In this document: piece after piece, positions 1 through 63,430 of the stretch
How the letters are laid out: each line of letters opens with the position of its first letter
Position numbering within the stretch: the first letter of the stretch is position 1
DNA from: a virus
Lineage: Duplodnaviria; Caudoviricetes
Direction: 5' to 3' (one strand)
Virus record (IMG/VR): IMGVR_UViG_3300043747_000006
Coordinates: 1 to 63,430 of that record
DNA length: 63,430 nucleotides
Translations under genes and position numbers: made by a program
The notes under the pieces: generated by a model
Databases searched by the model: none
Told to the model about the DNA's origin: nothing
Seen by the model: the letters and a program-made list of their open reading frames with translations, nothing else

Positions 1-488
1 AAATCCTCCATCACTCCGTCGAAAATGTAATCAGCGTCAGGATTTGCGGAAACTGTATCCGGTATGACAAAATCAAAACCTCCGGACCGATCGTCGCTAC
101 CAAATTTGACGTATCTTTGCGACTGGACACTGTAAGAGAATCCAGCTCTATGGCGTGTTAACTGAGCAAGTAACGCTCGGCTTACGCCCTCAATCGCAAA
201 GGTGAACGACAGGTGCTCGAGAGTTGACGTGTGGCCACTTCGGACAATCATACGGAACAATCGGTCGGCTTCCGAACCTTCCTTGCCATCGGTCGATTTG
301 CTACCGAAATACTTGGCGCCTTCTTTTGCGACAATTTCGCTCGGTTTTCCAGGGCTGTAGCAAGTACGTATTGCGGTTAGGGCGACCGCTTGGCCGTCGA
401 AAACCGTATCGCTTAAATAAAACGTATTTAATGCTTTTTGTGCGAAATCATTTGTTAACTGCGAATGTGCGATTAATTTAACGTACAT
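1..488 (-). CDS. thyX: FAD-dependent thymidylate synthase, 3' truncated by the window edge
   Basis: Hand translation from ATG at 488: MYVKLIAHSQ...GHTSTLEHLSFTFAIEGVSRALLAQLTRHRAGFSYSVQSQRYV, containing the ThyX RHRx7S motif; TAATG overlap with dut. Confidence 0.95.
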   Translation of the reverse strand, partial: MYVKLIAHSQLTNDFAQKALNTFYLSDTVFDGQAVALTAIRTCYSPGKPSEIVAKEGAKYFGSKSTDGKEGSEADRLFRMIVRSGHTSTLEHLSFTFAIEGVSRALLAQLTRHRAGFSYSVQSQRYVKFGSDDRSGGFDFVIPDTVSANPDADYIFDGVMED

Positions 489-1018
489 TATTCCGCCTCC
501 TTTACGCCCGTTGAACCAAATCCACCGGCCCCGCGCATTGTTTTCTCTAACTTATCCGCATCAATAAAGTTACATGTTTCAACCGGAGCGAATACCGCTT
601 GGGCAATGCGATCACCTTTGCGAATGATATACGTATTCGTGCGATATAGGCCGTCTGTCAACGCAGCGCCTCCGTCCATAGTTACGAATGATTCCCGAAG
701 CATTTCGTCCCCGAACTGGCTACGATATTCTGCAATATTATCGACAATCACCTTAACTTCGCCACGATAACCGCTATCAATCGTCCCAAGCTGCACGCGT
801 AACTTCGTCTTTAACGTAACTCCCGAGCGCGGCCTAATCTGCATTTCGTAGCCTGGCGGTATTTCAAACGACAATCCCGTCGATACTAGTACAGTGGCGC
901 CGGGCTCGACGATGACATCCTCCACAGCGACGAGATCAACTCCTGAATCGTGCTCATGTGCGTATTTAGGTATTACGGCGCCCTCATCTAATCGCTTAAT
1001 TTTCACATTTAGTTTCAT
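488..1018 (-). CDS. dut: Trimeric dUTPase
   Basis: Motifs SGVDL, RPRSG, GTIDSGYRGE, RIAQ, RGAGGFGSTG. Confidence 0.97.
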   Translation of the reverse strand: MKLNVKIKRLDEGAVIPKYAHEHDSGVDLVAVEDVIVEPGATVLVSTGLSFEIPPGYEMQIRPRSGVTLKTKLRVQLGTIDSGYRGEVKVIVDNIAEYRSQFGDEMLRESFVTMDGGAALTDGLYRTNTYIIRKGDRIAQAVFAPVETCNFIDADKLEKTMRGAGGFGSTGVKEAE

Positions 1019-1034
1019 ATATTAAACACCCTCC

Positions 1035-1628
1035 CTAATCAACGTGTTTCCAAAAAACTCGGTTTTTAATGTCATACACCATCACGTCCGATATCCCGTA
1101 TTGTTTTGCGATTTCTTTTACCGGTCTATCGTCGTTTCTAATATCTTTTACATCCCGCTCGGTTATTTTTGCCCTGCCATTTCGGGAACCTTTTGCTTGC
1201 CTGCCTTTACTGATCTTATCTAAGTTATTGTCGTAATGAGTTCCTACTGAAAGATGTTCGGGATTAAAGCATGCAGGATTGTCACATGAATGCAGTATGA
1301 TTAATCCGTCAGGGATTTTACCAACCTCTTTTTCGTATACGGCGCGATGAAGATAAACACTTTTCTTTTTCCTCATTAAACGGATATACCCGTATCGATC
1401 CTTTTTATGACTTACACATTCCCAGCAACCATTCTCGGTAATCACGTATTTTATAGGAGTAAACTGACTTGCATACTTGTTAATTTCGCCATCGAGGTCG
1501 TATATAATCTCACTCAACGATTCGTCATCCTCCTCAATTTGTCGCTTGTTCAGTTCCGCAATCGTGCATAATATCGAAAACTTGTCGCACATCAGGCGGC
1601 GTAGTGTGAATATCATGCGATAGCTCAA
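1035..1628 (-). CDS. HNH homing endonuclease (HNH_3-like) with C-terminal HTH
   Basis: GCW...YG...LHR...HSCDNPACFNPEHL...N motif; true start may lie downstream of 1628. Confidence 0.88.
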   Translation of the reverse strand: MSYRMIFTLRRLMCDKFSILCTIAELNKRQIEEDDESLSEIIYDLDGEINKYASQFTPIKYVITENGCWECVSHKKDRYGYIRLMRKKKSVYLHRAVYEKEVGKIPDGLIILHSCDNPACFNPEHLSVGTHYDNNLDKISKGRQAKGSRNGRAKITERDVKDIRNDDRPVKEIAKQYGISDVMVYDIKNRVFWKHVD

Positions 1629-1834
1629 TTATCCGCCTCTAACTTTTCGAGTAACTCCTCTGCGAATAACATCGAGAAATCGTCCGGATGCATGCGGTTG
1701 TTATCCGCCCATTGGTAGATTAATTCCGCAATATAAACGCCTTTAATCGAATTAAGTTGACTCGCCCACTTTTTAACGGCTTCCGGACCTTTTTCTTCCA
1801 TATTGCGTCTCAACCGTTCGTTAAAATTCATCAT
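1625..1834 (-). CDS. Hypothetical protein
   Basis: 69-aa ORF overlapping its neighbours in the operon, GGAGG RBS. Confidence 0.7.
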   Translation of the reverse strand: MMNFNERLRRNMEEKGPEAVKKWASQLNSIKGVYIAELIYQWADNNRMHPDDFSMLFAEELLEKLEADN

Positions 1835-2439
1835 TTCGCCTCCACAAATTCGATATTCTTCACACCATCAACCTGCCCGACCAACGCCTCAATCGTCCGC
1901 TCCACCGATGCCTCCGCCTTGTCAAACGCTTGCCTATTGCGCTTGATGTCCTCGATCGCCCCCGTGCGAGTTTTGCCGAACATCGCCTGGAGTTGCGCTT
2001 CATCGAGGTCTTTGCGGAACATGCCGACGTCTTTGCTGACGCGGGCTTTATCAAACGGAATGTCGACGCTGATAATCTTAGGCTGCGGAAACTTTACCTT
2101 GACGGTGTTGCCTTGCGTTGTGATGCGAATATCGGACGTTGATACGCCGAGCTTAAACGTGCCGGTTGCCGCCAGCTTATACGTTTTGTCTCCCCACCAT
2201 TGATCGTCGTGATATTCGGTCGTCTTCGCAACTTTTCCGGTCAGGCCGACGATTTCAGCCTTGGTGGATAGCGCGTTGATGACCGCTTGCTTGTCGACGT
2301 AATGGGCTGCGGTTTTTTCGACGGGCACCACTTCCGTTTTTGACGGATCGAAGACGGTGTTGACGTAGAGGCCGCCGGCTACTGCGAGCGAGGCGACCAT
2401 TAGCGTACCTTTTGCCGCTTTTTTAATCATGCGTATCAT
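1831..2439 (-). CDS. DUF4230-like membrane-anchored protein
   Basis: N-terminal TM helix; ATGTFKLGV...VKVKFPQPKIISV pattern. Confidence 0.65.
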   Translation of the reverse strand: MIRMIKKAAKGTLMVASLAVAGGLYVNTVFDPSKTEVVPVEKTAAHYVDKQAVINALSTKAEIVGLTGKVAKTTEYHDDQWWGDKTYKLAATGTFKLGVSTSDIRITTQGNTVKVKFPQPKIISVDIPFDKARVSKDVGMFRKDLDEAQLQAMFGKTRTGAIEDIKRNRQAFDKAEASVERTIEALVGQVDGVKNIEFVEAK

Positions 2440-2624
2440 TCCTTTCGTGATGCACTTCGGTTGGCCGAGAAGCCGTTCGGTAGTCCGTGGGCGCTGAAGC
2501 GATAACTCGGTTGCTTGACGGTTGGGGTTCCGCAGGTGGCGCAGTTGGTTGACGTTGTGCCCATCGCTACTAGTTCGTCACGTTTCGTTTTGCATTGCGG
2601 ACACTCAAATGTATAAAATGGCAT
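2436..2624 (-). CDS. FmdB-family zinc-ribbon protein
   Basis: MPFYTFECPQC...CATCG. Confidence 0.8.
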   Translation of the reverse strand: MPFYTFECPQCKTKRDELVAMGTTSTNCATCGTPTVKQPSYRFSAHGLPNGFSANRSASRKE

Positions 2625-2665
2625 CAGTGGCCTCCTTTTTGTCGGCTAATCCTCGTAGTACGACG

Positions 2666-2833
2666 TTAATCTTCTGTGTCTTTTTCGAGTTCTTTTAGAA
2701 TTTCATTGGGGTCTAAATCTAAAATTTTTATTGTTTCTTCAAGCGAAAACCACTCTTTATCAGGGTTTAAACAACAATCCATAGCATTGCTTATATCTTC
2801 GTATGTCTTATTGCAGACAGAGCAAAAATACAA
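2666..2833 (-). CDS. Small Cys-containing hypothetical protein (55 aa)
   Basis: AAGGAG RBS plus TTG; MYFCSVCNKTYEDISNAMDCCLNPDKEWFSLEE...; below the ORF-track cutoff. Confidence 0.55.
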   Translation of the reverse strand: MYFCSVCNKTYEDISNAMDCCLNPDKEWFSLEETIKILDLDPNEILKELEKDTED

Positions 2834-2865
2834 ATCACTCACTCCTTCTATGTCGCTTTATTTAT

Positions 2866-3570
2866 CTATTGCGCTTCAAGTTCTTCGACTGTCTTACGTA
2901 CTTCGTCGGCATGATTACTGAACCATCCGCGGTAATTCGTAACGAGCTTATGGAAGGTAACACGCTGCCCTTCGAAGTGTTTCATATAAACTTCTAGCGG
3001 TGTAAGCCCGCCATAACGTTTCAATCTCGGATCGTCGATTTGCAACAAGGAGCCTGTCGTTACCACTTTGCACGAATCGGTTACGCGTGTATAAATCGTC
3101 TGTAATTCGCCTAGACTAATCGACTGAGCTTCGTCTAAAATAATGTAGGCATTTTCGTAAGTGACTCCGCGTTCAAACGTCGGCGTTATGGCGAATGCTT
3201 TATCGAGCCCTGCCCATAGTTCGAAGGTTCCTGGCTTTACGTAGTCAAGCGCCTTTACAAAAGGCTGCATGAACGGAGCTGTTTTATCTTTGTCATCGCC
3301 CGGCAAGAATCCGATATCTTTTCCGACAACTTGCGGGTTTCTAATGTAAATGATTTTATCGTATTCTTCGTTTTCAACTGCGTAGGCTCCGGCAAGGACC
3401 GCTAGGACCGTTTTGCCCGTGCCCGCTGGACTTTCGCAAAATACTCCTTGCACTAGGTCTGTCGGCATCCAAAGCGACTGCATATATGCGTATTGATGGC
3501 GGTCAGCTAGAACGTTGAAGCCGCGCTCCTCTAACCATTTCCAGCGAATGTCTCCGTATTTGTTCGTCAA
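2866..3570 (-). CDS. phoH: PhoH-family ATPase
   Basis: PAGTGKT Walker A, IGFLPGD, RGVTY, IILDEAQ, GSLLQID. Confidence 0.92.
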   Translation of the reverse strand: MTNKYGDIRWKWLEERGFNVLADRHQYAYMQSLWMPTDLVQGVFCESPAGTGKTVLAVLAGAYAVENEEYDKIIYIRNPQVVGKDIGFLPGDDKDKTAPFMQPFVKALDYVKPGTFELWAGLDKAFAITPTFERGVTYENAYIILDEAQSISLGELQTIYTRVTDSCKVVTTGSLLQIDDPRLKRYGGLTPLEVYMKHFEGQRVTFHKLVTNYRGWFSNHADEVRKTVEELEAQ

Positions 3571-3735
3571 TTACTTCGCCTTCCTTTCGCTAATCGCAAA
3601 ATTGTGGAATATTAGTGCGTTAATTAAGAACGAAACACCGACGGTAAAGTCTGCCGGCTTAAGGCCGAGGATTAATGCTAGTAGGTTTCCGATACTGATT
3701 GCGCAACATGCCGCAAATAAATATTTCAAACGCAA
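3571..3735 (-). CDS. Small membrane protein (54 aa)
   Basis: GGAGG RBS plus TTG; MRLKYLFAACCAISIGNLLALILG..., two hydrophobic segments. Confidence 0.55.
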   Translation of the reverse strand: MRLKYLFAACCAISIGNLLALILGLKPADFTVGVSFLINALIFHNFAISERKAK

Positions 3736-3777
3736 GCACCTCCGTTTTATTGGGCGGGCGCCTTTCGACGCCCCTTA

Positions 3778-3813
3778 CACCTTATTAAACGCGCGAGTCT
3801 TGAGTTTCGCGCA
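3778..3813 (-). promoter_or_regulatory. Phage promoter-like motif, copy 1 (degenerate): TGCGCGA-N19-TAATAAGGTG
   Basis: Intergenic; same heptamer and 19-nt spacing as copies at 14383, 25802 and 26071. Confidence 0.55.
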
Positions 3814-3829
3814 GTTGTTGCGAATTATT

Positions 3830-6169
3830 TTATCTGATCGGGCAAACTCCGCCTTCGCAGCCGTCCATACCTTCTAAATCGGAGTCATCTCCGGTTTCGA
3901 ACTTCTGAAGGATGGCAGGATCAAACTCCGTTAACTTAGCCGCCAATTCCTCGTACTGCTCCTTCGTAATTGCTTCGTATGGTGCGAGCTGGTAAGATCC
4001 GCCATCATATGCGAGGAAACTTACCGCAGTAAATTCGTCCCAGCCGTCCCAAACGATTTGCTCAGCTTCCACCCACTCTTCCGGTCTAACGTGAATTGTA
4101 TTAGACGAATTGTGCTCGGTATATTCGCGCTGGAATCGGAAGTACGTATCGAATTGCTCAGGCGCGGTTACATCGTCTTTCGTGCGACTTGCTCCGCTTG
4201 CGACCGGGAAGTCGATAACGAGCGTTCTGGCCGCCGCAATTAACTCAGGATCGCGCAGTTTTGATGCATCGTTGACTCCGTTTGTGCCTACCTCGGCACT
4301 TACCGGCCACCCGATTGATTGGACCGCTTTGGCCAACGGATCGGCTGCATTGATACGGATACGGCGAATATAGTACGGAGAATGCGACCAGTGAAGTCCG
4401 CTTGATACTCCGCCGGCTACTTGCGAAATAGTGCCTTCCGGTTTAACCGTTGTGACTAGTAACGGACTGCTGACACGCATTTCTTTCGCGTATTCGTCCG
4501 CTTCATCCCGCGCAATCTGACCGAGCATTCCGAGCAAAGTCGCTTCCTCTTCTTCGGTGTAATTCAGCATGGCGAGCGCATCCTTAACGCCCGTTAGCGA
4601 TGTTCCGAGCAGTCTGTCGCGTTGCTGAACGGCATCCCAATGCGGAATCTCTAATTGCGCAAGGGTCATGCGAAGGCCGGCGCGAGCTGATCGTTTTTGT
4701 GCGTCAAGAACGCCAGGAATGTCGAGTTTTCCGTCCTTTACGAATTCAACCATATTAACCGTCGTTAAGTTACATACGCCATAAGAATCGAGCAAAATTT
4801 CGGCACATGGATTAAGTCCTTCTGCGTTTGGTCGGCGTCTTCTCGCTTCTTCGAGGTTAATGAAGCCCGGCTCCCCTTCCGCCTGCATCATCGTAAATAC
4901 TAAGTTTAATAGTTCGCGAGACGGCTGCTTTGTGAACGCGACAGAGTTGTTCGACATTCTGCGGTGATGTAACGGACGACCAAAGTTGAACGGAGATAAT
5001 GAACCGTCTTCCTCGCGATTTGGTTCTCCGGTTAAATAATCTTTGTTAATTTCCGGATCGTAACTTTTAACGTTTAGGTCGTCAAACCATGCGGGCACAT
5101 CGATTCCCTGCTCAATTAGAAGCTCGCGAATCTTTTCGTGTTGCTTAAATGCTTTTTCGTTCCAGAATCCGTTGATTCCGTACTTCGCGAAAATAGATTC
5201 ATGATCGTCCGCATCCATAAGGAAGATTTCCGCAGTCCTTCTTACTCCACCGACCACAACATTGTTTCCGATAAGATTTCCGATATCAAGAACGTGAATT
5301 GGCCGGACTTTTTTATACCCGTTCTCCGCGTCCTCTAAAGGAGCGAGTGATTGGTCAATTTTATTACTTAATACTTGTGCGATACCTTCGAACATTTCCT
5401 TCAACGGCTCATATCCACTGGCTGTTCCGCCAAATGTGTTTAATCGAGCGCCTTTCGGACGAACATAGTCGTAATAAATTCCTATGCTTTGGACATGGTT
5501 GTACTGAGGATCCGTTAATAATCGGAAGAAAGTTCGCAAGGATTCGACCCATCCTTCTTTACTATCTCCGACATGAATAACCGCCTTCATCTTTTCTTCA
5601 AGGATAAATAACTGCGTATCCGCCTGTTTAACTAGTGGATATCTTTGCGTATACGGCTCGTGTATAACCTCTACATCCGTTCTGATAGGAGGTAAACCTG
5701 ATGCAAATTCCTTCGTTGCTTTAAATCCAACGCCTGTGCCGACGAGCAATAAATAGAATAAGTCGCCTAAATCGTCCCAGCTCCGAATGTTAATAAACGA
5801 GCAGTTAAAGTTAGCCAGCGGGTATTTGTCGGCCACTCCGTTCTCAGCACCACCTACCCAAAGCGTCCTGCCTGACAAGAACTGGCGCAAGTTAAACATG
5901 CTATCGAAGAAATCCTCGGCTTCCTTGCGAAACTTCTCGTAATCGACCGGATAACCGATCTTCTTCGTGTGCTTAACGCCTAGCCCTACGTTATATTCAA
6001 CCGCACGTCTAACCGTTTCGCGCCATGTTTCGCGGCGCCCTTTTTCCGGAATAAACCGTGAGTAAGTGCGGTAATATACAAACTGTCCTAATGCGTTCAT
6101 ATGCGAAGGGAAATCCGGATACTTCCCGATAAATTCGTTAGTTAATAATTGCGTTGTCTTAGTCATCAA
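3830..6169 (-). CDS. nrdJ: Class II (adenosylcobalamin-dependent) monomeric ribonucleotide reductase
   Basis: YYRTYSR, SGRTLW, NFNCSF, GGVRRTA, NPCAEI, TVKPEGT, C-terminal CEGGVCPIR. Confidence 0.95.
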   Translation of the reverse strand: MMTKTTQLLTNEFIGKYPDFPSHMNALGQFVYYRTYSRFIPEKGRRETWRETVRRAVEYNVGLGVKHTKKIGYPVDYEKFRKEAEDFFDSMFNLRQFLSGRTLWVGGAENGVADKYPLANFNCSFINIRSWDDLGDLFYLLLVGTGVGFKATKEFASGLPPIRTDVEVIHEPYTQRYPLVKQADTQLFILEEKMKAVIHVGDSKEGWVESLRTFFRLLTDPQYNHVQSIGIYYDYVRPKGARLNTFGGTASGYEPLKEMFEGIAQVLSNKIDQSLAPLEDAENGYKKVRPIHVLDIGNLIGNNVVVGGVRRTAEIFLMDADDHESIFAKYGINGFWNEKAFKQHEKIRELLIEQGIDVPAWFDDLNVKSYDPEINKDYLTGEPNREEDGSLSPFNFGRPLHHRRMSNNSVAFTKQPSRELLNLVFTMMQAEGEPGFINLEEARRRRPNAEGLNPCAEILLDSYGVCNLTTVNMVEFVKDGKLDIPGVLDAQKRSARAGLRMTLAQLEIPHWDAVQQRDRLLGTSLTGVKDALAMLNYTEEEEATLLGMLGQIARDEADEYAKEMRVSSPLLVTTVKPEGTISQVAGGVSSGLHWSHSPYYIRRIRINAADPLAKAVQSIGWPVSAEVGTNGVNDASKLRDPELIAAARTLVIDFPVASGASRTKDDVTAPEQFDTYFRFQREYTEHNSSNTIHVRPEEWVEAEQIVWDGWDEFTAVSFLAYDGGSYQLAPYEAITKEQYEELAAKLTEFDPAILQKFETGDDSDLEGMDGCEGGVCPIR

Positions 6170-6348
6170 ATCCGCTCCTTTAAATTCCGTAGTTCATTTT
6201 CAATTCCGATAATCCCATGCGACACCTGGCGATACTCTACCTTTTTCGCCTTGTAAGCGTTAGCCAGGCGCCTCAAGTCGTAATCAATCTCGCGACGCTG
6301 GCGTAAAAGATCATTGTGTAATTTTGCGAGTGTTTCTTCGGTGGTCAT
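6166..6348 (-). CDS. Small coiled-coil hypothetical protein
   Basis: 60-aa ORF coupled to neighbours. Confidence 0.6.
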   Translation of the reverse strand: MTTEETLAKLHNDLLRQRREIDYDLRRLANAYKAKKVEYRQVSHGIIGIENELRNLKERI

Positions 6349-6884
6349 TTCTTAATCAGTCCTTCGCGAATCAGATACGCTAAAGCTATAGCGGCCGCAT
6401 CACTTTCGTCCGGTGTTGCAAATTCGCCAGTGTATCCGGTAAACTTCCGAACCGCCTCCGCAATCTCTGGCTTTTCCGCTTTACCACTTCCGCAAACGAT
6501 CAACTTTACTTTTGACGGTGAAGGACCGAGCGACGTTTTATTTCGCCCGCCCTTTAACTCCTCCGTCCATTTATCGAACTTAAGCCCGAATTTATCCATT
6601 GCGCGTTCTATGCCGGACCATGCCGCGAAGACCGGATAATTTTGTGTACTTGACTGTCCGTTAAAATCTTCGCGGATACAAACGTCAAAGCCATTCTTAC
6701 CGACATGCTCAGCGATAAATAATGTCGCCCATGACTCCACGATATCGGCGCGTAATCCGTGAGATTGCGTTTTCGAGTCTGTTTTAACGTGCGATAGCGC
6801 AGTAATTCGTGGCTTGCCGTTTTTAACTTCAAGGACTGCCACGCCTGGCAAACTTAGCGAGGTGTCCCAACTAAGCACCCGCAT
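6345..6884 (-). CDS. RuvC-like Holliday junction resolvase
   Basis: VLSWDTSL.PG, IRED, SPSKVK...GSGKAEK, DESDA; start placed at MRVLSWD. Confidence 0.85.
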   Translation of the reverse strand: MRVLSWDTSLSLPGVAVLEVKNGKPRITALSHVKTDSKTQSHGLRADIVESWATLFIAEHVGKNGFDVCIREDFNGQSSTQNYPVFAAWSGIERAMDKFGLKFDKWTEELKGGRNKTSLGPSPSKVKLIVCGSGKAEKPEIAEAVRKFTGYTGEFATPDESDAAAIALAYLIREGLIKK

Positions 6885-7881
6885 TTTCACGTACCTCGCG
6901 AATAAACTCGAACGCCTCATAGAAGCCGTCTTTTTTCCACTGAGGAAGTCCCGACCGCTGCGCCCGCTTAACTTGTGCCTTCAATAATTCGAACTCGTCT
7001 TCGTTAAGACTTAACGCACAACTCCGTTTGAAGTTATTAAATCTGAACGTCTCAAGGTCGAGCGCTGGCGCCGTCCCTTCTGCAACGCATTTCGTCACAT
7101 ATGCAAACTTGTCGAGAATTTCCGTTTTCATCTCATCGGTTATTTCAACGCCAAACACTCGAAAGTCAGGCGCCTTTTCGTGCTCGTCATCCGACATAAA
7201 CCACGCCTTAATCGAGCAGTTAATATAGACGACTAGGTATCCATCTAGTGGTCCGTACATCAAGTCGTAACAAGTAACCTGTTTGACGTGATCCTCTTTC
7301 GGACCTTTCATGCGTTGGAATCCCGTTTCGCTATACGAAGTTTGCTTCGATTTTATCTCGAGTCCGATGCGTTTGATTTCGCCAGTTTCCTCGTCGACAT
7401 ATTCAAGTACGCCGTCATTTGTTCCGAAGAGACTGAATCGCTGTCCGTTATGCTCGACAAACTTTTGCGTCTTGACGAAATCTTCGAAGAACGGATTACC
7501 ATCGTCTGTCCTAGCGATTGTAAACGGAACCCTATTGCCGGTAAACTTTTCGTAGTGGCGTTCCGCAAGTAATAACTCGCGCTGCAACCAATCGCCGACA
7601 CTCGTTCCCCGCGCCGTATATCTGCGTTGCCACGGCTTAACGACGTCCTTATCGCGAGGCATTTTTAGTGCTTTGACGTATAACTCACGGTCAGACGATC
7701 CAGCAGAGCTTGGCGAAAAGTATGGCGCTGTCTTGAAATCAGTCGGTTTATATTTCCGCATTTCTTTCGCATACGCTTCGTGAAGCCAAATATCGAGCTT
7801 CGTATCAAATGGCTCTCTAAACGAGTGCCACGTATTTAAAAAGTCGGTAAATTTTTGCGCGATTTCATTTATATTAGTCAA
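6871..7881 (-). CDS. PD-(D/E)XK (Cas4/RecB-like) exonuclease
   Basis: FSPSSA, GTNDG, LEIKSK, QVTCY motifs. Confidence 0.8.
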   Translation of the reverse strand: MTNINEIAQKFTDFLNTWHSFREPFDTKLDIWLHEAYAKEMRKYKPTDFKTAPYFSPSSAGSSDRELYVKALKMPRDKDVVKPWQRRYTARGTSVGDWLQRELLLAERHYEKFTGNRVPFTIARTDDGNPFFEDFVKTQKFVEHNGQRFSLFGTNDGVLEYVDEETGEIKRIGLEIKSKQTSYSETGFQRMKGPKEDHVKQVTCYDLMYGPLDGYLVVYINCSIKAWFMSDDEHEKAPDFRVFGVEITDEMKTEILDKFAYVTKCVAEGTAPALDLETFRFNNFKRSCALSLNEDEFELLKAQVKRAQRSGLPQWKKDGFYEAFEFIREVRENAGA

Positions 7882-8082
7882 TTATTCGTCCTCCCCGTTT
7901 TGTGTTCCGTTAATTACATAAACCTCCGGACTTTCCGGCGATAAGAACGTCTTCGCCAAGAAAGCAAATAACGTTATGGTCGCCGCCTGTATCAGCGTAA
8001 TGTGAACGGATGGCCAGGCTAACGGCACTACGAAATAGACCGTCGCCATGATTACCGCGTACGTTAGGATCTTCGCGATCAT
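7882..8082 (-). CDS. Small membrane protein
   Basis: MIAKILTYAVIM..., two TM segments; start shortened from the track ORF. Confidence 0.55.
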   Translation of the reverse strand: MIAKILTYAVIMATVYFVVPLAWPSVHITLIQAATITLFAFLAKTFLSPESPEVYVINGTQNGEDE

Positions 8083-8246
8083 TTCCACACCCCGTCGATT
8101 AGATTGCTGACATAAACGCTTAGCAAAAATAATATAGCGGTATATTCGAATGAGGTGTCCGCTACTATCGAAAGTATTGTAATAATCACGATAGCTATCG
8201 TCAGCAATACCACGCCGATAAGTATCTCCGTCAGTGCTCGCTTCAT
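8079..8246 (-). CDS. Small membrane protein (55 aa)
   Basis: MKRALTEILIGVVLLTIAIVIITILSIV...; TGATG/ATGA coupling to both neighbours. Confidence 0.55.
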   Translation of the reverse strand: MKRALTEILIGVVLLTIAIVIITILSIVADTSFEYTAILFLLSVYVSNLIDGVWK

Positions 8247-8521
8247 CAGCGCACCACCTTCGCGTGCTCAATTGCGTCAAGGATTTCCTCGGTTCCAACA
8301 AGTCCGACTAGGCGTCCGACTTCTACTCCGTTGCGTTCAAAGACAAGGACTGGCACCGATGATAGTCCGTATTGGTCGATGACTTCCGGATGCTCGCTGA
8401 TGTCGATACTTTCAAGCGTTGCTCCTGCGGTGAATAAGTCGATGTCGCCTAGGTAATTCGCTAAAGCTGCGCATGGACGGCATCCCGGTTTACTAAATTT
8501 CTTGATCGTAATAATCGCCAT
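8246..8521 (-). CDS. Thioredoxin/glutaredoxin-like protein
   Basis: CRPC active site, SVPVLVF; lies near the RNR gene. Confidence 0.9.
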   Translation of the reverse strand: MAIITIKKFSKPGCRPCAALANYLGDIDLFTAGATLESIDISEHPEVIDQYGLSSVPVLVFERNGVEVGRLVGLVGTEEILDAIEHAKVVR

Positions 8522-8817
8522 TATTTCGCCACCCACTTTACAACTACGACTTCTTTCTTTTCTACTTCATCAAGATCACCGTCGTTAAAACTCTTCTCGA
8601 ACGAGTAATCCTCGTATCCATATCGGACCCAAAACAAGTCAATACTGAAATATCTTCCGTCTGAACTGCGCTGATAAATATGCGTAACATAACGGCCGTT
8701 GTCGTCCATGTTCTCCGGCAATTCGTCAACGTGAGTATATGTTTCTCCGTTTAATTCGAAATCAGCACCATCACGTATTTCGTCGCTTAATGTATCAAAA
8801 TCTACTCTTATTCCCAT
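8521..8817 (-). CDS. Acidic hypothetical protein
   Basis: ORF from MGIRVDF with GGGGG RBS. Confidence 0.65.
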   Translation of the reverse strand: MGIRVDFDTLSDEIRDGADFELNGETYTHVDELPENMDDNGRYVTHIYQRSSDGRYFSIDLFWVRYGYEDYSFEKSFNDGDLDEVEKKEVVVVKWVAK

Positions 8818-11018
8818 TCCGATTCCCCCTTGTTTTTGAACCATTCCGCGACCGGTATTCCTTCCCCCCAGCGCCTCATTACTTCGATATCTGTTCCGTT
8901 TGGAACCGTTTCGCCCCAACGGTAAGAATTAATCATAATATTGCGAATGTCTTCCGCTTCAGCTGGAGTAAAATCCTCCGGTACTTCAAAGATCAGCTCG
9001 TCATGGACCGTTGCCCAAAGCGACCATCCTGGCTTATTTGCGCAATACTCATGCGCTCTAAGCATCGTGACCTTTGTCTGAATTGACGAACTACCTTGCA
9101 CGCGGGCGTTTGTTCCTTGCCTTAGTGCGCGATTCTTTTTGCTGAAGTTAGGATCTCCCCAGCCTTTTAGTTTTAGTTTTCCGTCGGGAAGTCTGCGTTT
9201 TCGTGCTTCCTTATCTGTCCATACAAATCCGTATTTCTCAACGAATTTCTTATTACCTTCAATCCAAGCGTTTAGTTTCGGCATGCTCTCGAATAAATCC
9301 GACTGAAACTGTACGGCAGCCTTAACATCTACACCGAGCATCTCTGCTAAAGAGTATTTGCTCATTCCGTATAATGTCGCAAGCCAAACTACTTTCATTT
9401 GCTTACGCTCTTTCGTGTCGCTACCGTCTGCATTCTTGTAAACTTCCTCATACGGGCGCTTATAAAAGTTAGACGCCATCATTGCGTACGGATCACGTTC
9501 CTCTAAGAAAGCGTTGATTAGAACCGGCTCTTCCGAAAGGTACGCAACGCATCGAATTTCTTGCGCTTTAAAGTCGGCGCCAACCAAGACTTTGCCGTCC
9601 GGTGCAACGAACATCGGTCGGGCTTCTTGCGGTTGGTTTTGCGCATTGAATCCTTGACCGGTCGTATCCTCTTCGTCTTTACCTGAGCTAAATCGCCCTG
9701 TAACGGTGCCCATCGGATTAAACCGAGAATGCCAGCGCTTAGTGGTCGGATTTTGCTTTGTGGGCAACGCATCGATATATGTTCCGCTAAGTTTCGTGAT
9801 GTTCTTATACTCGAGCAGGTCCGCCACGATCTCAAACTCGCCTTTCAATGGCTTTAACGTTTTCTTTGCGTCCATATTCGGCAGCTCTTTTCTTATTGCT
9901 TTCGATAGTGCCGGCCGCATTTGCTGCGTTGAGTTTAAGTTCAACGGTTCATCTCCGATATGAAACGGTGTTAATGCTTCGATTAGTTTGGCGCTCAGTT
10001 CCTCCGCACGCCTACTAAGTCGCTCTCCGTACTCTTTCGCGAATGACAAGTCGAGAATATATCCGTTTGCCTCCAAATCGACGATAACGTAAAGCATAGG
10101 AACCTCGACCGTTTGGTAATAGTCAAGTACCGTCGGCATTTTCTCCATATGTTTGCGCTGAAACTCGTAAAGTTTCCACGTTAATTCCGTATCTTTTGCC
10201 GCATAAACAAGCGCCAAATCCAACGGAACGTCTTTAAATTGCGCATTCTTACCGAATAAGGTGTCGTACGTGTCGGACTCAACCCGTAGATACTTTGGAG
10301 CCAAATCCTTCAGCTTGAATGATCCGCCCATTTCGCGTTCATTTTCATTTAGAAGGTGCATGGCGATTTGCGTATCCCAAACAACGCCTTTCAAATCTGA
10401 TACGTGTCGTCTGAACATCGCAATATCGAATATCGCGTTATGCAATACCTTGCCGATTGATTCGTCGTATAAAATCGGCTTTAATCCTTCGAGCACATAT
10501 TCGCGAGATAATTGCTCGCAGTTTTCGTGTGCCACCGGAATGTAAACGTGCTTATCTGCGTTAGGTAAAGAGAATGACATCCCAACTATGATATCCGTAT
10601 AGACATCAACGCCGGTAGTCTCCGTATCCACTGCGATAATTGGCTCCGCCGCCAGCTCCGTTAATAATCGCTCGAATTGCCGTTCGGTCGTTATTAACTC
10701 GTAATTATCCGGAGTTTTCGCAACTAAGTCCTTTAGCTTTTGCTCTCGCTGACTTTCCGCCAGTTGCTTGTAAAGCCTAAGCGCCTCGGCCTTCGAGAAT
10801 CTTTTCGAAACGGAGGCGGGGTCCCTGCCTATAAGCCCCGCAACCATTCCGTTTTTTACTTCGATCAGTCTTGCTTGGTCCGCCTCGCTGTTTTTCATTT
10901 CGAGGATTCGCGCCCAGGCTTCGTCAATACTTTCCGTCGCCGCCTTCTTTTTCTCTGCTGCGCTTGCCAACCGCTGGCTTGCGTCCTTATCTGTCTTTAA
11001 ATTAAGCGAAATATTCAC
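8808..11018 (-). CDS. polA: DNA polymerase family A (3'-5' exonuclease plus polymerase)
   Basis: AVDTETTG, HNAIFD, YAAKD, TGRFSS, ADFKAQEIR, K...ATLYG, VHDE. Confidence 0.96.
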   Translation of the reverse strand: MNISLNLKTDKDASQRLASAAEKKKAATESIDEAWARILEMKNSEADQARLIEVKNGMVAGLIGRDPASVSKRFSKAEALRLYKQLAESQREQKLKDLVAKTPDNYELITTERQFERLLTELAAEPIIAVDTETTGVDVYTDIIVGMSFSLPNADKHVYIPVAHENCEQLSREYVLEGLKPILYDESIGKVLHNAIFDIAMFRRHVSDLKGVVWDTQIAMHLLNENEREMGGSFKLKDLAPKYLRVESDTYDTLFGKNAQFKDVPLDLALVYAAKDTELTWKLYEFQRKHMEKMPTVLDYYQTVEVPMLYVIVDLEANGYILDLSFAKEYGERLSRRAEELSAKLIEALTPFHIGDEPLNLNSTQQMRPALSKAIRKELPNMDAKKTLKPLKGEFEIVADLLEYKNITKLSGTYIDALPTKQNPTTKRWHSRFNPMGTVTGRFSSGKDEEDTTGQGFNAQNQPQEARPMFVAPDGKVLVGADFKAQEIRCVAYLSEEPVLINAFLEERDPYAMMASNFYKRPYEEVYKNADGSDTKERKQMKVVWLATLYGMSKYSLAEMLGVDVKAAVQFQSDLFESMPKLNAWIEGNKKFVEKYGFVWTDKEARKRRLPDGKLKLKGWGDPNFSKKNRALRQGTNARVQGSSSIQTKVTMLRAHEYCANKPGWSLWATVHDELIFEVPEDFTPAEAEDIRNIMINSYRWGETVPNGTDIEVMRRWGEGIPVAEWFKNKGESEWE

Positions 11019-11182
11019 GTATCCACCTCGCTAACGTTCATTGATCGATAAAACTCGCGCACTATTTCCGCCCCTTTGTCATCCGCCCATTCGCGAAAGC
11101 ATTGCTCGCCGCAGAAGTAGAGGTCCGCTCGGTCATCGTAGAGGGCGGTTTTTGATGCGCCACAGTTTGCGCAGTTACACAT
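11015..11182 (-). CDS. Small zinc-finger protein (55 aa)
   Basis: MCNCANCG...YFCGEQCFREW; hand translation. Confidence 0.6.
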   Translation of the reverse strand: MCNCANCGASKTALYDDRADLYFCGEQCFREWADDKGAEIVREFYRSMNVSEVDT

Positions 11183-11912
11183 CGAAGCGCGCCTCGACCG
11201 GAAATACTAGCGTTAAATCATTCGGACTTACGACGATGTTAGTCTCGACGTTATTTGACTGATTTAGTGCGACACGGGTCCTATTTGAAGCTACAACGGT
11301 CGTAAAACACTTCTTATACCGGACCGCGTCGCCTTTCTTAAACTCGTTAGGCTTGCGGCCGATTTTCGCCCATTTTTTAACCTCTTCAAATTTGCGTTTG
11401 GCCTCGGCGACTTCTTCGTCTGTTGCGCGGACTATATCCGCAGAGTAGAAATAGTCATGGTCTTTTTCGAACAGACTATCGACTCTATGCTCGCCTTCTT
11501 CTCCGAATCCTTCGACTATTTTCCCTACTTCACCGACGTTAATTCCTCCATACTGTCCAGGTGAAACCACTCTTACGTAATCACCGACTTTAAACGGATC
11601 CTCCGCCGGCTCCTTGCCAGCTATTTCGTACACTTCGAAATCTTCCCCGTAAAGGTTAAATTCATCTCCTACATCGTCAATGATTTCTCCATCACCGTCC
11701 CCATCAACGGTTTTAACTTCGTAATATTTTCCGGCCGTAACATCATAGACAGATTCGGTAAATTTAACGAAATCGCCCACTTTTGGCTTGCGTCCGATGA
11801 CTTTGCGATACTCGTTATCTACCGTTGGCTCACCGAATGCTTTTGCCATTTGCTTTAATTCCTCGATAGTACCTTCGATAACCATTCCGTCTGCTAAAGT
11901 AATTTTCGCCAT
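11175..11912 (-). CDS. Hypothetical protein with repeated SH3/KOW-like units
   Basis: Three (F/P)K(V/K)GDxV units. Confidence 0.75.
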   Translation of the reverse strand: MAKITLADGMVIEGTIEELKQMAKAFGEPTVDNEYRKVIGRKPKVGDFVKFTESVYDVTAGKYYEVKTVDGDGDGEIIDDVGDEFNLYGEDFEVYEIAGKEPAEDPFKVGDYVRVVSPGQYGGINVGEVGKIVEGFGEEGEHRVDSLFEKDHDYFYSADIVRATDEEVAEAKRKFEEVKKWAKIGRKPNEFKKGDAVRYKKCFTTVVASNRTRVALNQSNNVETNIVVSPNDLTLVFPVEARFDV

Positions 11913-11914
11913 TA

Positions 11915-12301
11915 TTAGACCGCCTCCGCTTCCGTATTATTTAACTCAATCCAGCGCTTCTTTGCGGACTGCTCTGTACTCCAATATTCCGTCTGACCCG
12001 TACATTCGAACATAAAAGCGCGGTTCTTATCTACCCCAATGATATAGTCCGTTTCTTCTTTCGTGTAAGGAAGTCCGTTATTTTTTCGTGTATATACTAC
12101 AAGAGCATTAGCGCGATCAGTACGAATTCTGAGCGTTTTGACTTGGATGCGATAAGCTTTGGCGTTAACTGGGTCCCACGCCAGGAGATCATACACCTCG
12201 GGACAAAGCGGACGCGCCACTTCGTACCCAAGAGTTTCCATTAGCAATTTTGCGGCTGTCAATTCAGATATCGCTCCGGTTACAGTTGTTTCGTGAGCCA
12301 T
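11915..12301 (-). CDS. PD-(D/E)XK endonuclease (group I intron-associated type, free-standing)
   Basis: GAISEL, GYEVARP, YDLL, RIQVKT. Confidence 0.8.
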   Translation of the reverse strand: MAHETTVTGAISELTAAKLLMETLGYEVARPLCPEVYDLLAWDPVNAKAYRIQVKTLRIRTDRANALVVYTRKNNGLPYTKEETDYIIGVDKNRAFMFECTGQTEYWSTEQSAKKRWIELNNTEAEAV

Positions 12302-12313
12302 TATTTCGCCTCC

Positions 12314-13075
12314 TTAAAATTGATAATCGTCTTCTTTTAAGTCCGTGCCACCTGCGCCAATACTTAGCCCGACCAAAGTAATATCAAAGCCCGCCGCCAC
12401 CAAGCTCTCCGTCATTTCCTTGTCATCAGCTTCGTAAAGCAGTCCGTCAAACAACGACATATCAAACTCGGCTCCATCGTACTTTTCGAAGTTAGCGCGT
12501 TCTTTATCGTTTAGATCCTCGTCTAAGTCGAACAATAGCGATAGCATAACCGTTGTTTGCTGGCCGGACCCCGTTTTCGATAGCTCAAACGCAACCTTAC
12601 CGAGCTTCTTCTCGTTCTTCTTAATTACCGCGTGGACACCTTGCGCTTGCTTCTTCGATAAGTCAACGATGATTGGTTCGCCGGTCGCCAAGTCGATAAA
12701 TCCGAGTGCATAGCGTTCTTTAACACGGAATTTATAAGCAGCATCTCCGTAAGCCTTTTCGTCCGCAGCGTTACCTTCGTCTTGCGCCTTGAATTTAAGA
12801 TCTTGGTAGTACTTTGACGCCAAATCCCACGAAGTTAAGTTGTCAGTCGGGAACCCTTTCGCATTCTTAACGGATGGATTTTTCGCAACAAAACTGTTAA
12901 CTTTGCCGAACACTCCGTAACTGTAAAATCTGATTAGATCCGCAACCCCTAAGATCCGCACCTTATAAGTTGTTCCGCTTTTAAAGCTTGCAAATCCGAT
13001 TTTATTTGCGTTGCCACCTTCGTTTGTTGCGTTAAGTGCGTTTAGCGCATCAGCGCCGCTTTGAAACTGACTCAT
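12314..13075 (-). CDS. Single-stranded DNA-binding protein (gp32-like)
   Basis: VRIL, FELSKTGSG..T motif, acidic tail ending EDDYQF; replication context. Confidence 0.7.
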   Translation of the reverse strand: MSQFQSGADALNALNATNEGGNANKIGFASFKSGTTYKVRILGVADLIRFYSYGVFGKVNSFVAKNPSVKNAKGFPTDNLTSWDLASKYYQDLKFKAQDEGNAADEKAYGDAAYKFRVKERYALGFIDLATGEPIIVDLSKKQAQGVHAVIKKNEKKLGKVAFELSKTGSGQQTTVMLSLLFDLDEDLNDKERANFEKYDGAEFDMSLFDGLLYEADDKEMTESLVAAGFDITLVGLSIGAGGTDLKEDDYQF

Positions 13076-13091
13076 TAAATCGTCTCCTTTT

Positions 13092-13400
13092 CGGCTATTG
13101 CCGTTAATATTCGAACACCGGATAGATCCCGCGCCCGATAGCGACTGCCTCGTTACTTACCGGCCTATAGCCGTGGTATGTTCCGACATAAATTCCCGAG
13201 TATGCCCTCGTCGAGGTAATCGCTATCCGACGCGAAAGGTCGGTTGATTGTTTTCTTTCATAAGAAGGCGTTCTCCAGTCGCCCGTGACCGCTCCGAAAG
13301 CCGCCAAGTCATGGACGGTGGGCCGACCGTTACGTACAGTCAGCTTGCGTCAGCGCTTTTGTTCGAAGCGTTCACCGGCGGGCGACGTCACTTCGTCGCC
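13092..13400 (-). ncRNA. Candidate highly structured RNA / 5' leader of ssb
   Basis: 16-bp stem (13137-13152 with 13212-13227) enclosing three hairpins, plus at least five further hairpins and two 8-bp long-range pairings. Confidence 0.65.
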
Positions 13401-13495
13401 TTGCGTTGAGAGTCGTGTGAGTTACCATAAAATTTCAAGTACATCGCGATCATTTTCTTATGCTTAACATCCGCGAGATTTATTAATTTTGCCAT
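13388..13495 (-). CDS. 35-aa leader ORF
   Basis: GGTGGAG RBS; MAKLINLADVKHKKMIAMYLKFYGNSHDSQRKATK. Confidence 0.45.
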   Translation of the reverse strand: MAKLINLADVKHKKMIAMYLKFYGNSHDSQRKATK

Positions 13496-13744
13496 CCGAA
13501 CTCCACCGCCTAAATTTTCGTATTATATTCCGTCAATAGGGCATATTATCTATTAAGTAGGAAATCTGCCTTAATTTACCTTAATTTGTTGCGTTTTTAG
13601 ACACATTTGCGTATTATAGTAAAGGTGAATTAACGTAAAATTAATGTAAAGTTAATTAAGTTGATAATGACATCCGCCTTACGCGGTGTTAAAATGAAAT
13701 CAAGGATCCGAGATTCAATGCCTAAGAACCTCGGCCCTTAAATA

Positions 13745-14356
13745 TTAAAGCGCAACTAAATAGTCTTGGTAATTTCCGAACTGTTTGGTACTATACTTCG
13801 CTGCCAGGCGAGTTAATGCGCGTGTTACTTTCGAATGGTGATATCCTAATTCCTTTGCGATTGCCGTCGCGGTAGGTTTCGGGTGAGCCAAGAACGTCTC
13901 AACGATCGCCGTCGTTGTTTCGTCCGCATTTTGGAGAAGAGAGCTGATCAGCGCCAACTGATCGGCTTTTTTCTTTGCGGTTATATATTCTTCGAGGTTG
14001 TATTCGTCCTTGATTTCGAATGCCACTTCGGAACCGTCGTCGTTTTCAACCGGTGTTGCATAAACCTCGAATTCGGATAATCGCTTTTTCTTACGGTAGA
14101 TGTCGTTACGTTTGAAGCGAATGCTACGATTAAGCATGTTGATGAAATCGGCTCGACCGTCGTACTTTTCGATGCAATTCAGCAAGGTATCTTCGTAAGC
14201 TGCGATTGTTTCCGCTTTGCTCGCCCGAATCGATTTGCCGACCGTTTCAAGACTTCGCCAGTTAGCGGATACCATTTCGTAGAGCTGCGTGAATGTTTCG
14301 TCACTTCGATCGTTTTGATACTTCAGCACCAGGTTATTAAGTTGTTGGTTATTCAA
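13745..14356 (-). CDS. Sigma-70-like phage transcription factor
   Basis: Region-2-like N-terminus (LVLKYQ..FTQLY..), C-terminal HTH (TATAIAKELGYHHSKVTRAL); TTG start at 14356 after AAGGAG. Confidence 0.7.
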   Translation of the reverse strand: MNNQQLNNLVLKYQNDRSDETFTQLYEMVSANWRSLETVGKSIRASKAETIAAYEDTLLNCIEKYDGRADFINMLNRSIRFKRNDIYRKKKRLSEFEVYATPVENDDGSEVAFEIKDEYNLEEYITAKKKADQLALISSLLQNADETTTAIVETFLAHPKPTATAIAKELGYHHSKVTRALTRLAAKYSTKQFGNYQDYLVAL

Positions 14357-14382
14357 TCTCAACACTCCTTTTATCGTGGCTT

Positions 14383-14418
14383 CACTATATAAAACGTATG
14401 AGTTTATAATGTCGCGCA
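14383..14418 (-). promoter_or_regulatory. Phage promoter-like motif, copy 2: TGCGCGA-N19-TTATATAGTG
   Basis: Directly upstream of the sigma-like gene RBS. Confidence 0.7.
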
Positions 14419-14509
14419 CTTTATTAAAATTATTTTTTTAAAACTTTTTGAAGTACTTGCACGTTTTGCTTGTATTAAATATAGCACGGTTATTTGGTAA
14501 ATTGTAGAA

Positions 14510-14556
14510 AGTAAACAATCTTCCAATTCTGATATTTTGTTTACTGTAGTGAACAT
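14510..14556. promoter_or_regulatory. Overlapping operator-like sites downstream of the aimP terminator
   Basis: AGTAAACAA-N18-TTGTTTACT (14510-14545) overlapping TGTTTACT-GT-AGTGAACAT (14538-14556). Confidence 0.6.
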
Positions 14557-14582
14557 AAAAAAAGACAGCCACAAGGGCTGTC
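14557..14582 (-). terminator. Intrinsic terminator after aimP
   Basis: GACAGCC-CTTGT-GGCTGTC followed by T7. Confidence 0.85.
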
Positions 14583-14601
14583 GAATAAGTTATAAGTGTA
14601 C

Positions 14602-14733
14602 TCATCCACCGACTTTATTAGCATAAGCAGTCACATTTCCCACTGCTGTATTTTTGCTATTGTCCCCTTTAAGCGCTAACGGAATCACGACGATCGCTGT
14701 AATAACTAAAACACTTAATAAAATTTTCTTCAA
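14602..14733 (-). CDS. aimP: Arbitrium pre-pro-peptide AimP (43 aa)
   Basis: TTG start; MKKILLSVLVITAIVVIPLALKGDNSKNTAVGNVTAYANKVGG; signal peptide plus C-terminal GG peptide, immediately after aimR. Confidence 0.88.
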   Translation of the reverse strand: MKKILLSVLVITAIVVIPLALKGDNSKNTAVGNVTAYANKVGG

Positions 14734-15886
14734 ACTCAACATCCCCTTTAATTTCGATTTTGTAATCGATGAATTCATTGATCATTTCTGAACTCTCACC
14801 CATTTTTTTAGCTTCCCTGGCTGCGACACTAGCGAAATAATAGTTATGTTGCTTTGCGAAACTCCTACGACATTCATGGATGTGTTTTAACGAATTTTTT
14901 GCAATGGCGTTTATTAAAGTCAAAAAATCGTCATCACCTTGCTGGAATATCGCCTCCTTTATTAATTTTAACTCGAATTCACTTCCTTTATTACTTTGTA
15001 GTCTAAGAAGTATCGGATCAGAATCAGCAGCTAGTTGATCGTTCAAATAAAGTTTAGTGAAGTCTAAGTCGCGTCTTGCGTTCGTTTCTATATCGTCATC
15101 GCCGACTAGTTTAGAGATTTCGTATCTTGTCTGAAGATGTTTTATTGTTCTTTCTTTATCTTCGGACAGATAACTCATCCCTAGTAAATAATAAGCATCA
15201 GAAACGGTTTTCGCGCAGATATTTGCATTAATAATTAAATTTGCGTAATATCTTGCTGATTCTAAGTCGTTTAAAAACAAACCTACATTACCTAAGACTT
15301 CTGCAATTCTATGTAAGTAACACTCTTTAAGGAATAAATGTCGATCACCTAAGCTATTTATACGTTCTTCTGCATCCTTTGCGGTTTCTAACATTAACCA
15401 ATACTTTTCAGCAAAGTAGTAATTATAGCATTTAATAATATCGCACAATATTGAAAGTTCACCCTTCAATTGACCAATTTTACCCAGTCTCGAAATTAAG
15501 TCTTTAGCCCCTATTTTATTTGTATAAAAATCGTACAAAATAGAATATATAGCAATGTACTTAGTTAAAGATTTATCTTCACGGTGTTTTTCAATTAAGG
15601 CATTTAAAAGAGGTTTGTTCCTGGTGATTGAGGCATATTCAAAACTTTGTTTTATCGATTCTGTTGAATTAAGGCGTAAACACCAATTTTCCATGATTTC
15701 TTTTTGATTAGAAGGGTACAGAAAATAAGAAAGTTTAAGAAGTTTACGGAAGCCCAGCCCTTTCTTGCCATGAAGATAATCAGACAATTCTTGCTTTGTG
15801 CTTTCAATAAAATCAGCAACAACAATAAGTGGTAAGTCCGTATCTTCTATTGTATTTCCGATTTCTTTATATAATTTATGCATCAA
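14669..15886 (-). CDS. aimR: Arbitrium receptor AimR (HTH plus TPR, RRNPP family)
   Basis: N-terminal HTH, IKQSFEYAS motif, TPR-like helices (AYYLLGMSYL), followed by aimP. Confidence 0.9.
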   Translation of the reverse strand: MMHKLYKEIGNTIEDTDLPLIVVADFIESTKQELSDYLHGKKGLGFRKLLKLSYFLYPSNQKEIMENWCLRLNSTESIKQSFEYASITRNKPLLNALIEKHREDKSLTKYIAIYSILYDFYTNKIGAKDLISRLGKIGQLKGELSILCDIIKCYNYYFAEKYWLMLETAKDAEERINSLGDRHLFLKECYLHRIAEVLGNVGLFLNDLESARYYANLIINANICAKTVSDAYYLLGMSYLSEDKERTIKHLQTRYEISKLVGDDDIETNARRDLDFTKLYLNDQLAADSDPILLRLQSNKGSEFELKLIKEAIFQQGDDDFLTLINAIAKNSLKHIHECRRSFAKQHNYYFASVAAREAKKMGESSEMINEFIDYKIEIKGDVEFEENFIKCFSYYSDRRDSVSA

Positions 15887-15951
15887 ATTTCCTCCTTTAA
15901 AAAGTTATGTTAATTTTTACCGTTATTTGTTATAATTACATTGTACCGAAA

Positions 15952-15971
15952 ATGTTCACTAAAGTAAACAT
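15952..15971. promoter_or_regulatory. Operator palindrome overlapping the aimR sigmaA promoter
   Basis: ATGTTCACT-AA-AGTAAACAT; overlaps minus-strand TTTACT-N17-TACAAT; divergent extended -10 TGTTATAAT at 15928-15936. Confidence 0.65.
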
Positions 15972-15985
15972 AAAAATGGAAGGAT

Positions 15986-16201
15986 GTGTATAAATTGATA
16001 GATTTTTCCCCGCTTCGTAAAACACTAGAGGAGAAAAACATGGTAATTAGTGACATGCGCGATAAAATCCTTCACCCAAAAACCATTGCAGCAATAAACA
16101 AAAACGGAGATGTCAACCTAAGCACGGTCGAAAAGATCTGCTTATTTCTTGACGTTCCAATCGAAAAAGTTGTCCGCTTTACTCCTGACGGCTCCAAATA
16201 A
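15986..16201 (+). CDS. Cro/C1-type HTH regulator (HTH_26-like), divergent from aimR
   Basis: FSPLRKTL...TIAAINKNGDVNLSTVEKICLFLDVPIEKVV; start possibly TTG at 15995. Confidence 0.85.
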   Translation: MYKLIDFSPLRKTLEEKNMVISDMRDKILHPKTIAAINKNGDVNLSTVEKICLFLDVPIEKVVRFTPDGSK

Positions 16202-16330
16202 TACGCAAAAAAGCCAACGCGAAAATGAGGACCTGGTATGGTCGCAAATTTTTACGTTGGCTTCGAGACCGCGTATGAAAACACGGTAAACAAGTAAACC
16301 TTTGTATGTCGGACGTCACCGCAAACCGTG

Positions 16331-16714
16331 TTAGGGAATCGTGACTTGCCCGTTAGCTATTAGTTTTTCTAAATCGCGGTTAAGGTAAAGGACACTGACC
16401 GAATGCCCTAAATCCGCGTTTGTTCGGTGGTCCATTCTTGTTATCCGCAAAGTAGCATTATGCGCCTGTATAACGCCCTGGAACTGATCGCACACATCAT
16501 CGTAAATCATTTCGTAAAACTGCTCATGTATCGCTGGGTCGCGGTTCACAAAGCGAAAGAGCATTTGCTCAAGGCCGGTAAACTTTGCGTAAAATTTTAA
16601 AATGATAACGTCACCCAAAATGCGAACCTGCGCTTTACTCGATCCAGCGCTAGATAAGGCTTTCCGGGCCACGCTAAACAGTTTTGCCATGCTCGTTTCT
16701 ACATCTTTTAACAT
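16331..16714 (-). CDS. DUF2294/MpsC-family-like protein
   Basis: RK..G..AQVRILGDVIIL...FTGLEQML...VSVLYLNRDLE pattern. Confidence 0.55.
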   Translation of the reverse strand: MLKDVETSMAKLFSVARKALSSAGSSKAQVRILGDVIILKFYAKFTGLEQMLFRFVNRDPAIHEQFYEMIYDDVCDQFQGVIQAHNATLRITRMDHRTNADLGHSVSVLYLNRDLEKLIANGQVTIP

Positions 16715-16762
16715 TTTAAATCGAATCCTTTCTTAATTTAATACTAGCGAGGTGAAGCACCG

Positions 16763-16987
16763 CTGATTACGGTCGGAAGGTGCTTGCTACAAAATCGGCT
16801 TGACGAAGTTGGTATGACTCAAGTCCAGTTAGCGGATAAAATCCGTAAGACACCGTCTTATATATCGGATATAGCAAACGGACGCCATACCCTTTCGCTC
16901 AAAAACGCCAAGTTGATCGCCGATGCAATCGGATGCCACATCGACGACCTTTACGAATGGCATTACGCTCGTAGCAAGCGCCAGTAG
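16763..16987 (+). CDS. Xre-family HTH regulator, probable CTG start
   Basis: GAGGTG RBS 8 nt before an in-frame CTG (MITVGRCLLQNRL...MTQVQLA...IADAIGCHIDDLYEW). Confidence 0.8.
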   Translation: MITVGRCLLQNRLDEVGMTQVQLADKIRKTPSYISDIANGRHTLSLKNAKLIADAIGCHIDDLYEWHYARSKRQ

Positions 16988-17004
16988 AAAGGTTTGTAAC
17001 GAAT

Positions 17005-17991
17005 TTAATCGTTACGACCGCGACCGAAACTACGTAACTTTACGTATATTTGTGGACACTGCTCCGACCTTGCAACCGACTCTCGCAATGATTCCGCTCC
17101 ATACTTCACCAACGCTTCATTCGCGTCCTTACAATCGCTTCTCACATACGCCTGCCTCACGCGCACATGCCCTTTCATCGCCATCTCGATTTCCCCTCGC
17201 AGTTTGCCGCCTGCCTTATCGTTATCCGTCGCGATTACGAGAGTCTCGATTGGCGATCGCAATATCAAATCCCGCTTCCATTTGTTGAAACTCGCGCCAC
17301 CCACTGCGATGGCTGCCACGCCTGCTGTTTGCCAGCTCAGCGTATCAATTTCGGCTTCACATATTACCGTTGTCTCCTCCGCCTGGTCAATTCCGTACAC
17401 TAGCTCGCGAATAGGTTTGCCGCCCTTTTCGTACCAAAACGTCTTGCCGTACGTCTTGCGATATTTCACATTTGCCAGCTTGCCCGCCGAAAGCCACGGT
17501 AACACAGCCGCCCGACTTTGCGCATCATAAAGCACGCCCATTTGCCGCTGGACGCGCTCGCTGATTCCGCGCTTCATTAAATACGTATAATCTTCGGTGT
17601 ATGTCGCTAAGATGTCCGTATTCAACGGTTGCCTATTCCGCTGAATACGTAGATTAATAGGTTTGAGCGTAATTGTTTCGGTTGCTTCGGTAAATCCGTA
17701 CTCTCCGAGCAAATATTCCTCCGTCTCTTCGTATGATTCATTGCGCAAAAACGATAACAGCTTGGTAAAGTTGCCGCTCGCCCATTCTGCATCGTAAGCT
17801 CCGCTATCTCCAAAACATCCGGCATACTCTCCGGTAAAATTTACGAAGAAGCTCGGCGTCTTGTCGTACCTAAACGGGCTCGCTGCGATAAGTTTTTCCG
17901 TCGACCAATTCGGCCGTGTCCATTCGAACTGCTCGAGTTCGGTGCGAATATCGATTTGGACGCTCTGGCCGCGTATTCGAATTGTTTCCAT
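17005..17991 (-). CDS. DNA primase (TOPRIM)
   Basis: SPFRYDKTPSF, ICEAEIDTLS, IATDNDKAG, KDANE. Confidence 0.9.
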   Translation of the reverse strand: METIRIRGQSVQIDIRTELEQFEWTRPNWSTEKLIAASPFRYDKTPSFFVNFTGEYAGCFGDSGAYDAEWASGNFTKLLSFLRNESYEETEEYLLGEYGFTEATETITLKPINLRIQRNRQPLNTDILATYTEDYTYLMKRGISERVQRQMGVLYDAQSRAAVLPWLSAGKLANVKYRKTYGKTFWYEKGGKPIRELVYGIDQAEETTVICEAEIDTLSWQTAGVAAIAVGGASFNKWKRDLILRSPIETLVIATDNDKAGGKLRGEIEMAMKGHVRVRQAYVRSDCKDANEALVKYGAESLRESVARSEQCPQIYVKLRSFGRGRND

Positions 17992-18084
17992 TATCGAAAT
18001 ACCTCCAATTCAAGATATCTACATATAACACTGCCGACGTGTTATATTTTACTACTTTAATACTTCGCTGAAAAGGGCGAATCT

Positions 18085-18193
18085 TGTCGAAAATTGAATT
18101 TTGTATAAAATATATTATGAAAATGTCTCTTTTTTGTAACATACATATAATAGTCTTGTAATAATGTCGTGTAAACGGGTGAATTTTGTCGAA
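18085..18193 (+). promoter_or_regulatory. Two consensus Spo0A boxes (TGTCGAA) in the AT-rich helicase-primase spacer
   Basis: TGTCGAA at 18085-18091 and 18187-18193. Confidence 0.4.
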
Positions 18194-18226
18194 TGCGTAA
18201 AATGTCCTAAATCGTGCGCGAAACGC

Positions 18227-19615
18227 CTAAAACTCGAACTGACTGACGGCCGCCTCGCCCGTCTCAACCTCGCGAACTATTCCGTAATTCGGAAGATAAA
18301 GAACCTCGACTTGCGTGCCCTCGCCACCATTCCGCCCTTTGCCGATTTCAATAATTCCGGCTCCATCCAGCGTATCAATACCGAAAACATTTGCAGCATC
18401 CTCGAGCACCGCTTTCGTCTTCTTAATTTCCGCACGTTTTGGAGGCCTGAGCTCCCGATTGCCCTCATCGTCGCGATCGTCCTTAACTTCATCCGCCTGG
18501 GTAATGACATGAACCACAGCGCCAGTCAATCCGGCCAGCCTCCGAATCCTCTTCGAAGTATTGGCCACATCACCGCCGGCCACTTTCGACGTGTTCGCTT
18601 CGTAATCCATCAAATAAATCGGATCTACCACCACGACGTCCGCCTTTGTCGCAAGAATGTCCGCCTCCAACTGCTTCACGCCGCGATTAAAGAATTCGGC
18701 ATCGTCCGCAGCTCTTAGCGTAATATTGCCGGGCATATAGTCGCCTTCCGCCATCTGAAGCAAGAATACCTCGAAGCCCACCTCGAATTCATCAGATAAA
18801 CCACCGGTCAATAGTGCGCGATTCTCAAAGCCTGCTTCGTAATCGACGCCATCAATATTCGCGTTAACAATGCCGGCTCTGGCGCTAATGCACGAATAGG
18901 CGCGCGCCATCCATTCAAATCGCGACATCTCCATCGCCCATATTAGCACGTTTGCTCCTTGCATGGCCGCCTCAATCGCTTCTTCCATCGTAAACACTGA
19001 CTTACCGCGACCTGATCGCCCGTGCCAAGTGTACATATTACCGCTAAGGTATCCGCCAACATGTTCGTTAATGGACGGAAATTTCGACTTCCAAATTTTA
19101 AAGGACTCGCCGGCTTTTCTGCGTTGATATTCTGCAAGGAACGACTCGGCATCCGACTTAAGGTCTGTTCCTATTTTATCACGAACATCCGTTCTAAGGA
19201 TAGCATGTTCTACTTCCTCTTTCAACCATTTTAAAACGTCTATACCGTCAGATATTTCATTGATATTTTTTGACAGTGCCCCTTCTTCAAAATTGCCTGT
19301 CTTTTCATTTGTTTTACCATTAATTAATTCGACAATCCAATTCTTAGCTCTTGCGCCTTTAATCTTTTTTGTTAGAAAATCGTAACCATCTGAGATTTGA
19401 GGTACATACCAATCATCAAACCCTGGAACTTCAGAAGCGACCGTGGCATAGCTAGGAGCCTCGCCACGGTTTTTCTCTGCATAATCAAGCAAATATTTAT
19501 AAGCTTTTCGCTCACTTTCAGTCGGAAAATCTTTTTCAGATAACCCGTATCGGTCAAGCGCTTTTACATCATTCGAATCTATAACTTTTGAAAGTAGCAG
19601 ACTACCATATTGCAT
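18227..19615 (-). CDS. DnaB-like replicative helicase
   Basis: GRSGRGKS, WAMEM, VVVDPIYLM, VITQ, IGKGRNG. Confidence 0.92.
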   Translation of the reverse strand: MQYGSLLLSKVIDSNDVKALDRYGLSEKDFPTESERKAYKYLLDYAEKNRGEAPSYATVASEVPGFDDWYVPQISDGYDFLTKKIKGARAKNWIVELINGKTNEKTGNFEEGALSKNINEISDGIDVLKWLKEEVEHAILRTDVRDKIGTDLKSDAESFLAEYQRRKAGESFKIWKSKFPSINEHVGGYLSGNMYTWHGRSGRGKSVFTMEEAIEAAMQGANVLIWAMEMSRFEWMARAYSCISARAGIVNANIDGVDYEAGFENRALLTGGLSDEFEVGFEVFLLQMAEGDYMPGNITLRAADDAEFFNRGVKQLEADILATKADVVVVDPIYLMDYEANTSKVAGGDVANTSKRIRRLAGLTGAVVHVITQADEVKDDRDDEGNRELRPPKRAEIKKTKAVLEDAANVFGIDTLDGAGIIEIGKGRNGGEGTQVEVLYLPNYGIVREVETGEAAVSQFEF

Positions 19616-20496
19616 TAAATCGCCTCCCCGTTGCTATCAAAAAATTGCGGATTTTCGTAGCACCAATAGACATGTTCTCGGTAGTCACTAACAGTAACAC
19701 CGTTTACCTCCGCCAGATATTGAATTAAATATTCGAAATTTTGTGTAGATAAGTTAAAGCGTTGTCTATTCGCCTCGAACCATTCAAATATATTTTTATC
19801 GTGCTTTGACAAGTTAAGTTCAGCTTTCAACGGAATAATATTGCCGTATGTTGTTCCGCCATGCCCAATGCTAAGAGGTATTACATGATCCATATGAATG
19901 CCTTCTTTTTCTGAGGTTAATGCGCATGAGTAATTGAAGTGTTTTAGAATTTTTTCGTATTCCTCTGTCGTGAGGTCTGAAATCACTCCTTGCTTTCTCC
20001 CTCGTCTTCGTTGCAACTTAATTTTTGTTAAATTACCTTTATAGTAATGAGGGTTTAACTTTCGCCATTTTCTTTGATACTCATTTACATGCTCTCGATT
20101 ATTCATTGAATACCTTCTTGATGATTCGCGTCTCTTATCTCTGTTAGCTTCCACGTGCGGAGCACTCAATTCTTTTTTACAAGGTATACACGTAGAATGC
20201 CTTCCTCCTAAACCTTTTACACTTTTATAAAAACTCTCAAGTGGTAGCCAATTATTACAATTAGTACAAGACTTTCCTAAAACACCTTTTCTTTCTTCAA
20301 GTGTCGATGACTTGAGCACCTTATCAGTTTTATTTCGTTTCCTCTCCTCCAACCTTTTACAGTCCTTGCAGTTAGGTTTTACACCACCCACACCGTTTTT
20401 ACTTTTATGATATTCCTCTAAGGACTTCCAATGAGTACACTTGCTACAACGTTTTCCTAGTACCCCATTCTCTTCAGTTACTTTTGTTCGTTTCAA
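19615..20496 (-). CDS. HNH endonuclease with two N-terminal Cys4 zinc-finger units (paralog A)
   Basis: HMDHVIPLSIGHGGTTYGNIIPL...N.SK; duplicated KxCxxC...CxxC units. Confidence 0.85.
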   Translation of the reverse strand: MKRTKVTEENGVLGKRCSKCTHWKSLEEYHKSKNGVGGVKPNCKDCKRLEERKRNKTDKVLKSSTLEERKGVLGKSCTNCNNWLPLESFYKSVKGLGGRHSTCIPCKKELSAPHVEANRDKRRESSRRYSMNNREHVNEYQRKWRKLNPHYYKGNLTKIKLQRRRGRKQGVISDLTTEEYEKILKHFNYSCALTSEKEGIHMDHVIPLSIGHGGTTYGNIIPLKAELNLSKHDKNIFEWFEANRQRFNLSTQNFEYLIQYLAEVNGVTVSDYREHVYWCYENPQFFDSNGEAI

Positions 20497-20499
20497 GGA

Positions 20500-21033
20500 C
20501 TAATCTCCCTCCGTTAACTTCTTCAACTCACAGTCGATAGCAAACACCCGATCACCATACTCCTCGTTACCCGTCTTCGCCAACATTTTCTCCGCCCAAT
20601 TCCGCATATCTAGAAAATTATCAATCTGCTCCGCCCGCTTCTTCCGCATTGCCTTCTTTTCTTTCGCAATTTGCGAACTCAACTCCCTTGCCGTCGGTTT
20701 ACGTTCTTCTTTCGCCATATTAATCGCTCCCTTATTCTCTAAATGTGAAACGTCAATTGCGAATGCTTTCGGATTTGGATTCTCGGATACATACGCAGCC
20801 GCATGGTCCGCGTCGGTCACAAACTCGACATCCTCTCCGTCAGCCTCCAAAAACTCGCCAGTGTATGCGTCTAGCACTTCGTACACGATTTCGTTATATT
20901 CCTCTTCCGGCAGGCAGTTTCGGATCATTTGGTACGCGATGACCATAAACAGCCGCCCATCGTAGCCGTCGACCGTTACTAGGTCGCCGTGGTCTGCCGG
21001 TAATTCAAATTCGAATTCTTCTCCGTCTCTCAT
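20500..21033 (-). CDS. Hypothetical protein
   Basis: 177-aa ORF with GGAGG RBS. Confidence 0.75.
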   Translation of the reverse strand: MRDGEEFEFELPADHGDLVTVDGYDGRLFMVIAYQMIRNCLPEEEYNEIVYEVLDAYTGEFLEADGEDVEFVTDADHAAAYVSENPNPKAFAIDVSHLENKGAINMAKEERKPTARELSSQIAKEKKAMRKKRAEQIDNFLDMRNWAEKMLAKTGNEEYGDRVFAIDCELKKLTEGD

Positions 21034-21047
21034 TCGGATGCCTCCTT

Positions 21048-21338
21048 TTAGTACATTCTCATGCTTCTTTTTCGTAAAGCCGGTAGACCCGCGCGTCTTC
21101 TATCGTTATTGCTCCAATTGCCGAATCCATAAAGTACGTACGCGTAACAGCGATACCATTCCGCGTATCTTCCAGGAGCATAAGCGAAATATGTTTTTCG
21201 GAAATCTTCTTCGTAATAAAATTTAAATATTGGTCCTTCCATTGCTAATTCCGTTTTAAGTTCGGGCCAAGCTGTTGTTGGTACGTCTTTACCCTCTTCT
21301 TTTAGCTTCGCATATAACGCTTGAGTTTGTTTATCCAT
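21048..21338 (-). CDS. Hypothetical protein
   Basis: 96-aa ORF with AGGAGG RBS. Confidence 0.65.
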   Translation of the reverse strand: MDKQTQALYAKLKEEGKDVPTTAWPELKTELAMEGPIFKFYYEEDFRKTYFAYAPGRYAEWYRCYAYVLYGFGNWSNNDRRRAGLPALRKRSMRMY

Positions 21339-21352
21339 TAGCGTCGCCTCCT

Positions 21353-21508
21353 TTAGCTTATACGTATTGCTTCGCGTTTGATTAGATTCCGGACCAACTG
21401 GCTTTCGTTCATCTTATAGTGCATCGCGACTTTACGCAGCTGAGTCTTTTCTTCTTGCGTGAGTTTTACGTAAATAGATTCCGTTTTATAATAAATTCCG
21501 TTTCCCAT
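21353..21508 (-). CDS. Ribbon-helix-helix DNA-binding protein (51 aa)
   Basis: MGNGIYYKTESIYVKLTQEEKTQLRKVAMHYKMNESQLVRNLIKREAIRIS; hand translation. Confidence 0.65.
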   Translation of the reverse strand: MGNGIYYKTESIYVKLTQEEKTQLRKVAMHYKMNESQLVRNLIKREAIRIS

Positions 21509-22249
21509 TTATCTCCGCCCCCTTTTCGATTCACCTTCGAAATGCAACACCGCGCACATATCGCGCATCCTGTCGTATAACCTGGCATCAAACACGACCG
21601 CCATCTCCTCAATCGGCAAGTTACTCGTAAAGACCGTCGGCAACCCGTTAGCCGTCCGATAATTCACTATCGCATGAACGTAGGTTCTGAACGCTTCTGA
21701 TGCCGACCTAACTCCAATATCATCAAGGACCGCGAAGGGTGCCGTCTGTGTGCGTTGAATGGTCGCGCGAATCTTCGCCATTTCCGACTCGTCGTTCGTC
21801 ATTGTGGCGAGATTGTAATCGGTTTGGAACGCATTTACATCGAGAAATACTGCGGGCGTTTGCAACGGCTGAATTCCTCGTTTTAAACTGCCGAGATAGT
21901 GCGCAATAATCCATTCATTCATCAGCGCGACTGCTGAACTGGTCTTTCCATTACCGGGGCTCTCGCTCCACATATAGATTGACTTAATTCTGGCTGAATC
22001 TTCGTCAAACTGTCGCTGAAAAGTCGAAGCGTATTTATCTAATGTTGCATATATTTTTGGCTGTTCGTTTCTAACTGGCGACTTTTTTAAATTGAGCATT
22101 AGATAGTCGGCCGGTGCATTTGCCGACGCTATCCGACCTCCTTTTCCCGAATATCCATGAAGCGCCACAAAGCTCGCGCAAGACGGATTACATTTTTCCG
22201 TTCCTGCAATCTTACAAATTGGCGATAAAATACATTTCTTTTCGTGCAT
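21509..22249 (-). CDS. DnaC/IstB-like helicase loader ATPase
   Basis: SESPGNGKT, VLDDIG, TVFTSNL, RLYDRM. Confidence 0.9.
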   Translation of the reverse strand: MHEKKCILSPICKIAGTEKCNPSCASFVALHGYSGKGGRIASANAPADYLMLNLKKSPVRNEQPKIYATLDKYASTFQRQFDEDSARIKSIYMWSESPGNGKTSSAVALMNEWIIAHYLGSLKRGIQPLQTPAVFLDVNAFQTDYNLATMTNDESEMAKIRATIQRTQTAPFAVLDDIGVRSASEAFRTYVHAIVNYRTANGLPTVFTSNLPIEEMAVVFDARLYDRMRDMCAVLHFEGESKRGRR

Positions 22250-23097
22250 TAAATCGCCTCGCTTTCGGTTACTTCGGATGAATAATACGTTTCAGTGTAC
22301 GCCGGTAATGGAAATTGCTGTCCGGTCGCTTCGCGCCATATTTCGATTGAATGACGTTGGTCTGTTTTTATTTCTTCGACGGTTCGCGGATTAGCGAAGC
22401 ACCAATCGTAAAACTCTCTGTACTCTTGAGCGGTTAAAGCGTTTGCCGTCGCTATAAATTCAACCATTCTATTAAACTTATTTACCGATAATTCAAAGCG
22501 TTGCCTATTCGCTTCGAACCATTCGAATATATTTGAGTCGTTTTTTGAAACGTTCAATTCAGCCGATAGCGGTATAATATTTCCGAAAGTAGTTCCTCCG
22601 TGACCTATACTTATAGGTAGTATATGATCCCAATGGATATCACCTACACCACTAATGGAGCAGCAATCCTTGAATTTCGAATTTATCATATTGATTTCTT
22701 CAACAGATAAATTATTTGGTAAAAGTTTTAATTTCGCTCTTCTATTCAGACGTATTACTTTGACAGATTGTTTATTTTTCTTTTTCCACGACCTTTTTCG
22801 TTCTCTTTCCCTTTTTTTATACTCTTCGCTTTTCTCGCTGTACGGGTATTTATGTTGGCATTTTTTAACTACAGCCGACTTCTCGTTCTCTTTCCTTCTT
22901 TTGTAATCACATACTTTGCAATGATATTTTAATCCGTATGATTTATACTTATCCTTGTGGAAGAATTCTAACGCTTTCCACTCACCGCAATCAGTACACT
23001 TCTTCCCGATAACATCTCCACGCTCTTCCAACTCGACTCGCTTCCTAGGTTTCCGAAACTCCTGCGTCTTTTTTGCGCCTTCTTTACTCACAACCAA
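22249..23097 (-). CDS. HNH endonuclease with zinc finger (paralog B)
   Basis: HWDHILPISIGHGGTTFGNIIPL...NIFEWFEANRQRF. Confidence 0.85.
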   Translation of the reverse strand: MVVSKEGAKKTQEFRKPRKRVELEERGDVIGKKCTDCGEWKALEFFHKDKYKSYGLKYHCKVCDYKRRKENEKSAVVKKCQHKYPYSEKSEEYKKRERERKRSWKKKNKQSVKVIRLNRRAKLKLLPNNLSVEEINMINSKFKDCCSISGVGDIHWDHILPISIGHGGTTFGNIIPLSAELNVSKNDSNIFEWFEANRQRFELSVNKFNRMVEFIATANALTAQEYREFYDWCFANPRTVEEIKTDQRHSIEIWREATGQQFPLPAYTETYYSSEVTESEAI

Positions 23098-23477
23098 TCC
23101 TCCAATCCTTCGTTATCGACTTCGTGTGTCTGCGTCAAATTGACCCGCTTTTGAGCGTTAAGCACCCGCGCCCACACATCCGTTTTCCACTTCCAAAACC
23201 ACGTAAAGCTAACGGTCGGCCATTGCGGTGTGCACCGGTGGATCCGGAAGCACTCGTCGATAAACGCCTTAACCACTTCCGGCTCATACTTGCGGGGCTT
23301 GGCGTTCTTGCCTTTCGTGCCGATTAGCCCGCCGATCAGCCCCCGCTCGACCTGCCAGTTGCGCCCTGGCGGCGTGTATTCCGTGCCATAGACCGTGAGA
23401 TGCCTGTCGCAAAGGTATGCGATAAAATCATTCGTTGTCCATTTGGCGACGGGCTTTTCGCTATAGGTTACCGCCAT
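23088..23477 (-). CDS. Replication-associated hypothetical protein (possible loader partner)
   Basis: Upstream of the DnaC-like gene apart from the HNH insertion. Confidence 0.65.
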   Translation of the reverse strand: MAVTYSEKPVAKWTTNDFIAYLCDRHLTVYGTEYTPPGRNWQVERGLIGGLIGTKGKNAKPRKYEPEVVKAFIDECFRIHRCTPQWPTVSFTWFWKWKTDVWARVLNAQKRVNLTQTHEVDNEGLEDWL

Positions 23478-23838
23478 TTCGTTCCCTCCGTATCTTTTCA
23501 GCGTACTTTTTTATACTCGCTTCAACTTCCGGCCATTTAGCCGCGAAATACTTACGTTCCAATTCTTCCGAAAATATGTCCGCCTTTTTAAGTTCGGTAA
23601 TAAGGCGTCCTTGGTCAGCGCGTAACCGCTCAATCTCCCCGAGCAACTTCGGCACATCTTCTCGGGCGTGGGCGATGAATTCTGCGTCAGTCCCGCAAGA
23701 CACTTCCGCTATAACCACGCCGTTACCCTCCGATTTTACTTCGTAGCCCTTCCATTTATCTCCTTTGATATACGCTTTCTCAAACGAAGTTTCCTCCGCT
23801 CGCTCCCTAATTTCCGCTAATTCCTCCGGCCTCATCAA
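23461..23838 (-). CDS. Ead/Ea22-like hypothetical protein
   Basis: ELAEIRERAE...DAEFIAHAREDVPKLLGEIERL. Confidence 0.7.
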   Translation of the reverse strand: MMRPEELAEIRERAEETSFEKAYIKGDKWKGYEVKSEGNGVVIAEVSCGTDAEFIAHAREDVPKLLGEIERLRADQGRLITELKKADIFSEELERKYFAAKWPEVEASIKKYAEKIRRERNGGNL

Positions 23839-24287
23839 CGCCCACTCCTTCCGTCTTCATATCCTTTTTCATACGCGCCACCCGATACCAGCCCCATCGC
23901 AAATACTCCGAGAAATCCTCCGACAAAGAGACAGACAATTCCGGCTACTATCATCGCATTACCTCCACGAGTTTAATTTCGTTTTGCATTTCCGCGAGCC
24001 TCCCGAACCGGTAGCCTTCGATTAAAATGGCGACTTCATGGTCCGTCAGCTTGCGTTGCCATTTCGTTTACAAATAGTCGATGACTTCGTTATGAAAAAT
24101 GCGGTCATATTCGAATGGCTCGCGCTTTATCACGCCCCCACCTCCGGCAACTTAATATCGAGAATCCGCAGCGCCTCTTTAAAACCGTCGATGGTGCCTT
24201 GCGTATATTCATCGAGCACCGACACGGATAGGTAGCGGTAATATATTATGAGTTTGGCGAGTTGCTCTGGCGTTAGGCTTTCGTTCA

Positions 24288-24656
24288 TTAGGCGTTCACC
24301 CCTTCGATTTTGATTCCGAGCCTATTAAGCGTAGCCTTTACGACAAAGGCCGCGAATTGATACTTGTTTTGTGCGACGTAATTATGTGGATTTGATCGTA
24401 TTTCCTCCGTTAAATTTTTGTAAAATTCGCGCACCTTCTCTTCCGGCGACTTCTCGACCTCATATCCGCAAATCAGCACCTCCATTAATACGTCGTAATC
24501 TCCGTCGAAATGGCGTAGGATGATTTCGGACTGCTCCGTTTCATAGCCCAGGCGTAGGATGTCGGTGAAGGCTTCGTGCTTGCTGTCGGCTAGGTTGACG
24601 AAATGGGCGATGGCGGTGGCTACCGATTGTGGGACGGTTACTTTTGCGTTGTTCAT
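24288..24656 (-). CDS. DUF1642-like hypothetical protein
   Basis: KVTVPQSVA...GYEVEKSPEE. Confidence 0.65.
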   Translation of the reverse strand: MNNAKVTVPQSVATAIAHFVNLADSKHEAFTDILRLGYETEQSEIILRHFDGDYDVLMEVLICGYEVEKSPEEKVREFYKNLTEEIRSNPHNYVAQNKYQFAAFVVKATLNRLGIKIEGVNA

Positions 24657-24699
24657 TGCGTTTCCTCCTTATTATCGCTGATTTATTTTCCGCATAAGA

Positions 24700-24840
24700 T
24701 TTTAATCTTTATAATCGTAGCGATAGATAGTGCTTTTCTATCTAGCGCAAAGTATTTATTCTTTTTAAATAAGTCTTTTTATATTTATCTTTTTCATTAA
24801 CGCTACAAGAGATATAAATCTACATACACGGAGATTAGAT
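24700..24840. other. Candidate replication origin
   Basis: Inverted repeat GCGATAGATAG...CTATCTAGCGC plus an AT-rich tract directly downstream of an initiator-like wHTH gene. Confidence 0.35.
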
Positions 24841-24842
24841 AT

Positions 24843-25319
24843 TCACGCGAGTAGTTTTATTCCGTTTTCTTTACCGAGCAGCTTCCCGATATTCGGATGC
24901 TTAATGGAAACTTCTTGCAATCTTTCGCATAAATTCGTCTCCTTAGCGCGAAACTTCTCGCGGTCTAATGGATCGTGAACCACGTAGATAATTTTGTCTT
25001 TGCCTCGCCCTACTGATTTATATTCCAGCGATATTAATCCGACCGCTTCGAGTATTGCGTCGATAATCGGCAAAGTCGAAAATGAAAGCTGAAACTTTTC
25101 TACGACACTGGTGCGCCCTTTCCACGAACGGCCGTAACTATCTTTTTCTGATTCGTGATTTCTAAATCGTAAAAGGTACAGATAATAAAGCGTTGCCTTG
25201 TCGCCAATGTACGGATGATACAAGTCGAAAATTTCGTGGTACATCATCGAGAAACCGCCGCGAGTATCTCCTTGACGGATAAAAACGTCTGACATTACGC
25301 TACTCCCTTCCCCATTCAT
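24843..25319 (-). CDS. Winged-HTH replication initiator-like protein
   Basis: FSMMYHEIFDLY...LYYLYLLR...LEAVGLI...IYVVHDPL. Confidence 0.6.
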   Translation of the reverse strand: MNGEGSSVMSDVFIRQGDTRGGFSMMYHEIFDLYHPYIGDKATLYYLYLLRFRNHESEKDSYGRSWKGRTSVVEKFQLSFSTLPIIDAILEAVGLISLEYKSVGRGKDKIIYVVHDPLDREKFRAKETNLCERLQEVSIKHPNIGKLLGKENGIKLLA

Positions 25320-25749
25320 TAATTAATTCACCAACTAGGTCTTCACTTATTTCCTTTAGCCTACCGTAAAATGTTTCGTAACTATCCGCCCAACTTTCGT
25401 GAATTGGGCCGTTAAACGCCGGTCTGAGATTACCAATAAACCAACGCTCTACGGAAAACAGTTTTTGTCGGGTTACGTCCCAATCAACAAAAACAACTCG
25501 AATTTTTGACACAAAACCGATAAATTTACCTGTTGCAATGTCTTTTCCTCCAAGGTGCTGCCTGATGCGATGCTTTATATTTTCACTTTTTCCTACATAA
25601 AGAAGTTTATCATCTGATGTATAAAGGAAATATATTCCTCGGCCATGACGCATATCCTTATGCGATAGCTTTTCTCCAGTAAATAAATCTGAATTATTCA
25701 GGATGTCATCTACTCCCATTTGCAACAACTGCTCATTAGTAAAAATCAA
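25300..25749 (-). CDS. GIY-YIG endonuclease
   Basis: GIYFL...LLYVGKSENIKHRIRQH...ERWFI...PAFN. Confidence 0.88.
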   Translation of the reverse strand: MIFTNEQLLQMGVDDILNNSDLFTGEKLSHKDMRHGRGIYFLYTSDDKLLYVGKSENIKHRIRQHLGGKDIATGKFIGFVSKIRVVFVDWDVTRQKLFSVERWFIGNLRPAFNGPIHESWADSYETFYGRLKEISEDLVGELINEWGRE

Positions 25750-25801
25750 CCAACCACCTCCGATAAGTTATATATTCGCAAGCGTAGATTATAACGCCTT
25801 A

Positions 25802-25837
25802 CACTATATAATAAGGGCGATAAACTGAACTCGCGCA
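25802..25837 (-). promoter_or_regulatory. Phage promoter-like motif, copy 3: TGCGCGA-N19-TTATATAGTG
   Basis: Upstream of the leftward replication operon. Confidence 0.7.
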
Positions 25838-25871
25838 CTTTTATCAGTTATTTCAAAAAAAAATAACGCTA

Positions 25872-26057
25872 CTAATTTTTAGTCGCGTTACTCATCCGCT
25901 TTATATAACTTTCGTTTATGATCCGCTCAAGCTCTTTCAATACCGGATTACCTTTCGCCAACTCTTCCTCAAAATGTTTCCGCCGCTCTTCCTTTGATAA
26001 CTCCATTAATGGCGAATGAATAATTCCGATTGTATTTCCGAGTCTAAATTCCTTCAC
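25872..26057 (-). CDS. Small protein divergent from integrase; candidate recombination directionality factor
   Basis: AAGGAG RBS plus GTG at 26057; the function call rests on position only. Confidence 0.55.
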   Translation of the reverse strand: MKEFRLGNTIGIIHSPLMELSKEERRKHFEEELAKGNPVLKELERIINESYIKRMSNATKN

Positions 26058-26070
26058 GATAACCACTCCT

Positions 26071-26106
26071 TACTACATAATAAGGACGAGAACACATTTT
26101 CGCGCA
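26071..26106 (-). promoter_or_regulatory. Phage promoter-like motif, copy 4: TGCGCGA-N19-TTATGTAGTA
   Basis: Upstream of the candidate RDF. Confidence 0.7.
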
Positions 26107-26118
26107 GGTCTTTTGCGG

Positions 26119-26148
26119 TTTACATTAGCGTGTATGGACGGGTATAAT
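26119..26148 (+). promoter_or_regulatory. SigmaA promoter of integrase
   Basis: TTTACA-N18-TATAAT. Confidence 0.6.
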
Positions 26149-26166
26149 ACGGTGAGAGGTGATTAA

Positions 26167-27714
26167 ATGAGTCGTCCTAGCGATCTTGATGTTTATTTAT
26201 ATTTACGTAAGAGTCGAAAAGACCTCGAAGAAGAAAAGAAAGCGAGCGAGCACGGAGAGACTTACGATACCTTGGAGCGCCACCGGCGGACCTTGCTTTC
26301 CGTCGCAAAAAAGGAGCGCCACAACATCGTCAATATATATGAAGAAGTCGTATCGGGCGAATCCGTTGCCGAGCGTCCGCGCATTCAAGAGATGCTGCGC
26401 GATATTGATGCCGGTCTTGTTGACGCTGTCCTCGTTATGGACCTCGACCGTCTTGGCCGCGGCGACATGCTCGACCAAGGTATGCTTGACCGCTCCTTTC
26501 GCTACTCTGGAACGAAAATTATCACGCCAACTGAAATATATGATCCGGAATCCGAAACGTGGGAACTGGTTTTCGGTATCAAGTCGCTAGTGGCCCGCGA
26601 AGAACTAAAGGCGATTACACGACGTATGCAACGAGGACGAGTCGCATCAGCCAGCGAAGGCAAATCGATTAGTAAGGTCCCACCGTATGGGTATAAACGT
26701 ACCGATGATTTAATATTGAAGCCGGATACTGAAACCGCATGGGTTGTTAAAAAAATGTTCGAAATGATGCGAGACGGTCATGGGCGCCAGTTCATTGCGC
26801 AAGAGTTAGACCGACTAGAAATTAAGCCGCCGAATCCAAAACGTAAAACTTGGTCGCCGAGCAGCATTACCGCAATAATTAAAAACGAAGCTTATATCGG
26901 AAATATCGTTTGGGGCCAGATAAAATATAAAAAACGGAATGGAAAGTATAAGAAGACGAAAGTTCCCCGCGAAAAGTGGACGATAAAAGAGAACGCCCAC
27001 GATCCGCTAGTATCCCGTGAATTATTCGAAGCCGCCAATAAAGCACATTCCGGACGATGGCGCCCGTCCACCGTTATTAATAAGAAGTTAGCGAATCCTC
27101 TTGCCGGCATTTTGAAGTGCGAAGTGTGCAATTATACTATGATGTACCAACCGCGCACTGACCGCCCGAATGACGTAATAAGGTGCGCTCAGCCGTCATG
27201 TAAAGGCGTGCAAAAAGGAGCCGCGCTAAATCTTGTTGAGCGAAAGGTTATTGAATTGATAGAAGAGTATGCGCTTGATATTGCCGTAACATTAACGCAG
27301 CAGGCTCCGACTTCTAACGAGGACATTCCGTATAAGAAAATACTTGTCGCAAATAAAGAGGAAGAAATGGCGCAATTGGAATCGCAGAAGAGTAACTTGC
27401 ACGATCTACTAGAGCGAGGCGTTTACGATATAGATACGTTTCTTGAACGCCAGCAAAATTTGACCGCTCGTATTGACGGACTGAAGGAGGAAGTTCGGAT
27501 ATTAAACAACGAAATCCAAAAAGACGAAGCAAGGGAAGCCGGAGCTAACGTATTGCTTCCGAGGCTTCAGATGGTTATTGCCGAATACTGGAACGCCGAT
27601 ATCGAGATGCGCAATAAGATGCTTAAGACCATTTTGGAGAAAGCAACATACCTCCGCAAAAAAGAATGGACGAAGCCGGACGAATTCGTCATACAACTTT
27701 ATCCAAAAATATAG
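26167..27714 (+). CDS. Large serine recombinase (integrase)
   Basis: YLRKS catalytic motif, DLDRLGR, PPYGY, zinc ribbon CEVC...C...C, coiled coil. Confidence 0.96.
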   Translation: MSRPSDLDVYLYLRKSRKDLEEEKKASEHGETYDTLERHRRTLLSVAKKERHNIVNIYEEVVSGESVAERPRIQEMLRDIDAGLVDAVLVMDLDRLGRGDMLDQGMLDRSFRYSGTKIITPTEIYDPESETWELVFGIKSLVAREELKAITRRMQRGRVASASEGKSISKVPPYGYKRTDDLILKPDTETAWVVKKMFEMMRDGHGRQFIAQELDRLEIKPPNPKRKTWSPSSITAIIKNEAYIGNIVWGQIKYKKRNGKYKKTKVPREKWTIKENAHDPLVSRELFEAANKAHSGRWRPSTVINKKLANPLAGILKCEVCNYTMMYQPRTDRPNDVIRCAQPSCKGVQKGAALNLVERKVIELIEEYALDIAVTLTQQAPTSNEDIPYKKILVANKEEEMAQLESQKSNLHDLLERGVYDIDTFLERQQNLTARIDGLKEEVRILNNEIQKDEAREAGANVLLPRLQMVIAEYWNADIEMRNKMLKTILEKATYLRKKEWTKPDEFVIQLYPKI

Positions 27715-27736
27715 AAGGCTAAGCGCCTTCTTTTTC
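27713..27736 (+). terminator. Integrase terminator
   Basis: AGAAGGC-TAAGC-GCCTTCT followed by a T run. Confidence 0.75.
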
Positions 27737-27865
27737 TTTGCGGAAAAACGTCATTAATGCATTGATGATATCCGCCTTTTCCTTTAATATATAGTAGCGA
27801 AACCGCTCGTTATCGATGTTTCCTAGCCCGCTAAAGAGTGTAGAGGGTCTACGGTTGTATTGATT
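27719..27865 (-). other. Start-less replacement 3' end (48 codons) of a host yhbH-like (DUF444) sporulation gene
   Basis: Translates [48 protein letters not shown], resembling the YhbH C-terminus as recalled. Confidence 0.75.
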
Positions 27866-27885
27866 TAACTGCTAACCTTATACCC
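27845..27885. other. attP site
   Basis: Imperfect inverted repeat GGGTCTACGGTT-N17-AACCTTATACCC (10/12) centred where the yhbH-like frame begins, next to the integrase. Confidence 0.75.
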
Positions 27886-30238
27886 GTAATTCTGCACTAA
27901 CTGGCGCCGGCAACCGCGTAATAAAGCGCCCATAACCGTCCTTACACTTAATTAAATTCATCGAATGGTAACGAGGCAGTCTGAGTAAATCTTCTTCAAC
28001 AAACGGATGCAATTCGCTTTTCAGTTCCTTATAATTCTCTTTGTCGCAACCGCTAATCAGCATATAGCTCGCGTTAGCCGACCGCAGTTCCTCGCGAATG
28101 TGCTTAATTTGATTTAAATAATGGCAGCTAATTATCGGCTTCATTCCGAATTTGGCCATGCGCGAAAGCCTCTGCCGCAATAATTGCTCCGTATTCTCCA
28201 CTTGGTAAAGTTCGTCGATAATAAGGTTTACTTTGCGTTGTTTATTGCGAACAGGTATTAATTCACTTCGGACCTGAAGCGCCAGGTAAATCTTCGTCAT
28301 CCAGTACGTCGTGTAAATGTCGCGCTCATTGTCCGTTGAGAACATCGTTTCGGGCATCTTTATGCAGATAAGTTGATTGCGTTGGAGCTCCTCGACCAAG
28401 TTAACGTTTTTCGACGTATCTTTCTTCAGCATCATTTCGATATACGGATTATCCTTCAGTTTATTTAAACGGCTGATAATACCTTCGACTAGGTGCAGTT
28501 TTGTGCCACGTAAATTGCCGTCCTTATCGTGCTCGTCGAGCTCTTGCATATAGCCCATGTACTCCTCCATATTTTCGTATTGATCGGCCGGCACCTTCCG
28601 CAGATAATTAATCCGTAGCATATGTTGCTGAAGGACGCCGAAAACGTCTCGGATGGGCCCGCCGCTTAAGAATACGACTAGCGCCGCGCTTGTTAAATAG
28701 CGATTCATCCGCGAAGATAATGCAGTATCATCCGAGTTAATCGAGTTGACCAATGTCGTAAGTTGTGTCGTTTGCTTTTTGGCGCTCACATAACGAGTAA
28801 AGGTATCGTCGCTTGGCGGAATCTCGTTATAGCCGAGCCCTTGTAACGTTTCGAAATCGTGGCATTCGATATTCAGCACTTGGTCAGGCGGAAACAATGC
28901 CGCCACCTCTTCGCTCAGCTCGCAGTTTTTAATGTAATCGAACATCACCACGCATTCGCCGACCTTGATAGCGTCGCGGCTTAGGTTGCCGATAAGCGTC
29001 GATTTGCCCGCCCGAGTTGGCCCGATTAATACTAGCGTCAATTGCTTGTATTCTTTATCCGTCGACAAGAACGCCGGCTGCTTGGCGCCTCTATACGTGC
29101 TCTCTCCGATACACATCGTTCCGGCCCGCAGATCCTCCGGAACTTCCGTCTCCTGCGTCTCCACCTTTTCGATAAAGTTGTAGCGTTCGAGAATGTCCCG
29201 CCCGGCAATCGCAATAAAGTTCTGCGCCTCTAAGTCGCCTATTTTATTAACTTCCGCACCAGCCACCGAATAATCCGTAAACTTGAACGGCTTCTTTAAA
29301 GGCTTCGGAGCCAGCCGATTGTCCTCCGTGACCACCTCGAAACTTTGCGTCAAGCTCCGAGCATTATTCCGCTGCCGCAGCCGGTCCTTGCTTTCGCTCA
29401 TCACGATAATTTGCGTATTGGAGATGGAGGCGGCCGCCTTTTTTCGCGTGGCATCGCTTATTTTATTGCCTCCGTTTAAGCGCTCCACAAGCGCCTCTAA
29501 GCCGTTGTATTCGTTCCCCTTCCGCTTACCTTCCGAGCCGTTAAAGGCGTCTCCTAGGTCGTCAAATAACGCCGAAATCACGCCTATAATCGTTTTAAAT
29601 GCGTAGGATGCTCCGAACTTGTTTCGGTCAGTCGGCAGGCCACGTTTAACCTTGCGAATAGTGGCTTCGTAGCTCGCTCGCCAGCTAAATTGCGAGGTCG
29701 GCATGAAGTTATAAAATACGCCAATCTTGTCGCCTTCCTCCATGACGTCAACCACGTTTAGTTTCGAGCGCAAGAGGTCATCGTTACGGCGATCAGTCGC
29801 CAGGCCTAGCGCATCCTCTTTCGTATAGGCTAACGTATACATAGTTGCTGACTCGCTGAATTCCGGAAGCGAGGCGACCTCCTTAACGGTGATATTCGTC
29901 CACGAGTCCGAAATCTTTTCCTTGATAAGCGACAGGTAATTGCGCGGGATGATGAAGTAAAACTCGACCTTTTTCTTTTCGATGTAGACGTAATAGGCGA
30001 CCTTGGAGGCGAGCTCGACGGAGTATTTAGTGCCGAAGAGGAATTCGCGCCCGAGCGCCTTTATAACTTTTGCGTTTTCCTTTCGGATGTTCTGCGTGAC
30101 GTTGCGATAAATGGAAGCGATGGATTTGGCGATTTTATGCGTGGATTGGTTGCGGATAGAGTTGTTAGGAGTTAATCGAAGGAATACATATGACGGTTTG
30201 ACAACGTTGATATAGTCGGAAAGCTTAATGCGTTTCAT
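27878..30238 (-). CDS. VirD4/TraD/HerA-FtsK-superfamily ATPase (coupling-protein-like)
   Basis: Walker A GPTRAGKST, Walker B LIIDELYQ, LSRMAKFG..PIISCHYLNQI motif. Confidence 0.75.
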   Translation of the reverse strand: MKRIKLSDYINVVKPSYVFLRLTPNNSIRNQSTHKIAKSIASIYRNVTQNIRKENAKVIKALGREFLFGTKYSVELASKVAYYVYIEKKKVEFYFIIPRNYLSLIKEKISDSWTNITVKEVASLPEFSESATMYTLAYTKEDALGLATDRRNDDLLRSKLNVVDVMEEGDKIGVFYNFMPTSQFSWRASYEATIRKVKRGLPTDRNKFGASYAFKTIIGVISALFDDLGDAFNGSEGKRKGNEYNGLEALVERLNGGNKISDATRKKAAASISNTQIIVMSESKDRLRQRNNARSLTQSFEVVTEDNRLAPKPLKKPFKFTDYSVAGAEVNKIGDLEAQNFIAIAGRDILERYNFIEKVETQETEVPEDLRAGTMCIGESTYRGAKQPAFLSTDKEYKQLTLVLIGPTRAGKSTLIGNLSRDAIKVGECVVMFDYIKNCELSEEVAALFPPDQVLNIECHDFETLQGLGYNEIPPSDDTFTRYVSAKKQTTQLTTLVNSINSDDTALSSRMNRYLTSAALVVFLSGGPIRDVFGVLQQHMLRINYLRKVPADQYENMEEYMGYMQELDEHDKDGNLRGTKLHLVEGIISRLNKLKDNPYIEMMLKKDTSKNVNLVEELQRNQLICIKMPETMFSTDNERDIYTTYWMTKIYLALQVRSELIPVRNKQRKVNLIIDELYQVENTEQLLRQRLSRMAKFGMKPIISCHYLNQIKHIREELRSANASYMLISGCDKENYKELKSELHPFVEEDLLRLPRYHSMNLIKCKDGYGRFITRLPAPVSAELRV

Positions 30239-30239
30239 C

Positions 30240-30881
30240 TTAATACACCCCGAACAAGAATTTGATTAAAATATTCGCGACGAGTAGCACGCCGGTCCAG
30301 CGACCGCCATCTTTCCATCCGGCCACCTTCAGAATTATCATGACGGCCGACCCGATTAGCGTCCCCGCGAGCAATAAGTCCTTTAATGCATCGCAGATTC
30401 CGAGCAATATTTCGAGCATCATTTCGGAAGCCTTGTCGCGTGTATTATCGGCGCTCCATTGAATAACGTGGCCCAACAGCCCGAGATTTGGGTTGTCGCC
30501 GCTAATATTCGCCAATTTATCGGCATACGGCGTCGGGTCAATCACGGAGCCGCTCGCGTCCTTCATTCCGAAATGCAGATGCGGGCCGGTGCTGTTGCCG
30601 GTGTTTCCGCTGAATCCGAGAAACTCGCCGGCGTGTATTTTGTCGCCGATGTGCGATTTGACCTCGCTCATATGGCCGTATATGGTACGTGTGCCGTCCG
30701 GCATTTGAACGCTTAATCCCTTACCTATTGCGCCGGATCCGTCATATACCCGGTCTACTACTCCGTCAACTACCGAGCGAAGTTTAGTGCCTTCGGGCAT
30801 GGCGAAATCGATGCCGGAATGTGGCTTGAAGTCGCGGACTGGCGAGAGTTCTCCGAATTTACCTGTTAAGCGAAATTTCAT
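30240..30881 (-). CDS. M23/LytM metallopeptidase with C-terminal TM helices
   Basis: HSGIDF, YGHM, GNTGNSTGPHLHF; hydrophobic C-terminus. Confidence 0.9.
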   Translation of the reverse strand: MKFRLTGKFGELSPVRDFKPHSGIDFAMPEGTKLRSVVDGVVDRVYDGSGAIGKGLSVQMPDGTRTIYGHMSEVKSHIGDKIHAGEFLGFSGNTGNSTGPHLHFGMKDASGSVIDPTPYADKLANISGDNPNLGLLGHVIQWSADNTRDKASEMMLEILLGICDALKDLLLAGTLIGSAVMIILKVAGWKDGGRWTGVLLVANILIKFLFGVY

Positions 30882-31306
30882 TACAATCCCTCCGCAGATC
30901 CTGACGTTGGTGTTGTGATTCCGTTAAACAAAGCGTCGACTTGGTCCATCGCCCATGGCAATCCGAGCAAGAAAATATAGACGATTAGATATGAAAGGAA
31001 TCCTTTTTTAGCTCCGTCAAAGTCTCCGTCTGTCATACGCTTAATCGTGTCAAATCCGCCTTTGAAAATAATTACCCATTTACCGAGACTTAGTAATTTC
31101 GCGTATAGTTTCTGAGCTCCGACGTCGATTCCGGTACTTGCGAAAGCATAATCGAGGCCACCGCCCGCTACTAAAATAACCGATGTAGCTCCGACAACTT
31201 TGTAAACTAATCCGTACTTCTTAAAATGGCGCTCAACTTTTGCGCTAAACGGCTCCTTCTCTTTTCCGTGCAAAAATTCGTTAATGGACATACTTTCCGT
31301 CCTCAT
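30881..31306 (-). CDS. VirB2/TrbC pilin-like membrane protein
   Basis: Hydrophobic segment ending AFA, then two TM helices (KWVIIFKGG; YLIVYIFLLGLPW). Confidence 0.55.
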   Translation of the reverse strand: MRTESMSINEFLHGKEKEPFSAKVERHFKKYGLVYKVVGATSVILVAGGGLDYAFASTGIDVGAQKLYAKLLSLGKWVIIFKGGFDTIKRMTDGDFDGAKKGFLSYLIVYIFLLGLPWAMDQVDALFNGITTPTSGSAEGL

Positions 31307-31424
31307 ATTGGTCAGCTCCCGTCAAACTTTATTTCGGTTAATAACCGGATGGACTTGCAATATTCCGCTGATCGGCTCATAAGCTGACGTAAAGGCGCGT
31401 CGGCTACATGGCCCATTTCCGTGC

Positions 31425-31649
31425 TTATAACTTTAGACCGCTTAATTGCGTCATGCTTAGGTTAGTAACCGCCTGAGCTGGCGCCTTTTTTATTGTTCTG
31501 ACGGCGTTTCCTCCTTCCATGTCGCGTTGGATAAGCCGTTTCATATACGCCGAGAAGTTCGGATACTGCTCGACATGCTCCTTCATCTGCTTCTGAAACG
31601 GGTCGATCACGTTAAAACTAACGGACTTATTAACGATTTTCTTCGCCAT
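31425..31649 (-). CDS. Ribbon-helix-helix regulator
   Basis: KSVSFN...NFSAYMKRLIQRDM. Confidence 0.7.
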   Translation of the reverse strand: MAKKIVNKSVSFNVIDPFQKQMKEHVEQYPNFSAYMKRLIQRDMEGGNAVRTIKKAPAQAVTNLSMTQLSGLKL

Positions 31650-31676
31650 TATTAACTACCTCCTAACTGGTTAATA

Positions 31677-31707
31677 TACTGTATGGGCGACTGGCCGTCC
31701 GTGATAC
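31677..31707 (-). promoter_or_regulatory. SigmaE/sigmaK-like sporulation promoter
   Basis: GTATC-N17-CATACAGTA upstream of the RHH gene RBS. Confidence 0.5.
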
Positions 31708-31772
31708 CAGTTTTTTGCATAAGATTAAAAAATTGATTTTTTGGACAGACTTATTGCCGAGGTGGTAGCGCA

Positions 31773-32003
31773 ATGAGTTGGTTTGGACTCGGCAAAAGAC
31801 GCAGTAAATTCGGAAGATGGATCGATAGCAAAGGAATCACGCAAGAGGAAATTCGCAAAAGAGCCGATGTAGGCAACGGAACGATGACGTCCATGTGTAA
31901 TGACGAAGATTATGTGCCGAAGATTTCGACGTGGGTAAAGGTTAAACGAGCGTTGAAGTCGATGGGTTACGACGTAGATAGCGATAAATTTTTCGATACG
32001 TAA
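31773..32003 (+). CDS. Xre-family HTH protein
   Basis: GLGKRRSKFGRWID..GITQEEI...TMTSMCND. Confidence 0.8.
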   Translation: MSWFGLGKRRSKFGRWIDSKGITQEEIRKRADVGNGTMTSMCNDEDYVPKISTWVKVKRALKSMGYDVDSDKFFDT

Positions 32004-32036
32004 ACAAAAAGAAGGCCCCGTTCGCAATGAACAGGG

Positions 32037-32462
32037 CTATATTAATGCGGATATTTCGCGATATGATTTTTCGTTGCAGCGAATATGAAGCGTAACTTCT
32101 TCGTTTGTTTTCGGATTGATAAGATAAACATAAGCCTTCGAATTATCGCGTCTGCGTCCGCCAATGGCTGCGCCGGCAATGGTTCCGAGTGGGCCTGCCG
32201 CAAGAGTTCCGATGATGGCGCCGCCTGCCGCCTTGCCTGCGCTACGAGTTGCGCCTTCTTCCCATTCGATGCCGTCGAGGCGCCATTGGTCCTTCGATAA
32301 GAACGGAATGTTAATCGTTACGACTCCGCGTGTCTCTTCCGCAATCATGATCGCCTTACGGATGCCAGCCGGCATAAGTTTCCCCGTTAAATTTAAATCG
32401 TTGCCGCCGGATAAAATATCGAGTTCAATTCGTTGCTTAAACGCATCTTTCCAAAATCCCAT
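32037..32462 (-). CDS. Glycine-zipper-containing moron protein
   Basis: AAGGAIIGTLAAGPLGTIAGAAIGG; own promoter TTTACA-N17-TAAAAT at 32494-32522. Confidence 0.75.
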   Translation of the reverse strand: MGFWKDAFKQRIELDILSGGNDLNLTGKLMPAGIRKAIMIAEETRGVVTINIPFLSKDQWRLDGIEWEEGATRSAGKAAGGAIIGTLAAGPLGTIAGAAIGGRRRDNSKAYVYLINPKTNEEVTLHIRCNEKSYREISALI

Positions 32463-32567
32463 CGTAATCTCCTCCGTACTCTTTTTATAGTAAATTTTAC
32501 CTTATACTACGTTATATGTAAAGACGGACGTAAATATTCGTCGCCCGTCGTAAATAATTTCGTTTAT

Positions 32568-32777
32568 TTATCCGTTTAATTTCGCTTTCTGCTCCGCGCC
32601 TTTTTTCCCGAAGAAGTTGTGCCTCACGAAGCCCCAAACCGCAGCCGCTCCGGTAATTACTAGCGACACAGTTACGTCATCAACATGCGGAATCTTTTCG
32701 TAACCTTTCGATGCCAAAAACGTATTAACAAAACCTAGCGCGAGCACGACTGCCCTTACAACTGTTCCTTTATCCAT
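32568..32777 (-). CDS. SPP1-family holin
   Basis: MDKGTVVRAVVL...W...HNFF.KKG..QK. Confidence 0.85.
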   Translation of the reverse strand: MDKGTVVRAVVLALGFVNTFLASKGYEKIPHVDDVTVSLVITGAAAVWGFVRHNFFGKKGAEQKAKLNG

Positions 32778-32783
32778 TTTCCG

Positions 32784-33563
32784 TCATCCTTTCTTTACTT
32801 TCACATATTTCGCGCTGCCCGTAATATATAGGCCGCTCTTTAACTTATACATTTTTGCGCCTGCAACCGTTAGCTCGCGTTGAATCGTAAACACATCGCC
32901 TTTATTAACGATTGGACCGGTCTTGTCGTTCCAATTCGGCGACGGGTACGTATGCAAGGAATCGACTAGCACCTCGAGTAGTTGGCGATCTACCGCCTCT
33001 TTTACCGCAGGCTTCGGAGGATTAACGACGGCATCAACACGCTTCTTAAAGTCCTCAAATTTAGATGGGTCGCTCACCCAAGGCGCCGGGCAGTTTTTGC
33101 CGGTAATATCGTGATGGCGATAGATGTCCGCTTTCGGGTCGAGCTTGAATTGCTTGCATAAGTCCGCCACCACTTGGACGGTTCTATCGATTGTTTCCGC
33201 GTGAATTGTTGAGTCCTGTTCTACGCACATCTCAACGCCGATGCTCGTTAGGTTTGCGCCTCCGTTAGTATAATACCAAGTAGATGCCGCGAGCTTTGCG
33301 ATTCTGCACGGATGCTCATTCGCGTGATAGGCGACCTCATTTAGCGGAATGTCTAATGTCGCAGAATCGCGATCAACGAATAGGTGCGCTGATGCATAGC
33401 GACTGCCGCCTCCGTCTGCTCCGTCGAAAAATTGAACTTCCCTATCGTCTGATGCTCCCGGTGTTGCTGTCCAATGCATTACGATTCCTTTGACTCCGAT
33501 TAACTTACTCCCTGGGCGTGAAAACTGGTTAACTTGCAGATAATTCGTTTTCCAAGTCGCCAT
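32784..33563 (-). CDS. Endolysin, N-acetylmuramoyl-L-alanine amidase (Amidase_2)
   Basis: IVMHWT, SAHLFVD, AYHA, SIGVEMC, HHDITGKNCP. Confidence 0.93.
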   Translation of the reverse strand: MATWKTNYLQVNQFSRPGSKLIGVKGIVMHWTATPGASDDREVQFFDGADGGGSRYASAHLFVDRDSATLDIPLNEVAYHANEHPCRIAKLAASTWYYTNGGANLTSIGVEMCVEQDSTIHAETIDRTVQVVADLCKQFKLDPKADIYRHHDITGKNCPAPWVSDPSKFEDFKKRVDAVVNPPKPAVKEAVDRQLLEVLVDSLHTYPSPNWNDKTGPIVNKGDVFTIQRELTVAGAKMYKLKSGLYITGSAKYVKVKKG

Positions 33564-33666
33564 TACTTTTCGCTTCCTTTCTCCGTTTTAATGTTGTACA
33601 ATCTATATTAAGGTCGGCGCCGCAACTTTGAACGTAGCCAACGCAGGGCTGCGGTTGCCGACTGAC

Positions 33667-33921
33667 TTAACCGAAAACCGCTACGCCTACCGTTGCTAAA
33701 ATACCAAGTACGGCGATCATCGTACCCCAAACCCATTTCGAATTAGCCTTCATGTCGCGAATATCCTCGCGATTCTCTTCCGCAAGTGCCAGCGCTTTGT
33801 CCGCTTTTGCGTCCGCTTCTTCAGCGGTATGTTTGACGTCGTTTAGGTAGTCAACCTTCGTGTCAATTCGCACAAGCCATTCGCGCAGTTCCGCAATATC
33901 CCTACTGATTGGTTCCGACAT
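33667..33921 (-). CDS. XhlA-family holin/hemolysin
   Basis: Coiled coil, KWVW, C-terminal TM. Confidence 0.8.
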   Translation of the reverse strand: MSEPISRDIAELREWLVRIDTKVDYLNDVKHTAEEADAKADKALALAEENREDIRDMKANSKWVWGTMIAVLGILATVGVAVFG

Positions 33922-33937
33922 TGTTGCGCCTCCTTCC

Positions 33938-34075
33938 TTATTCGACGATTAAGTCTTGCTTTCCATCCGCAACTAGGATTGCGTCAATGTCCGACTTGAA
34001 TTGCGGATACTTTGCCACCACCGCTGAATAATCCAATTTTCCCGCTTCAATTCTCATCGCTAAATAAGCCGCCAC
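33938..34075 (-). CDS. Small tail-associated protein (XkdX-like position, 45 aa)
   Basis: MAAYLAMRIEAGKLDYSAVVAKYPQFKSDIDAIL... Confidence 0.65.
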   Translation of the reverse strand: MAAYLAMRIEAGKLDYSAVVAKYPQFKSDIDAILVADGKQDLIVE

Positions 34076-34076
34076 C

Positions 34077-34454
34077 CTACATTCCTCCCATTGCTAAAAA
34101 ATCGATTGCTTCCTGCGCCGATTCAAGTTGCGACTTTAATTCGCTCATTTGCTCCGTCAAAGGCTTCTGAAATTCCGGAGGAGCAGTCGGCTGATTCGGA
34201 TCCGGATACGAAAACTCAATCGCCTTTGTTGCCGGATTCACCCGATAACCGTTGCATTGTGCGAAATCTTGCGTATATGCTCCGAATGCTAATTCGATAT
34301 AAGCGAATGTCGAACGGTTGCGGTCGGACAGTGCCTTAAAGGCTGCGATGTCTTGATCGATAGTGGTCGCGATGACTGCGCCAGAACGTTCGCCAGTGTC
34401 TAAGATAACGTTACCTGATACGATTTCATAAAAAACTTTTTTTCCAATTTTCAT
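34077..34454 (-). CDS. Tail fibre assembly-like protein (XkdW-like position)
   Basis: MKIGKKVFYE..GNVI.DTGE..G; follows the fibre gene. Confidence 0.65.
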   Translation of the reverse strand: MKIGKKVFYEIVSGNVILDTGERSGAVIATTIDQDIAAFKALSDRNRSTFAYIELAFGAYTQDFAQCNGYRVNPATKAIEFSYPDPNQPTAPPEFQKPLTEQMSELKSQLESAQEAIDFLAMGGM

Positions 34455-34465
34455 TTTACCCCTCC

Positions 34466-36367
34466 TTATTCGAATGCTATCCATTTGTACGTATTACTCG
34501 ATATGGATACACTATTTAAAACAATCCCACTACTATTAGGCGTTGCTGTTATCGTTTCGGCATTAGCAGTATTGGCCGTATAAATAGATGCATCTGCGGT
34601 TGTTCCTAACACGGTCTTATTCGCATACGTTATTGTTGAGTTTGTCACTGATGCGGTAGGTGATTTTCCAACAACAACCGTCGGAGTGAAACCCAAACCG
34701 CTTATTGTTAAAGTACCGTTAACGCCCGTAGATGTTCCGCTTGCCCATCTCTTACCACCTGTATACCCATTTCCTAAAAATGAATTAACCGCACTAACCA
34801 TCGTTTCCCATGAATCCGTATCATTCACCGTTCCACCCTTGCCGCGAATCGCACCGCCTAACTTCACCTTAACACTCGGCAGAAATGCCGTTTGCGAATC
34901 CTGCACCGCCTTAACTGCGCTCAATACATCGTCACCCGTCGCCAATCGCTTATCAAAGGTATACGTCCATGTGTCGAGCCCCATCGAAACGGTTAACGTA
35001 TTTAGTCCGCCTGTTGCATCCTTATATTTTCCGTATTTAATCGCATCCCATTGCGCTTGCGTTAATCCGGCAATGACTTGCGTACCACTTGCGACGTTTC
35101 GAGTATTAACGGCTATTCCGTTAATACTTTCCGTAATCGTGCCCATCGTTCCGTCAGTCGTGATGGTGTACGTCAGAACGTTTGATTTATCGGATTTGGT
35201 GCCGATGGTGCCTGGCGTTACGGATATGGTTGTTACCGTCCAGGTACCGTAGAAGCCTATTTTATTACTTTGATTGTTCATGTAAATAAATAACGGCGCT
35301 GTTGCGCTGATGTTAAAATCAACCATTGCATTCGGATAATAACAGTTCGCTGTTGTTACATTCGTCAATGATGTTGGCGCGCTCCATGAGGTTGTAAATT
35401 CCGACTGTCTAATTTGACCTACGCCGGTACTGATAGCTGCGTCAAGGCCTTGCCACGAGACAAAAACTTTTCCGTTTCTATATGCTGCTAATGTCGGGTA
35501 GGATTGCCCGTATGTGTTACCGCTTGTGACTTTAGCAGGCGTTGACCACGTAACCCCGCCATCGTCGGAATAAGAATGGCGAATGTTGTTTTTTGTTGTG
35601 TCTGTCGCGTCCATGCCGTGCCACGAAACGTGCACGCGCCCATTAGCCAAGCCGTTGATGCCTTGTGGGACAAATAAAGCGGATGGGCTTTGTTGAGTGT
35701 AAGTTGCGTTTGAATACAGCGCTAATCCTGTGTTAAAATCCGTCCCATTGTACGTTTTAACTGTTATCGTATTGCCGTTAGCACTTCCGGCCTCTTCATA
35801 AAAAAGAACTGGTTTGCCGTTCACTACAATAACGCATGGATTTTGCGCATACTTGCCCGCTACATTCCATGTGTTTATTTGTTGAACTGCGCCCCAACTA
35901 ACCGAACCATCCCCGCTAATCGTTCCTTTTGCATAACGGATGTTGTACGAGTTTGGATACGTGCTGTTTTTCGAAGCCCACGCTGCGTGCAATTCGGTGC
36001 CTGCGTCGTTTATGGCTAGGGATACATTACCGACCGCCGTTAACGATGGGTCGACCGCAACATATGAACCTATAACAACGTCATTAACTATATCTACGGT
36101 TGAATAGTTTATCGCGCCGGCAGTCGCTCGAAGCAATCCTATTGAGTTTCCGATAGCAACAACGGATAAATCTCCCGGGTTTGTTGACTCTGTAACTAAC
36201 TTCGTCCACGTTGATCCGTTGTCTGTCGATTTATAAATATATATTCCGGTCCCTGTTTTTAAGGCAGCGACTATCCAACCGTTCGATAGTCGGACTAACT
36301 TCCGCCCGCCATTGCCGCTCGTGTCGTATGCACTAGTGACAACCGTTATATCTGTTCTTGTCGCCAT
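34466..36367 (-). CDS. Tail fibre / receptor-binding protein with BNR (sialidase-like) repeats
   Basis: Asp-boxes KSTDNGSTW and YSDDGGVTW. Confidence 0.75.
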   Translation of the reverse strand: MATRTDITVVTSAYDTSGNGGRKLVRLSNGWIVAALKTGTGIYIYKSTDNGSTWTKLVTESTNPGDLSVVAIGNSIGLLRATAGAINYSTVDIVNDVVIGSYVAVDPSLTAVGNVSLAINDAGTELHAAWASKNSTYPNSYNIRYAKGTISGDGSVSWGAVQQINTWNVAGKYAQNPCVIVVNGKPVLFYEEAGSANGNTITVKTYNGTDFNTGLALYSNATYTQQSPSALFVPQGINGLANGRVHVSWHGMDATDTTKNNIRHSYSDDGGVTWSTPAKVTSGNTYGQSYPTLAAYRNGKVFVSWQGLDAAISTGVGQIRQSEFTTSWSAPTSLTNVTTANCYYPNAMVDFNISATAPLFIYMNNQSNKIGFYGTWTVTTISVTPGTIGTKSDKSNVLTYTITTDGTMGTITESINGIAVNTRNVASGTQVIAGLTQAQWDAIKYGKYKDATGGLNTLTVSMGLDTWTYTFDKRLATGDDVLSAVKAVQDSQTAFLPSVKVKLGGAIRGKGGTVNDTDSWETMVSAVNSFLGNGYTGGKRWASGTSTGVNGTLTISGLGFTPTVVVGKSPTASVTNSTITYANKTVLGTTADASIYTANTANAETITATPNSSGIVLNSVSISSNTYKWIAFE

Positions 36368-36383
36368 TATTTCACCGTCCTTT

Positions 36384-36752
36384 CTACGAACCTAATACGT
36401 TATTAGCCGACGTGATTAGCGACCCTCGCATCGCATTAAGCGTCTGACCGACTTCCTGAAGCGCACCCTCTGCGTTAGCTGACGCATAATAGTTGCCCGT
36501 GTCCGCCACCGCTATTTTATCGGCGCTCGAGCTTACGTTTAGCTGGCCCGCAGGCACCTTTCCGTCTGAGCCTAGCGTTGCCAGTCCGTTGGCTACGCCC
36601 GTTGGCAATTGGCTGACCGGAACCTTTCCGTCGCCGCCCACCGTGGCCACCTTCGCGTCGATAATGTCCCAGTTTTCGTTGAATGATGCGCGTGATACGT
36701 TTTCATTTCCGAGAGGTTTCTTTATGCCTACTCGCGGAGTTAAATCCGGCAT
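36384..36752 (-). CDS. Short tail fibre base/adapter
   Basis: TPRVGIKKP...FNENWDIID; ATxGxDGKVP repeats. Confidence 0.7.
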   Translation of the reverse strand: MPDLTPRVGIKKPLGNENVSRASFNENWDIIDAKVATVGGDGKVPVSQLPTGVANGLATLGSDGKVPAGQLNVSSSADKIAVADTGNYYASANAEGALQEVGQTLNAMRGSLITSANNVLGS

Positions 36753-36814
36753 GTGATCCGCTCCTTTCCGTAATAAAAAAGAGGGCCGCGATGGGCCCTC
36801 CGTTTAATAGTTCG

Positions 36815-39088
36815 CTAGACTGTTGTTCCTGCCGAATCTGTCCAAGTAGGGCTTGCGCCTCCGACTTTGCAGTAAATCGGCTTTCCGAGCGTGGTATCAT
36901 AGAACACTTGACCGACAACAGGACTAGCCGGCCTGCTTGCTGTTGCTCCGGAATCTAAAACAAAGTTTGTCGTTTTGTTCTTGTTCATATTTAATGCCCC
37001 ATAAAGATTTCCGCCCTCTGCTGCGTTTAACCACGCTTTTCCTGCGCTTGCGGATATAGAAGTAGCAAAAATCCGATAGATACGTATAAATCTGCTTGCA
37101 TTAACAGTGTTAGAACTGCCGAAGGTAAATCTTAGCTTATAGCACGTTCCGACGTATGTGCTCGCATACCAAAACGGTTGCGTATTGTTGGTAATAAGCG
37201 CAATTTGCGAATAAGCACCGCCGCTTGAAGAAACCGCTTCGACCTTAACGTATTTCGGAATGTAGTTGTTCGGATCTAATCGGAAGATGAATCCGATCAT
37301 GTCAATTTCCGCAACAGGGGAAGCGCTCATGTCAATTTCAAGGGTACAGTTGTTATTTTCATCTACTCCGCTTAAACTTAGATAGCTCCCTTTGTTTGGT
37401 TGAAACGGACTGTCTAAAGTTCCTGCTGCAATCGTATGAGCGGATGTTTTCGTCACCGTGTACGCCTTAGATGCTCCCGCTAATATATCGTCTTGATCTC
37501 CGATAATGTTTCGCACGTTGTTGGTGAGCACTGGCGGAATAATATTAACGGGATTTATTAAGCTGTTGAAACGGTTTGGTCTCATCGGGTTCCCGCCGGT
37601 TGCTCCGCTTGTATTTTTATCAATTACATGTTTATCATACTGAAAAAACTGAGTGCCGTTTATAGTGTTTTCGTGCGCTGTTGCGCTAAATTCAAATGGA
37701 GCAACTCCTCGACCTTCGAAGTAATCCTCAAGATCCCAAAATTCGCCCTGAAATACGTTGTTCGAACCGTCACTATAAATATATCGCTCTGAGTAACTAT
37801 TTGCTTGCAATTGAAGGTTTGAAAACGAATGGCCGCCATTGTAAAATGAATCGTTTGTTGTAATGTCAATGGACCTCATTGCAGCATACATGTTAATTTG
37901 GTCAAATGTACAAGAAGTAATCCAAGGATTTCCTTGCACTGGAGTCTGTTCTCTTTCAAGCCAAATACCTCTATAAAAGTTACTAATATTAATATTAGAT
38001 ACTTGGACATAAGCAACATACGCTTGCCCTTGATAACCGCCTGCCCAGTTATTACCACTGTAAAAATGAATCCCTTTTCCGGTGTAATTCGTGGATAAAA
38101 TTGTTCCAGAATCACCTTCATGGTCTTTTCCGTTAATATTCAATCCGTCTACAGTAGTAAGTTCGCCGGCTACAGAGAAGCGATCTTGACCGCTTGCATA
38201 TAATCCAGCCATAGAAAATCCACTTACTCCACTTACATCAATTGTTGCACCATTTCCGTATATATTACAATTAGGCTTAATTTGGATAACGTTAAAGTTT
38301 CCACTAGGTTTAATGGTTACGCCGGCATTTAATATTAATGTCCCTTTGCGTGGGATAACAAGCGTTCCACTCACTTTATATGTTCCAGGAAGGGCGCTTA
38401 CTGGCTTTCCTTTTGCTAGCGCAGTATTAAAAGCCGCGAATGAATCAGCTACCCCTGTTGCATCAGCTCCGTAATCATTAATCAAGACCTCGTTCATCGA
38501 AGACGACCCGCCGCCCTGCACCTGTTTCCACGTTGTGCCATCGAGCGAATACTCGAAAACATTTGCGTTATCCCTAATTTCTTTGACGTTTGTTGACGTT
38601 ACCTTATTCGCCAATGGCGTCGCAACTTTTTCTTGGAAGTTTTTAAGTTTAGTAATGTCTAACTCGTCTGCCCCTCCGAGCTCATGCTTCGTATGATGCC
38701 CCGCAGTAGCCGGCACAAACGGCTCAACCCAACTCGCCCATACTTTCACGCCATCGGGAATCTTAGACGAATCGACCAACAACGTAAACTGCGACGGACT
38801 ATCCATTTGGATTTGGCTGAGTGGCACCGGAGCACCTCCTACTGTCAGCCAGAACCATTTCGAAGTTGTGTCGTATGTCTGGCCGGCTGGCATTACATAA
38901 GTCAACTGGCCGGCATTCGACGTCCACTCGTACTCGCTCGCCGATTTCGACAGGCTTCCGATTGTATCTTCGTGCTCTTTCGCCTTTGCGTCTAGCTTGC
39001 GAAAGTTATCGTTCATTTCATCGCGCCTGAATTGGTCCGTTCCAACCCAGTCGTTTAAATTCAAAAAAGTCGTTTTATTTGTCGACAA
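36815..39088 (-). CDS. Tail spike with pectate-lyase-like beta-helix
   Basis: INDYGADATGVADSFAAF...PGTYKVS; C-terminal RP..PVVGQVFYDTTLGKPI. Confidence 0.8.
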   Translation of the reverse strand: MSTNKTTFLNLNDWVGTDQFRRDEMNDNFRKLDAKAKEHEDTIGSLSKSASEYEWTSNAGQLTYVMPAGQTYDTTSKWFWLTVGGAPVPLSQIQMDSPSQFTLLVDSSKIPDGVKVWASWVEPFVPATAGHHTKHELGGADELDITKLKNFQEKVATPLANKVTSTNVKEIRDNANVFEYSLDGTTWKQVQGGGSSSMNEVLINDYGADATGVADSFAAFNTALAKGKPVSALPGTYKVSGTLVIPRKGTLILNAGVTIKPSGNFNVIQIKPNCNIYGNGATIDVSGVSGFSMAGLYASGQDRFSVAGELTTVDGLNINGKDHEGDSGTILSTNYTGKGIHFYSGNNWAGGYQGQAYVAYVQVSNINISNFYRGIWLEREQTPVQGNPWITSCTFDQINMYAAMRSIDITTNDSFYNGGHSFSNLQLQANSYSERYIYSDGSNNVFQGEFWDLEDYFEGRGVAPFEFSATAHENTINGTQFFQYDKHVIDKNTSGATGGNPMRPNRFNSLINPVNIIPPVLTNNVRNIIGDQDDILAGASKAYTVTKTSAHTIAAGTLDSPFQPNKGSYLSLSGVDENNNCTLEIDMSASPVAEIDMIGFIFRLDPNNYIPKYVKVEAVSSSGGAYSQIALITNNTQPFWYASTYVGTCYKLRFTFGSSNTVNASRFIRIYRIFATSISASAGKAWLNAAEGGNLYGALNMNKNKTTNFVLDSGATASRPASPVVGQVFYDTTLGKPIYCKVGGASPTWTDSAGTTV

Positions 39089-39102
39089 TTAAATTACACC
39101 TC

Positions 39103-39759
39103 CTATTGAATCGCCGTGCTCAATTCGTCCCATGTATACGACTTGCCGTCTAGCGTATCCCACGACCACGTATAGCCGTCTAACTCGTTCCAACGTAAGT
39201 ATCGATATACATACTCGATTTCCAGGTGCGCTGGCATAATGTCGCGCAGAACCGCCTCAAGCGCATCCATGTTCGCAGGCACTCCCGCAAGGTCGGTAAA
39301 TACGATTTGAACTTTAAACTCGCTCGTCTTTTCGACAATGTCCACGGTTCCGCCCGTGTAGGCTGCGCAAACGGTCTTGAGAAGGTCTTTCGTAACTGTG
39401 CCCGTTCCCCTTAGTCGCGCCTTAACCGCTGACCGCCGTTCGTCCAAACTCGCCGTATACGACTTCTCGATTAAGTTCCACGTTTTAAATTCGAGTGCAT
39501 TAAATATGACACTCTGACGCGACATCGTATCCCACACGGTATAATTCGCTGAATTCGGCAGTCCGACAAAGCGCTCCCATATTTCGAGCCCCCAAGTCGC
39601 CTTATCAACGTACATCTGATCGAGCACATCGTCAGCAGTGACGTTTAGCTCGGATATTGCATCGGAGTCCGAATCGATAATAGCGCGCGCTTCTCGGATA
39701 TCTTCGTAATATCCCGGTATATAATCGTACATCGCTTGATTTATGTCGCGAGTCATCAA
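39103..39759 (-). CDS. Baseplate protein (XkdU/DUF2313-like)
   Basis: ATWGLEIWE, LDERR, IMPAHL. Confidence 0.88.
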   Translation of the reverse strand: MMTRDINQAMYDYIPGYYEDIREARAIIDSDSDAISELNVTADDVLDQMYVDKATWGLEIWERFVGLPNSANYTVWDTMSRQSVIFNALEFKTWNLIEKSYTASLDERRSAVKARLRGTGTVTKDLLKTVCAAYTGGTVDIVEKTSEFKVQIVFTDLAGVPANMDALEAVLRDIMPAHLEIEYVYRYLRWNELDGYTWSWDTLDGKSYTWDELSTAIQ

Positions 39760-40808
39760 CTTAACGTCACACTCCCGACCACTCCGACCTGCTCATCGGT
39801 TGGCAGGATATTCGCCGTTCCTCCGTTAACAGTTAGGCCTGCGTAGTCCACAACCGTCGACACATCGATAAGTAGGTTCGCGATTCGTGTATACCGGATT
39901 TGCTCGCCAGTGAACGCAACGGACTTCAGATAATCCGTAAGTGCCGTTGTAAACTGCGTCTGCACATCCGTAATATCAGCGCCAGATTCAAGCGTTAAAG
40001 TTGCCGACACGTTAATCGCTAGTTCAGTCGCGCCGACCACTGTTACAGCCACGCCGATAGGTCGCTGTGTTTCGATGTAGGCCGCCGTAGCAGTAACGAC
40101 CGAAGGAGCCGGCGCTGTCTTTTCCGTATCAACTAGAACAACTTTAACGGTACCACCGCCATTCCATACCGGATAAACTTTCGCATCACCAATTCCGGCC
40201 ACCTCTAGCGCCCATTGTTTGTAGTGAGCCGCGTTGCCTGATGTTGCCGGCTTTCGCACACGGTCTAGTAATCGCGCCAATAACGAAGCATCATCTTCTA
40301 TGTCCGCGCCTCCGTCAAATACTGCCGGATTTGTTACCGTAACGATTCCGTATAAATCGCCAGGTGCGAGTGCTGTGATAGTTCCGATTGCTACGTTTCC
40401 GGTAAGACCTGCCTCTTCTGCTTCTGCGCTAACTGTAGCAGTTCCAGTCGTAAGTGTTACGTCCGCAAGCGTTACAAAGAAAATCTCGGACGCAGTCTGT
40501 AGTCGCGTTCCTTGAGGTACTACCGTTAAGGCAGGTCCGGTCAAAGTAACGGATCCTTGTGCCTTTAGCGCTTCTTTACGAGTAACGCCGTGCTCGCTCG
40601 CTCTCATATCGAGGTATTCACCTTCGGACGTTTCTGCGAATCCCAGCGCAAGCACCGCATCCAATTCGATATATGCGTTGGCAATTTCAATGGCTGCCGG
40701 CATGGTTAAATCGTGTACGACCGAGCCTTCACGTTGGTCAATCGCTGGGTCCACGTTTTCAAGCATTGAACCGTGTATTAAGTCGGGTGTTTTATCCTCA
40801 TACGCCAT
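39756..40808 (-). CDS. Baseplate J-like (XkdT)
   Basis: DQREGS, GEYLD, GGADIEDD, SGNAAHYKQWA, GGGTVKV. Confidence 0.93.
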   Translation of the reverse strand: MAYEDKTPDLIHGSMLENVDPAIDQREGSVVHDLTMPAAIEIANAYIELDAVLALGFAETSEGEYLDMRASEHGVTRKEALKAQGSVTLTGPALTVVPQGTRLQTASEIFFVTLADVTLTTGTATVSAEAEEAGLTGNVAIGTITALAPGDLYGIVTVTNPAVFDGGADIEDDASLLARLLDRVRKPATSGNAAHYKQWALEVAGIGDAKVYPVWNGGGTVKVVLVDTEKTAPAPSVVTATAAYIETQRPIGVAVTVVGATELAINVSATLTLESGADITDVQTQFTTALTDYLKSVAFTGEQIRYTRIANLLIDVSTVVDYAGLTVNGGTANILPTDEQVGVVGSVTLS

Positions 40809-41232
40809 TAATCTCCACCTCCTCCGTTGTTATCTCATCGCCCGTTGCCGTTACGATTTGAAATGAAATGTATAATTTGTCGCCTGCTCGCGTTATATTA
40901 AGGTTCGAAAGGCTGTCGATGCGATCGTCATAAACTAACGTATCTTCGACCATTCTCGGAATCTCCGAATCTAATAGGTCGGCCGTCACATCATCGCCAA
41001 TTAAATCCATCAACTCCGTTCCATATTCATCGGTATAGATGGCGTATTTGCTTCGCTCTGTTATGAGCGATTTTAGCGCGAATTGTTTAATCGCGTCATT
41101 GTCGTCAATAAATCCGCCGATCGTGCCGTTTTCGAAATCAATCGCCCAAGTTTTCGAGGGCGCGAGCTCTTCATCGACCCTTTCTTCCGGGTCAATTGTT
41201 TCGTCTATATTTTCCGGTGTGAGTGCCATCAT
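40798..41232 (-). CDS. XkdS/DUF2634 baseplate protein
   Basis: TERSKYAIY..EYGTEL. Confidence 0.88.
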   Translation of the reverse strand: MMALTPENIDETIDPEERVDEELAPSKTWAIDFENGTIGGFIDDNDAIKQFALKSLITERSKYAIYTDEYGTELMDLIGDDVTADLLDSEIPRMVEDTLVYDDRIDSLSNLNITRAGDKLYISFQIVTATGDEITTEEVEINGV

Positions 41233-41513
41233 TCCACCGCCTTATCTATTACGTAGTAAAATTGCGAGTTATCATCGCCGATTACGATTACATGGTCGCC
41301 CGCACTCAGCGAATAAGTGGCGATAATGCCCGCGACAACTAAGTCCTCACGTTCGAGCACCAGTCCGTCCGAGCCGAGCGTTACAGATAAGTCAGGCAGT
41401 GGCGTGACAACCGTTGCTAGTTCGATAGACATGTCGCGATTGTAGCCGTGCTTTCGCATTAACTGGACCATGCGCGATGCCGCTGAGCCTTCGATATTAA
41501 TCCGTTTATCCAC
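41229..41513 (-). CDS. XkdR/DUF2577 spike-associated protein
   Basis: ELATVVTPLPDL, LSAGDHVIV, YYVIDK. Confidence 0.8.
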   Translation of the reverse strand: MDKRINIEGSAASRMVQLMRKHGYNRDMSIELATVVTPLPDLSVTLGSDGLVLEREDLVVAGIIATYSLSAGDHVIVIGDDNSQFYYVIDKAVE

Positions 41514-42962
41514 CTATACCACCCGCCTTATCTGCATGAAATGATTCGCCCAATATCCGCTCGTGTAGCTTTCTTCCTTGCATCCGTCGTTTTGAAGGTT
41601 GACGAAATAGCCTTTTCGCGTTACGATGCCGACGTGCGAAACTCCCGGACGGTACGTGCCTTGGAAGAATATTAGGTCGCCAATCGTAGCGTCATCGCTC
41701 GAAATCCGATCACCTTTCGTAACTTGCGTTGTTGTGCCGTGGCCAAGGTTGATTCCGGCAGCATGCTCGTAGATGAACCAGGTAAATCCGGAGCAGTCGC
41801 CGGTCCCGTTCGGTATGTTCTTGCTACCGAATACATATCGAAGCTTTCCTTTGTAGCTCCGCGCAAGATCGACCACTTTATGTGCTTTATCGCTTGCTTT
41901 AGACGAAGAATGCGATGATGAGGACGACGACGATTTAGTCGACTTAGTTGATTTTTTCTTCGGATCTTCCGGCGGCTCATAATTAATTTCGTTAAGCTCA
42001 AGCGTTTTAGAAATGCCCAGCGACATCGTATGCCCTCCGCTTGGCTCGAAATTATGCGAGTCGGTAACGACGTAAAATCCTCCGCTGAGCCCCGTCATTT
42101 TCTCGGTAACTTGAACCATAGTTCCCGCAAAAATGTCCTTATGTCCGATTACGTCGACGTTTGATTCGGTCGCCACTTTGTTGAGCTCTTTTAGCAGCGC
42201 CGTGGCAATCGGCTTTAACTTAGCGTCCGTCTTTTCGCTATCATCCTGCTTTTCCCGCATAAGTCCGTATTTCTTAACTGAGTCGGAGTCACTTACCGTA
42301 ACACCTTTCGCATCGGGGCCACTCTTGCCGGTATAACGGACCGAGTTTCGCAAGTCCTCGATGGATGTCGTCATGCTTGCGCCCAGGATGTTCGAGCCGT
42401 CCGAAATGAGCAGGCGCTTAACTTGCTTCCTACGCTCACGCAGAACGAGTTTTCCTTTTTCGTTGGTCAATAAAAAAACCTTGCCGGTCTTCTGTCGAGT
42501 TTCCGTCAAGGCAATTACGATCATGTCGTATATAGTTTTGTCGCGCAATATTAATTTAGGTATGACGTAGCCAGTGTCGTCTATGTTTCCGTAGTCGATT
42601 CCGTATTTTTTGCATATTGATTTAACGATTTCGCTCGCCTTCATCTTAACGAACTTTTGTGAATCGGTATTTTTCGTTAAGTAATGATTGTAGTCACGAA
42701 CGGTTATCCTTAAGGATCCGTCACTGCTGAATTCGGTCCCGAATACAACTCCGCGAAAAACCTCATCACCGTCCACCCTCAAACGGATTGACCGCCCCAA
42801 TTCGATCTTAATCGCCTGAGTGGTGCCATTCTTCGTATTATTAAGCGAGATTTCACATGACCGGCTGGCCTCCGTTATGTCGCCGGACCAAGTGATTCCG
42901 GTGACAAATGGCGTTAAGTAATATACCTTCTTCCCAACGTAGTAAGAAACCGAAATGCTCAC
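41514..42962 (-). CDS. XkdQ-like tail hub fused to an NlpC/P60 hydrolase
   Basis: WSGD...SR, KKYGLM; Ser/Lys linker; GDCSGF, GDLIFF, SHVGI. Confidence 0.88.
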   Translation of the reverse strand: MSISVSYYVGKKVYYLTPFVTGITWSGDITEASRSCEISLNNTKNGTTQAIKIELGRSIRLRVDGDEVFRGVVFGTEFSSDGSLRITVRDYNHYLTKNTDSQKFVKMKASEIVKSICKKYGIDYGNIDDTGYVIPKLILRDKTIYDMIVIALTETRQKTGKVFLLTNEKGKLVLRERRKQVKRLLISDGSNILGASMTTSIEDLRNSVRYTGKSGPDAKGVTVSDSDSVKKYGLMREKQDDSEKTDAKLKPIATALLKELNKVATESNVDVIGHKDIFAGTMVQVTEKMTGLSGGFYVVTDSHNFEPSGGHTMSLGISKTLELNEINYEPPEDPKKKSTKSTKSSSSSSSHSSSKASDKAHKVVDLARSYKGKLRYVFGSKNIPNGTGDCSGFTWFIYEHAAGINLGHGTTTQVTKGDRISSDDATIGDLIFFQGTYRPGVSHVGIVTRKGYFVNLQNDGCKEESYTSGYWANHFMQIRRVV

Positions 42963-43621
42963 TTCGGAATCACCAACTTCATGCCGACCTTCAGTTTATT
43001 AGGATTCTTACCGATGGTCTTTTTGTTGGCGTCGTAAATTTTGCGCCACTTATTACCGTTACCATAAATGTCATTACGTTTAGCAATCTTGAAAAGACTA
43101 TCGTCCTTCTTAACGGTGTATGTCTTTTTCGATGTTGGCGTGGGCAATGGTGGGCGCGACTTCTTATTCTTACTCGACTTAGGCTTCGAAGTGTCAACGA
43201 CCTTAACGGTTGCCTGTCGGTACTCTTTTAAATTAAGCGTAAAATAAACGTCGCCTGGCGCCCCCGCCCGTTCTGCCTCGACTTCAAAATCGCGAATGGT
43301 TACGAGCGTGTTTGCGCCCTTAACTCCCGTCACAACAAGTCGGATTGGCGCTCGAGCACTACGCCATTTTTCGATGTAATAGACGAATGTATCCGGAGAT
43401 CTAAAGCTAGAGTAACCGCAGTATGTCGCGTTATAGGTCTTCGGCCAAAACGTGCTGATCGAAAACTCCTTTTGACCGCGATATCCGATGTTTGTAACCT
43501 CGCCAAGCCCTTCGACTTCAGTTTCGACATAGCCGAACGGAGAGGTGTACGCATAAGATTCGGGATTGACGGGAAGGCGAAGCTTTATTTTTCCGGATAT
43601 AAGCCAAAACTGAATTGCCAT
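42959..43621 (-). CDS. XkdP-like LysM tail tube initiator
   Basis: LPVNP, GDVYFTLNLKEY, YTVKKDDSLFKIA. Confidence 0.9.
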   Translation of the reverse strand: MAIQFWLISGKIKLRLPVNPESYAYTSPFGYVETEVEGLGEVTNIGYRGQKEFSISTFWPKTYNATYCGYSSFRSPDTFVYYIEKWRSARAPIRLVVTGVKGANTLVTIRDFEVEAERAGAPGDVYFTLNLKEYRQATVKVVDTSKPKSSKNKKSRPPLPTPTSKKTYTVKKDDSLFKIAKRNDIYGNGNKWRKIYDANKKTIGKNPNKLKVGMKLVIPK

Positions 43622-45714
43622 TATGCGCCAGCACCTCCCGCTGCTTGAATTTTCGTTACCATTGCGTCAAGTAACGTGTCGATCGTGCGTTTGTCCGTCA
43701 ACTGACCGTGAACATTAACGTGTATTTGATAGGCGTTTCCGCCTTTTCCGTTGTACGCTTGATTCTCTTCCGGAGTAAGGATACGTTCGCCTTTGTGGAG
43801 TCGCGCCATATATCCGTTGTAAGGAACGTTTGAAAGACCGCTTGCATGTCTTCCGAAAACTGGTTCGCTGTTGCTCGCATTAGTTGTACTGACACGGCTA
43901 CTTCTGGCGTTTAAGTATGCACCGCTTACCGCTCCGGTTCCGCCTACTCCTTCGCTTCCGGCATCATTCTTCATATTGCCCCAATAAACTTTCGGAACAA
44001 TCGGAACGTTTACACCTGGGATTTTATTAATAACTCCAATCATGGCGTTTATTCCGCTGACAACGGCATTAACGGCGGATGCTGCGCCGGATTTGATGCT
44101 GTCCCACACTTGACCCATCTTCATTTTAACGGTATCCCAATTTTTATATAAAGAGACACCCGCCGTAATTAACGCCATAATTGGGCCGGCGACTAGCCAT
44201 GCGATAGGGTTATTTTTTATTGTGTTCCATACTTCAACCGTTTTCTTCTTTACCGCATCCCAATTTCGAACAAGCACTACAATAATACCGATTAATGCCG
44301 CAACGGCCACAATTATAAGTCCGATAGGGTTTGCGAGTAGTGCTACGTCAAAGCTCGTTTGCGCAATTGTAGCAAGTAAAACTCCTGCTCGATACGCTTG
44401 AATAAGTTTAGTTATCGTTGCGATTATCGTTAAGGCAGCCATTGCAAATTTAAACGATACAATTGCAGCGGTGATTCCAATTACCGTTTCGCGAATGGGC
44501 ACCCAGTTGTCGTGGATAAATTTCGCTAAGTTTAACACCTTTTGACCTGCGTCTTTAATGCTATTGCCCCACGCCTGAACCTGCTCCGGTTTAATATTAT
44601 CCATCCAATCGGCAAACGATAACGCAGCATCTTTAATCACCGGCAGTAATGGCGTCATGACTTGGATCTGGAACGTTTCTAATGCGCCTTTAAATATTTC
44701 AACGGCTCCGGATGCGTTATTCATTTTCTCTCTCGCAACTTCTAGCGCAGTTACTTTCGACATTTCCTTATTAAATTCGTTGACGCCTTTAGCACCTTCT
44801 TTATATAAAATGGTGGCTCCTCGGATAGCGTCCGAACCAAACATCGTATAAAGGGCTTGTTGTCTCTGCATCGGGTTTAGTTCTTTTAATGCTTTATGAA
44901 GTACACCCGCAATATCTGCCATAGACTTAACCTTACCTTTTGCGTCGAAGAAAGCATTTCCGCCTTCTTTAGTCGTAATTCCGAGATCCCTCATCGTCCC
45001 ACTTGCTGCGTCTGACTTCGGAATTAGATTCGATAACATCGTCTTTAATGACGTACCGGCATCCGAGCCTTTGAGTCCGTTGTTTGCAAATACACCTAGC
45101 GCCGAGTTAGTATCCCTAAACGATAGCCCTAATCCGGCTGCAACTGCGGACACAGCCGATAAAGAATAACGTAAATCGTGAACATCCGTAGCTGATGCAT
45201 TCGCCGTTCCTGCAAGTATGTTCGCCGCATCTGCCGCCTTCATTCCGTCGGCTTTAAACGAATTAAGTGCCGTCGACATAATTTCGGCCGCCTCAGCGAG
45301 ATCAAGTCCGCCCGCTGTCGCAAGATTTAGCGCTGACTCAAGTCCGCCTGCTTTGACTGTTGCCGGAGTTAAACCCGCCTTGAGTAGTTCCTCGATACCT
45401 TTTCCGGCTTCTAGCGCTGAGTATTTCGTCTTAGCGCCCATATCTAACGCCAGTTGAGTCATTTGCTTCATTTGAGCGTTTGTTGCTCCGGTTAAGGCTT
45501 GAATAGTACTCATTTGCGACTCAAAGTCCATCGCTTTATTTACGGATGAAAATGCTACGCCAACCGCGCCAGCAGCTCCTACAAGCAAACCGATATGTTT
45601 GGCGACTTCGCTGACCCCAGACCGCATTCCGGACATACTTCGTTGAGCATTGCGCATCCCACTTGTAAATTGTGCAGAATTGAGCCGGAGCCTTGCCGTT
45701 AAATCAAAAGCCAT
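43621..45714 (-). CDS. Tape measure protein
   Basis: TP901-type core (TKYSALEAG, GLKGSDAGTSLK), ANPIG and W-rich repeats. Confidence 0.93.
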   Translation of the reverse strand: MAFDLTARLRLNSAQFTSGMRNAQRSMSGMRSGVSEVAKHIGLLVGAAGAVGVAFSSVNKAMDFESQMSTIQALTGATNAQMKQMTQLALDMGAKTKYSALEAGKGIEELLKAGLTPATVKAGGLESALNLATAGGLDLAEAAEIMSTALNSFKADGMKAADAANILAGTANASATDVHDLRYSLSAVSAVAAGLGLSFRDTNSALGVFANNGLKGSDAGTSLKTMLSNLIPKSDAASGTMRDLGITTKEGGNAFFDAKGKVKSMADIAGVLHKALKELNPMQRQQALYTMFGSDAIRGATILYKEGAKGVNEFNKEMSKVTALEVAREKMNNASGAVEIFKGALETFQIQVMTPLLPVIKDAALSFADWMDNIKPEQVQAWGNSIKDAGQKVLNLAKFIHDNWVPIRETVIGITAAIVSFKFAMAALTIIATITKLIQAYRAGVLLATIAQTSFDVALLANPIGLIIVAVAALIGIIVVLVRNWDAVKKKTVEVWNTIKNNPIAWLVAGPIMALITAGVSLYKNWDTVKMKMGQVWDSIKSGAASAVNAVVSGINAMIGVINKIPGVNVPIVPKVYWGNMKNDAGSEGVGGTGAVSGAYLNARSSRVSTTNASNSEPVFGRHASGLSNVPYNGYMARLHKGERILTPEENQAYNGKGGNAYQIHVNVHGQLTDKRTIDTLLDAMVTKIQAAGGAGA

Positions 45715-45891
45715 CTAGTTTCCTCCTTTCCTCCGTTCTTTCTCCTCTTCCTCGAAAACCAACTCCATAGAGGCGTACATAAACGCTCGATGACGTTGCT
45801 CTTTCGCGAATACTTCATCTGGCGGGATTCCATGTCGAGCGAATATGGCATGTAAAAGAGCCGCTTCTCCTCCCGCCTTGATTAGTTTTTT
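45715..45891 (-). CDS. -1 frameshift extension of the tail assembly chaperone
   Basis: Slippery A AAA AAC at 45885-45891 before TAA; -1 frame reads LIKAGGEAALLHAIFARHGIPPDEV...GGN* up to the TMP start. Confidence 0.8.
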   Translation of the reverse strand, partial: KKLIKAGGEAALLHAIFARHGIPPDEVFAKEQRHRAFMYASMELVFEEEEKERRKGGN

Positions 45892-46277
45892 GCCTTATCG
45901 ACTTGATCCTCGAAGTTGTCAAATCCGGAAACTTCCATGATTGCTTGCGTTAACTTTGCGAGCTCCCCAGCAAGTAACGCCTTTTGTACGCAGTCCGCCG
46001 CGTCTGATGCTTCGTATTTCTCTAACAACTTAACATCACCGAAATTAAGATTCGCACTTGCAGCCGCAATTAATAGAGCGTTCATCTTTTGTTCATCTAT
46101 TTGGGATTCACGTTTCGCGCCTTTGCCGACATAATGAGTCGCTTGCTCCGTGATTTTTCCGAATGTCTTAACATCGATTGATTTAACGATTAAGTCAACG
46201 CCTAATCGTTTAATCGGCACCGCCTTCTCCACTTTTAACTCCGCGCCCAATAACGCTGATAATGCATCTTGCGACAT
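45882..46277 (-). CDS. Tail assembly chaperone (XkdN-like)
   Basis: LLAGEL...EVSGF...AKN. Confidence 0.88.
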   Translation of the reverse strand: MSQDALSALLGAELKVEKAVPIKRLGVDLIVKSIDVKTFGKITEQATHYVGKGAKRESQIDEQKMNALLIAAASANLNFGDVKLLEKYEASDAADCVQKALLAGELAKLTQAIMEVSGFDNFEDQVDKAKN

Positions 46278-46339
46278 ATATGTTAACCTCCCAGGTTATT
46301 TTCGAATTTAAAAAGGCGAGCAAATCGCCCGCCCACGTA

Positions 46340-46774
46340 TTACATTTTGATTTTGTCTAATAGATCATAGCCGCTAAAAGTAAACGGAAGTGCTTCCTCA
46401 ACAATTGAGCCGACTTCGAATTTACTTAACGGAATTTGGTCGAACTGAACGCCTTTAAACATTATTCGTTCTGCGCCCCATGCTTCAGGGTCATCAAGTT
46501 TTGAAATAAGAGATGTTACGTATGGTTTTCCTCTATCACTTGCGACACTACCGATGAGCTGAATAAAATCGGAAGTAATTTTATACCCGGTCATTGTCCC
46601 GCTACCTTTTAGTGTCATTTGTTTATGGCCGACCCAGCGCGTGCCGGACCGCTTGATTTCTTCTTTGTCGATATCGACAGTTGCTTCGAAATTTGTAATA
46701 TTTGTCTGCCACACACCGTCGCGCCAAACTTCGCCATAGCTTCCGTTAATTGTGCGAGTTGCATCTAATGCCAT
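46340..46774 (-). CDS. Tail tube protein (XkdM-like)
   Basis: INGSYGEVW.DG, KLDDP...GAER, EE.LPFTF. Confidence 0.92.
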   Translation of the reverse strand: MALDATRTINGSYGEVWRDGVWQTNITNFEATVDIDKEEIKRSGTRWVGHKQMTLKGSGTMTGYKITSDFIQLIGSVASDRGKPYVTSLISKLDDPEAWGAERIMFKGVQFDQIPLSKFEVGSIVEEALPFTFSGYDLLDKIKM

Positions 46775-46792
46775 CTATTTCACCGCCCCTTA

Positions 46793-47842
46793 TTAAACGT
46801 TAATTGTTAAGAAAATGCGTTCCATTGAATCGATTTCCGTAAACGAAATTGCAAGGTATACGGAATCACCAACGGATTGGAATTGCTTATCTAAGCCAAC
46901 AACAATGTCCGTTAAAACGTTCGATTGCTCTAGCGTTTCGAGGTACGTTTTAACTGCGCTGATTAACGCTGCCTGGCCGTCTGCATTGTTATCGATGCGT
47001 CCGATATAGCTATCGTTAGCAGTCTTCGTTACATCAGTTAATACCGCTTGGCGAGCGCGAGTTGCGCGAATCTTCTTAATCGCAGTGTTCAAACCTTGTT
47101 CCACTTTGACCTTTTCGCCATCGTTCGTAAGAACAAGCGATCCTTTCGAAAGTGAAGTTTTGATTTGCGAATTGGTCAAGCGCTTAGTTACGTCATCGAC
47201 CGGAGCCACGCGATAAGTAATGCTCTGATTAATCGGTGTGCCCGCGATAAGTCCGGCAATGTATGAAGAATATTCCGCAGAGCTATAAGTAACTCCGTCG
47301 ATAGTAACACCAGTGATTAAGTTAACGGCATACTCGTCAAGGAGACGGATTGAACGAGCATCTCCATCTGCAGGATCGTCATCGTCCGCAGCATCAGCAC
47401 ATCCGAATACAACCATGAAGTGTTTACCTTCGTCTTTGTTCGCTTTAACCCATGTAAGGGCCGCGTCTTGCTCAGTTCCCGCCACTTCTTCCGCATAAGC
47501 GAATACATTGAATGGGCGAGTATCGAAAGCGAGTCTCATATCTGCATAGTCTTGCGATACTGGCGATGCCGGCAACGTATAAACAAGCACCTCTTTTGCG
47601 CCGGCTTGAAGGGAGAATTTAATCGCTTGAATATTTGCTGATCCGAATAATACCCCCGCATCTGATTCGTTTGTAACTGTGTAGAAATTTTTAGCAACGG
47701 CTGTACCGCTGTATGTTTTTAAAGGAATCGCCACTGTACCACGGTCGCCCCCGCTGATTTGTGCAATCGCACTCTCTACGAAATTGGCGTATAAACCTGG
47801 ACGAATTGGCAATGACGTAGCATCCCAAGAACCTCCTGCCAT
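46793..47842 (-). CDS. Tail sheath protein (compact)
   Basis: RPGLYANF, RGTVAIP, YIGRIDNNADGQ, DSMERI. Confidence 0.9.
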   Translation of the reverse strand: MAGGSWDATSLPIRPGLYANFVESAIAQISGGDRGTVAIPLKTYSGTAVAKNFYTVTNESDAGVLFGSANIQAIKFSLQAGAKEVLVYTLPASPVSQDYADMRLAFDTRPFNVFAYAEEVAGTEQDAALTWVKANKDEGKHFMVVFGCADAADDDDPADGDARSIRLLDEYAVNLITGVTIDGVTYSSAEYSSYIAGLIAGTPINQSITYRVAPVDDVTKRLTNSQIKTSLSKGSLVLTNDGEKVKVEQGLNTAIKKIRATRARQAVLTDVTKTANDSYIGRIDNNADGQAALISAVKTYLETLEQSNVLTDIVVGLDKQFQSVGDSVYLAISFTEIDSMERIFLTINV

Positions 47843-47847
47843 TTGTT

Positions 47848-48405
47848 TCACTCCTTACCGATAATTGTTTTTCCGGACTCGATATCATCGAACGTAAAGC
47901 CATCGTATGACGTCGATGTATCTGAGCCATCAATCGTGTTCCATGTTCCCGCTGTTTGATCCGTGTAGGTATAAACAGAAAGGGAAGCAACTTTTTCGTA
48001 AGCCTCAAGATCCCGAGCTTCGCGCGTCTCCGTTTGCATAACGGCAATAACCGCATTAACTCCGCTCGCTGACTTAAAAGGCGTCGTAAATGAAAAGCCC
48101 TTCACGCGTATGTAGCGCAAAGAGTCTCGAATGGGAATTGCGAATTGCCCATTATTAAACAGGCGACTTAACTCGTCAACCTTCGATAAAACATCCATCG
48201 AACTCTTGCCGAAATAAATGAGTTGAAACTCGCGACTATTTCGGTATGAATATCGAGTCTCCGTCTGGGTATCGTTGTATTGCAATCGCACCACGAACGA
48301 GTTCGCCTTAGGAGATTCCGGAACGTCCTGTCGTTCGAGTGCCGCAGTTGGATACGCAGCCTTCAAAAAATCATAGATTGAATTTAATTCGTTAACCACG
48401 GACAT
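47848..48405 (-). CDS. Tail terminator / completion protein
   Basis: Position before sheath; REFQLIYF motif. Confidence 0.7.
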   Translation of the reverse strand: MSVVNELNSIYDFLKAAYPTAALERQDVPESPKANSFVVRLQYNDTQTETRYSYRNSREFQLIYFGKSSMDVLSKVDELSRLFNNGQFAIPIRDSLRYIRVKGFSFTTPFKSASGVNAVIAVMQTETREARDLEAYEKVASLSVYTYTDQTAGTWNTIDGSDTSTSYDGFTFDDIESGKTIIGKE

Positions 48406-48411
48406 TTACCG

Positions 48412-48813
48412 TCACCATCCTTCGCGTTCTAGTTGCGTGCGTATTTCCTCTTCAACCCAGCGCATCCATTTGTCTTTGTTTTGTTCGCCTGACTTGTCGA
48501 GGTATTTCTTTTCGCCACCGACGTTCTTGCCACCGGCATCCAATTCGTGAATATAATAGGCGTAATTAAAATTGCGCTCTTTTGCGACGGAAGAAATCTC
48601 GCCGACCAAATTCGTGCCTTGACCGGTAACGCCTTCCGATTTAATACCTCGTCTTAACGTTCCTTTGTCTATCGGCGCAATGTTTCGCGACTGAAGAACC
48701 CAATCGTCGAGTGAGTCGTGCAATCCGCGCCGAGCCCCTCGAGCAGCCGCTTCAGGAGATCGTCGGATAAGCGCCTCTAACCGCGATGTATCTAGTTCGA
48801 AATCCTGTGCCAC
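48412..48813 (-). CDS. HK97 gp10-like neck protein
   Basis: APIDKGTLRRGI, NYAYYIHE. Confidence 0.8.
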   Translation of the reverse strand: MAQDFELDTSRLEALIRRSPEAAARGARRGLHDSLDDWVLQSRNIAPIDKGTLRRGIKSEGVTGQGTNLVGEISSVAKERNFNYAYYIHELDAGGKNVGGEKKYLDKSGEQNKDKWMRWVEEEIRTQLEREGW

Positions 48814-49151
48814 TATACGCTCACCACCGTCAGAATTGGCTTACCGTTTAACCGCTTGACCTCAATCGTTAATGGCGGATATTTACGGGTTATACCTAAT
48901 TCGTTCGTATATTCGAACTCGTCGGTAAGCTGTACATCGGCAAGTTTATCGAAATAAATCTGCGCAGTTGAAACGACTTCGGTCGAGCTGACGCTTTGAG
49001 CTCCGGTCGTGCCTGATGTTGATCGGACTAAGCGAGTGCCCTCCGTGATGGCGCATTTTAAAACGACTCTTTCTTCGGAATCCGTGCCGTCCCATTCGTT
49101 GCCGGACTTGCGAATGCGTGTAACGGTTTGCTTCATCGGCAAAATCGCCAT
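48813..49151 (-). CDS. Head closure / head-tail joining protein
   Basis: Gene order; LPMKQTVT. Confidence 0.65.
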   Translation of the reverse strand: MAILPMKQTVTRIRKSGNEWDGTDSEERVVLKCAITEGTRLVRSTSGTTGAQSVSSTEVVSTAQIYFDKLADVQLTDEFEYTNELGITRKYPPLTIEVKRLNGKPILTVVSV

Positions 49152-49541
49152 CTACAACACCGTCCATTTCACGCGCTTGCCACCAGTTCCGCCGATGTCG
49201 ACACCGTTTTCCTGACCAATTAAATGGCGCGCCGTTGCCGGAACCATCGACTCGATCGATTCTTTTCCGCCGTCAAACGAAAACTGGATGCCCGCCACTG
49301 TGAACGATTTGACTCCGTTTTGTTTCTGCACATTTGTATCGTTATAAGCAACCGCCAATACTGCCGCGTATTCATACACCGCATTGTCCGGAATCGTATA
49401 TTGAGGGTAGACGCGAGCAAGCGTTGATGAAGCGACATTTAACAACCGTTGTTTTTTCGTATCATCGCTGTCGGTCCAATCGTCAATTACGATTACGTTC
49501 GATTCGATATAAGCATCTGCGTCAAAAATATTAACCGCCAT
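49152..49541 (-). CDS. Head-tail connector
   Basis: ADAYI...W...KQRLL, GVKSFTV. Confidence 0.7.
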   Translation of the reverse strand: MAVNIFDADAYIESNVIVIDDWTDSDDTKKQRLLNVASSTLARVYPQYTIPDNAVYEYAAVLAVAYNDTNVQKQNGVKSFTVAGIQFSFDGGKESIESMVPATARHLIGQENGVDIGGTGGKRVKWTVL

Positions 49542-49555
49542 TCAGTCCACCTCCG

Positions 49556-49759
49556 TTATTTACCGGAGGATTTCTTTGCGGGCGCTTTTTTCGGCGCTTC
49601 CTCCGATTTTGGTTCGTCTACACGGACCACGTCCGCCAATGTTTCGAGTACCTTAATTTCGCAATCTTTATCGGTGCTGAATTCCCCGTTGTGGAATCGA
49701 TGAAACTCATCGCAACAGTAGAAGCCCAGCTCCGCAAATCTTGACGTAAACTTTGCCAC
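49556..49759 (-). CDS. Small head-associated protein
   Basis: Between MCP and connector; Lys/Pro-rich tail. Confidence 0.65.
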   Translation of the reverse strand: MAKFTSRFAELGFYCCDEFHRFHNGEFSTDKDCEIKVLETLADVVRVDEPKSEEAPKKAPAKKSSGK

Positions 49760-49820
49760 GTTATCACCTCAATAAAGAAGGCCCGCAATCGGACGACTAC
49801 GGGCGAAAATTTTGAATCTA

Positions 49821-50906
49821 TTAAGCTAAGTTTTTAATGCGAGCGTGAGCTTTTTCTTGCTTGAATTCAAGAGTGTACTCACCGACAAGAGTTCCAGTAA
49901 CATAATCGCCTTGTTGACCCATATAGCGGTGGAAAAATTCACGAGTCACTAGTGGACGGATAGCCATACGGTTAGTGTCAACGATCATTAACTCGTTAGC
50001 TGCAAGGTTGTTGTTAAGAGAGATTTCGAATTGACCGAAGTCAGATACGAAGTGGTCAACTACTTGGCCACGAGTATTTTCTGCTTGAGTGATAAATAGT
50101 TTGTTGTTATCGAACGCAGAAATTGCACGTTTTTGCTTCGCAGGAACTAGGATCTTGTAGTTTCCACCGGAAGCGAATCCGCCTTTTTCGTAGATTGCTT
50201 GTAAAGAGTCGTTAAGCAATGTTCCGCTAACAGCCGCAGCAGCAGCGTCAGTTACGTTAGACTGAATGAAAGAGCGTACGCCGTTCATTTGACGAACGTT
50301 TCCGTTTTCATATGCAACTCCGTTGATTAATGCCTTTTCTAACTGAAGCGCAAGTTCAAGCTGCTTCTTTTGTTTTTCGTACTCGTAAAGATCGCCGATT
50401 CCGTATTGAGTAACCGCTTCAGCAGTTCCGGAAAGTTGGATAGTGTCGTCGAAGATTTGAGTCTTGTTAGACTTTTGAGCGCGCGCTTTGTAACGTGCAG
50501 CACGAGCGTCAGCACCTTCAACGCCTTCTGAGAATTGGAATTCAACCTTCGCTTGGTCAGCGACAGCAGCCGCAGTAGTTGAAGCGTACCCACGAACTAC
50601 AGTAAGCGTGTTAGTTGAAACGGCAGTAACTTTCAATAACTCATCGCCGATTTTGATTACGTCGTTAGCACGGAAGATTGAACCGTCAACAACTACGATA
50701 GAAGTATCAGTGTTTAATTTAGCTCCGTTTACTTTTGTTTCGTCAGCGATCATTTCATCTTCATACCAGTTATGGTTAGTTTGCGTTACTGCTTCAGCAA
50801 ATCCTAGCATGTTTAAAAGTGGAGTTTGGTGTTGATTCAATAAAAGAAGTTCATCAGCTACTGACTGTTTTTTGCCGATTAAATCAGCGTTATAAATTTT
50901 TACCAT
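49821..50906 (-). CDS. Major capsid protein (DUF5309/SU10-like) with an insertion domain
   Basis: TPLL, NKTQIF, LEKALING, GEYTLE; highly biased codon usage. Confidence 0.9.
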   Translation of the reverse strand: MVKIYNADLIGKKQSVADELLLLNQHQTPLLNMLGFAEAVTQTNHNWYEDEMIADETKVNGAKLNTDTSIVVVDGSIFRANDVIKIGDELLKVTAVSTNTLTVVRGYASTTAAAVADQAKVEFQFSEGVEGADARAARYKARAQKSNKTQIFDDTIQLSGTAEAVTQYGIGDLYEYEKQKKQLELALQLEKALINGVAYENGNVRQMNGVRSFIQSNVTDAAAAAVSGTLLNDSLQAIYEKGGFASGGNYKILVPAKQKRAISAFDNNKLFITQAENTRGQVVDHFVSDFGQFEISLNNNLAANELMIVDTNRMAIRPLVTREFFHRYMGQQGDYVTGTLVGEYTLEFKQEKAHARIKNLA

Positions 50907-50972
50907 TATTTCGTTTCCCCCAATATTTTAAAATTTTTAAATTAAAAAAGACGACCGGGAAGGTCGCCTACT

Positions 50973-51641
50973 TTAAAGTCCTAATTTCGCTTTTAGTGCC
51001 GCATATGCGACTTTTGCTTCTATTGTTTGTGTACGTTTCACCTTGTTGGCTGCCTCTTTCAATAACTGCTCGTTTGTCTTATCTGTCGTATCTTTCGGAG
51101 AATTAGAAGGCTCACCGATTGGCTTTTGCGGTTTCTTGGTTTCGGCTAAAAAGCCGTATTGTTCAACAAGCGCATTCATCGCGTCTTCTAGTCCGACAAC
51201 TTTTCCGTCTTCAATACTTACCGCGGAAGTATCGATTAACTTCAAAGCAGCGTCGAGTCTATCCGACGGGATATTTACGCCTGGTGCCGCCTTAATAAAT
51301 GCGTTTACGATTTTTTCTTGCTGCATTTGCGTCTGAAGCTCTTCGAGTTGTTTCGTAAGTGACTGCGCATGGCCGTCTTTCTCGGATAATTGCGCTTGAT
51401 AGCGCTCCAGCTCCGTCATTTCTGCCTCTTTGCGTTCTTTCTCCGCCTTTTCAAATGCAGATAATTTCGCTTGCAAATCGTCATAGTCCGCAAATTTCTC
51501 GAGTTTCTTGTTGGCGCGTGCCACTCGATCCGCTAACAGCTTATTTACTTCATCCTGCGTGAACGTCTTTTCGGGTTTATTTTCCGGTGCCTCCACCGTT
51601 TCGGCTTCGTTCACTACTTCGTTATTTAATTCTTCGCTCAT
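50973..51641 (-). CDS. Capsid scaffolding protein
   Basis: KTFTQDEVN, YDDL, ELER coiled coil. Confidence 0.88.
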   Translation of the reverse strand: MSEELNNEVVNEAETVEAPENKPEKTFTQDEVNKLLADRVARANKKLEKFADYDDLQAKLSAFEKAEKERKEAEMTELERYQAQLSEKDGHAQSLTKQLEELQTQMQQEKIVNAFIKAAPGVNIPSDRLDAALKLIDTSAVSIEDGKVVGLEDAMNALVEQYGFLAETKKPQKPIGEPSNSPKDTTDKTNEQLLKEAANKVKRTQTIEAKVAYAALKAKLGL

Positions 51642-51724
51642 TTCGTACCTCCACGTTTATAGGCCGAGTAGCCTGTAGTTTTGTTTCAGCCGTTGCAGTT
51701 TTACGTCTTAAACGTTCGGACATG

Positions 51725-51752
51725 AAAAAAGACACCGCTAAATTTCGATGTC
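51725..51752 (-). terminator. Terminator after the 652-aa head-region gene
   Basis: GACATCG...CGGTGTC followed by T6. Confidence 0.55.
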
Positions 51753-51783
51753 TGTTACGTCGTACAAGTCTCCAAGTACGATA

Positions 51784-53742
51784 CTAATCTCTGAATATAA
51801 CTCCATTTGCCATTGGCATTTTCCACTGTACAGTGCCGTCATAAGGAATGATTGTCACGGTTCCATTAAAAGAAACCTGTAAGATACCGTTAATAGCTTG
51901 GTTCGTGCTACCTACCATGTTACAAGGAATTCTTTGCGTGTTAATAACTGTATTCGCCGGAATGCTTCCAAGAACAAGATTTCCTGTCCTAAGAGTATTC
52001 AATGGTACGTTGAAATTAACAGCCATTTGATTACCTAGTATTTTATATTTGTAGTAAGGAGCGTAACCACTGTTTACATCAGAAACTAAAGTAGGATCTA
52101 AAGTGAAGTCCTTAATCTCTGAACTAGTAGTGTTTTTAATGTACTGCTTTTTGCTCCGAGCATATCCCTTATATAACGAACACCAGTTTACATTTCCTGT
52201 TCTGTCAGTAGGAGCACCAGCACCAGCGCCTATACCAATTCGAATGACATTTGTTACTTCGTCCAGTAAATATGGGAAGTGTATTTTTACAATTCCGCTA
52301 TACTGTCCTACTTTTCCGCTATCTGAAAATACTGTAGTGTAAGAGTTTGTTTGTACAACGAAATAACCACCGTCCGTTAATACGTTACCATCAAGGAATA
52401 TTGTATAATACTTACCTTTTTCTAACGGTTCACTTAGTTTATAAGTTCCGATAGTTGAACCTGTTGTAATGCTTTTAGGAGTGTCACCATCTAAAATCAG
52501 GTTGTTATCATTGTACATACTTTCTACATTTGCAAGAGGGAAGCGAGCTGCTAATACGCATTGGCTCATATATGTTGGTGAAGCATCATAGTAAACCGTT
52601 GAAATCCCGTTATCAAACTGCAACGTTGAATATATACCCTCGTTTTTCTTATGCAGAAACACCCCAACATGGTCAATTGTCATAAAAGCGTTTGCCCTTG
52701 CATCCGCTGATAAGTCACCACTAACCCCATTCGTCCAACTGAAAAATAAAACATCTCCTGCTTCTAAGTTCGAGAAATCTGCATTAGGTTTAAATGAATA
52801 TCCTCTTTCAAAAGCATACTTAGCGATGTTGTTTGCGTAACGCCATTTAACAGGATCAATGTTTTGGAAGAATAAGTTTGAACCTGTATTTTGTGTATTC
52901 CCTGCATAGTATTTTGAACGATTGTAAGGAACACCGTGGATCATTAGGTTAGCAAACGAGCTACAGTCAATTTGGTTCTTTCCACCTACTAGCGTTTGTG
53001 CGTTGTCATAGGCTGTATAACTATTTCCGTATACAATAGTTGAAATATTATCCAAGTAAGTTTGAGCGTTATCAATCATTCGCTCAATGGCACCTCTTGA
53101 ATTGTGGATTTGAGATGCACTTTCCACTAATACGTCATTTACTTGATTAAAGCTGTTTGGAACATCCTTAACCGTTACCGTTTTATTGCTTATCTGTAAA
53201 TCACTCATATAAAGATTAAAAGACGAATTGAAATTAAAATATAAGTAATTATTCTGTTTCGTCATATCAGAAAGACTTAGCGTGAAACTAATTTTATTCC
53301 ACTGGTTCGCCTGACCTAAATTGATGGATATACCAGAACCGGTAAATGCCATACGTATTTGAATCGTTTTATTTGAAACAGAAGGATAAGCCCAAAACGA
53401 TACGGTTAATGTTTCCGCACTCGTCACAGTTTCTGCTAATAAAATCGCAAAATCCTTATTGGCATCAGCAGAACCTTCATAATTAGTAACGGCAATTTTC
53501 AAAGATTTTTTACCGTTATATTGTGGAGAAGTAATTCCTGCCGTAAATGCATAGATAGAACTTCTTGATGAAATATACGGTAATGATTCAAAATCGCTAT
53601 TTTGAACTAAATTTCTACCCTTTAACAATAAATCTGTTTGTTTTGTCGCACTTTCTGCCATAGACGTCGTCAGCCCGTCAATACTATCCTTTACACTTTT
53701 TCCGTCAGGTCCGTTGACCATCCGCGAATCTATAAAAGCCAT
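51784..53742 (-). CDS. Multidomain protein: carbohydrate-binding-like modules plus NlpC/P60-like hydrolase
   Basis: GRNLVQNSDFE, IDCSSF, AGDVLFF, DHVGV. Confidence 0.7.
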   Translation of the reverse strand: MAFIDSRMVNGPDGKSVKDSIDGLTTSMAESATKQTDLLLKGRNLVQNSDFESLPYISSRSSIYAFTAGITSPQYNGKKSLKIAVTNYEGSADANKDFAILLAETVTSAETLTVSFWAYPSVSNKTIQIRMAFTGSGISINLGQANQWNKISFTLSLSDMTKQNNYLYFNFNSSFNLYMSDLQISNKTVTVKDVPNSFNQVNDVLVESASQIHNSRGAIERMIDNAQTYLDNISTIVYGNSYTAYDNAQTLVGGKNQIDCSSFANLMIHGVPYNRSKYYAGNTQNTGSNLFFQNIDPVKWRYANNIAKYAFERGYSFKPNADFSNLEAGDVLFFSWTNGVSGDLSADARANAFMTIDHVGVFLHKKNEGIYSTLQFDNGISTVYYDASPTYMSQCVLAARFPLANVESMYNDNNLILDGDTPKSITTGSTIGTYKLSEPLEKGKYYTIFLDGNVLTDGGYFVVQTNSYTTVFSDSGKVGQYSGIVKIHFPYLLDEVTNVIRIGIGAGAGAPTDRTGNVNWCSLYKGYARSKKQYIKNTTSSEIKDFTLDPTLVSDVNSGYAPYYKYKILGNQMAVNFNVPLNTLRTGNLVLGSIPANTVINTQRIPCNMVGSTNQAINGILQVSFNGTVTIIPYDGTVQWKMPMANGVIFRD

Positions 53743-53754
53743 AACGTCCCTCCT

Positions 53755-54588
53755 TTATTCGTATCTATCCGGACGCCTGACCGGACTAACCGTGTGCCTG
53801 CATCTCGGATGAAATATTTCACGTCCTGGCAAATCGCCAATATACGGATAATCTCCGGGCGCATCCGCAACCAACTTCACGATTCTGCCTTCCCAATTAC
53901 GGCAGGCATCTTTTGCCCCATGCGAAGAAATTTGTCCATAGTAAGCCTCGCGATCAACCGCCTCATTTATCGTCGCGTCCATCGTCATCCGCATCATTTT
54001 AGTGCGCGAAACCATGTCGACATAAACTTCCGGCTTCCATCTTCGGCCGGCTGCGTCAATAATTCCGGTATTAAGCGAATCGCCAAGCTTTCCGCGAAGC
54101 CCCGCAGTTATATCCGCATTCATGGTCCGGCGCCCATTAATTCCTTGCGCTAAGTTTTGTCGCATTGCTTCTCCGACTACCTGGCGAACTGTCGCCTTTA
54201 CTCGCCGCTCAACGTTTTGAGTTACTGCAAGCAAGTCCGCTTGAGTGTCGGCAATGGCCGCCGCGACTAATTCTTTATTGACGCGATTAAACTTTACGAT
54301 TTGCATCGCTTCGGCAGTCGTACTAACAACGCCTAGCGCCACAATTGCGTCAGCCACGCCAGCTCGCACCGCCATCGGAATATTATCGGCAACCCATTGC
54401 GCCGATTCTTCGTTCAGGCCCTTAAGTATGTCTGCGATTGACTTCAGCGTCGCCAACTGATTGGCCCGCGAAAAGTCCGTTAAATCAAATCGGTCGAGTT
54501 CGGACTTAATCCGCTCGACCGCCTGCTTAAAATATCGCGCTAGTTCTTCGACTTGTTTGTCGTAATTATGCTCCGCCATTTGCTCCAC
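53755..54588 (-). CDS. Minor capsid / head morphogenesis protein
   Basis: IIDAAGRRW, ISSHGAKDAC..WEG, FHPRCRH. Confidence 0.88.
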   Translation of the reverse strand: MEQMAEHNYDKQVEELARYFKQAVERIKSELDRFDLTDFSRANQLATLKSIADILKGLNEESAQWVADNIPMAVRAGVADAIVALGVVSTTAEAMQIVKFNRVNKELVAAAIADTQADLLAVTQNVERRVKATVRQVVGEAMRQNLAQGINGRRTMNADITAGLRGKLGDSLNTGIIDAAGRRWKPEVYVDMVSRTKMMRMTMDATINEAVDREAYYGQISSHGAKDACRNWEGRIVKLVADAPGDYPYIGDLPGREIFHPRCRHTVSPVRRPDRYE

Positions 54589-56179
54589 CTACGCCGCCGG
54601 AGGTTTTGTTAAATATAGAAGCGTCAACCGTTCCCATTATGCGCTTCTCATCCTCGTTCATTCGATCAAGAATCTCTCGAGATTTTTCGTCGTCTACATC
54701 ATCTAGGCGCTTAATCGCACTCTTAACGTCAATAGTCGGCTTGTTGACGGTACGGATTTGCATAATCTGCGCTTCTTCTAACGGGTTACTTGGAATTCCG
54801 TCTTTCCAGTTGATTTTCGGATAAACCGCTTCAAACGCGTAGTCTCCGTGAGCAATGTCGAGTAGCTGGCACGTCCATAATGCGTCACGAATTGCTTTAT
54901 CGTAATGCGTCCTAATCCGCTTAACCTTCGATAATATAGGCATGAACCGCGCCTTAATTGACGCTGAGTCAGTATGTGACGTCCCTGTTCCGCCTGAGTT
55001 TTCGCCAAGCACCGTTCCGAATAACCATTGTGGCGTTTCGGAGATTTGGAAGATTAGCGAAATTAATACTTCGAGTTCTTTGAAGGCCGACGTTAACTGG
55101 CCGTCCCATACCATATAGCCGGGCGCAATGTCCTCTTTTGTAACCGGAATATAAGCGCCACCCAATCGAACTTGAGTTCCGTCGGTGCCGCTGTCTAAAT
55201 CCGGACCGTATGCCGTTGGGTCGGAATGTTTCCAAAGAATATAATCGATTTGCACGAGCCGATCGTTTAGCGCAGCCAACAACGATTCCAATAATTCGAG
55301 CCCGCCCGTTCCTTCCCAGTCGTCATCGACCGATTTATAAGGAATATGGTGAGCGAGCATATGTGGAACGCCTGTTTCAACGATGTCCTCGTCCTTCCCT
55401 GTCGCCACTTTATCGCCAATTATATACGTTTGTAAGGGATAGCCCCACGAATTATCGATGCCGCCCTCAAACTCGAGTAAACGATAGCGCTCGTAAATGA
55501 TATAGCCGGGAATATGTCGCTCTACGTTTAAATAAGGCTTCTCTGTCTTTCCGTCAATAACGTACTCAACTGACGCAATGTTGACCGCCTTAAAATTCTT
55601 CACGTTGCCCCGAGATGTTTCCGGAAATACGCAATCCGCGCTAATGTGCTCGATAATCGGCTCCATAGCAACGGCCGGCTCGTCAAACCCCATCTTCTTA
55701 AGTTCCGAATAGTCAATCCGCGTTCCATAACGCGTTTTAATCCAAGCGTCTCCACGATACCCATTACCGATTGCGCTTTCGTGAATCAGCTTAACGAGGT
55801 CGTTTTCTTCGACGTAACGATTTACCGCCACCTGCTGTTCGCTACTGTCCGGTAGTCCCGATTCAAAGCTCGGAGGCTCACCGACAAGTAAGTCGGCCGG
55901 CTTCGTTACGAGAATATCCGCAATATTTACCGCAATATAAAGCTGCTCGAGCTGACTTGCGTGTGGTGTATCTTTTAATAGCTTCGAAGCCCGCTCATAT
56001 ACTTCGATTTGCTTGCCTTTTACGAGTTTTTTCAGCCGCTTATATTTCGAGAGGCGTTCTCGATCTTGATACGGTGGAAATTGTTCGCCAGGCTGAAACG
56101 AATTGTACGTATAGACCGTTTGCGCTTCGCTAAGCTTTTCAAGTTCGGCTTTACTGTTAAATGGTCCAAATAAGCCCAA
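54566..56179 (-). CDS. Portal protein (SPP1 gp6-like)
   Basis: Size and position; ADLLVGEP, HSDP. Confidence 0.88.
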   Translation of the reverse strand: MGLFGPFNSKAELEKLSEAQTVYTYNSFQPGEQFPPYQDRERLSKYKRLKKLVKGKQIEVYERASKLLKDTPHASQLEQLYIAVNIADILVTKPADLLVGEPPSFESGLPDSSEQQVAVNRYVEENDLVKLIHESAIGNGYRGDAWIKTRYGTRIDYSELKKMGFDEPAVAMEPIIEHISADCVFPETSRGNVKNFKAVNIASVEYVIDGKTEKPYLNVERHIPGYIIYERYRLLEFEGGIDNSWGYPLQTYIIGDKVATGKDEDIVETGVPHMLAHHIPYKSVDDDWEGTGGLELLESLLAALNDRLVQIDYILWKHSDPTAYGPDLDSGTDGTQVRLGGAYIPVTKEDIAPGYMVWDGQLTSAFKELEVLISLIFQISETPQWLFGTVLGENSGGTGTSHTDSASIKARFMPILSKVKRIRTHYDKAIRDALWTCQLLDIAHGDYAFEAVYPKINWKDGIPSNPLEEAQIMQIRTVNKPTIDVKSAIKRLDDVDDEKSREILDRMNEDEKRIMGTVDASIFNKTSGGVGGANGGA

Positions 56180-56199
56180 GCCGTCTCCTCCTTTCGTTG

Positions 56200-56625
56200 T
56201 TAGTCGTCTAGTAAATTGTTCAAATCTTCAATTTCCTTCTCTATATCTTCATTACTACGTGATCCGCCTGCATCTTCCGTAACATTAACTTGCTTTTCCG
56301 TTAGCAAGCCAAACCGTCTCATAAAGATGTCGATACCTTTAATCGAAGGTTGTGGACCGCTGATTGATTTCATTAATTGACCATAAACAAACGCTCTCTT
56401 TTCGCTAAGAAAGTCGTCAGCAATAGCGTTTTTGTATTCAATAAAAACAGGGTCCTTAGTCTTCCACTCCCAGATTGTTTTTGAAGTTACACCAACTTCT
56501 TCCGCTATTTCTTCCTGTTTACGCTTTTCACCGGATTCGCGCAACTCGTTTTCAACTAGTAAATAAGCTGCATTTCGCTTCCTTGCGTCTAACTTCGCTT
56601 CTAGTGCCTTTAATCGTCTTGACAT
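56200..56625 (-). CDS. Terminase small subunit-like HTH protein (phBC6A51-like)
   Basis: QEEIAEEVGVTSKTIWEWK, PSIKGIDIF. Confidence 0.75.
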   Translation of the reverse strand: MSRRLKALEAKLDARKRNAAYLLVENELRESGEKRKQEEIAEEVGVTSKTIWEWKTKDPVFIEYKNAIADDFLSEKRAFVYGQLMKSISGPQPSIKGIDIFMRRFGLLTEKQVNVTEDAGGSRSNEDIEKEIEDLNNLLDD

Positions 56626-56643
56626 CGTTTCGTCCTCCTTTCG

Positions 56644-58407
56644 TTATAGATAACTCGGCTTTTTACCGACCGCCGCTTTCGGCCTTTTCACGGACTCAAC
56701 CGCCATGTTTAATGCATCGGGTCCATCGTCATGCCAACGTGACCCATATCGTTCAAAATGCTCGAGCAAAATAGCGTGATCTCGGTTAAATATGATACTT
56801 CCGTTTTCTATGTCGGGCAGCATCGCCTCTATACGGAGCTCTTTCCGCTGGCGTTGCTGAATCTTCTTTACTCGGTTATGCGCCGGATAGCCGACGAATT
56901 GGAGCGATTCCTTCAACTTATCGACGAAGAATTCTTGCGCCATTTGAGCCTCAGCGCCAATAATATCCGGCTGATACTCTTTAACTTTCCGCGTTATGAC
57001 CTCAAGGAATTTATCCGGATGAAGACGATCAAGGAACGCGTCTACTACGTATGTTTTCTTCGTAATTTTATGTTTAGCAACCGTTACGAGCGCCGAATAG
57101 TCGCCCTTCTGCTTACCCATCGCAAAGTCGAGCCCCATTCCGATATAAAAATCCTTATGCGAAAAGGTACGCCCACTTTCGTAATAGTAAAATCGCTCAG
57201 GATGAAATATTTGCGATTCTTCATCGAGTGGATTATTCATAAATTCCGTATTGAACGCCTTGGATCCGTAGTTGACCTTTTCGAGAAATAAATTCGTTAA
57301 GGGGAACCGGTCGGGCCATAGTACATTTGCGCCCTCGTCCATTGCCTCGCGATTATCTTCGTAAAACTTCAACGCAGCTCTAGCGCTAGGTGTTGCCGTC
57401 TCTTCCTCCGCGTTTTCCATTTCAGCCAATTCCGCTTCAGTCGGCTGATATTCTTTATAGATGCGCTCAAATTCCGCCCAAAGGTCCATACGCTTAGGCC
57501 AGTCAATAATTGCCGGGAATTTATTCTTAATAAAGTCGCGACGTTCCGTTAGTACGTAATTCAGCAAGGAATCTACGTGCACTAACGTACCCATAAAGAT
57601 GACGGCTGTCTGTGTTGGATCATATGCAGGCATTAAATCTTGGTTCAGCCAGTCTTTCGCCTTCTGACGTAGCTCGGGCGTGTTATTCGAGTCCCGCGAC
57701 TCCAAGTCATCGAGCAATATAAGGTCCGGACGTTGAGATCCGTTACGGAAACCACGGATTTGCGTCCCGAGTGACGTCGCTTCCATCTTAATATTGGTCG
57801 TCGTTAAAAATGCCTCTTCGCTGTCCTTCTCAATACGCGTTTTCTGTTCGTGCAATAAGACGCCAAAGTCATCGCGAAGTTTTAGATTGTATTTTAGTTG
57901 GCCGGCGACCCATTTAATGAACTTCTTCGAACCGGCGTTTGTTTCCGAAATTATGAGGATCATCTTCCGCTTACGAAACGTGATCTCATGTACCGGAAAT
58001 GCGTTCGATAGATAAGCTGATTTCGCGTGACCACGGCTGGCCGCCCATGCTATACGTGCCGTTCGATTTCGATTGGATACCGAGTCAAGAATCCGCGATA
58101 ATTTAACGTGAAAGTCAGGCGCATTGTCCATGTCGACTCTGGCGGTAGGCACGAGGTTATCCGGATTACCGGGATTTCGCGCTTCCGAAAAGTATTCGTA
58201 GAAGAAGTAGAGCATGTCGACTTCAGCGCGATGGACCCGCTTCAAACGTCTTAGCTCCGCCTTATCGGTGCGAAATGTTTCGATATGATAGTCGGTTGCT
58301 TTGCCGGCTTTAATTACCGCAGCCAACTTGCGAACACGTTCCGTTATGAGGTCGATGCGCTCTTGTCGCTTATCTCGCGCTATCCACTCGCCATTTACCA
58401 CCGCCAT
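56644..58407 (-). CDS. Terminase large subunit
   Basis: ASRGHAKS, RPDLILLDDLE, GLDFAMG..GDYSA, HDDGPDA. Confidence 0.95.
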   Translation of the reverse strand: MAVVNGEWIARDKRQERIDLITERVRKLAAVIKAGKATDYHIETFRTDKAELRRLKRVHRAEVDMLYFFYEYFSEARNPGNPDNLVPTARVDMDNAPDFHVKLSRILDSVSNRNRTARIAWAASRGHAKSAYLSNAFPVHEITFRKRKMILIISETNAGSKKFIKWVAGQLKYNLKLRDDFGVLLHEQKTRIEKDSEEAFLTTTNIKMEATSLGTQIRGFRNGSQRPDLILLDDLESRDSNNTPELRQKAKDWLNQDLMPAYDPTQTAVIFMGTLVHVDSLLNYVLTERRDFIKNKFPAIIDWPKRMDLWAEFERIYKEYQPTEAELAEMENAEEETATPSARAALKFYEDNREAMDEGANVLWPDRFPLTNLFLEKVNYGSKAFNTEFMNNPLDEESQIFHPERFYYYESGRTFSHKDFYIGMGLDFAMGKQKGDYSALVTVAKHKITKKTYVVDAFLDRLHPDKFLEVITRKVKEYQPDIIGAEAQMAQEFFVDKLKESLQFVGYPAHNRVKKIQQRQRKELRIEAMLPDIENGSIIFNRDHAILLEHFERYGSRWHDDGPDALNMAVESVKRPKAAVGKKPSYL

Positions 58408-58489
58408 ATGATTGCGCCCTCCTTTCGTTTAGTTTGCGTTATGTATCCGAGATTTCCAACCGTTAGGCATGCGATTAGACACCTCGAGT

Positions 58490-58555
58490 TCAAAAAATTG
58501 TAGCGCAGTTTTTCTGACCAAACCCGCCGGCCGGCGCCAGGGCGCTTGGGGGACG
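58490..58555. other. Candidate packaging (cos/pac) site
   Basis: GC-rich block CCCGCCGGCCGGCGCCAGGGCGCTTGGGGG flanked by A/T tracts, upstream of terL in a ~1-kb non-coding region. Confidence 0.4.
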
Positions 58556-59329
58556 CAGTTCGACTTTATTCGACGCGCTTTCAGGTGTATAGCGGTGTAT
58601 ATCTATACATACATTACGGCGTAAAATATAATTTTGACGTATTAATACGAAGCACGAACGTTGTCATACCAACGTTTGTTCGTTACGTATATAATGACGC
58701 CATTCATTCGTTTATACATCCGCGCCATATCAACGTTTGTACTGCCTGGACTACGATTATTTCCCTACGTTTATGTATAATAGCTGCGCAGAACCCCGTG
58801 AGTTTCGACAAGGCGTCTCCGCCAGGTGGCCCGTGTTGATGCGCCCACCCATACCGCTATGCTTATCGGATACCCCTACGTTAGTTACCACGTTAGTAGT
58901 TACCCTATATTACGGTATCCCCTACGCAATAAGACGAGTTTCTTCTATATAATAAGGCAGCGGTAGTTAGTACGTAATGTACCCGCCTATTATTCCGCAT
59001 TCATCAGCGTAATGTGGATTACGATTTATTACCCCTTCATAATACATAGATACGAAACGCCTTATTTTATGGATAAAAACGCTTAACATTCCGCAATTAG
59101 TTACGTTTAGTCTTACGACTTAAAACCCTTGTGTGCCGGCCCTGCCGTCCCACTACCCTTATATTGCATTATACTTTTTCGCTGGTTTTAAAAAGAATAA
59201 AGAAGGGAGGCGCCGAACGACTGGAAGGAGTGGAAGGCGCAATGTTTTATTCTCTAAGAGGAAGACACCGACAACGTCTAAAAACGGCTGAATCCCTTGC
59301 GGCTGTAAGCGCGAAGCCACTTTTTGCGA

Positions 59330-59383
59330 GTTCTGTTTTCGCCACACTAAACGGCCATTTCGTTCTGTTTTCGCCACACTAAA
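59330..59383. repeat. 22-bp direct repeat, iteron-like
   Basis: GTTCTGTTTTCGCCACACTAAA at 59330 and 59362 (32-bp period). Confidence 0.85.
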
Positions 59384-59399
59384 ACGAAAACCCCGGCAA

Positions 59400-60140
59400 T
59401 TAAGCCGAGGTCGTTTGCGGATTGTCATGGCACCAATATACGTATTGACGGTATTCTTCGACTGTCATATCGTTAGCCTTGCCGAGCCATTCGATAAGAA
59501 GGTCGAACTTTTCTTGCTCCAGATTGAACCGTTGCCTATTCGCCTCAAACCATTCGAATATATTTTTATCGCATTTAGACTGATTTAAATCGCCACAAAG
59601 CGGAATCATATTGCCGTACGTTGTTCCGCCATGCCCAACGGCTATTGGTATGACGTGGTCCCAGTGAATATCGCCTACGTCGCCGGTTAAAGCGCATCCT
59701 CCGAAAAACTCAAGTGTAACATTCTTTTGTTCAACATCGAAATCGGCGGCCAGCGCTAACCTCCGTGCCCTACGACGTTGCATAATTAACCCGGTTTTTT
59801 CGGGATTATTTTGTCGCCATAACCGTTGAGTCTTCGCCATATGCTCCTTATTATTTTCGTAGTGCAACCGGAGTCGCTCGACTTCTTTTTCTCGATTTTC
59901 CGCTCTCCACTTACAGATTAATTCCGTATAATGATCTTTATGTTCTTCGCGGTAGGCAGCGCAACATGCCCTACATTTCGAACTTCTTCCGCCTAGATTT
60001 CTTTTATTCTTCGGAAAATCATCGAGGTGTTTGATCCTTTCACACTCTCCGCAAACTTTCGCAACCATCTCGCCTACAGCGCTTTCGTAATAAACGGTCC
60101 CTGCTTTATTCTTTTTCTCCGCCAACCCTTCAATATTCAT
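59400..60140 (-). CDS. HNH endonuclease with zinc finger (paralog C)
   Basis: HWDHVIPIAVGHGGTTYGNMIPL...NIFEWFEANRQRF. Confidence 0.85.
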   Translation of the reverse strand: MNIEGLAEKKNKAGTVYYESAVGEMVAKVCGECERIKHLDDFPKNKRNLGGRSSKCRACCAAYREEHKDHYTELICKWRAENREKEVERLRLHYENNKEHMAKTQRLWRQNNPEKTGLIMQRRRARRLALAADFDVEQKNVTLEFFGGCALTGDVGDIHWDHVIPIAVGHGGTTYGNMIPLCGDLNQSKCDKNIFEWFEANRQRFNLEQEKFDLLIEWLGKANDMTVEEYRQYVYWCHDNPQTTSA

Positions 60141-60152
60141 TCTCCGCTCCTC

Positions 60153-61001
60153 CTATCGTCTAGACTTCTTCGCATGATCGTCGAACAATTTACGCACCGC
60201 ATTCGTCCACTCCGTCTCAAGCCCTTCTGCCTGGCGAAACATTAGATCCGGATGAACTAAATAACGTACTTCCTTGCGTGTACCGGTGACGAGAATCGCT
60301 CCTACGGATTGCAGCCGACTCACTATCTTCGAAACGGTCGCAACGTCGTGCCCTATCGCCTCGGCCAACGTCTCCCTTCCGATGTATTCGATGAACGCCT
60401 TGTCAACGTTCGGATTAACGCAGAGATAATATTCGGAGTAATGAAAGAACGGGATAATCTTATAAAGCATTCCGACCTCGTTTAGCTTTAATTTATCGAC
60501 AATCTCCTTCGCTCTTACCGTGTATACCTTCGTAAATACTTCGTCAGCAATGCGTCCACCCATCGAATGGAATCGCTTGTTTATATAAAATCCTGATACG
60601 TTCGATTCCAGCACGCCTATCTCGAGTAGTCTGTCGATAATTACGTTTGCGTTGGATTTACTTCTACCTAAAACGCGTGCAATGTCCGCTTTATTCATAG
60701 GCTCAGCGCGCACCATTGATCCCTTTAATAAACGCCCATCACCGTTAATTCGAAGCTGAAGCAGTATTTTAACTAATGCGCCCGCCTCCGTTAAGCTCAG
60801 GTCGCGAATAATCTCCGATACAGATTCGTTATAGGACACGACATAATTTCGTCCGTGATGAAACCGCGGCTTCCTTGGCAACGTAGCGTACAGTTTAGCG
60901 CGTTCCATTTCCTCCTGCGTTCGAATTGTTGCGTTATCAGCCTCCGGTACAAAGTAGCCAATTTCCCCATCTTCGTTTACTATTCGTTCATACTTCGCCA
61001 T
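60153..61001 (-). CDS. Tandem winged-HTH RepL-like replication/maintenance protein
   Basis: Two units (LSLTEAG..KADIARVLG; LKLNEVG..LAEAIG..YLVHPDL). Confidence 0.65.
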   Translation of the reverse strand: MAKYERIVNEDGEIGYFVPEADNATIRTQEEMERAKLYATLPRKPRFHHGRNYVVSYNESVSEIIRDLSLTEAGALVKILLQLRINGDGRLLKGSMVRAEPMNKADIARVLGRSKSNANVIIDRLLEIGVLESNVSGFYINKRFHSMGGRIADEVFTKVYTVRAKEIVDKLKLNEVGMLYKIIPFFHYSEYYLCVNPNVDKAFIEYIGRETLAEAIGHDVATVSKIVSRLQSVGAILVTGTRKEVRYLVHPDLMFRQAEGLETEWTNAVRKLFDDHAKKSRR

Positions 61002-61076
61002 TCTATCAGTCTCCTTTTTGCTTTTATAAAATAAAGCGCCGATTTCTCGACGCCTTTGTTTATTTCGTTTTTATGA

Positions 61077-61223
61077 TCATTTCTTTACATAATTAGGACA
61101 TTCAAAATACTCGTCATCCTCCGGAATGGTATTTAGATCTATTCCATCTAGACAATATAAGTCGTTGTCCTCTGAACCTATTTCACAAATACATTTGGCA
61201 CAAATAAAACAAGTGTTCACCAT
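61077..61223 (-). CDS. Small Cys-rich protein (48 aa)
   Basis: AAGGAG RBS; MVNTCFICAKC...YC...CPNY. Confidence 0.55.
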   Translation of the reverse strand: MVNTCFICAKCICEIGSEDNDLYCLDGIDLNTIPEDDEYFECPNYVKK

Positions 61224-61246
61224 TTTCTTCACTCCTTTTATAACAC

Positions 61247-61430
61247 CTTCACTATATAGTCCGTACAACACCGAAAAACATGAATAAAATCCTCTTTCAT
61301 AACGTATAAACACAAATCGCCGCTAATTATACGATTTAACTTCCTCATATATAAGGACAACTAACGGCGATTTTTATACGGTCGAAAAATACTTCTCACT
61401 ATATAGGCCGCGAAACAGTGAAAAATACAC
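61247..61430 (-). promoter_or_regulatory. Cluster of three promoter-like motifs ending TATATA(G)TGA
   Basis: Two near-duplicates (RTRTTTTTC..TGTT...CGGMCTATATAGTGA) and one variant. Confidence 0.5.
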
Positions 61431-61435
61431 TGAGT

Positions 61436-61948
61436 CTAATTACCTATTTTTCGTACAATAACCGGTTGAACCTTTGTAAAATCTGCGTACCGATCTCTCC
61501 GCTCCTTATTGCGTATCTTAGCCTCCTTATCCACAAACATATTTTCGCGTTCACTTCGTTTCCTTCTCGTTGGATAATCGTATCCTATGCCATCAGTACC
61601 GTAATTTTCCGCAATGCTTAACGGTACTTCAATTATCGGATTATCTGTTTTTCTGGTATGCTTACCCTCTCTTCTCCGTGCAAGCTGCGTCTCACTTAAT
61701 ATCGGGTACTCATTGTGCGTAACTTTATATGGATTCGGGTCGGTTAGTTCCTCGTTTAGGATCATATCCGTAATAACATTAATGTCAGCAGGAGAAGGAC
61801 GCTCATTAAACCCGAGTAGATGTTCTTTTAACGCCAGATCTATATTTAGCAAACGGTAAATACGATCTTCCATTTCGTTTAAATTCATACGTTGCTTAAA
61901 TAGGTTAGTACGATCTGTAAATCGCTGGTTGTGTAAATTCATTAACAT
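61436..61948 (-). CDS. Conserved-looking phage hypothetical protein
   Basis: EELTDPNPYKV...EYPILSETQLARR. Confidence 0.7.
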   Translation of the reverse strand: MLMNLHNQRFTDRTNLFKQRMNLNEMEDRIYRLLNIDLALKEHLLGFNERPSPADINVITDMILNEELTDPNPYKVTHNEYPILSETQLARRREGKHTRKTDNPIIEVPLSIAENYGTDGIGYDYPTRRKRSERENMFVDKEAKIRNKERRDRYADFTKVQPVIVRKIGN

Positions 61949-62388
61949 GACTCCTTGTATACTGGAATTAGAACTTTGTATTCCGTGTAGTTTTTAACGC
62001 CGATCTCATTGCTAATTACGATACTCTTAGTCTCATAACCTCCGAAGTCTCTAACTTTATAGATTCGTTTTCCGTTTACTTGTTCGTCCAGCATCACTAA
62101 GTCGCCTACAGTAGCTTCCATTCGCGCCATTTTATATCGTTTACCTTGGTAAAAAACGGTTTCTTCAATAACAAACTCACGTGTGCTGCTTCCGTCGCAA
62201 TTCGATATAACTTCGCCACCAATTTCGTAGTACTTACACGTATTACATGAATAAGCGTCTTTAAAGTCGTTTACAAGCAATCCACCGCATTTACATACGA
62301 TTCTGCCCTTATTGAATAACTCATCGATTATATCAGCAAAGACGTTAGGCGGTATTTCTCCGCCCTTGGTCTTGTTATATTCCGTCAT
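61942..62388 (-). CDS. Hypothetical zinc-ribbon protein
   Basis: CKCGG...CNTC. Confidence 0.65.
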   Translation of the reverse strand: MTEYNKTKGGEIPPNVFADIIDELFNKGRIVCKCGGLLVNDFKDAYSCNTCKYYEIGGEVISNCDGSSTREFVIEETVFYQGKRYKMARMEATVGDLVMLDEQVNGKRIYKVRDFGGYETKSIVISNEIGVKNYTEYKVLIPVYKESC

Positions 62389-62774
62389 TATTTCTCTCCC
62401 CCTATCCGGTATCCTTCATCATTCCGCGACCAGAACCAATAAACTTCCGAAATTGCCCCGATCGCATTGTCAACGTGGTAGCTGACGACGTCCTGGCCGA
62501 TGCCCATCAACTTGCCCGCCTCTTCCTGCGTCAGGTCCTCTTCGTATACCAATCGGAGAGCTTCCGCCTGGCGTTCGGTTAGGTTGGCGAGCTCGAGCGC
62601 TTTGTATAAATCGATTAAAATTACCGTACTATCGTAATCTCCGGCATACTGTCGAGAGAGCAGCGCGTGATAATCGGATAATAAAATGCGTAGGTTTGCC
62701 GGACAATCCAACGCCGGGTACTTTTCTTCGAGACTGCGCTCGTTTACGTGTAGATCACGTTTTACACTTCCGAT
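62388..62774 (-). CDS. Sigma70 region-4 HTH protein, probable ATC start
   Basis: LTERQAEALRLVYEEDLTQEEAGKLMGI; AGGAGG 8 nt upstream of an in-frame ATC at 62774. Confidence 0.8.
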   Translation of the reverse strand: MGSVKRDLHVNERSLEEKYPALDCPANLRILLSDYHALLSRQYAGDYDSTVILIDLYKALELANLTERQAEALRLVYEEDLTQEEAGKLMGIGQDVVSYHVDNAIGAISEVYWFWSRNDEGYRIGGEK

Positions 62775-62787
62775 AGCAATCGCCTCC

Positions 62788-62816
62788 TTGCGTTTTTAGT
62801 TTTAATTTCGTATAAT
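62788..62816 (+). promoter_or_regulatory. SigmaA promoter
   Basis: TTGCGT-N17-TATAAT. Confidence 0.7.
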
Positions 62817-62850
62817 TGCGTTAACAATAACGTAGTAAGGACGTGATATT

Positions 62851-63213
62851 ATGGCTTTCGAACCAATCCAAATCGCCCGTCAAGGCGGTAAATCATTAAC
62901 AATCGATAAGCAGCAACGCATTCGCCTGTCTTCGTCAATGCGTCAAGAGCTCGCCTTAACTCCGTTTACGCCCGTCGTGATTAGCGTTGATGTAGAAAAC
63001 AAACGTGTTGGCGTTGTTAAAATGGATCTTGCGAAGATTCCAAACGCTTCTACAGTGCGCCCTGATAAGCGTGGCTATCTCGGCGTTGCTGCCGGAAAGC
63101 AAGTCGTTAGTAAATTGGCGCTGGCCGACGCCGACCTTCCGGCCAAGTTTGAATATGTCGGAAAAATTGATGAAGGAAGTATTTTCTGGCACTCTTTCGA
63201 GCTATCGCGGTGA
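62851..63213 (+). CDS. AbrB/MraZ-like tandem swapped-hairpin protein
   Basis: LTIDKQQRIRLSSSMRQEL and VRPDKRGYL units; TAAGGA RBS. Confidence 0.55.
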   Translation: MAFEPIQIARQGGKSLTIDKQQRIRLSSSMRQELALTPFTPVVISVDVENKRVGVVKMDLAKIPNASTVRPDKRGYLGVAAGKQVVSKLALADADLPAKFEYVGKIDEGSIFWHSFELSR

Positions 63214-63217
63214 TTAC

Positions 63218-63430
63218 CTATTTCACCGCGTTTATTTCCGCAATAATTGCGTCTATTTGCGCCTTTAATTCCTCGACCGTCCCAGCGTTACTAACTTCGT
63301 AATCTACCGCAAAATTAGCCACAGCCTGCTCCGTCACATGCTCGAGGTCATTCTCGTTAAAAGTGTCGCCGGCCGCCATCGCCCTCTCAATCCGCACCTC
63401 ATCCGGAGCCGTTACGCGAATGATCGTGAA
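63218..63430 (-). CDS. dNMP-kinase-like protein, 5' truncated
   Basis: Hand translation FTIIRVTAPDEVRIERA...GD.F...DLEHVTE...VDYEVSNAGTVEEL. Confidence 0.75.
   Translation of the reverse strand, partial: FTIIRVTAPDEVRIERAMAAGDTFNENDLEHVTEQAVANFAVDYEVSNAGTVEELKAQIDAIIAEINAVK

Follow-up and report, generated by a model that had tools for sequence, protein, structure and literature searches.

A temperate soil phage, whose whole 63,430-nt record (IMGVR_UViG_3300043747_000006) is the window analyzed here, probably integrates at the N-Q-Y-N codons of the host sporulation gene yhbH and keeps that gene full-length by means of a diverged 3′ terminal segment, or tail, of its own. According to the proposed mechanism, the integrase of this phage of Neobacillus-like Bacillaceae would recombine an attP of about 49 bp with an attB located in conserved yhbH codons, with the CA of the Gln codon as the place of strand exchange. 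To the right of this crossover, the phage DNA is a diverged copy, in frame, of the last ~45 yhbH codons and ends in a hairpin. As the phage tail abuts the crossover in frame, integration would yield a full-length chimeric yhbH that consists of host residues 1 to ~341 and the phage tail and is convergent with int. The native 3′ end would be displaced by ~63 kb to a position beside the phage ATPase gene, without a promoter or start codon. The last β-strand and C-terminal helix of the von Willebrand A (vWA) domain of YhbH would come from the phage tail, so that the gene could stay functional in the lysogen without excision.

The tail frame is found between the integrase gene on the plus strand and the gene for a 786-aa ATPase on the minus strand (Table 1). 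Two stop codons are situated just upstream and no in-frame ATG, GTG or TTG precedes the 48 residues; the start-less minus-strand peptide described in the original prediction was reproduced exactly. The sole NCBIfam match of the peptide is to TIGR02877 (spore_yhbH) at profile positions 331/335–371 of 371. This match (E = 0.006–0.011) is far below the full-length cut-off, as expected of a 48-aa piece. The 48-aa peptide alone gives no match to Pfam DUF444, and a DUF444 profile search of the window also gave no match, as expected for a fragment. A Pfam MOZ_SAS match to the peptide (E = 0.051) was discarded as chance. BLASTP alignment with Bacillaceae YhbH proteins, the comparison by which the assignment to yhbH was to be judged, shows 26 of 45 residues identical to the native tail of Neobacillus niacini (58%, E = 3e-18). 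The identity is higher, 39 of 48 residues (81%), with positions 340–387 of the 390-aa YhbH of a Neobacillus sp. DY30 lysogen, which is a chimeric protein. An RHSTLM-type tail is present in 29 of 30 uninterrupted single-copy yhbH genes and the 30th is cut at a contig end; therefore the STLF-type tail is the mobile one. The native YhbH ending given in the original prediction matches the same 29 genes.

Table 1. Positions of sequence features in the window.
Feature	Position	Strand	Basis or remark
Start-less yhbH 3′ end, 48 codons plus stop (NQYN + 44 residues)	27719–27865	−	
attP, imperfect dyad of ~49 bp with two ~24-nt half-sites	27838–27886	−	11 related attP sites aligned
Predicted central (crossover) dinucleotide, CA of the Gln codon CAA in N-Q-Y-N	27861–27862	−	
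Large serine integrase, 515 aa	26167–27714	+	Pfam, PHROG
P-loop ATPase, 786 aa	27878–30238	−	PHROG 5156, 4.9e-90; weak TrwB_AAD_bind match
Terminator-like hairpin, T-runs on both strands	27713–27731	both	7-pair stem (4 G-C), pattern match only
Three endonuclease VII/HNH-type genes	19618–20496, 22252–23097, 59403–60140		
Further HNH endonuclease	1038–1628		
Phage sigma-factor-like gene	62391–62711		
Transcriptional regulator, 405 aa	14672–15886		PHROG 1728

The integrase displays Pfam Resolvase (6.7e-20) and Recombinase (1.6e-24) domains as well as a Zn_ribbon_recom match (0.012) that lies below its cut-off, and the protein is assigned to PHROG 95, integrase (2.3e-102). The two domains together with the weak zinc ribbon identify it as a large serine integrase. 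Homologues of the ATPase adjoin the displaced native tail in three related lysogens (G001, G002 and G003), and the ATPase gene of the window would adjoin attR after integration. The left arm of attP overlaps the last two codons and the stop codon of the ATPase gene. This overlap is particular to this phage, since the ATPase genes of G003 and of the viral loci L038–L040 end 320–420 nt from the att site. The TAG stop codon of the tail (27721–27719) sits in the loop of the terminator-like hairpin, which would end the integrase transcript and, once the phage is integrated, presumably the chimeric yhbH transcript as well.

The window is rated 100% complete. Head, portal, terminase, sheath, baseplate and tape-measure genes were found with PHROG, and lysis (endolysin), DNA polymerase, primase, helicase and ribonucleotide reductase functions are also encoded. 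The complete record and the full tailed-phage gene set identify the window as the unintegrated form of a genuine tailed temperate phage. It is collinear with a prophage of N. niacini (G003), where 35,799 of the 63,430 bases align at 70–91% identity. Window positions 27894–63234 correspond to contig positions 8292–43470, and window positions 58–27461 to contig positions 46536–75338. The order is permuted exactly between 27461 and 27894; the G003 prophage is therefore the window opened at that location.

A blastn search with window positions 26000–30300 against 50,697 deposited phage genomes gave no match. A lysogen of exactly this phage did not turn up; the nearest integrase is 78% identical, and sequence comparison suggests that this particular phage would integrate at the yhbH NQYN codons as well. 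In the soil-metagenome assembly X1, two contigs overlap exactly on positions 27836–27865, which represents an assembly-graph branch at the att core. The contigs of four soil-metagenome runs, among them perhaps the one that yielded the window, display no host junction, and this is neutral as to an integrated form of the phage.

In the comparison of window positions 27881–30238 with the N. niacini prophage (L020 in G003), the C-terminal half of the ATPase has a 95% protein identity to that of the prophage. The integrase is only 72% identical to that of the same prophage and the tail type differs. These sequence comparisons point to a genome that is mosaic at the att module, with Neobacillus as the likely host. 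In the block that adjoins attP (27878–31306), the ATPase is accompanied by a small membrane protein and by an M23 metallopeptidase that has a membrane segment at its C-terminus. Four endonuclease genes are scattered among the replication and packaging genes and are probably homing endonucleases. The sigma-factor-like gene and the PHROG 1728 regulator possibly take part in lysis-lysogeny or late-gene control.

The original prediction described a 12-bp imperfect inverted repeat centred at 27865. The symmetry is present, but its size and centre had to be revised: the dyad is ~49 bp long and centred at 27861/27862, i.e. 3–4 nt away, with outer limits that were drawn from conservation, and the 12-bp repeat is a part of it. 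A search for repeats around the site yielded only the terminator and two AT-rich palindromes, and neither the 12-bp repeat nor the long dyad. The family consensus of the attP half-site, read outward from the centre, is ATa.AActgTtaAC.cTATACAC and reaches 23 nt; the right arm is formed by the first 8 codons of the tail. Dyad symmetry is displayed at 16 of 32 positions in the window and at 18–27 of 32 in ten related attP sites, with 27 of 32 in L049. Only 0.2% of window positions reach the symmetry score of attP.

The crossover was mapped in related elements and then placed on the window. The sequence common to attL and attR is 17, 16 and 14 bp long in G001, G002 and G003, respectively. In G004, the bases directly before and directly after CA differ between the attL, the attR and an attP-like copy, and G078 and G092 confirm the 5′ bound of the crossover. 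The CA is also the dyad centre in 11 unintegrated attP sites. On the window the crossover falls at 27862–27861, within the interval of 27855–27875 where it had been expected. The att arms are clearly either of the host type or of the element type: attL and attR are hybrid sites, and attP and attB display little identity beyond the crossover. The attP-like copy in G004 (L019), which has the left arm and the short tail, is located ~435 bp before attR, with identical sequence upstream of both. This direct duplication may be a trace of a tandem or abortive integration.

A scan of one genome per prokaryote species revealed 12 integrase relatives, 11 of which are 50–75% identical to the integrase of the window and are found in Neobacillus, Bacillus and Anaerobacillus. 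The twelfth (L012, 27% identity, in a Saccharibacteria MAG) was dropped as a relative. The YhbH profile search covered the genomes of ten of the 11 relatives, that of L002 being left out. All ten genomes contain a full or near-full YhbH match and a separate fragment that spans only profile positions ~325–371. This fragment is the displaced native C-terminal end, and it is found 28–73 kb away or on another contig; the distances on the same contig are 62 kb in G001, 72.5 kb in G002, 67.7 kb in G003, 34 kb in G004 and 28 kb in G007. The yhbH 5′ part is joined to element DNA in all ten lysogens, which bears out the proposed insertion at the N-Q-Y-N codons. The elements at these codons have related serine integrases (50–78% identity).

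At attL the sequence reads ..GYGEVNQYN(R) from the host, followed by the element tail. At attR an element arm (V*R*RL or V*G*HL; the arm of the window is V*G*QL) is followed by the native tail. Mapping of the two junctions in related lysogens, which had been proposed as a check, places them at NQYN with the displaced native tail elsewhere. In eight of the ten lysogens the frame is completed by the YhbH-like tail of the element, so that restoration of the gene by a diverged tail of phage origin, and with it a chimeric YhbH, is found in eight of ten lysogens examined. The frames of the long-tail lysogens are complete (388–413 aa) and match TIGR02877 positions 1–371 above the cut-off. Several of the chimeric proteins with diverged tails are named “sporulation protein YhbH” by NCBI. 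In three cases (L005, L006 and L011) the chimeric yhbH is directly followed by the integrase gene in convergent orientation, as the layout of the window predicts. PrkA is encoded upstream of yhbH in L006.

Several genomes show additional arrangements at this locus. Three contigs of G009 (C38, C5 and C59, with L028, L032 and L035) end or begin exactly within NQY(N). One has the 5′ part of yhbH, another a native tail and the third a tail of the element type, as is expected if integrated and excised forms are mixed. Two native-type orphan tails are present in G010 (L031 and L034, 1.8 kb apart) and in G142 (L111 and L115, 6.6 kb apart), which suggests successive insertions or remnants of earlier elements. 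With a gap of only 2.6–5.8 kb between the complete yhbH and the orphan, the elements in G078 (L086/L093), G103 (L098/L104) and G180 (L122/L127) must be either decayed or very small; moreover, frameshifts break the yhbH of G180 into three pieces.

The long YhbH-like tail is found in G001, G002 and G005–G010. The other two lysogens have a short unrelated tail, which ends in NQYNRKPYTQEKAVSMTA and a stop codon in G003 and in NQYNCTPYTQSKTVDTIKFQRF and a stop codon in G004. The viral collection contains 17 loci, 13 of them with an intact attP. Seven free attP loci (L037, L038, L039, L040, L044, L050 and L052; five different sequences) have the long tail and all of these frames are open; six (L042, L043, L045, L046, L047 and L049) have the short tail. 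As for the other viral loci, L048 is the attL of the G004 prophage, and L041, L051 and L053 end at or before the integrase stop codon. The short tails thus known from two of ten lysogens and six of 13 free attP sites are 2–17 aa long, are unrelated to YhbH and truncate it. When mapped on a tree of 27 integrase rows, 23 of them different, the long/short label requires 4 changes, at least 3 of which are forced by well-supported branches; for L003 and L007–L009, where the integrase gene is away from the chimeric gene, the label was assigned by genome only. Close relatives persist without the tail, and therefore the tail is dispensable for the element.

In the taxonomic family of G001, YhbH is found in 265 of 269 genomes and at least two matches are found in 32 of these. 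A separate C-terminal fragment is present in 20 of the 25 genomes checked among those 32, hence in at least 20 of 269 genomes. The 20 carriers comprise five from the initial lysogen set and 15 of 20 further genomes, seven of the 32 being outside the check. The multi-match genomes without a fragment have paralogues (G051, G052 and G063), a frameshift (G036) or a split near profile position 212 (G021). Further diverged long tails are found in G092, G094, G096, G104 and G261, native-like tails in G078, G099, G101, G103, G212, G232 and G180, and further short tails in G044 and G142 and, by profile coverage only, in G046. Diverged tails are also displayed by 12 of the best 120 YhbH cluster representatives. 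About 12 of 120 YhbH representatives in the database are unrecognised host-phage chimeras.

The split yhbH of G021 (L119 and L121) is broken near profile position 210–214 and its halves are 44 kb apart. It represents a second, mid-gene insertion site that truly breaks yhbH. Five other genomes (G022, G048, G055, G106 and G173) fall in the same band of best E-values as G021 (~1e-91 to 1e-97), by score only.

The tails of the elements were compared by a pN/pS test over the 31 codons that separate the att arm from the FF motif, with 17 diverged element tails that form 136 pairs; these pairs share ancestry and are phylogenetically non-independent. In the YhbH frame, pN is 0.305 and pS is 0.837, which gives a pN/pS of 0.36 (codon-bootstrap 95% CI 0.27–0.48) with 0 stop codons; given the saturation of pS, the true ratio would if anything be smaller. 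Frame +1 has a pN of 0.425, a pS of 0.342, a pN/pS of 1.24 (0.96–1.67) and 33 stop codons. The corresponding values for frame +2 are 0.422, 0.327, 1.29 (0.98–1.82) and 65 stop codons. No length change is found in the YhbH frame among the 17 tails. For comparison, pN/pS is 0.10 in the displaced native tails and 0.23 in the clade of the window itself. The low ratio, which is specific to one frame, together with the lack of stops argues that the tail evolves as a coding sequence, though it would be translatable only after integration, and under a looser constraint than the native tail of the host. The seven native-like tails were excluded from the test because in these an element-borne copy is told only by an arm beside the orphan; the orphan of G212 has no arm, and the two copies in G232 are 1 Mb apart.

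An AlphaFold2 model was made of the chimeric YhbH of G001 (390 aa, 77-sequence alignment), whose tail is 81% identical to that of the window. The mean pLDDT is 78.6 and values of 94–95 are reached over residues 351–380, a confidence that partly reflects homology since the alignment is dominated by native tails. The NQYN residues are at positions 340–343. The tail displays a helix at 348–353, a strand at 361–366 and a second helix at 371–379. Residues 208–383 match vWA domains (9doc_A, Z 18.2, rmsd 2.2 Å over 159 residues), and nearly all of the top vWA matches align through residue ~383. The tail is thus predicted to be the last strand and the C-terminal helix of a vWA domain. Residues D219, S221, S223, T278 and D309 are invariant in YhbH and presumably constitute a MIDAS motif. 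No relative of known structure was found when the PDB was searched by sequence with YhbH. On this model the short-tail elements would remove the last vWA strand and helix, and inactivation of YhbH would be expected.

The tail could also be a decaying relic of captured host DNA, with an inactive chimera and a native yhbH that is rebuilt by excision in the mother cell, in the manner of SPbeta/spsM and skin/sigK. This is distinctly unlikely. Sister elements with a short tail truncate YhbH yet persist, the constraint on element tails is weaker than that on native tails (0.36 vs. 0.10), and the G009 contigs that end exactly at NQY could mean that integrated and excised cells are mixed. In addition, a preprint (10.1101/2021.11.22.469490) credits Abe 2013 (Mol Microbiol) with yhbH as a frequent integration target of phages and transposons. 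Decay, however, would have brought stop codons and indels, and the long-type free attP loci are open in seven of seven cases. Despite a saturated pS of ~0.84, all 17 diverged tails keep both frame and length; the hydrophobic pattern F.(Y/S)Y(I/V)L..K.D....(L/M)..FF is likewise kept in 17 of 17, whereas the other two frames behave neutrally. The pN/pS of 0.36 in frame and the structural model suggest instead that the chimeric YhbH would work.

Constraint at the DNA level only, on an integrase-binding arm and a terminator with an incidental open frame between them, is very unlikely to account for the tail. The first ~8 codons do form the attP right arm, where TCTACAC (codons S-T-L) mirrors the left-arm motif, and the last codons overlap the terminator hairpin, but the frame-specific signal came from the 31 codons that lie beyond the arm and before the FF motif. 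Furthermore, dyad conservation ends ~24 nt from the centre and the peptide aligns with native YhbH over its whole length. It is hardly credible that the frame is part of a phage gene, either as an extension of the ATPase by read-through or as a small gene of its own. The ATPase open reading frame and the tail are in one frame with only TAA-GGT-TAG-CAG-TTA between them, yet two of these codons are stops and a start codon is lacking. In relatives, the ATPase gene ends 320–420 nt away and the tail is still present, and in lysogens the tail is fused to yhbH and not to the ATPase.

Integration at yhbH with a phage tail that keeps the gene full-length is the preferred reading; in its essentials the original prediction holds. 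A bolder proposal, which is rather unlikely, is that the att-linked tail acts as a swappable cassette that tunes or disables the PrkA-YhbH sporulation/stress pathway of the host. Elements of one integrase lineage carry STLF, SSLQ and native-like tail families in addition to the truncating form, with repeated switching, and a swappable cassette may therefore be in play. In vWA and integrin I domains the C-terminal helix, which the tail would replace in YhbH together with the final strand, is coupled to the metal site. If true, the cassette would amount to lysogenic conversion written into the attachment site.

The icd gene of E. coli is the site of integration of both element e14 and phage 21, and the tyrosine recombinase employed by e14 depends on identical sequence at the crossover. 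The insertion of e14 lies within the 3′ part of icd; the gene runs on into the element and takes a homologous C-terminal end from it (PMC13626634, citing Hill et al. 1989). The native end of icd survives as the orphan pseudogene icdC at the far junction and the enzyme stays active; the replacement end is described as differing from the native one by only two residues (PMC13626634). The likeness to the present elements is close, as an in-frame homologous 3′ end abuts the crossover and the native end is orphaned at the other junction (10 of 10 related lysogens). Unlike e14, a large serine integrase is used here and attL and attR share only 14–17 bp. The tail differs from the native one by ~42% and is one residue longer, a sporulation gene of the mother cell is the target, and there are sister elements without the tail. 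The closest precedent is thus e14 in icd, and the phage is a serine-integrase, sporulation-gene version of that principle. Beyond this principle, restoring and truncating att modules alternate family-wide, and there is a sizeable hidden population of chimeric YhbH proteins.

In B. subtilis, SPbeta in spsM and skin in sigK are inserted by the serine integrases SprA and SpoIVCA, and the split gene is described as rebuilt only by RDF-driven excision in the mother cell (PMC4191935, PMC5499854, PMC6957869). Host group, integrase class and a mother-cell sporulation target are shared with the present elements. The contrast drawn with these two systems in the original prediction is fair for this phage: long-tail lysogens keep a complete frame, and the broken frame that characterizes skin and SPbeta is not found in the long-tail class. 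The short-tail relatives (G003, G004, G044 and G142) are nearer to skin and SPbeta, with a broken frame in G003 and G004.

A literature search, with coverage mostly outside subscription journals, found no description of a phage-borne YhbH C-terminus. SCCmec (rlmH/orfX), Bxb1 (groEL1) and A118 (comK) also have serine recombinases and an attB inside a coding sequence. SCCmec keeps the rlmH frame through its last few codons and replaces only a handful of them; Bxb1 and A118 disrupt their targets. To our knowledge none of the three carries a diverged structural segment of ~45 codons of the target protein.

Serine integrases recombine attP and attB without homology between the two, and therefore the host-like tail of 45 codons is kept beside the crossover for its effect on the lysogen rather than as a requirement of recombination. 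The element represents a clean natural case of a phage that pays to keep a host gene whole. Truncating and restoring versions within one integrase family are matched natural pairs for the role of YhbH in sporulation. YhbH is a poorly understood partner of PrkA, and these pairs bear on when a phage gains by sparing or by breaking it. A separate YhbH C-terminal fragment in a genome is a mark of such an insertion. The attB is located in near-invariant codons, so it could serve as a broad-host integration site for engineering of Bacillaceae.

Follow-up and report, generated by a model that had tools for sequence, protein, structure and literature searches.

The window, that is, the whole stretch of 63,430 nucleotides that was analysed, holds a complete 63-kb temperate myophage with an accessory gene set at its attP-proximal end. 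As claimed in a preliminary description of this DNA, these genes form a co-oriented operon, the ORF list of the window giving four frames of 74, 141, 213 and 786 aa on the minus strand between 27878 and 31649. The first gene (31425..31649) encodes a 74-aa protein matching phrog_8966 (E 2.6e-13), a PHROG of unknown function. A conserved intergenic leader (31307..31424, minus strand) separates it from the gene for a 141-aa pilin-like membrane protein (30881..31306), named from its architecture only, which is followed by genes for a 213-aa protein combining an M23 domain with two TM segments (30240..30881; Pfam M23, E 2e-24) and a 786-aa VirB4-like ATPase (27878..30238), assigned from an AF2 model and Foldseek. 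The order pilin-like gene, 2-TM gene, ATPase gene recurs in relatives. The operon runs into the attP of a serine integrase, a 48-bp imperfect palindrome at 27838..27885 (left arm 27885-27869, core 27868-27855, right arm 27854-27838), and the ATPase stop codon (TAA, 27880-27878) falls within the left arm, as first reported. Both attP arms are present in phage-form relatives whose integrase is close to this one; the lysogens L005, L006 and L007 carry the left arm and core alone beside the ATPase gene, and in lysogens the operon is the final gene set before attR. The integrase, a large serine recombinase (26167..27714, plus strand; Pfam Resolvase E 6.7e-20 and Recombinase E 1.6e-24; phrog_95 E 2.3e-102), is convergent with the operon. 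On its side of attP lies a bidirectional terminator-like hairpin (27713..27731), which integration would separate from the operon.

We evaluated the identity of the ATPase from its predicted structure. The AF2 model (pLDDT 88.6) comprises an N-domain (residues 1-~360) and a RecA-type C-domain (~365-784) and, like SPO1 gp27.4, has no N-terminal TM domain. The ATPase motifs quoted in the preliminary description are present in the translation, and the Walker A (G411/K412) and Walker B (D675/E676) residues do not vary among 64 relatives. The best 10 Foldseek rows all belonged to R388 type IV secretion entries and aligned over the whole length, those chains named by title being TrwK/VirB4; the best E value was 1.6e-14 for full-length TrwK/VirB4, compared with 3e-10 for TrwB/VirD4. 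When the N-domain alone was compared with 48,161 chains, TrwK came first (Z 13.0, rmsd 3.9, 235 aligned), the second match scored Z 9.3 and the remainder 6.7 or below. The C-domain aligned with VirB4 4ag6 over 335 residues (VIA; Z 27.0, rmsd 3.5). Sequence identity to the aligned structural chains is 8-13%, and the ATPase matched none of the Pfam or NCBIfam VirB4 models. The model thus gives the ATPase the two-domain architecture of VirB4. A VirD4-type coupling protein, the identity originally suggested from its motifs, was rejected on the predicted fold and on the best match of the N-domain, both of which point to VirB4. The earlier statement that relaxase, VirB4 and VirB6 are all missing was wrong for VirB4 because the ATPase itself has the predicted VirB4 fold; it stands for relaxase and VirB6.

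The C-domain is about equally close in structure comparison to DndH-C (Z 25.9), HerA (Z 24.7) and TrwB, and the ATPase shares the RecA-type superfamily with HerA, DndH (DptH) and FtsK/SpoIIIE; the alignment with the FtsK motor is much shorter (Z 17.4, 216 residues). This closeness, together with a match to the PADLOC model mad8 (E 3.9e-8), would suit a prophage moron for superinfection exclusion or defence, in which a membrane-anchored HerA/VirB4-type ATPase, together with partners that modify the wall, blocks incoming DNA or aborts infection and the likeness of the promoter is incidental. So would the position of the operon, which has its own regulator and stands behind the lysis cassette where the prophage ends, the usual place of lysogenic-conversion genes. 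However, mad8 covers the P-loop domain only, the other five proteins scanned matched no PADLOC model, and the N-domain matches VirB4 specifically rather than the HAS barrel of HerA or the linker of FtsK. Moreover, in 30 of 97 sequences (examined to 5-6 kb on each side of the ATPase gene, as for all counts out of 97 below) the operon is directly preceded by actin-like (ALP_N) or tubulin/TubZ-like genes, a linkage atypical of defence systems; virulent phages carry the family too, and the promoter enrichment described below is left unexplained. We therefore consider a defence role improbable.

Of the two membrane partners, the 141-aa protein has a leader-like N-terminus, an AFA/STG junction and two hydrophobic helices, and its Atlas leads, TrbC (0.88) and T4SS_pilin (0.86), both fall below 0.9. 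Pilin Pfam families were matched by 0/18 such proteins, and the VirB2/TrbC label given earlier comes down to architecture. A pilin-like gene is nevertheless present in 90/90 loci holding upstream DNA. The 213-aa protein is, as described, an M23 peptidase with two C-terminal hydrophobic segments: the endopeptidase domain spans residues 20-116, with HSGID and HLH motifs, and a conserved 2-TM tail spans residues about 135-213. The tail is found in 88/97 sequences and the M23 domain in 62/97; the tail is the conserved core of this protein and M23 is optional. The tail occupies the virB3 position, ahead of the VirB4-like gene, and no model supports either the VirB3 or the pilin assignment. The M23 domain here has no signal peptide, whereas free-standing M23 genes in relatives carry an N-terminal anchor. 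The suggested link to SpoIIQ proved weak: the protein scored 33.1 bits with the SpoIIQ model, for which the cut-off is 250, and scored higher with MepM-type peptidases. Its catalytic motifs look intact and the operon adjoins holin, amidase and XhlA genes. On one reading the module would be an aid to wall remodelling or release instead of a translocon, its membrane ATPase complex serving to deliver or activate the peptidase at a late stage of the mother cell and so to assist lysis or the escape of phages and spores; in Bacillus subtilis, mother-cell autolysins are under sigmaK control. This is very unlikely, since M23 is dispensable while the ATPase, pilin-like protein and 2-TM tail are nearly constant, and lysis needs no VirB4-type ATPase.

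In its two-domain ATPase, its order of small pilin-like, small 2-TM and ATPase genes and its wall hydrolase, the operon resembles the VirB2-VirB3-VirB4 core of type IV secretion systems (R388 TrwL/TrwM/TrwK; Thermoanaerobacter VirB4), from which it differs, besides the low identity and unmatched VirB4 models, in being without VirB6, VirB8, VirB10, VirB11 and VirD4. Relaxase families matched 0/84 window ORFs scanned, a search of the window for PF13814 gave nothing, and no polytopic VirB6-like protein was found in the window, where more than two hydrophobic segments occur in the tape-measure protein only. The VirB6-like channel, VirB8, VirB10, VirB11, coupling protein and relaxase are absent from the module. 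These data support the relaxase-free, conjugation-like module ending in attP of the preliminary description as a T4SS-derived module. Its presentation as an undescribed system was overstated: a phage 'DNA translocation operon' centred on SPO1 gp27.4 had been put forward by Pathria et al. (2012; PMC3357382), who report no laboratory phenotype when a related operon was deleted in phage 0305phi8-36. The ATPase studied here is homologous to gp27.4 (tblastn E 6e-17; second search E 7.7e-23); the operons share this ATPase family and a non-essential, accessory character, and many relatives here have an actin-like gene of the SPO1 gp27.9 type (ALP_N) upstream. That account (PMC3357382) takes the ATPase for a coupling protein of the VirD4/TraG type; the fold predicted here is VirB4. 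The present operon further differs from the 0305phi8-36/SPO1 operon in having no Replic_Relax relaxase and no VirB6-like gene, and in its M23 fusion, temperate phage, adjoining attP and sigmaK/E-type motif.

The module might accordingly serve conjugation-like spread of phage DNA independent of sporulation, through a mating channel or pilus to a neighbour and without a virion. Gram-positive type IV systems typically include pilin-like and wall-hydrolase components, both present here, the homology to gp27.4 with a VirB4 fold fits, and SPO1 gp27.3 matches Replic_Relax (E 2.9e-12). Pathria et al. connect this family with a relaxase and with an actin-like protein (PMC3357382). Against it, the window contains no relaxase, a search of it with gp27.3 returned nothing at E<=1, and a gp27.3 homologue is found in 0/97 sequences. 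Coupling protein, VirB6 and VirB8 are also lacking. With the sigmaK/E-type motif and the restriction to endospore formers left unexplained as well, we regard such spread as quite unlikely.

We then considered the promoter. The sporulation-type string noted previously is present as GGTATCA-16 nt-CATACAGTA at 31708-31677, 27 nt ahead of the first ATG. Its -35-like element GGTATCA (31702..31708, minus strand), with the C aligned with the sigmaK-type position, reads GGAAAC or GGTAAC in relatives, and its -10-like element CATACAGTA (31677..31685, minus strand) is of the CATAnnnTA type common to sigmaE and sigmaK promoters. The two classes are described as sharing the -10 element and differing at -35 position 4 (C versus T), with a gap of 14-16 nt (PMC517825), and the -35 rule is given as ATA for sigmaE and AC for sigmaK (PMC3789822). 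The -35 of this phage reads TATCA, compared with AAACA or TAACA in relatives, and its spacing is 15 nt counted from its own AC. The region is a conserved block in this phage, L005, L006, L007, L027, L028 and L058. Across 69 distinct 150-nt segments upstream of the operon's first gene, CATAnnnTA occurred in 24 (reverse strand 4), compared with 36 of 792 segments ahead of other genes in the same loci and a mean of 5.4 (maximum 14) in 1000 shuffles; it was missing in 45/69 relatives within the segment examined. The longer AC-N15-17-CATAnnnTA occurred in 16/69 (reverse strand 2) against 4/792 (shuffle mean 0.9), a roughly 46-fold enrichment, so that the promoter is not a one-off in this phage. Counting both strands, the 63-kb window has only three such sites, of which the promoter is one, and no AC-N-CATAnnnTA site lies in the 2.5 kb of SPO1 examined. 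Within the -10 element, position 8 T is kept in 18/19 sites and position 9 A in 16/19.

The same region could alternatively hold an ordinary or phage-specific promoter used in the lytic cycle or the lysogen, the CATAnnnTA/AC pattern being the site of a regulator or of another, for example phage-encoded, sigma factor, and the sporulation link a matter of host range. In favour of this, TATATGAT-like sequences stand at the corresponding site in several relatives, a gene of the phage (62388-62711) codes for a small sigma-70 region-4 protein, and a conserved CA(A/G)GC spacer element suggests an extra factor. No sigma-70-type site was found on the operon strand at 31650-31780; one on the plus strand (TTAACT-17-TATACT, 31652-31680), directed toward a divergent HTH gene, overlaps the conserved block and could explain part of its conservation in the closest relatives. 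Yet across otherwise unalignable groups the six specified positions of the -10 element all agree with the sigmaE/K type, AC lies at the expected distance, and the motif is concentrated ahead of this operon. An ordinary promoter is thus possible but somewhat unlikely; the promoter most likely belongs to the class used in the mother cell during sporulation (sigmaK, possibly sigmaE), and sporulation-timed expression is plausible. SPbeta sprB offers a precedent for a sigmaE/K-type promoter on a phage gene: according to Abe et al. (2014; PMC4191935), this gene of a temperate Bacillus phage, likewise beside a serine integrase system, has a perfect sigmaE/K -10 and an imperfect -35. It encodes a recombination directionality factor whose mother-cell expression was measured (PMC4191935), whereas here the product is a membrane machine and expression is predicted.

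Consistent with a link to sporulation, all 69 phage records with an ATPase homologue (69/69, tblastn) are named for seven genera, Bacillus, Geobacillus, Lysinibacillus, Brevibacillus, Alicyclobacillus, Clostridium and Terrisporobacter, counting two 'Deep-sea thermophilic phage' records with no host given that we take to belong to Geobacillus. Members of all seven form endospores. Among 401 genomes of the class, in which host associations are phylogenetically non-independent, SpoIVA was present in 25/25 ATPase-bearing genomes compared with 272/401 overall (Fisher p = 4.2e-5); this restriction may be phylogenetic, as an ordinary promoter would have it, and the virulent phages carrying the family have their own transcription programmes. 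The nearest relative of the ATPase is in Neobacillus, and the phage is taken to be one of spore-forming soil bacilli. The FtsK/SpoIIIE genes of gamma-like phages are absent from the 69 tblastn matches.

Together these data allow us to propose, with a probability of about 0.4, that the operon encodes a reduced T4SS-derived machine under a sporulation-class promoter that moves a macromolecule, most likely phage DNA, from the mother cell. Transcribed from the mother-cell promoter (sigmaK, possibly sigmaE), it would assemble in the mother cell when a lysogen or an infected cell sporulates. There the M23 peptidase would open the wall locally, and the two membrane proteins would hold the ATPase in place while it drives its cargo across a membrane. 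Phage DNA might pass, for example, toward the forespore, as speculated earlier, or escape from a mother cell that is going to die; we infer the sigma factor, timing, assembly, cargo and direction of transport. Against this reading stand the missing VirB6-like channel, VirB8, coupling protein and relaxase, VirB4 by itself not being known to pump DNA, and the absence of a laboratory phenotype on deletion of the related operon in phage 0305phi8-36. The archaeal Ced DNA-import system moves DNA with a relaxase-free VirB4/HerA-like ATPase and small pilin-like membrane proteins, and may be a similarly minimal set; Ced has the polytopic channel protein CedA. The SpoIIIA-SpoIIQ channel, a secretion-like machine of the sporangium with an M23-fold partner, is parallel in timing and place only: the ATPase here is VirB4-like, not SpoIIIAA-like, and the M23 motifs lacking from B. 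subtilis SpoIIQ are present. A phage operon that combines a sporulation-type promoter with a place beside the integration site hints that phages may exploit spore formation.

The operon is probably regulated by the 74-aa DNA-binding-like protein through repeated ACCAGTTA boxes. None of 25 relatives matched an RHH Pfam family, and the RHH regulator originally named becomes a putative strand-helix-helix (RHH-like) pattern, seen in architecture only. Homologues in relatives follow an actin-like gene, the position of ParR. Its operator is likely the AACCAGTTAGG box (31662..31672, minus strand) between the -10 element and the ribosome-binding site, where relatives carry one to three boxes of this type. 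The divergent gene (31773..32003, plus strand) encodes a 76-aa HTH protein (phrog_3, E 2.6e-4), probably a local repressor, with a homologue in 38/97 sequences. The leader at 31307..31424 matched nothing in Rfam and its predicted fold is not better than shuffles; it has a sequence element in common with distant relatives, including Clostridium phage phiCp-D.

The virus is a temperate phage whose IMG/VR record of 63,430 bases has a completeness estimate of 100%. It encodes a contractile-tail structural set, a lysis cassette (XhlA, amidase and SPP1-type holin), a regulator of the AimR type, a DNA polymerase of family A and a large serine recombinase. Nearly all of its genes lie on the minus strand, including the four co-oriented ORFs of the operon named in the preliminary description: a 74-aa protein (31425-31649), which is the first ORF, a 141-aa pilin-like protein (30881-31306), a 213-aa M23 protein (30240-30881) and a 786-aa VirB4-like ATPase (27878-30238). 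A small HTH gene (31773-32003, plus strand) diverges from the operon and the serine integrase gene (26167-27714, plus strand) converges with it. The closest relative of the ATPase is encoded in a Neobacillus niacini genome (93% identity), and a megablast search of phages with window positions 26000-33000 gave no match. Three soil-metagenome DNA runs matched the window, one with 0.96 of words, and none of the sequencing runs listed for it was an RNA run. For SPO1 gp27.4, a homologue of the ATPase, and its neighbours, a "DNA translocation operon" had already been proposed in 2012 (PMC3357382). In the literature searched, subscription journals being outside its coverage, we found no description of the temperate clade that lies beside attP and has no relaxase, of a VirB4 fold or a constant three-gene core for the phage operon, of the cytoskeletal-gene link at its present scale, or of the sporulation-type promoter with restriction to endospore formers. 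Our main reading, to which we give a probability of about 0.4, is that the operon encodes a T4SS-derived machine that moves a macromolecule under sporulation control.

The ATPase had been taken for a coupling protein in a window where no VirB4 was recognisable; by predicted fold it is itself VirB4-like, and is better read as such than as a VirD4 coupling protein because the match of its N-domain to TrwK/VirB4 decides the matter. An AlphaFold2 model built from 64 diverse relatives was confident (pLDDT 88.6). Each of the best ten Foldseek matches to this model was a chain from an R388 type IV secretion entry, TrwK/VirB4 wherever the title names the chain, with full-length alignment and a best E of 1.6e-14, while TrwB/VirD4 aligned with the C-terminal half only (3e-10). 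Using VIA-align, the C-domain (~365-784) scored Z 27.0 against VirB4 (4ag6; rmsd 3.5, 335 aligned), 26.4 against TrwB (rmsd 4.4, 365 aligned), 25.9 against the DndH C-domain and 24.7 against HerA, and far lower against FtsK (Z 17.4, 216 aligned). Given that the VirB4, TrwB, DndH and HerA scores tie, this domain identifies the superfamily only, and its coupling-protein feature of an NBD plus all-alpha domain is diagnostic at that same level. Residues 1-360 of the model form an alpha/beta VirB4-type domain. Folded separately, the N-domain had a pLDDT of 71, and among 48,161 representative chains the N-domain of TrwK/VirB4 (7o42_A) ranked first (Z 13.0, rmsd 3.9, 235 aligned), followed by a second match at Z 9.3 and the remainder at <=6.7. 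The predicted protein has the two-domain architecture of VirB4, a VirB4-type N-domain followed by a RecA-type C-domain with a helical insertion. Walker A (G411/K412) and Walker B (D675/E676) are invariant in the 64 relatives, and the N-terminal TM anchor that in coupling proteins leads straight into the nucleotide-binding domain was not seen in a crude hydropathy scan, which did not flag the ATPase as having at least two hydrophobic segments. Pfam returned TrwB_AAD_bind alone, marginally (20.4 bits against a cut-off of 20.5), and NCBIfam sub-threshold TraD matches only; none of the curated VirB4/TraC/CagE sequence models in the two collections was matched, so the clade is a divergent one. PDB sequence searches gave P-loop matches and nothing further, and PHROG 5156 (unknown function) matched the ATPase end to end (E 4.9e-90).

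The small proteins were evaluated by architecture and by family models. Across 18 aligned relatives, the 141-aa protein has a leader-like N-terminus that runs through an AFA/STG junction into two hydrophobic helices, in agreement with the VirB2/TrbC pattern of a long leader, an AxA-type junction and two hydrophobic helices with a charged loop between them; the cleavage site is a predicted one. The earlier label of VirB2/TrbC is therefore appropriate to the architecture of a T4SS pilin but has no family model to back it: 0/18 relatives matched TrbC, T4SS_pilin or related families at E<=1, and a PDB search with the family found no match. A database search found 239 homologues, and among the 120 listed none carries a Pfam domain or a pilin or T4SS name. 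Language-model (Atlas) feature scores for TrbC (0.88) and T4SS_pilin (0.86) are leads, below the 0.9 bar. The 2-TM tail of the M23 protein, in its size and its position directly before the ATPase gene, fits a putative VirB3-like partner; searches found no family or fold match for it, and an Atlas search gave nothing nameable. There is no doubt about the M23 domain (Pfam E 2e-24; 86 bits, where the cut-off is 28.7). M23 enzymes bind metal through HxxxD and HxH motifs, and HSGID and HLH are kept in the 12 M23-bearing rows of the alignment. The suggested link to SpoIIQ is weak, as the SpoIIQ equivalog model scored 33.1 bits against a cut-off of 250 and ranked ninth, behind MepM, ShyA, DipM and others. 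Nor is there a family model behind the name RHH for the 74-aa protein, since RHH/CopG/Arc/ParG models matched 0/25 of its relatives at E<=0.1 and a PDB search had no match; this putative label rests on a sequence pattern and on the ParR-like position after actin-like genes. The operon might instead serve prophage exclusion or defence, a rival to which a PADLOC scan lends one match, though this is to the mad8 P-loop only (E 3.9e-8).

The co-occurrence of these genes was surveyed in 97 sequences, comprising 18 loci from bacterial genomes, 78 from viral contigs and the window, some of which are one prophage duplicated. Profile searches placed the pilin-like gene in 90/97; the other 7 are cut off upstream, giving 90/90 loci with upstream DNA. 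With the same method, 88/97 sequences proved to have the 2-TM tail and 62/97 an M23 domain. In 4/16 aligned loci (L015, L016, L018, L021) the 2-TM tail stands alone before the ATPase, and 9 loci encode M23 separately, downstream of the ATPase, in a protein that then has an N-terminal anchor. Because the pilin-like and 2-TM proteins are near-constant and M23 is sometimes missing or separate, the constant core is pilin-like, 2-TM and VirB4-like ATPase, in virB2-virB3-virB4 order, with the peptidase optional. Clostridium phage phiCp-D pairs the pilin-like gene with the ATPase too. The same figures count against the rival in which the operon is a wall-remodelling aid.

Upstream of the core, homologues of the 74-aa protein occur in 47/97 sequences (three query types) and of the divergent HTH gene in 38/97. 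An actin-like (Pfam ALP_N, E down to 1e-26) or tubulin/TubZ-like gene lies directly upstream in 30/97. The tubulin-like (TubZ/FtsZ-like) genes are ahead of the operon in loci L015, L016, L054, L065, L068 and L096-L098, and the actin-like (Alp/ParM-like) genes in L018, L020, L022, L039-L044, L048, L049, L057, L060, L075, L077, L078, L085, L087 and L090-L094. In loci with an actin-like gene, the 74-aa homologue usually comes right after it, in the ParR position. The Alp/ParM- or TubZ-like gene, often with the 74-aa homologue behind it, is in effect a segregation-type module linked to the VirB4-like one.

The statement that the window holds no relaxase and no VirB6 was borne out: among the 84 window ORFs scanned there was no match to relaxase, VirB6, VirB8 or coupling-protein families and, the tape-measure protein excepted, no ORF with more than two hydrophobic segments. 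A homologue of the SPO1 gp27.3 relaxase (Replic_Relax) was found neither in the window nor in the 97 sequences. The window does not contain the set that accompanies VirB4 in mating-pair formation, namely a VirB6-like channel, a VirB8-like protein and a coupling protein. That none of the 84 ORFs is a channel protein, coupling protein or relaxase was counted against the transport reading. Sporulation-independent, conjugation-like spread is a further rival, and this same result counts against it. As a separate observation, a short element resembling ATGG-C-A-GTAGCCG, with a small hairpin after it, recurs directly upstream of the pilin-like gene in loci as far apart as Paenibacillus prophages and a Clostridium phage (window 31307-31424, minus strand; L050, L015, L016, L054, L061, L064, L066, L071; phiCp-D, L001, ~3995-4020), and could be an internal promoter or leader. 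An Rfam search of window positions 27600-32600 had no match at E<=1, and shuffled sequences folded as well as the RNA of the 118-nt leader (31307-31424; z = -0.41).

No phage gene follows the ATPase gene in lysogens; host genes (PTS, histidine kinase, riboflavin genes, a ComK fragment, DNA ligase) begin within a few hundred bases. A 48-bp imperfect palindrome lies between the ATPase side and the integrase in phage-form relatives whose integrase is close (L028-L031, L034), and lysogens L005, L006 and L007 have its left arm and core only, beside the ATPase. This is the arrangement of a large serine recombinase attP, with inverted arms around a core by the integrase and one arm at each prophage end. 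When the window is compared with the lysogen whose ATPase is 93% identical, DNA similarity breaks off at 27894 (ATPase side) and at 27461 (within the integrase gene); attP (27885-27838) was taken instead from the relatives with the closer integrase. The ATPase stop codon (TAA, 27880-27878) lies inside the left arm, as had been proposed. The sole terminator-like hairpin after the operon (27713-27731, bidirectional) lies past the attP core, toward the integrase gene, and, being beyond the crossover, would be lost to the operon in the lysogen, where transcription would continue into host DNA if no other stop were present. In one related locus (L011, 8350-8769) a 139-aa ORF directly after the ATPase matches the C-terminal part of ComK only (profile 56-152 of 152, E 3.4e-37), which suggests comK as the insertion site of this prophage.

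All of the phage records with an ATPase homologue (69/69) bear the names of Bacillus (58), Geobacillus (3), "Deep-sea thermophilic phage" (2), Lysinibacillus (2), and Brevibacillus, Alicyclobacillus, Clostridium and Terrisporobacter (1 each). These genera are endospore formers, and the collection includes many phages of non-sporulating Firmicutes; the two deep-sea records name no host, which we take to be Geobacillus. In a sample of 401 genomes from the class of the host of L005, the closest lysogen, 25 had an ATPase match at E<=1e-10, and SpoIVA was present in 25/25 of these versus 272/401 overall, with no ATPase match in SpoIVA-negative genomes (0/129). This association (Fisher p = 4.2e-5; 7.7e-4 for the 18 strong matches) is suggestive rather than proof, since phage gene pools track host phylogeny. 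The FtsK/SpoIIIE genes of gamma, Fah and Wbeta, which have delayed-early timing, were also considered as family members and were set aside, none being among the 60 listed of the 69 tblastn records.

The promoter string quoted in the preliminary description is present, with GGTATCA at 31708-31702, a gap of 16 nt and CATACAGTA at 31685-31677. Downstream of the -10 are a AACCAGTTAGG box, a ribosome-binding site and the ATG, and the ACCAGTTA boxes are putative binding sites of the 74-aa protein. The window -10 agrees fully with CATAnnnTA, the standard sigmaE/sigmaK -10 consensus; its candidate -35 is either TATCA, at a distance of 16 nt, or AC, at 15 nt. On the opposite strand a sigma-70-type site (31652-31680), directed toward the HTH gene, overlaps the promoter block, and none was found on the operon strand of this region. 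The exact block is common to the closest relatives only, for example 4/17 sequences compared. The family-wide pattern is GGAAAC or GGTAAC, 15-16 nt and CATAnnnTA, in flanks otherwise unalignable, and lies 0-117 nt (mostly 27-92) before the first operon gene, be that the 74-aa homologue or the actin-like gene.

We counted these motifs in 69 distinct 150-nt segments before the operon, using segments before other ORFs of the same loci as controls. CATAnnnTA occurs in 24/69, compared with 4 on the reverse strand, a mean of 5.4 in 1000 shuffles (max 14) and 36/792 controls. AC-N15-17-CATAnnnTA occurs in 16/69, which represent about seven lineages and not 16 independent events, compared with 2 on the reverse strand, a shuffle mean of 0.9 (max 6) and 4/792 controls. 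In 19 AC-N15-17-CATA sites, position 8 is T in 18 and position 9 is A in 16. The -10 motif is absent from 45/69 segments, and SPO1 had no AC-N15-17-CATAnnnTA site in the 2.5 kb examined. Reading of the promoter by another sigma factor is a rival against which the enrichment counts. An ECF-sigma reading (AAC ... CGT) was tried and discarded; it fits 2/69 segments only, and the -10 reads CATA in all counted sites. The whole window has three AC-N15-17-CATAnnnTA sites on both strands; the only other one on the gene-coding strand (18142-18111, minus strand) lies ~120 nt before a Toprim/primase-like gene (17005-17991).

According to a passage of PMC517825, sigmaE and sigmaK share a common -10 and a gap of 14-16 nt and differ at -35 position 4, which is C for sigmaK and T for sigmaE; a passage of PMC3789822 gives the -35 as "ATA for sigmaE and AC for sigmaK". 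SPbeta sprB is a measured phage precedent whose promoter of this class combines a perfect -10 with an imperfect -35 (PMC4191935). Judged by sequence, the candidate promoter pattern fits sigmaK best, and that of the window is an imperfect member because its -35 carries a T in place of the A of relatives, or else an AC spaced by 15 nt. The spacer keeps a CA(A/G)GC or GGACA(A/G)-like element ~11-20 nt before CATA (window 31701-31686; L006, L028, L043, L044, L045, L058, L091). GGACAAG-like sequences are SpoIIID sites, and a SpoIIID box is a lead that may fit some loci only, the element being GGACA-like in some and CA(A/G)GC in most. Small proteins with sigma-70 region 4 only are encoded in the window (62388-62711, minus strand, Pfam E 1.5e-9) and in L013 (10261-10632, Pfam E 2.2e-17), in the latter directly after the integrase, and it is possible that they are phage transcription factors bearing on promoter use.

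These data allow us to propose a mechanism in which a T4SS-derived identity for the operon is very probable and its control by sporulation, as predicted from the promoter, stands at slightly better than even odds. What the data show is the parts, their folds and position, the motif enrichment and the host association. From the sigma factor onward, we infer that mother-cell RNA polymerase carrying sigmaK, perhaps sigmaE, would read the operon promoter, and that the 74-aa and HTH proteins would hold the operon down at other times. The pilin-like and 2-TM proteins would enter the membrane, the M23 peptidase would cut cross-links locally, and a VirB4-like hexamer would dock on the membrane proteins and power either the building of a conduit or transport along it. 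Phage DNA would be the most plausible cargo, and in relatives actin- or tubulin-like filaments may bring it. That this amounts to loading of the forespore, or export of phage DNA from the mother cell, we consider unlikely. Equally speculative is a fuller model, in which a minimal VirB4-type translocon private to phages of endospore-forming Firmicutes would be switched on by host mother-cell sigma factors and, aided in relatives by a centromere-binding-like protein and by filaments of the actin or tubulin type, would load phage genomes into the forespore or carry them out of the mother cell, giving them a way to persist in spores ("virospores") that needs no virion. Against the main reading, the related operon of 0305phi8-36 was dispensable in the laboratory (PMC3357382).

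It has long been asked how phage genomes enter spores and survive there. Known phage-in-spore cases borrow host segregation proteins; if our main reading is true, phages would have a dedicated mechanism of their own, a T4SS-derived machine that they encode and that sporulation times. No smaller VirB4-based apparatus would yet have been tied to a virus, which bears on the reduction and reuse of conjugation machinery. A vague "coupling ATPase" annotation (PHROG unknown function; "hypothetical protein") becomes a testable model that specifies promoter, partners and attP, with a close cultured lysogen in Neobacillus niacini. Should the promoter reading fail, the operon would still be a widespread, conserved accessory system of Bacillus-type phages that has been functionally obscure since 2012.

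Several further features of the phage were observed. Between the holin and the operon, a 141-aa protein with a glycine-zipper-like stretch (32037-32462, minus strand; PHROG 37056, unknown function, E 1.6e-15) has its own terminator after it and, among the genome loci, is kept only in the closest relative, L005. The AimR-type regulator (14669-15886, minus strand; Pfam AimR E 2.9e-29) sits in the lowest-GC region of the window (GC 0.345 at 14001-16000), near HTH genes at 15986-16201 and 16784-16987 (both plus strand), and the phage probably uses an arbitrium-type lysis-lysogeny signal; an ORF at 14404-14574, examined as the arbitrium peptide gene, had no resemblance to one. HNH and GIY-YIG endonuclease-like ORFs among the early genes (1035-1628 and 25300-25749, both minus strand) are possibly homing endonucleases.
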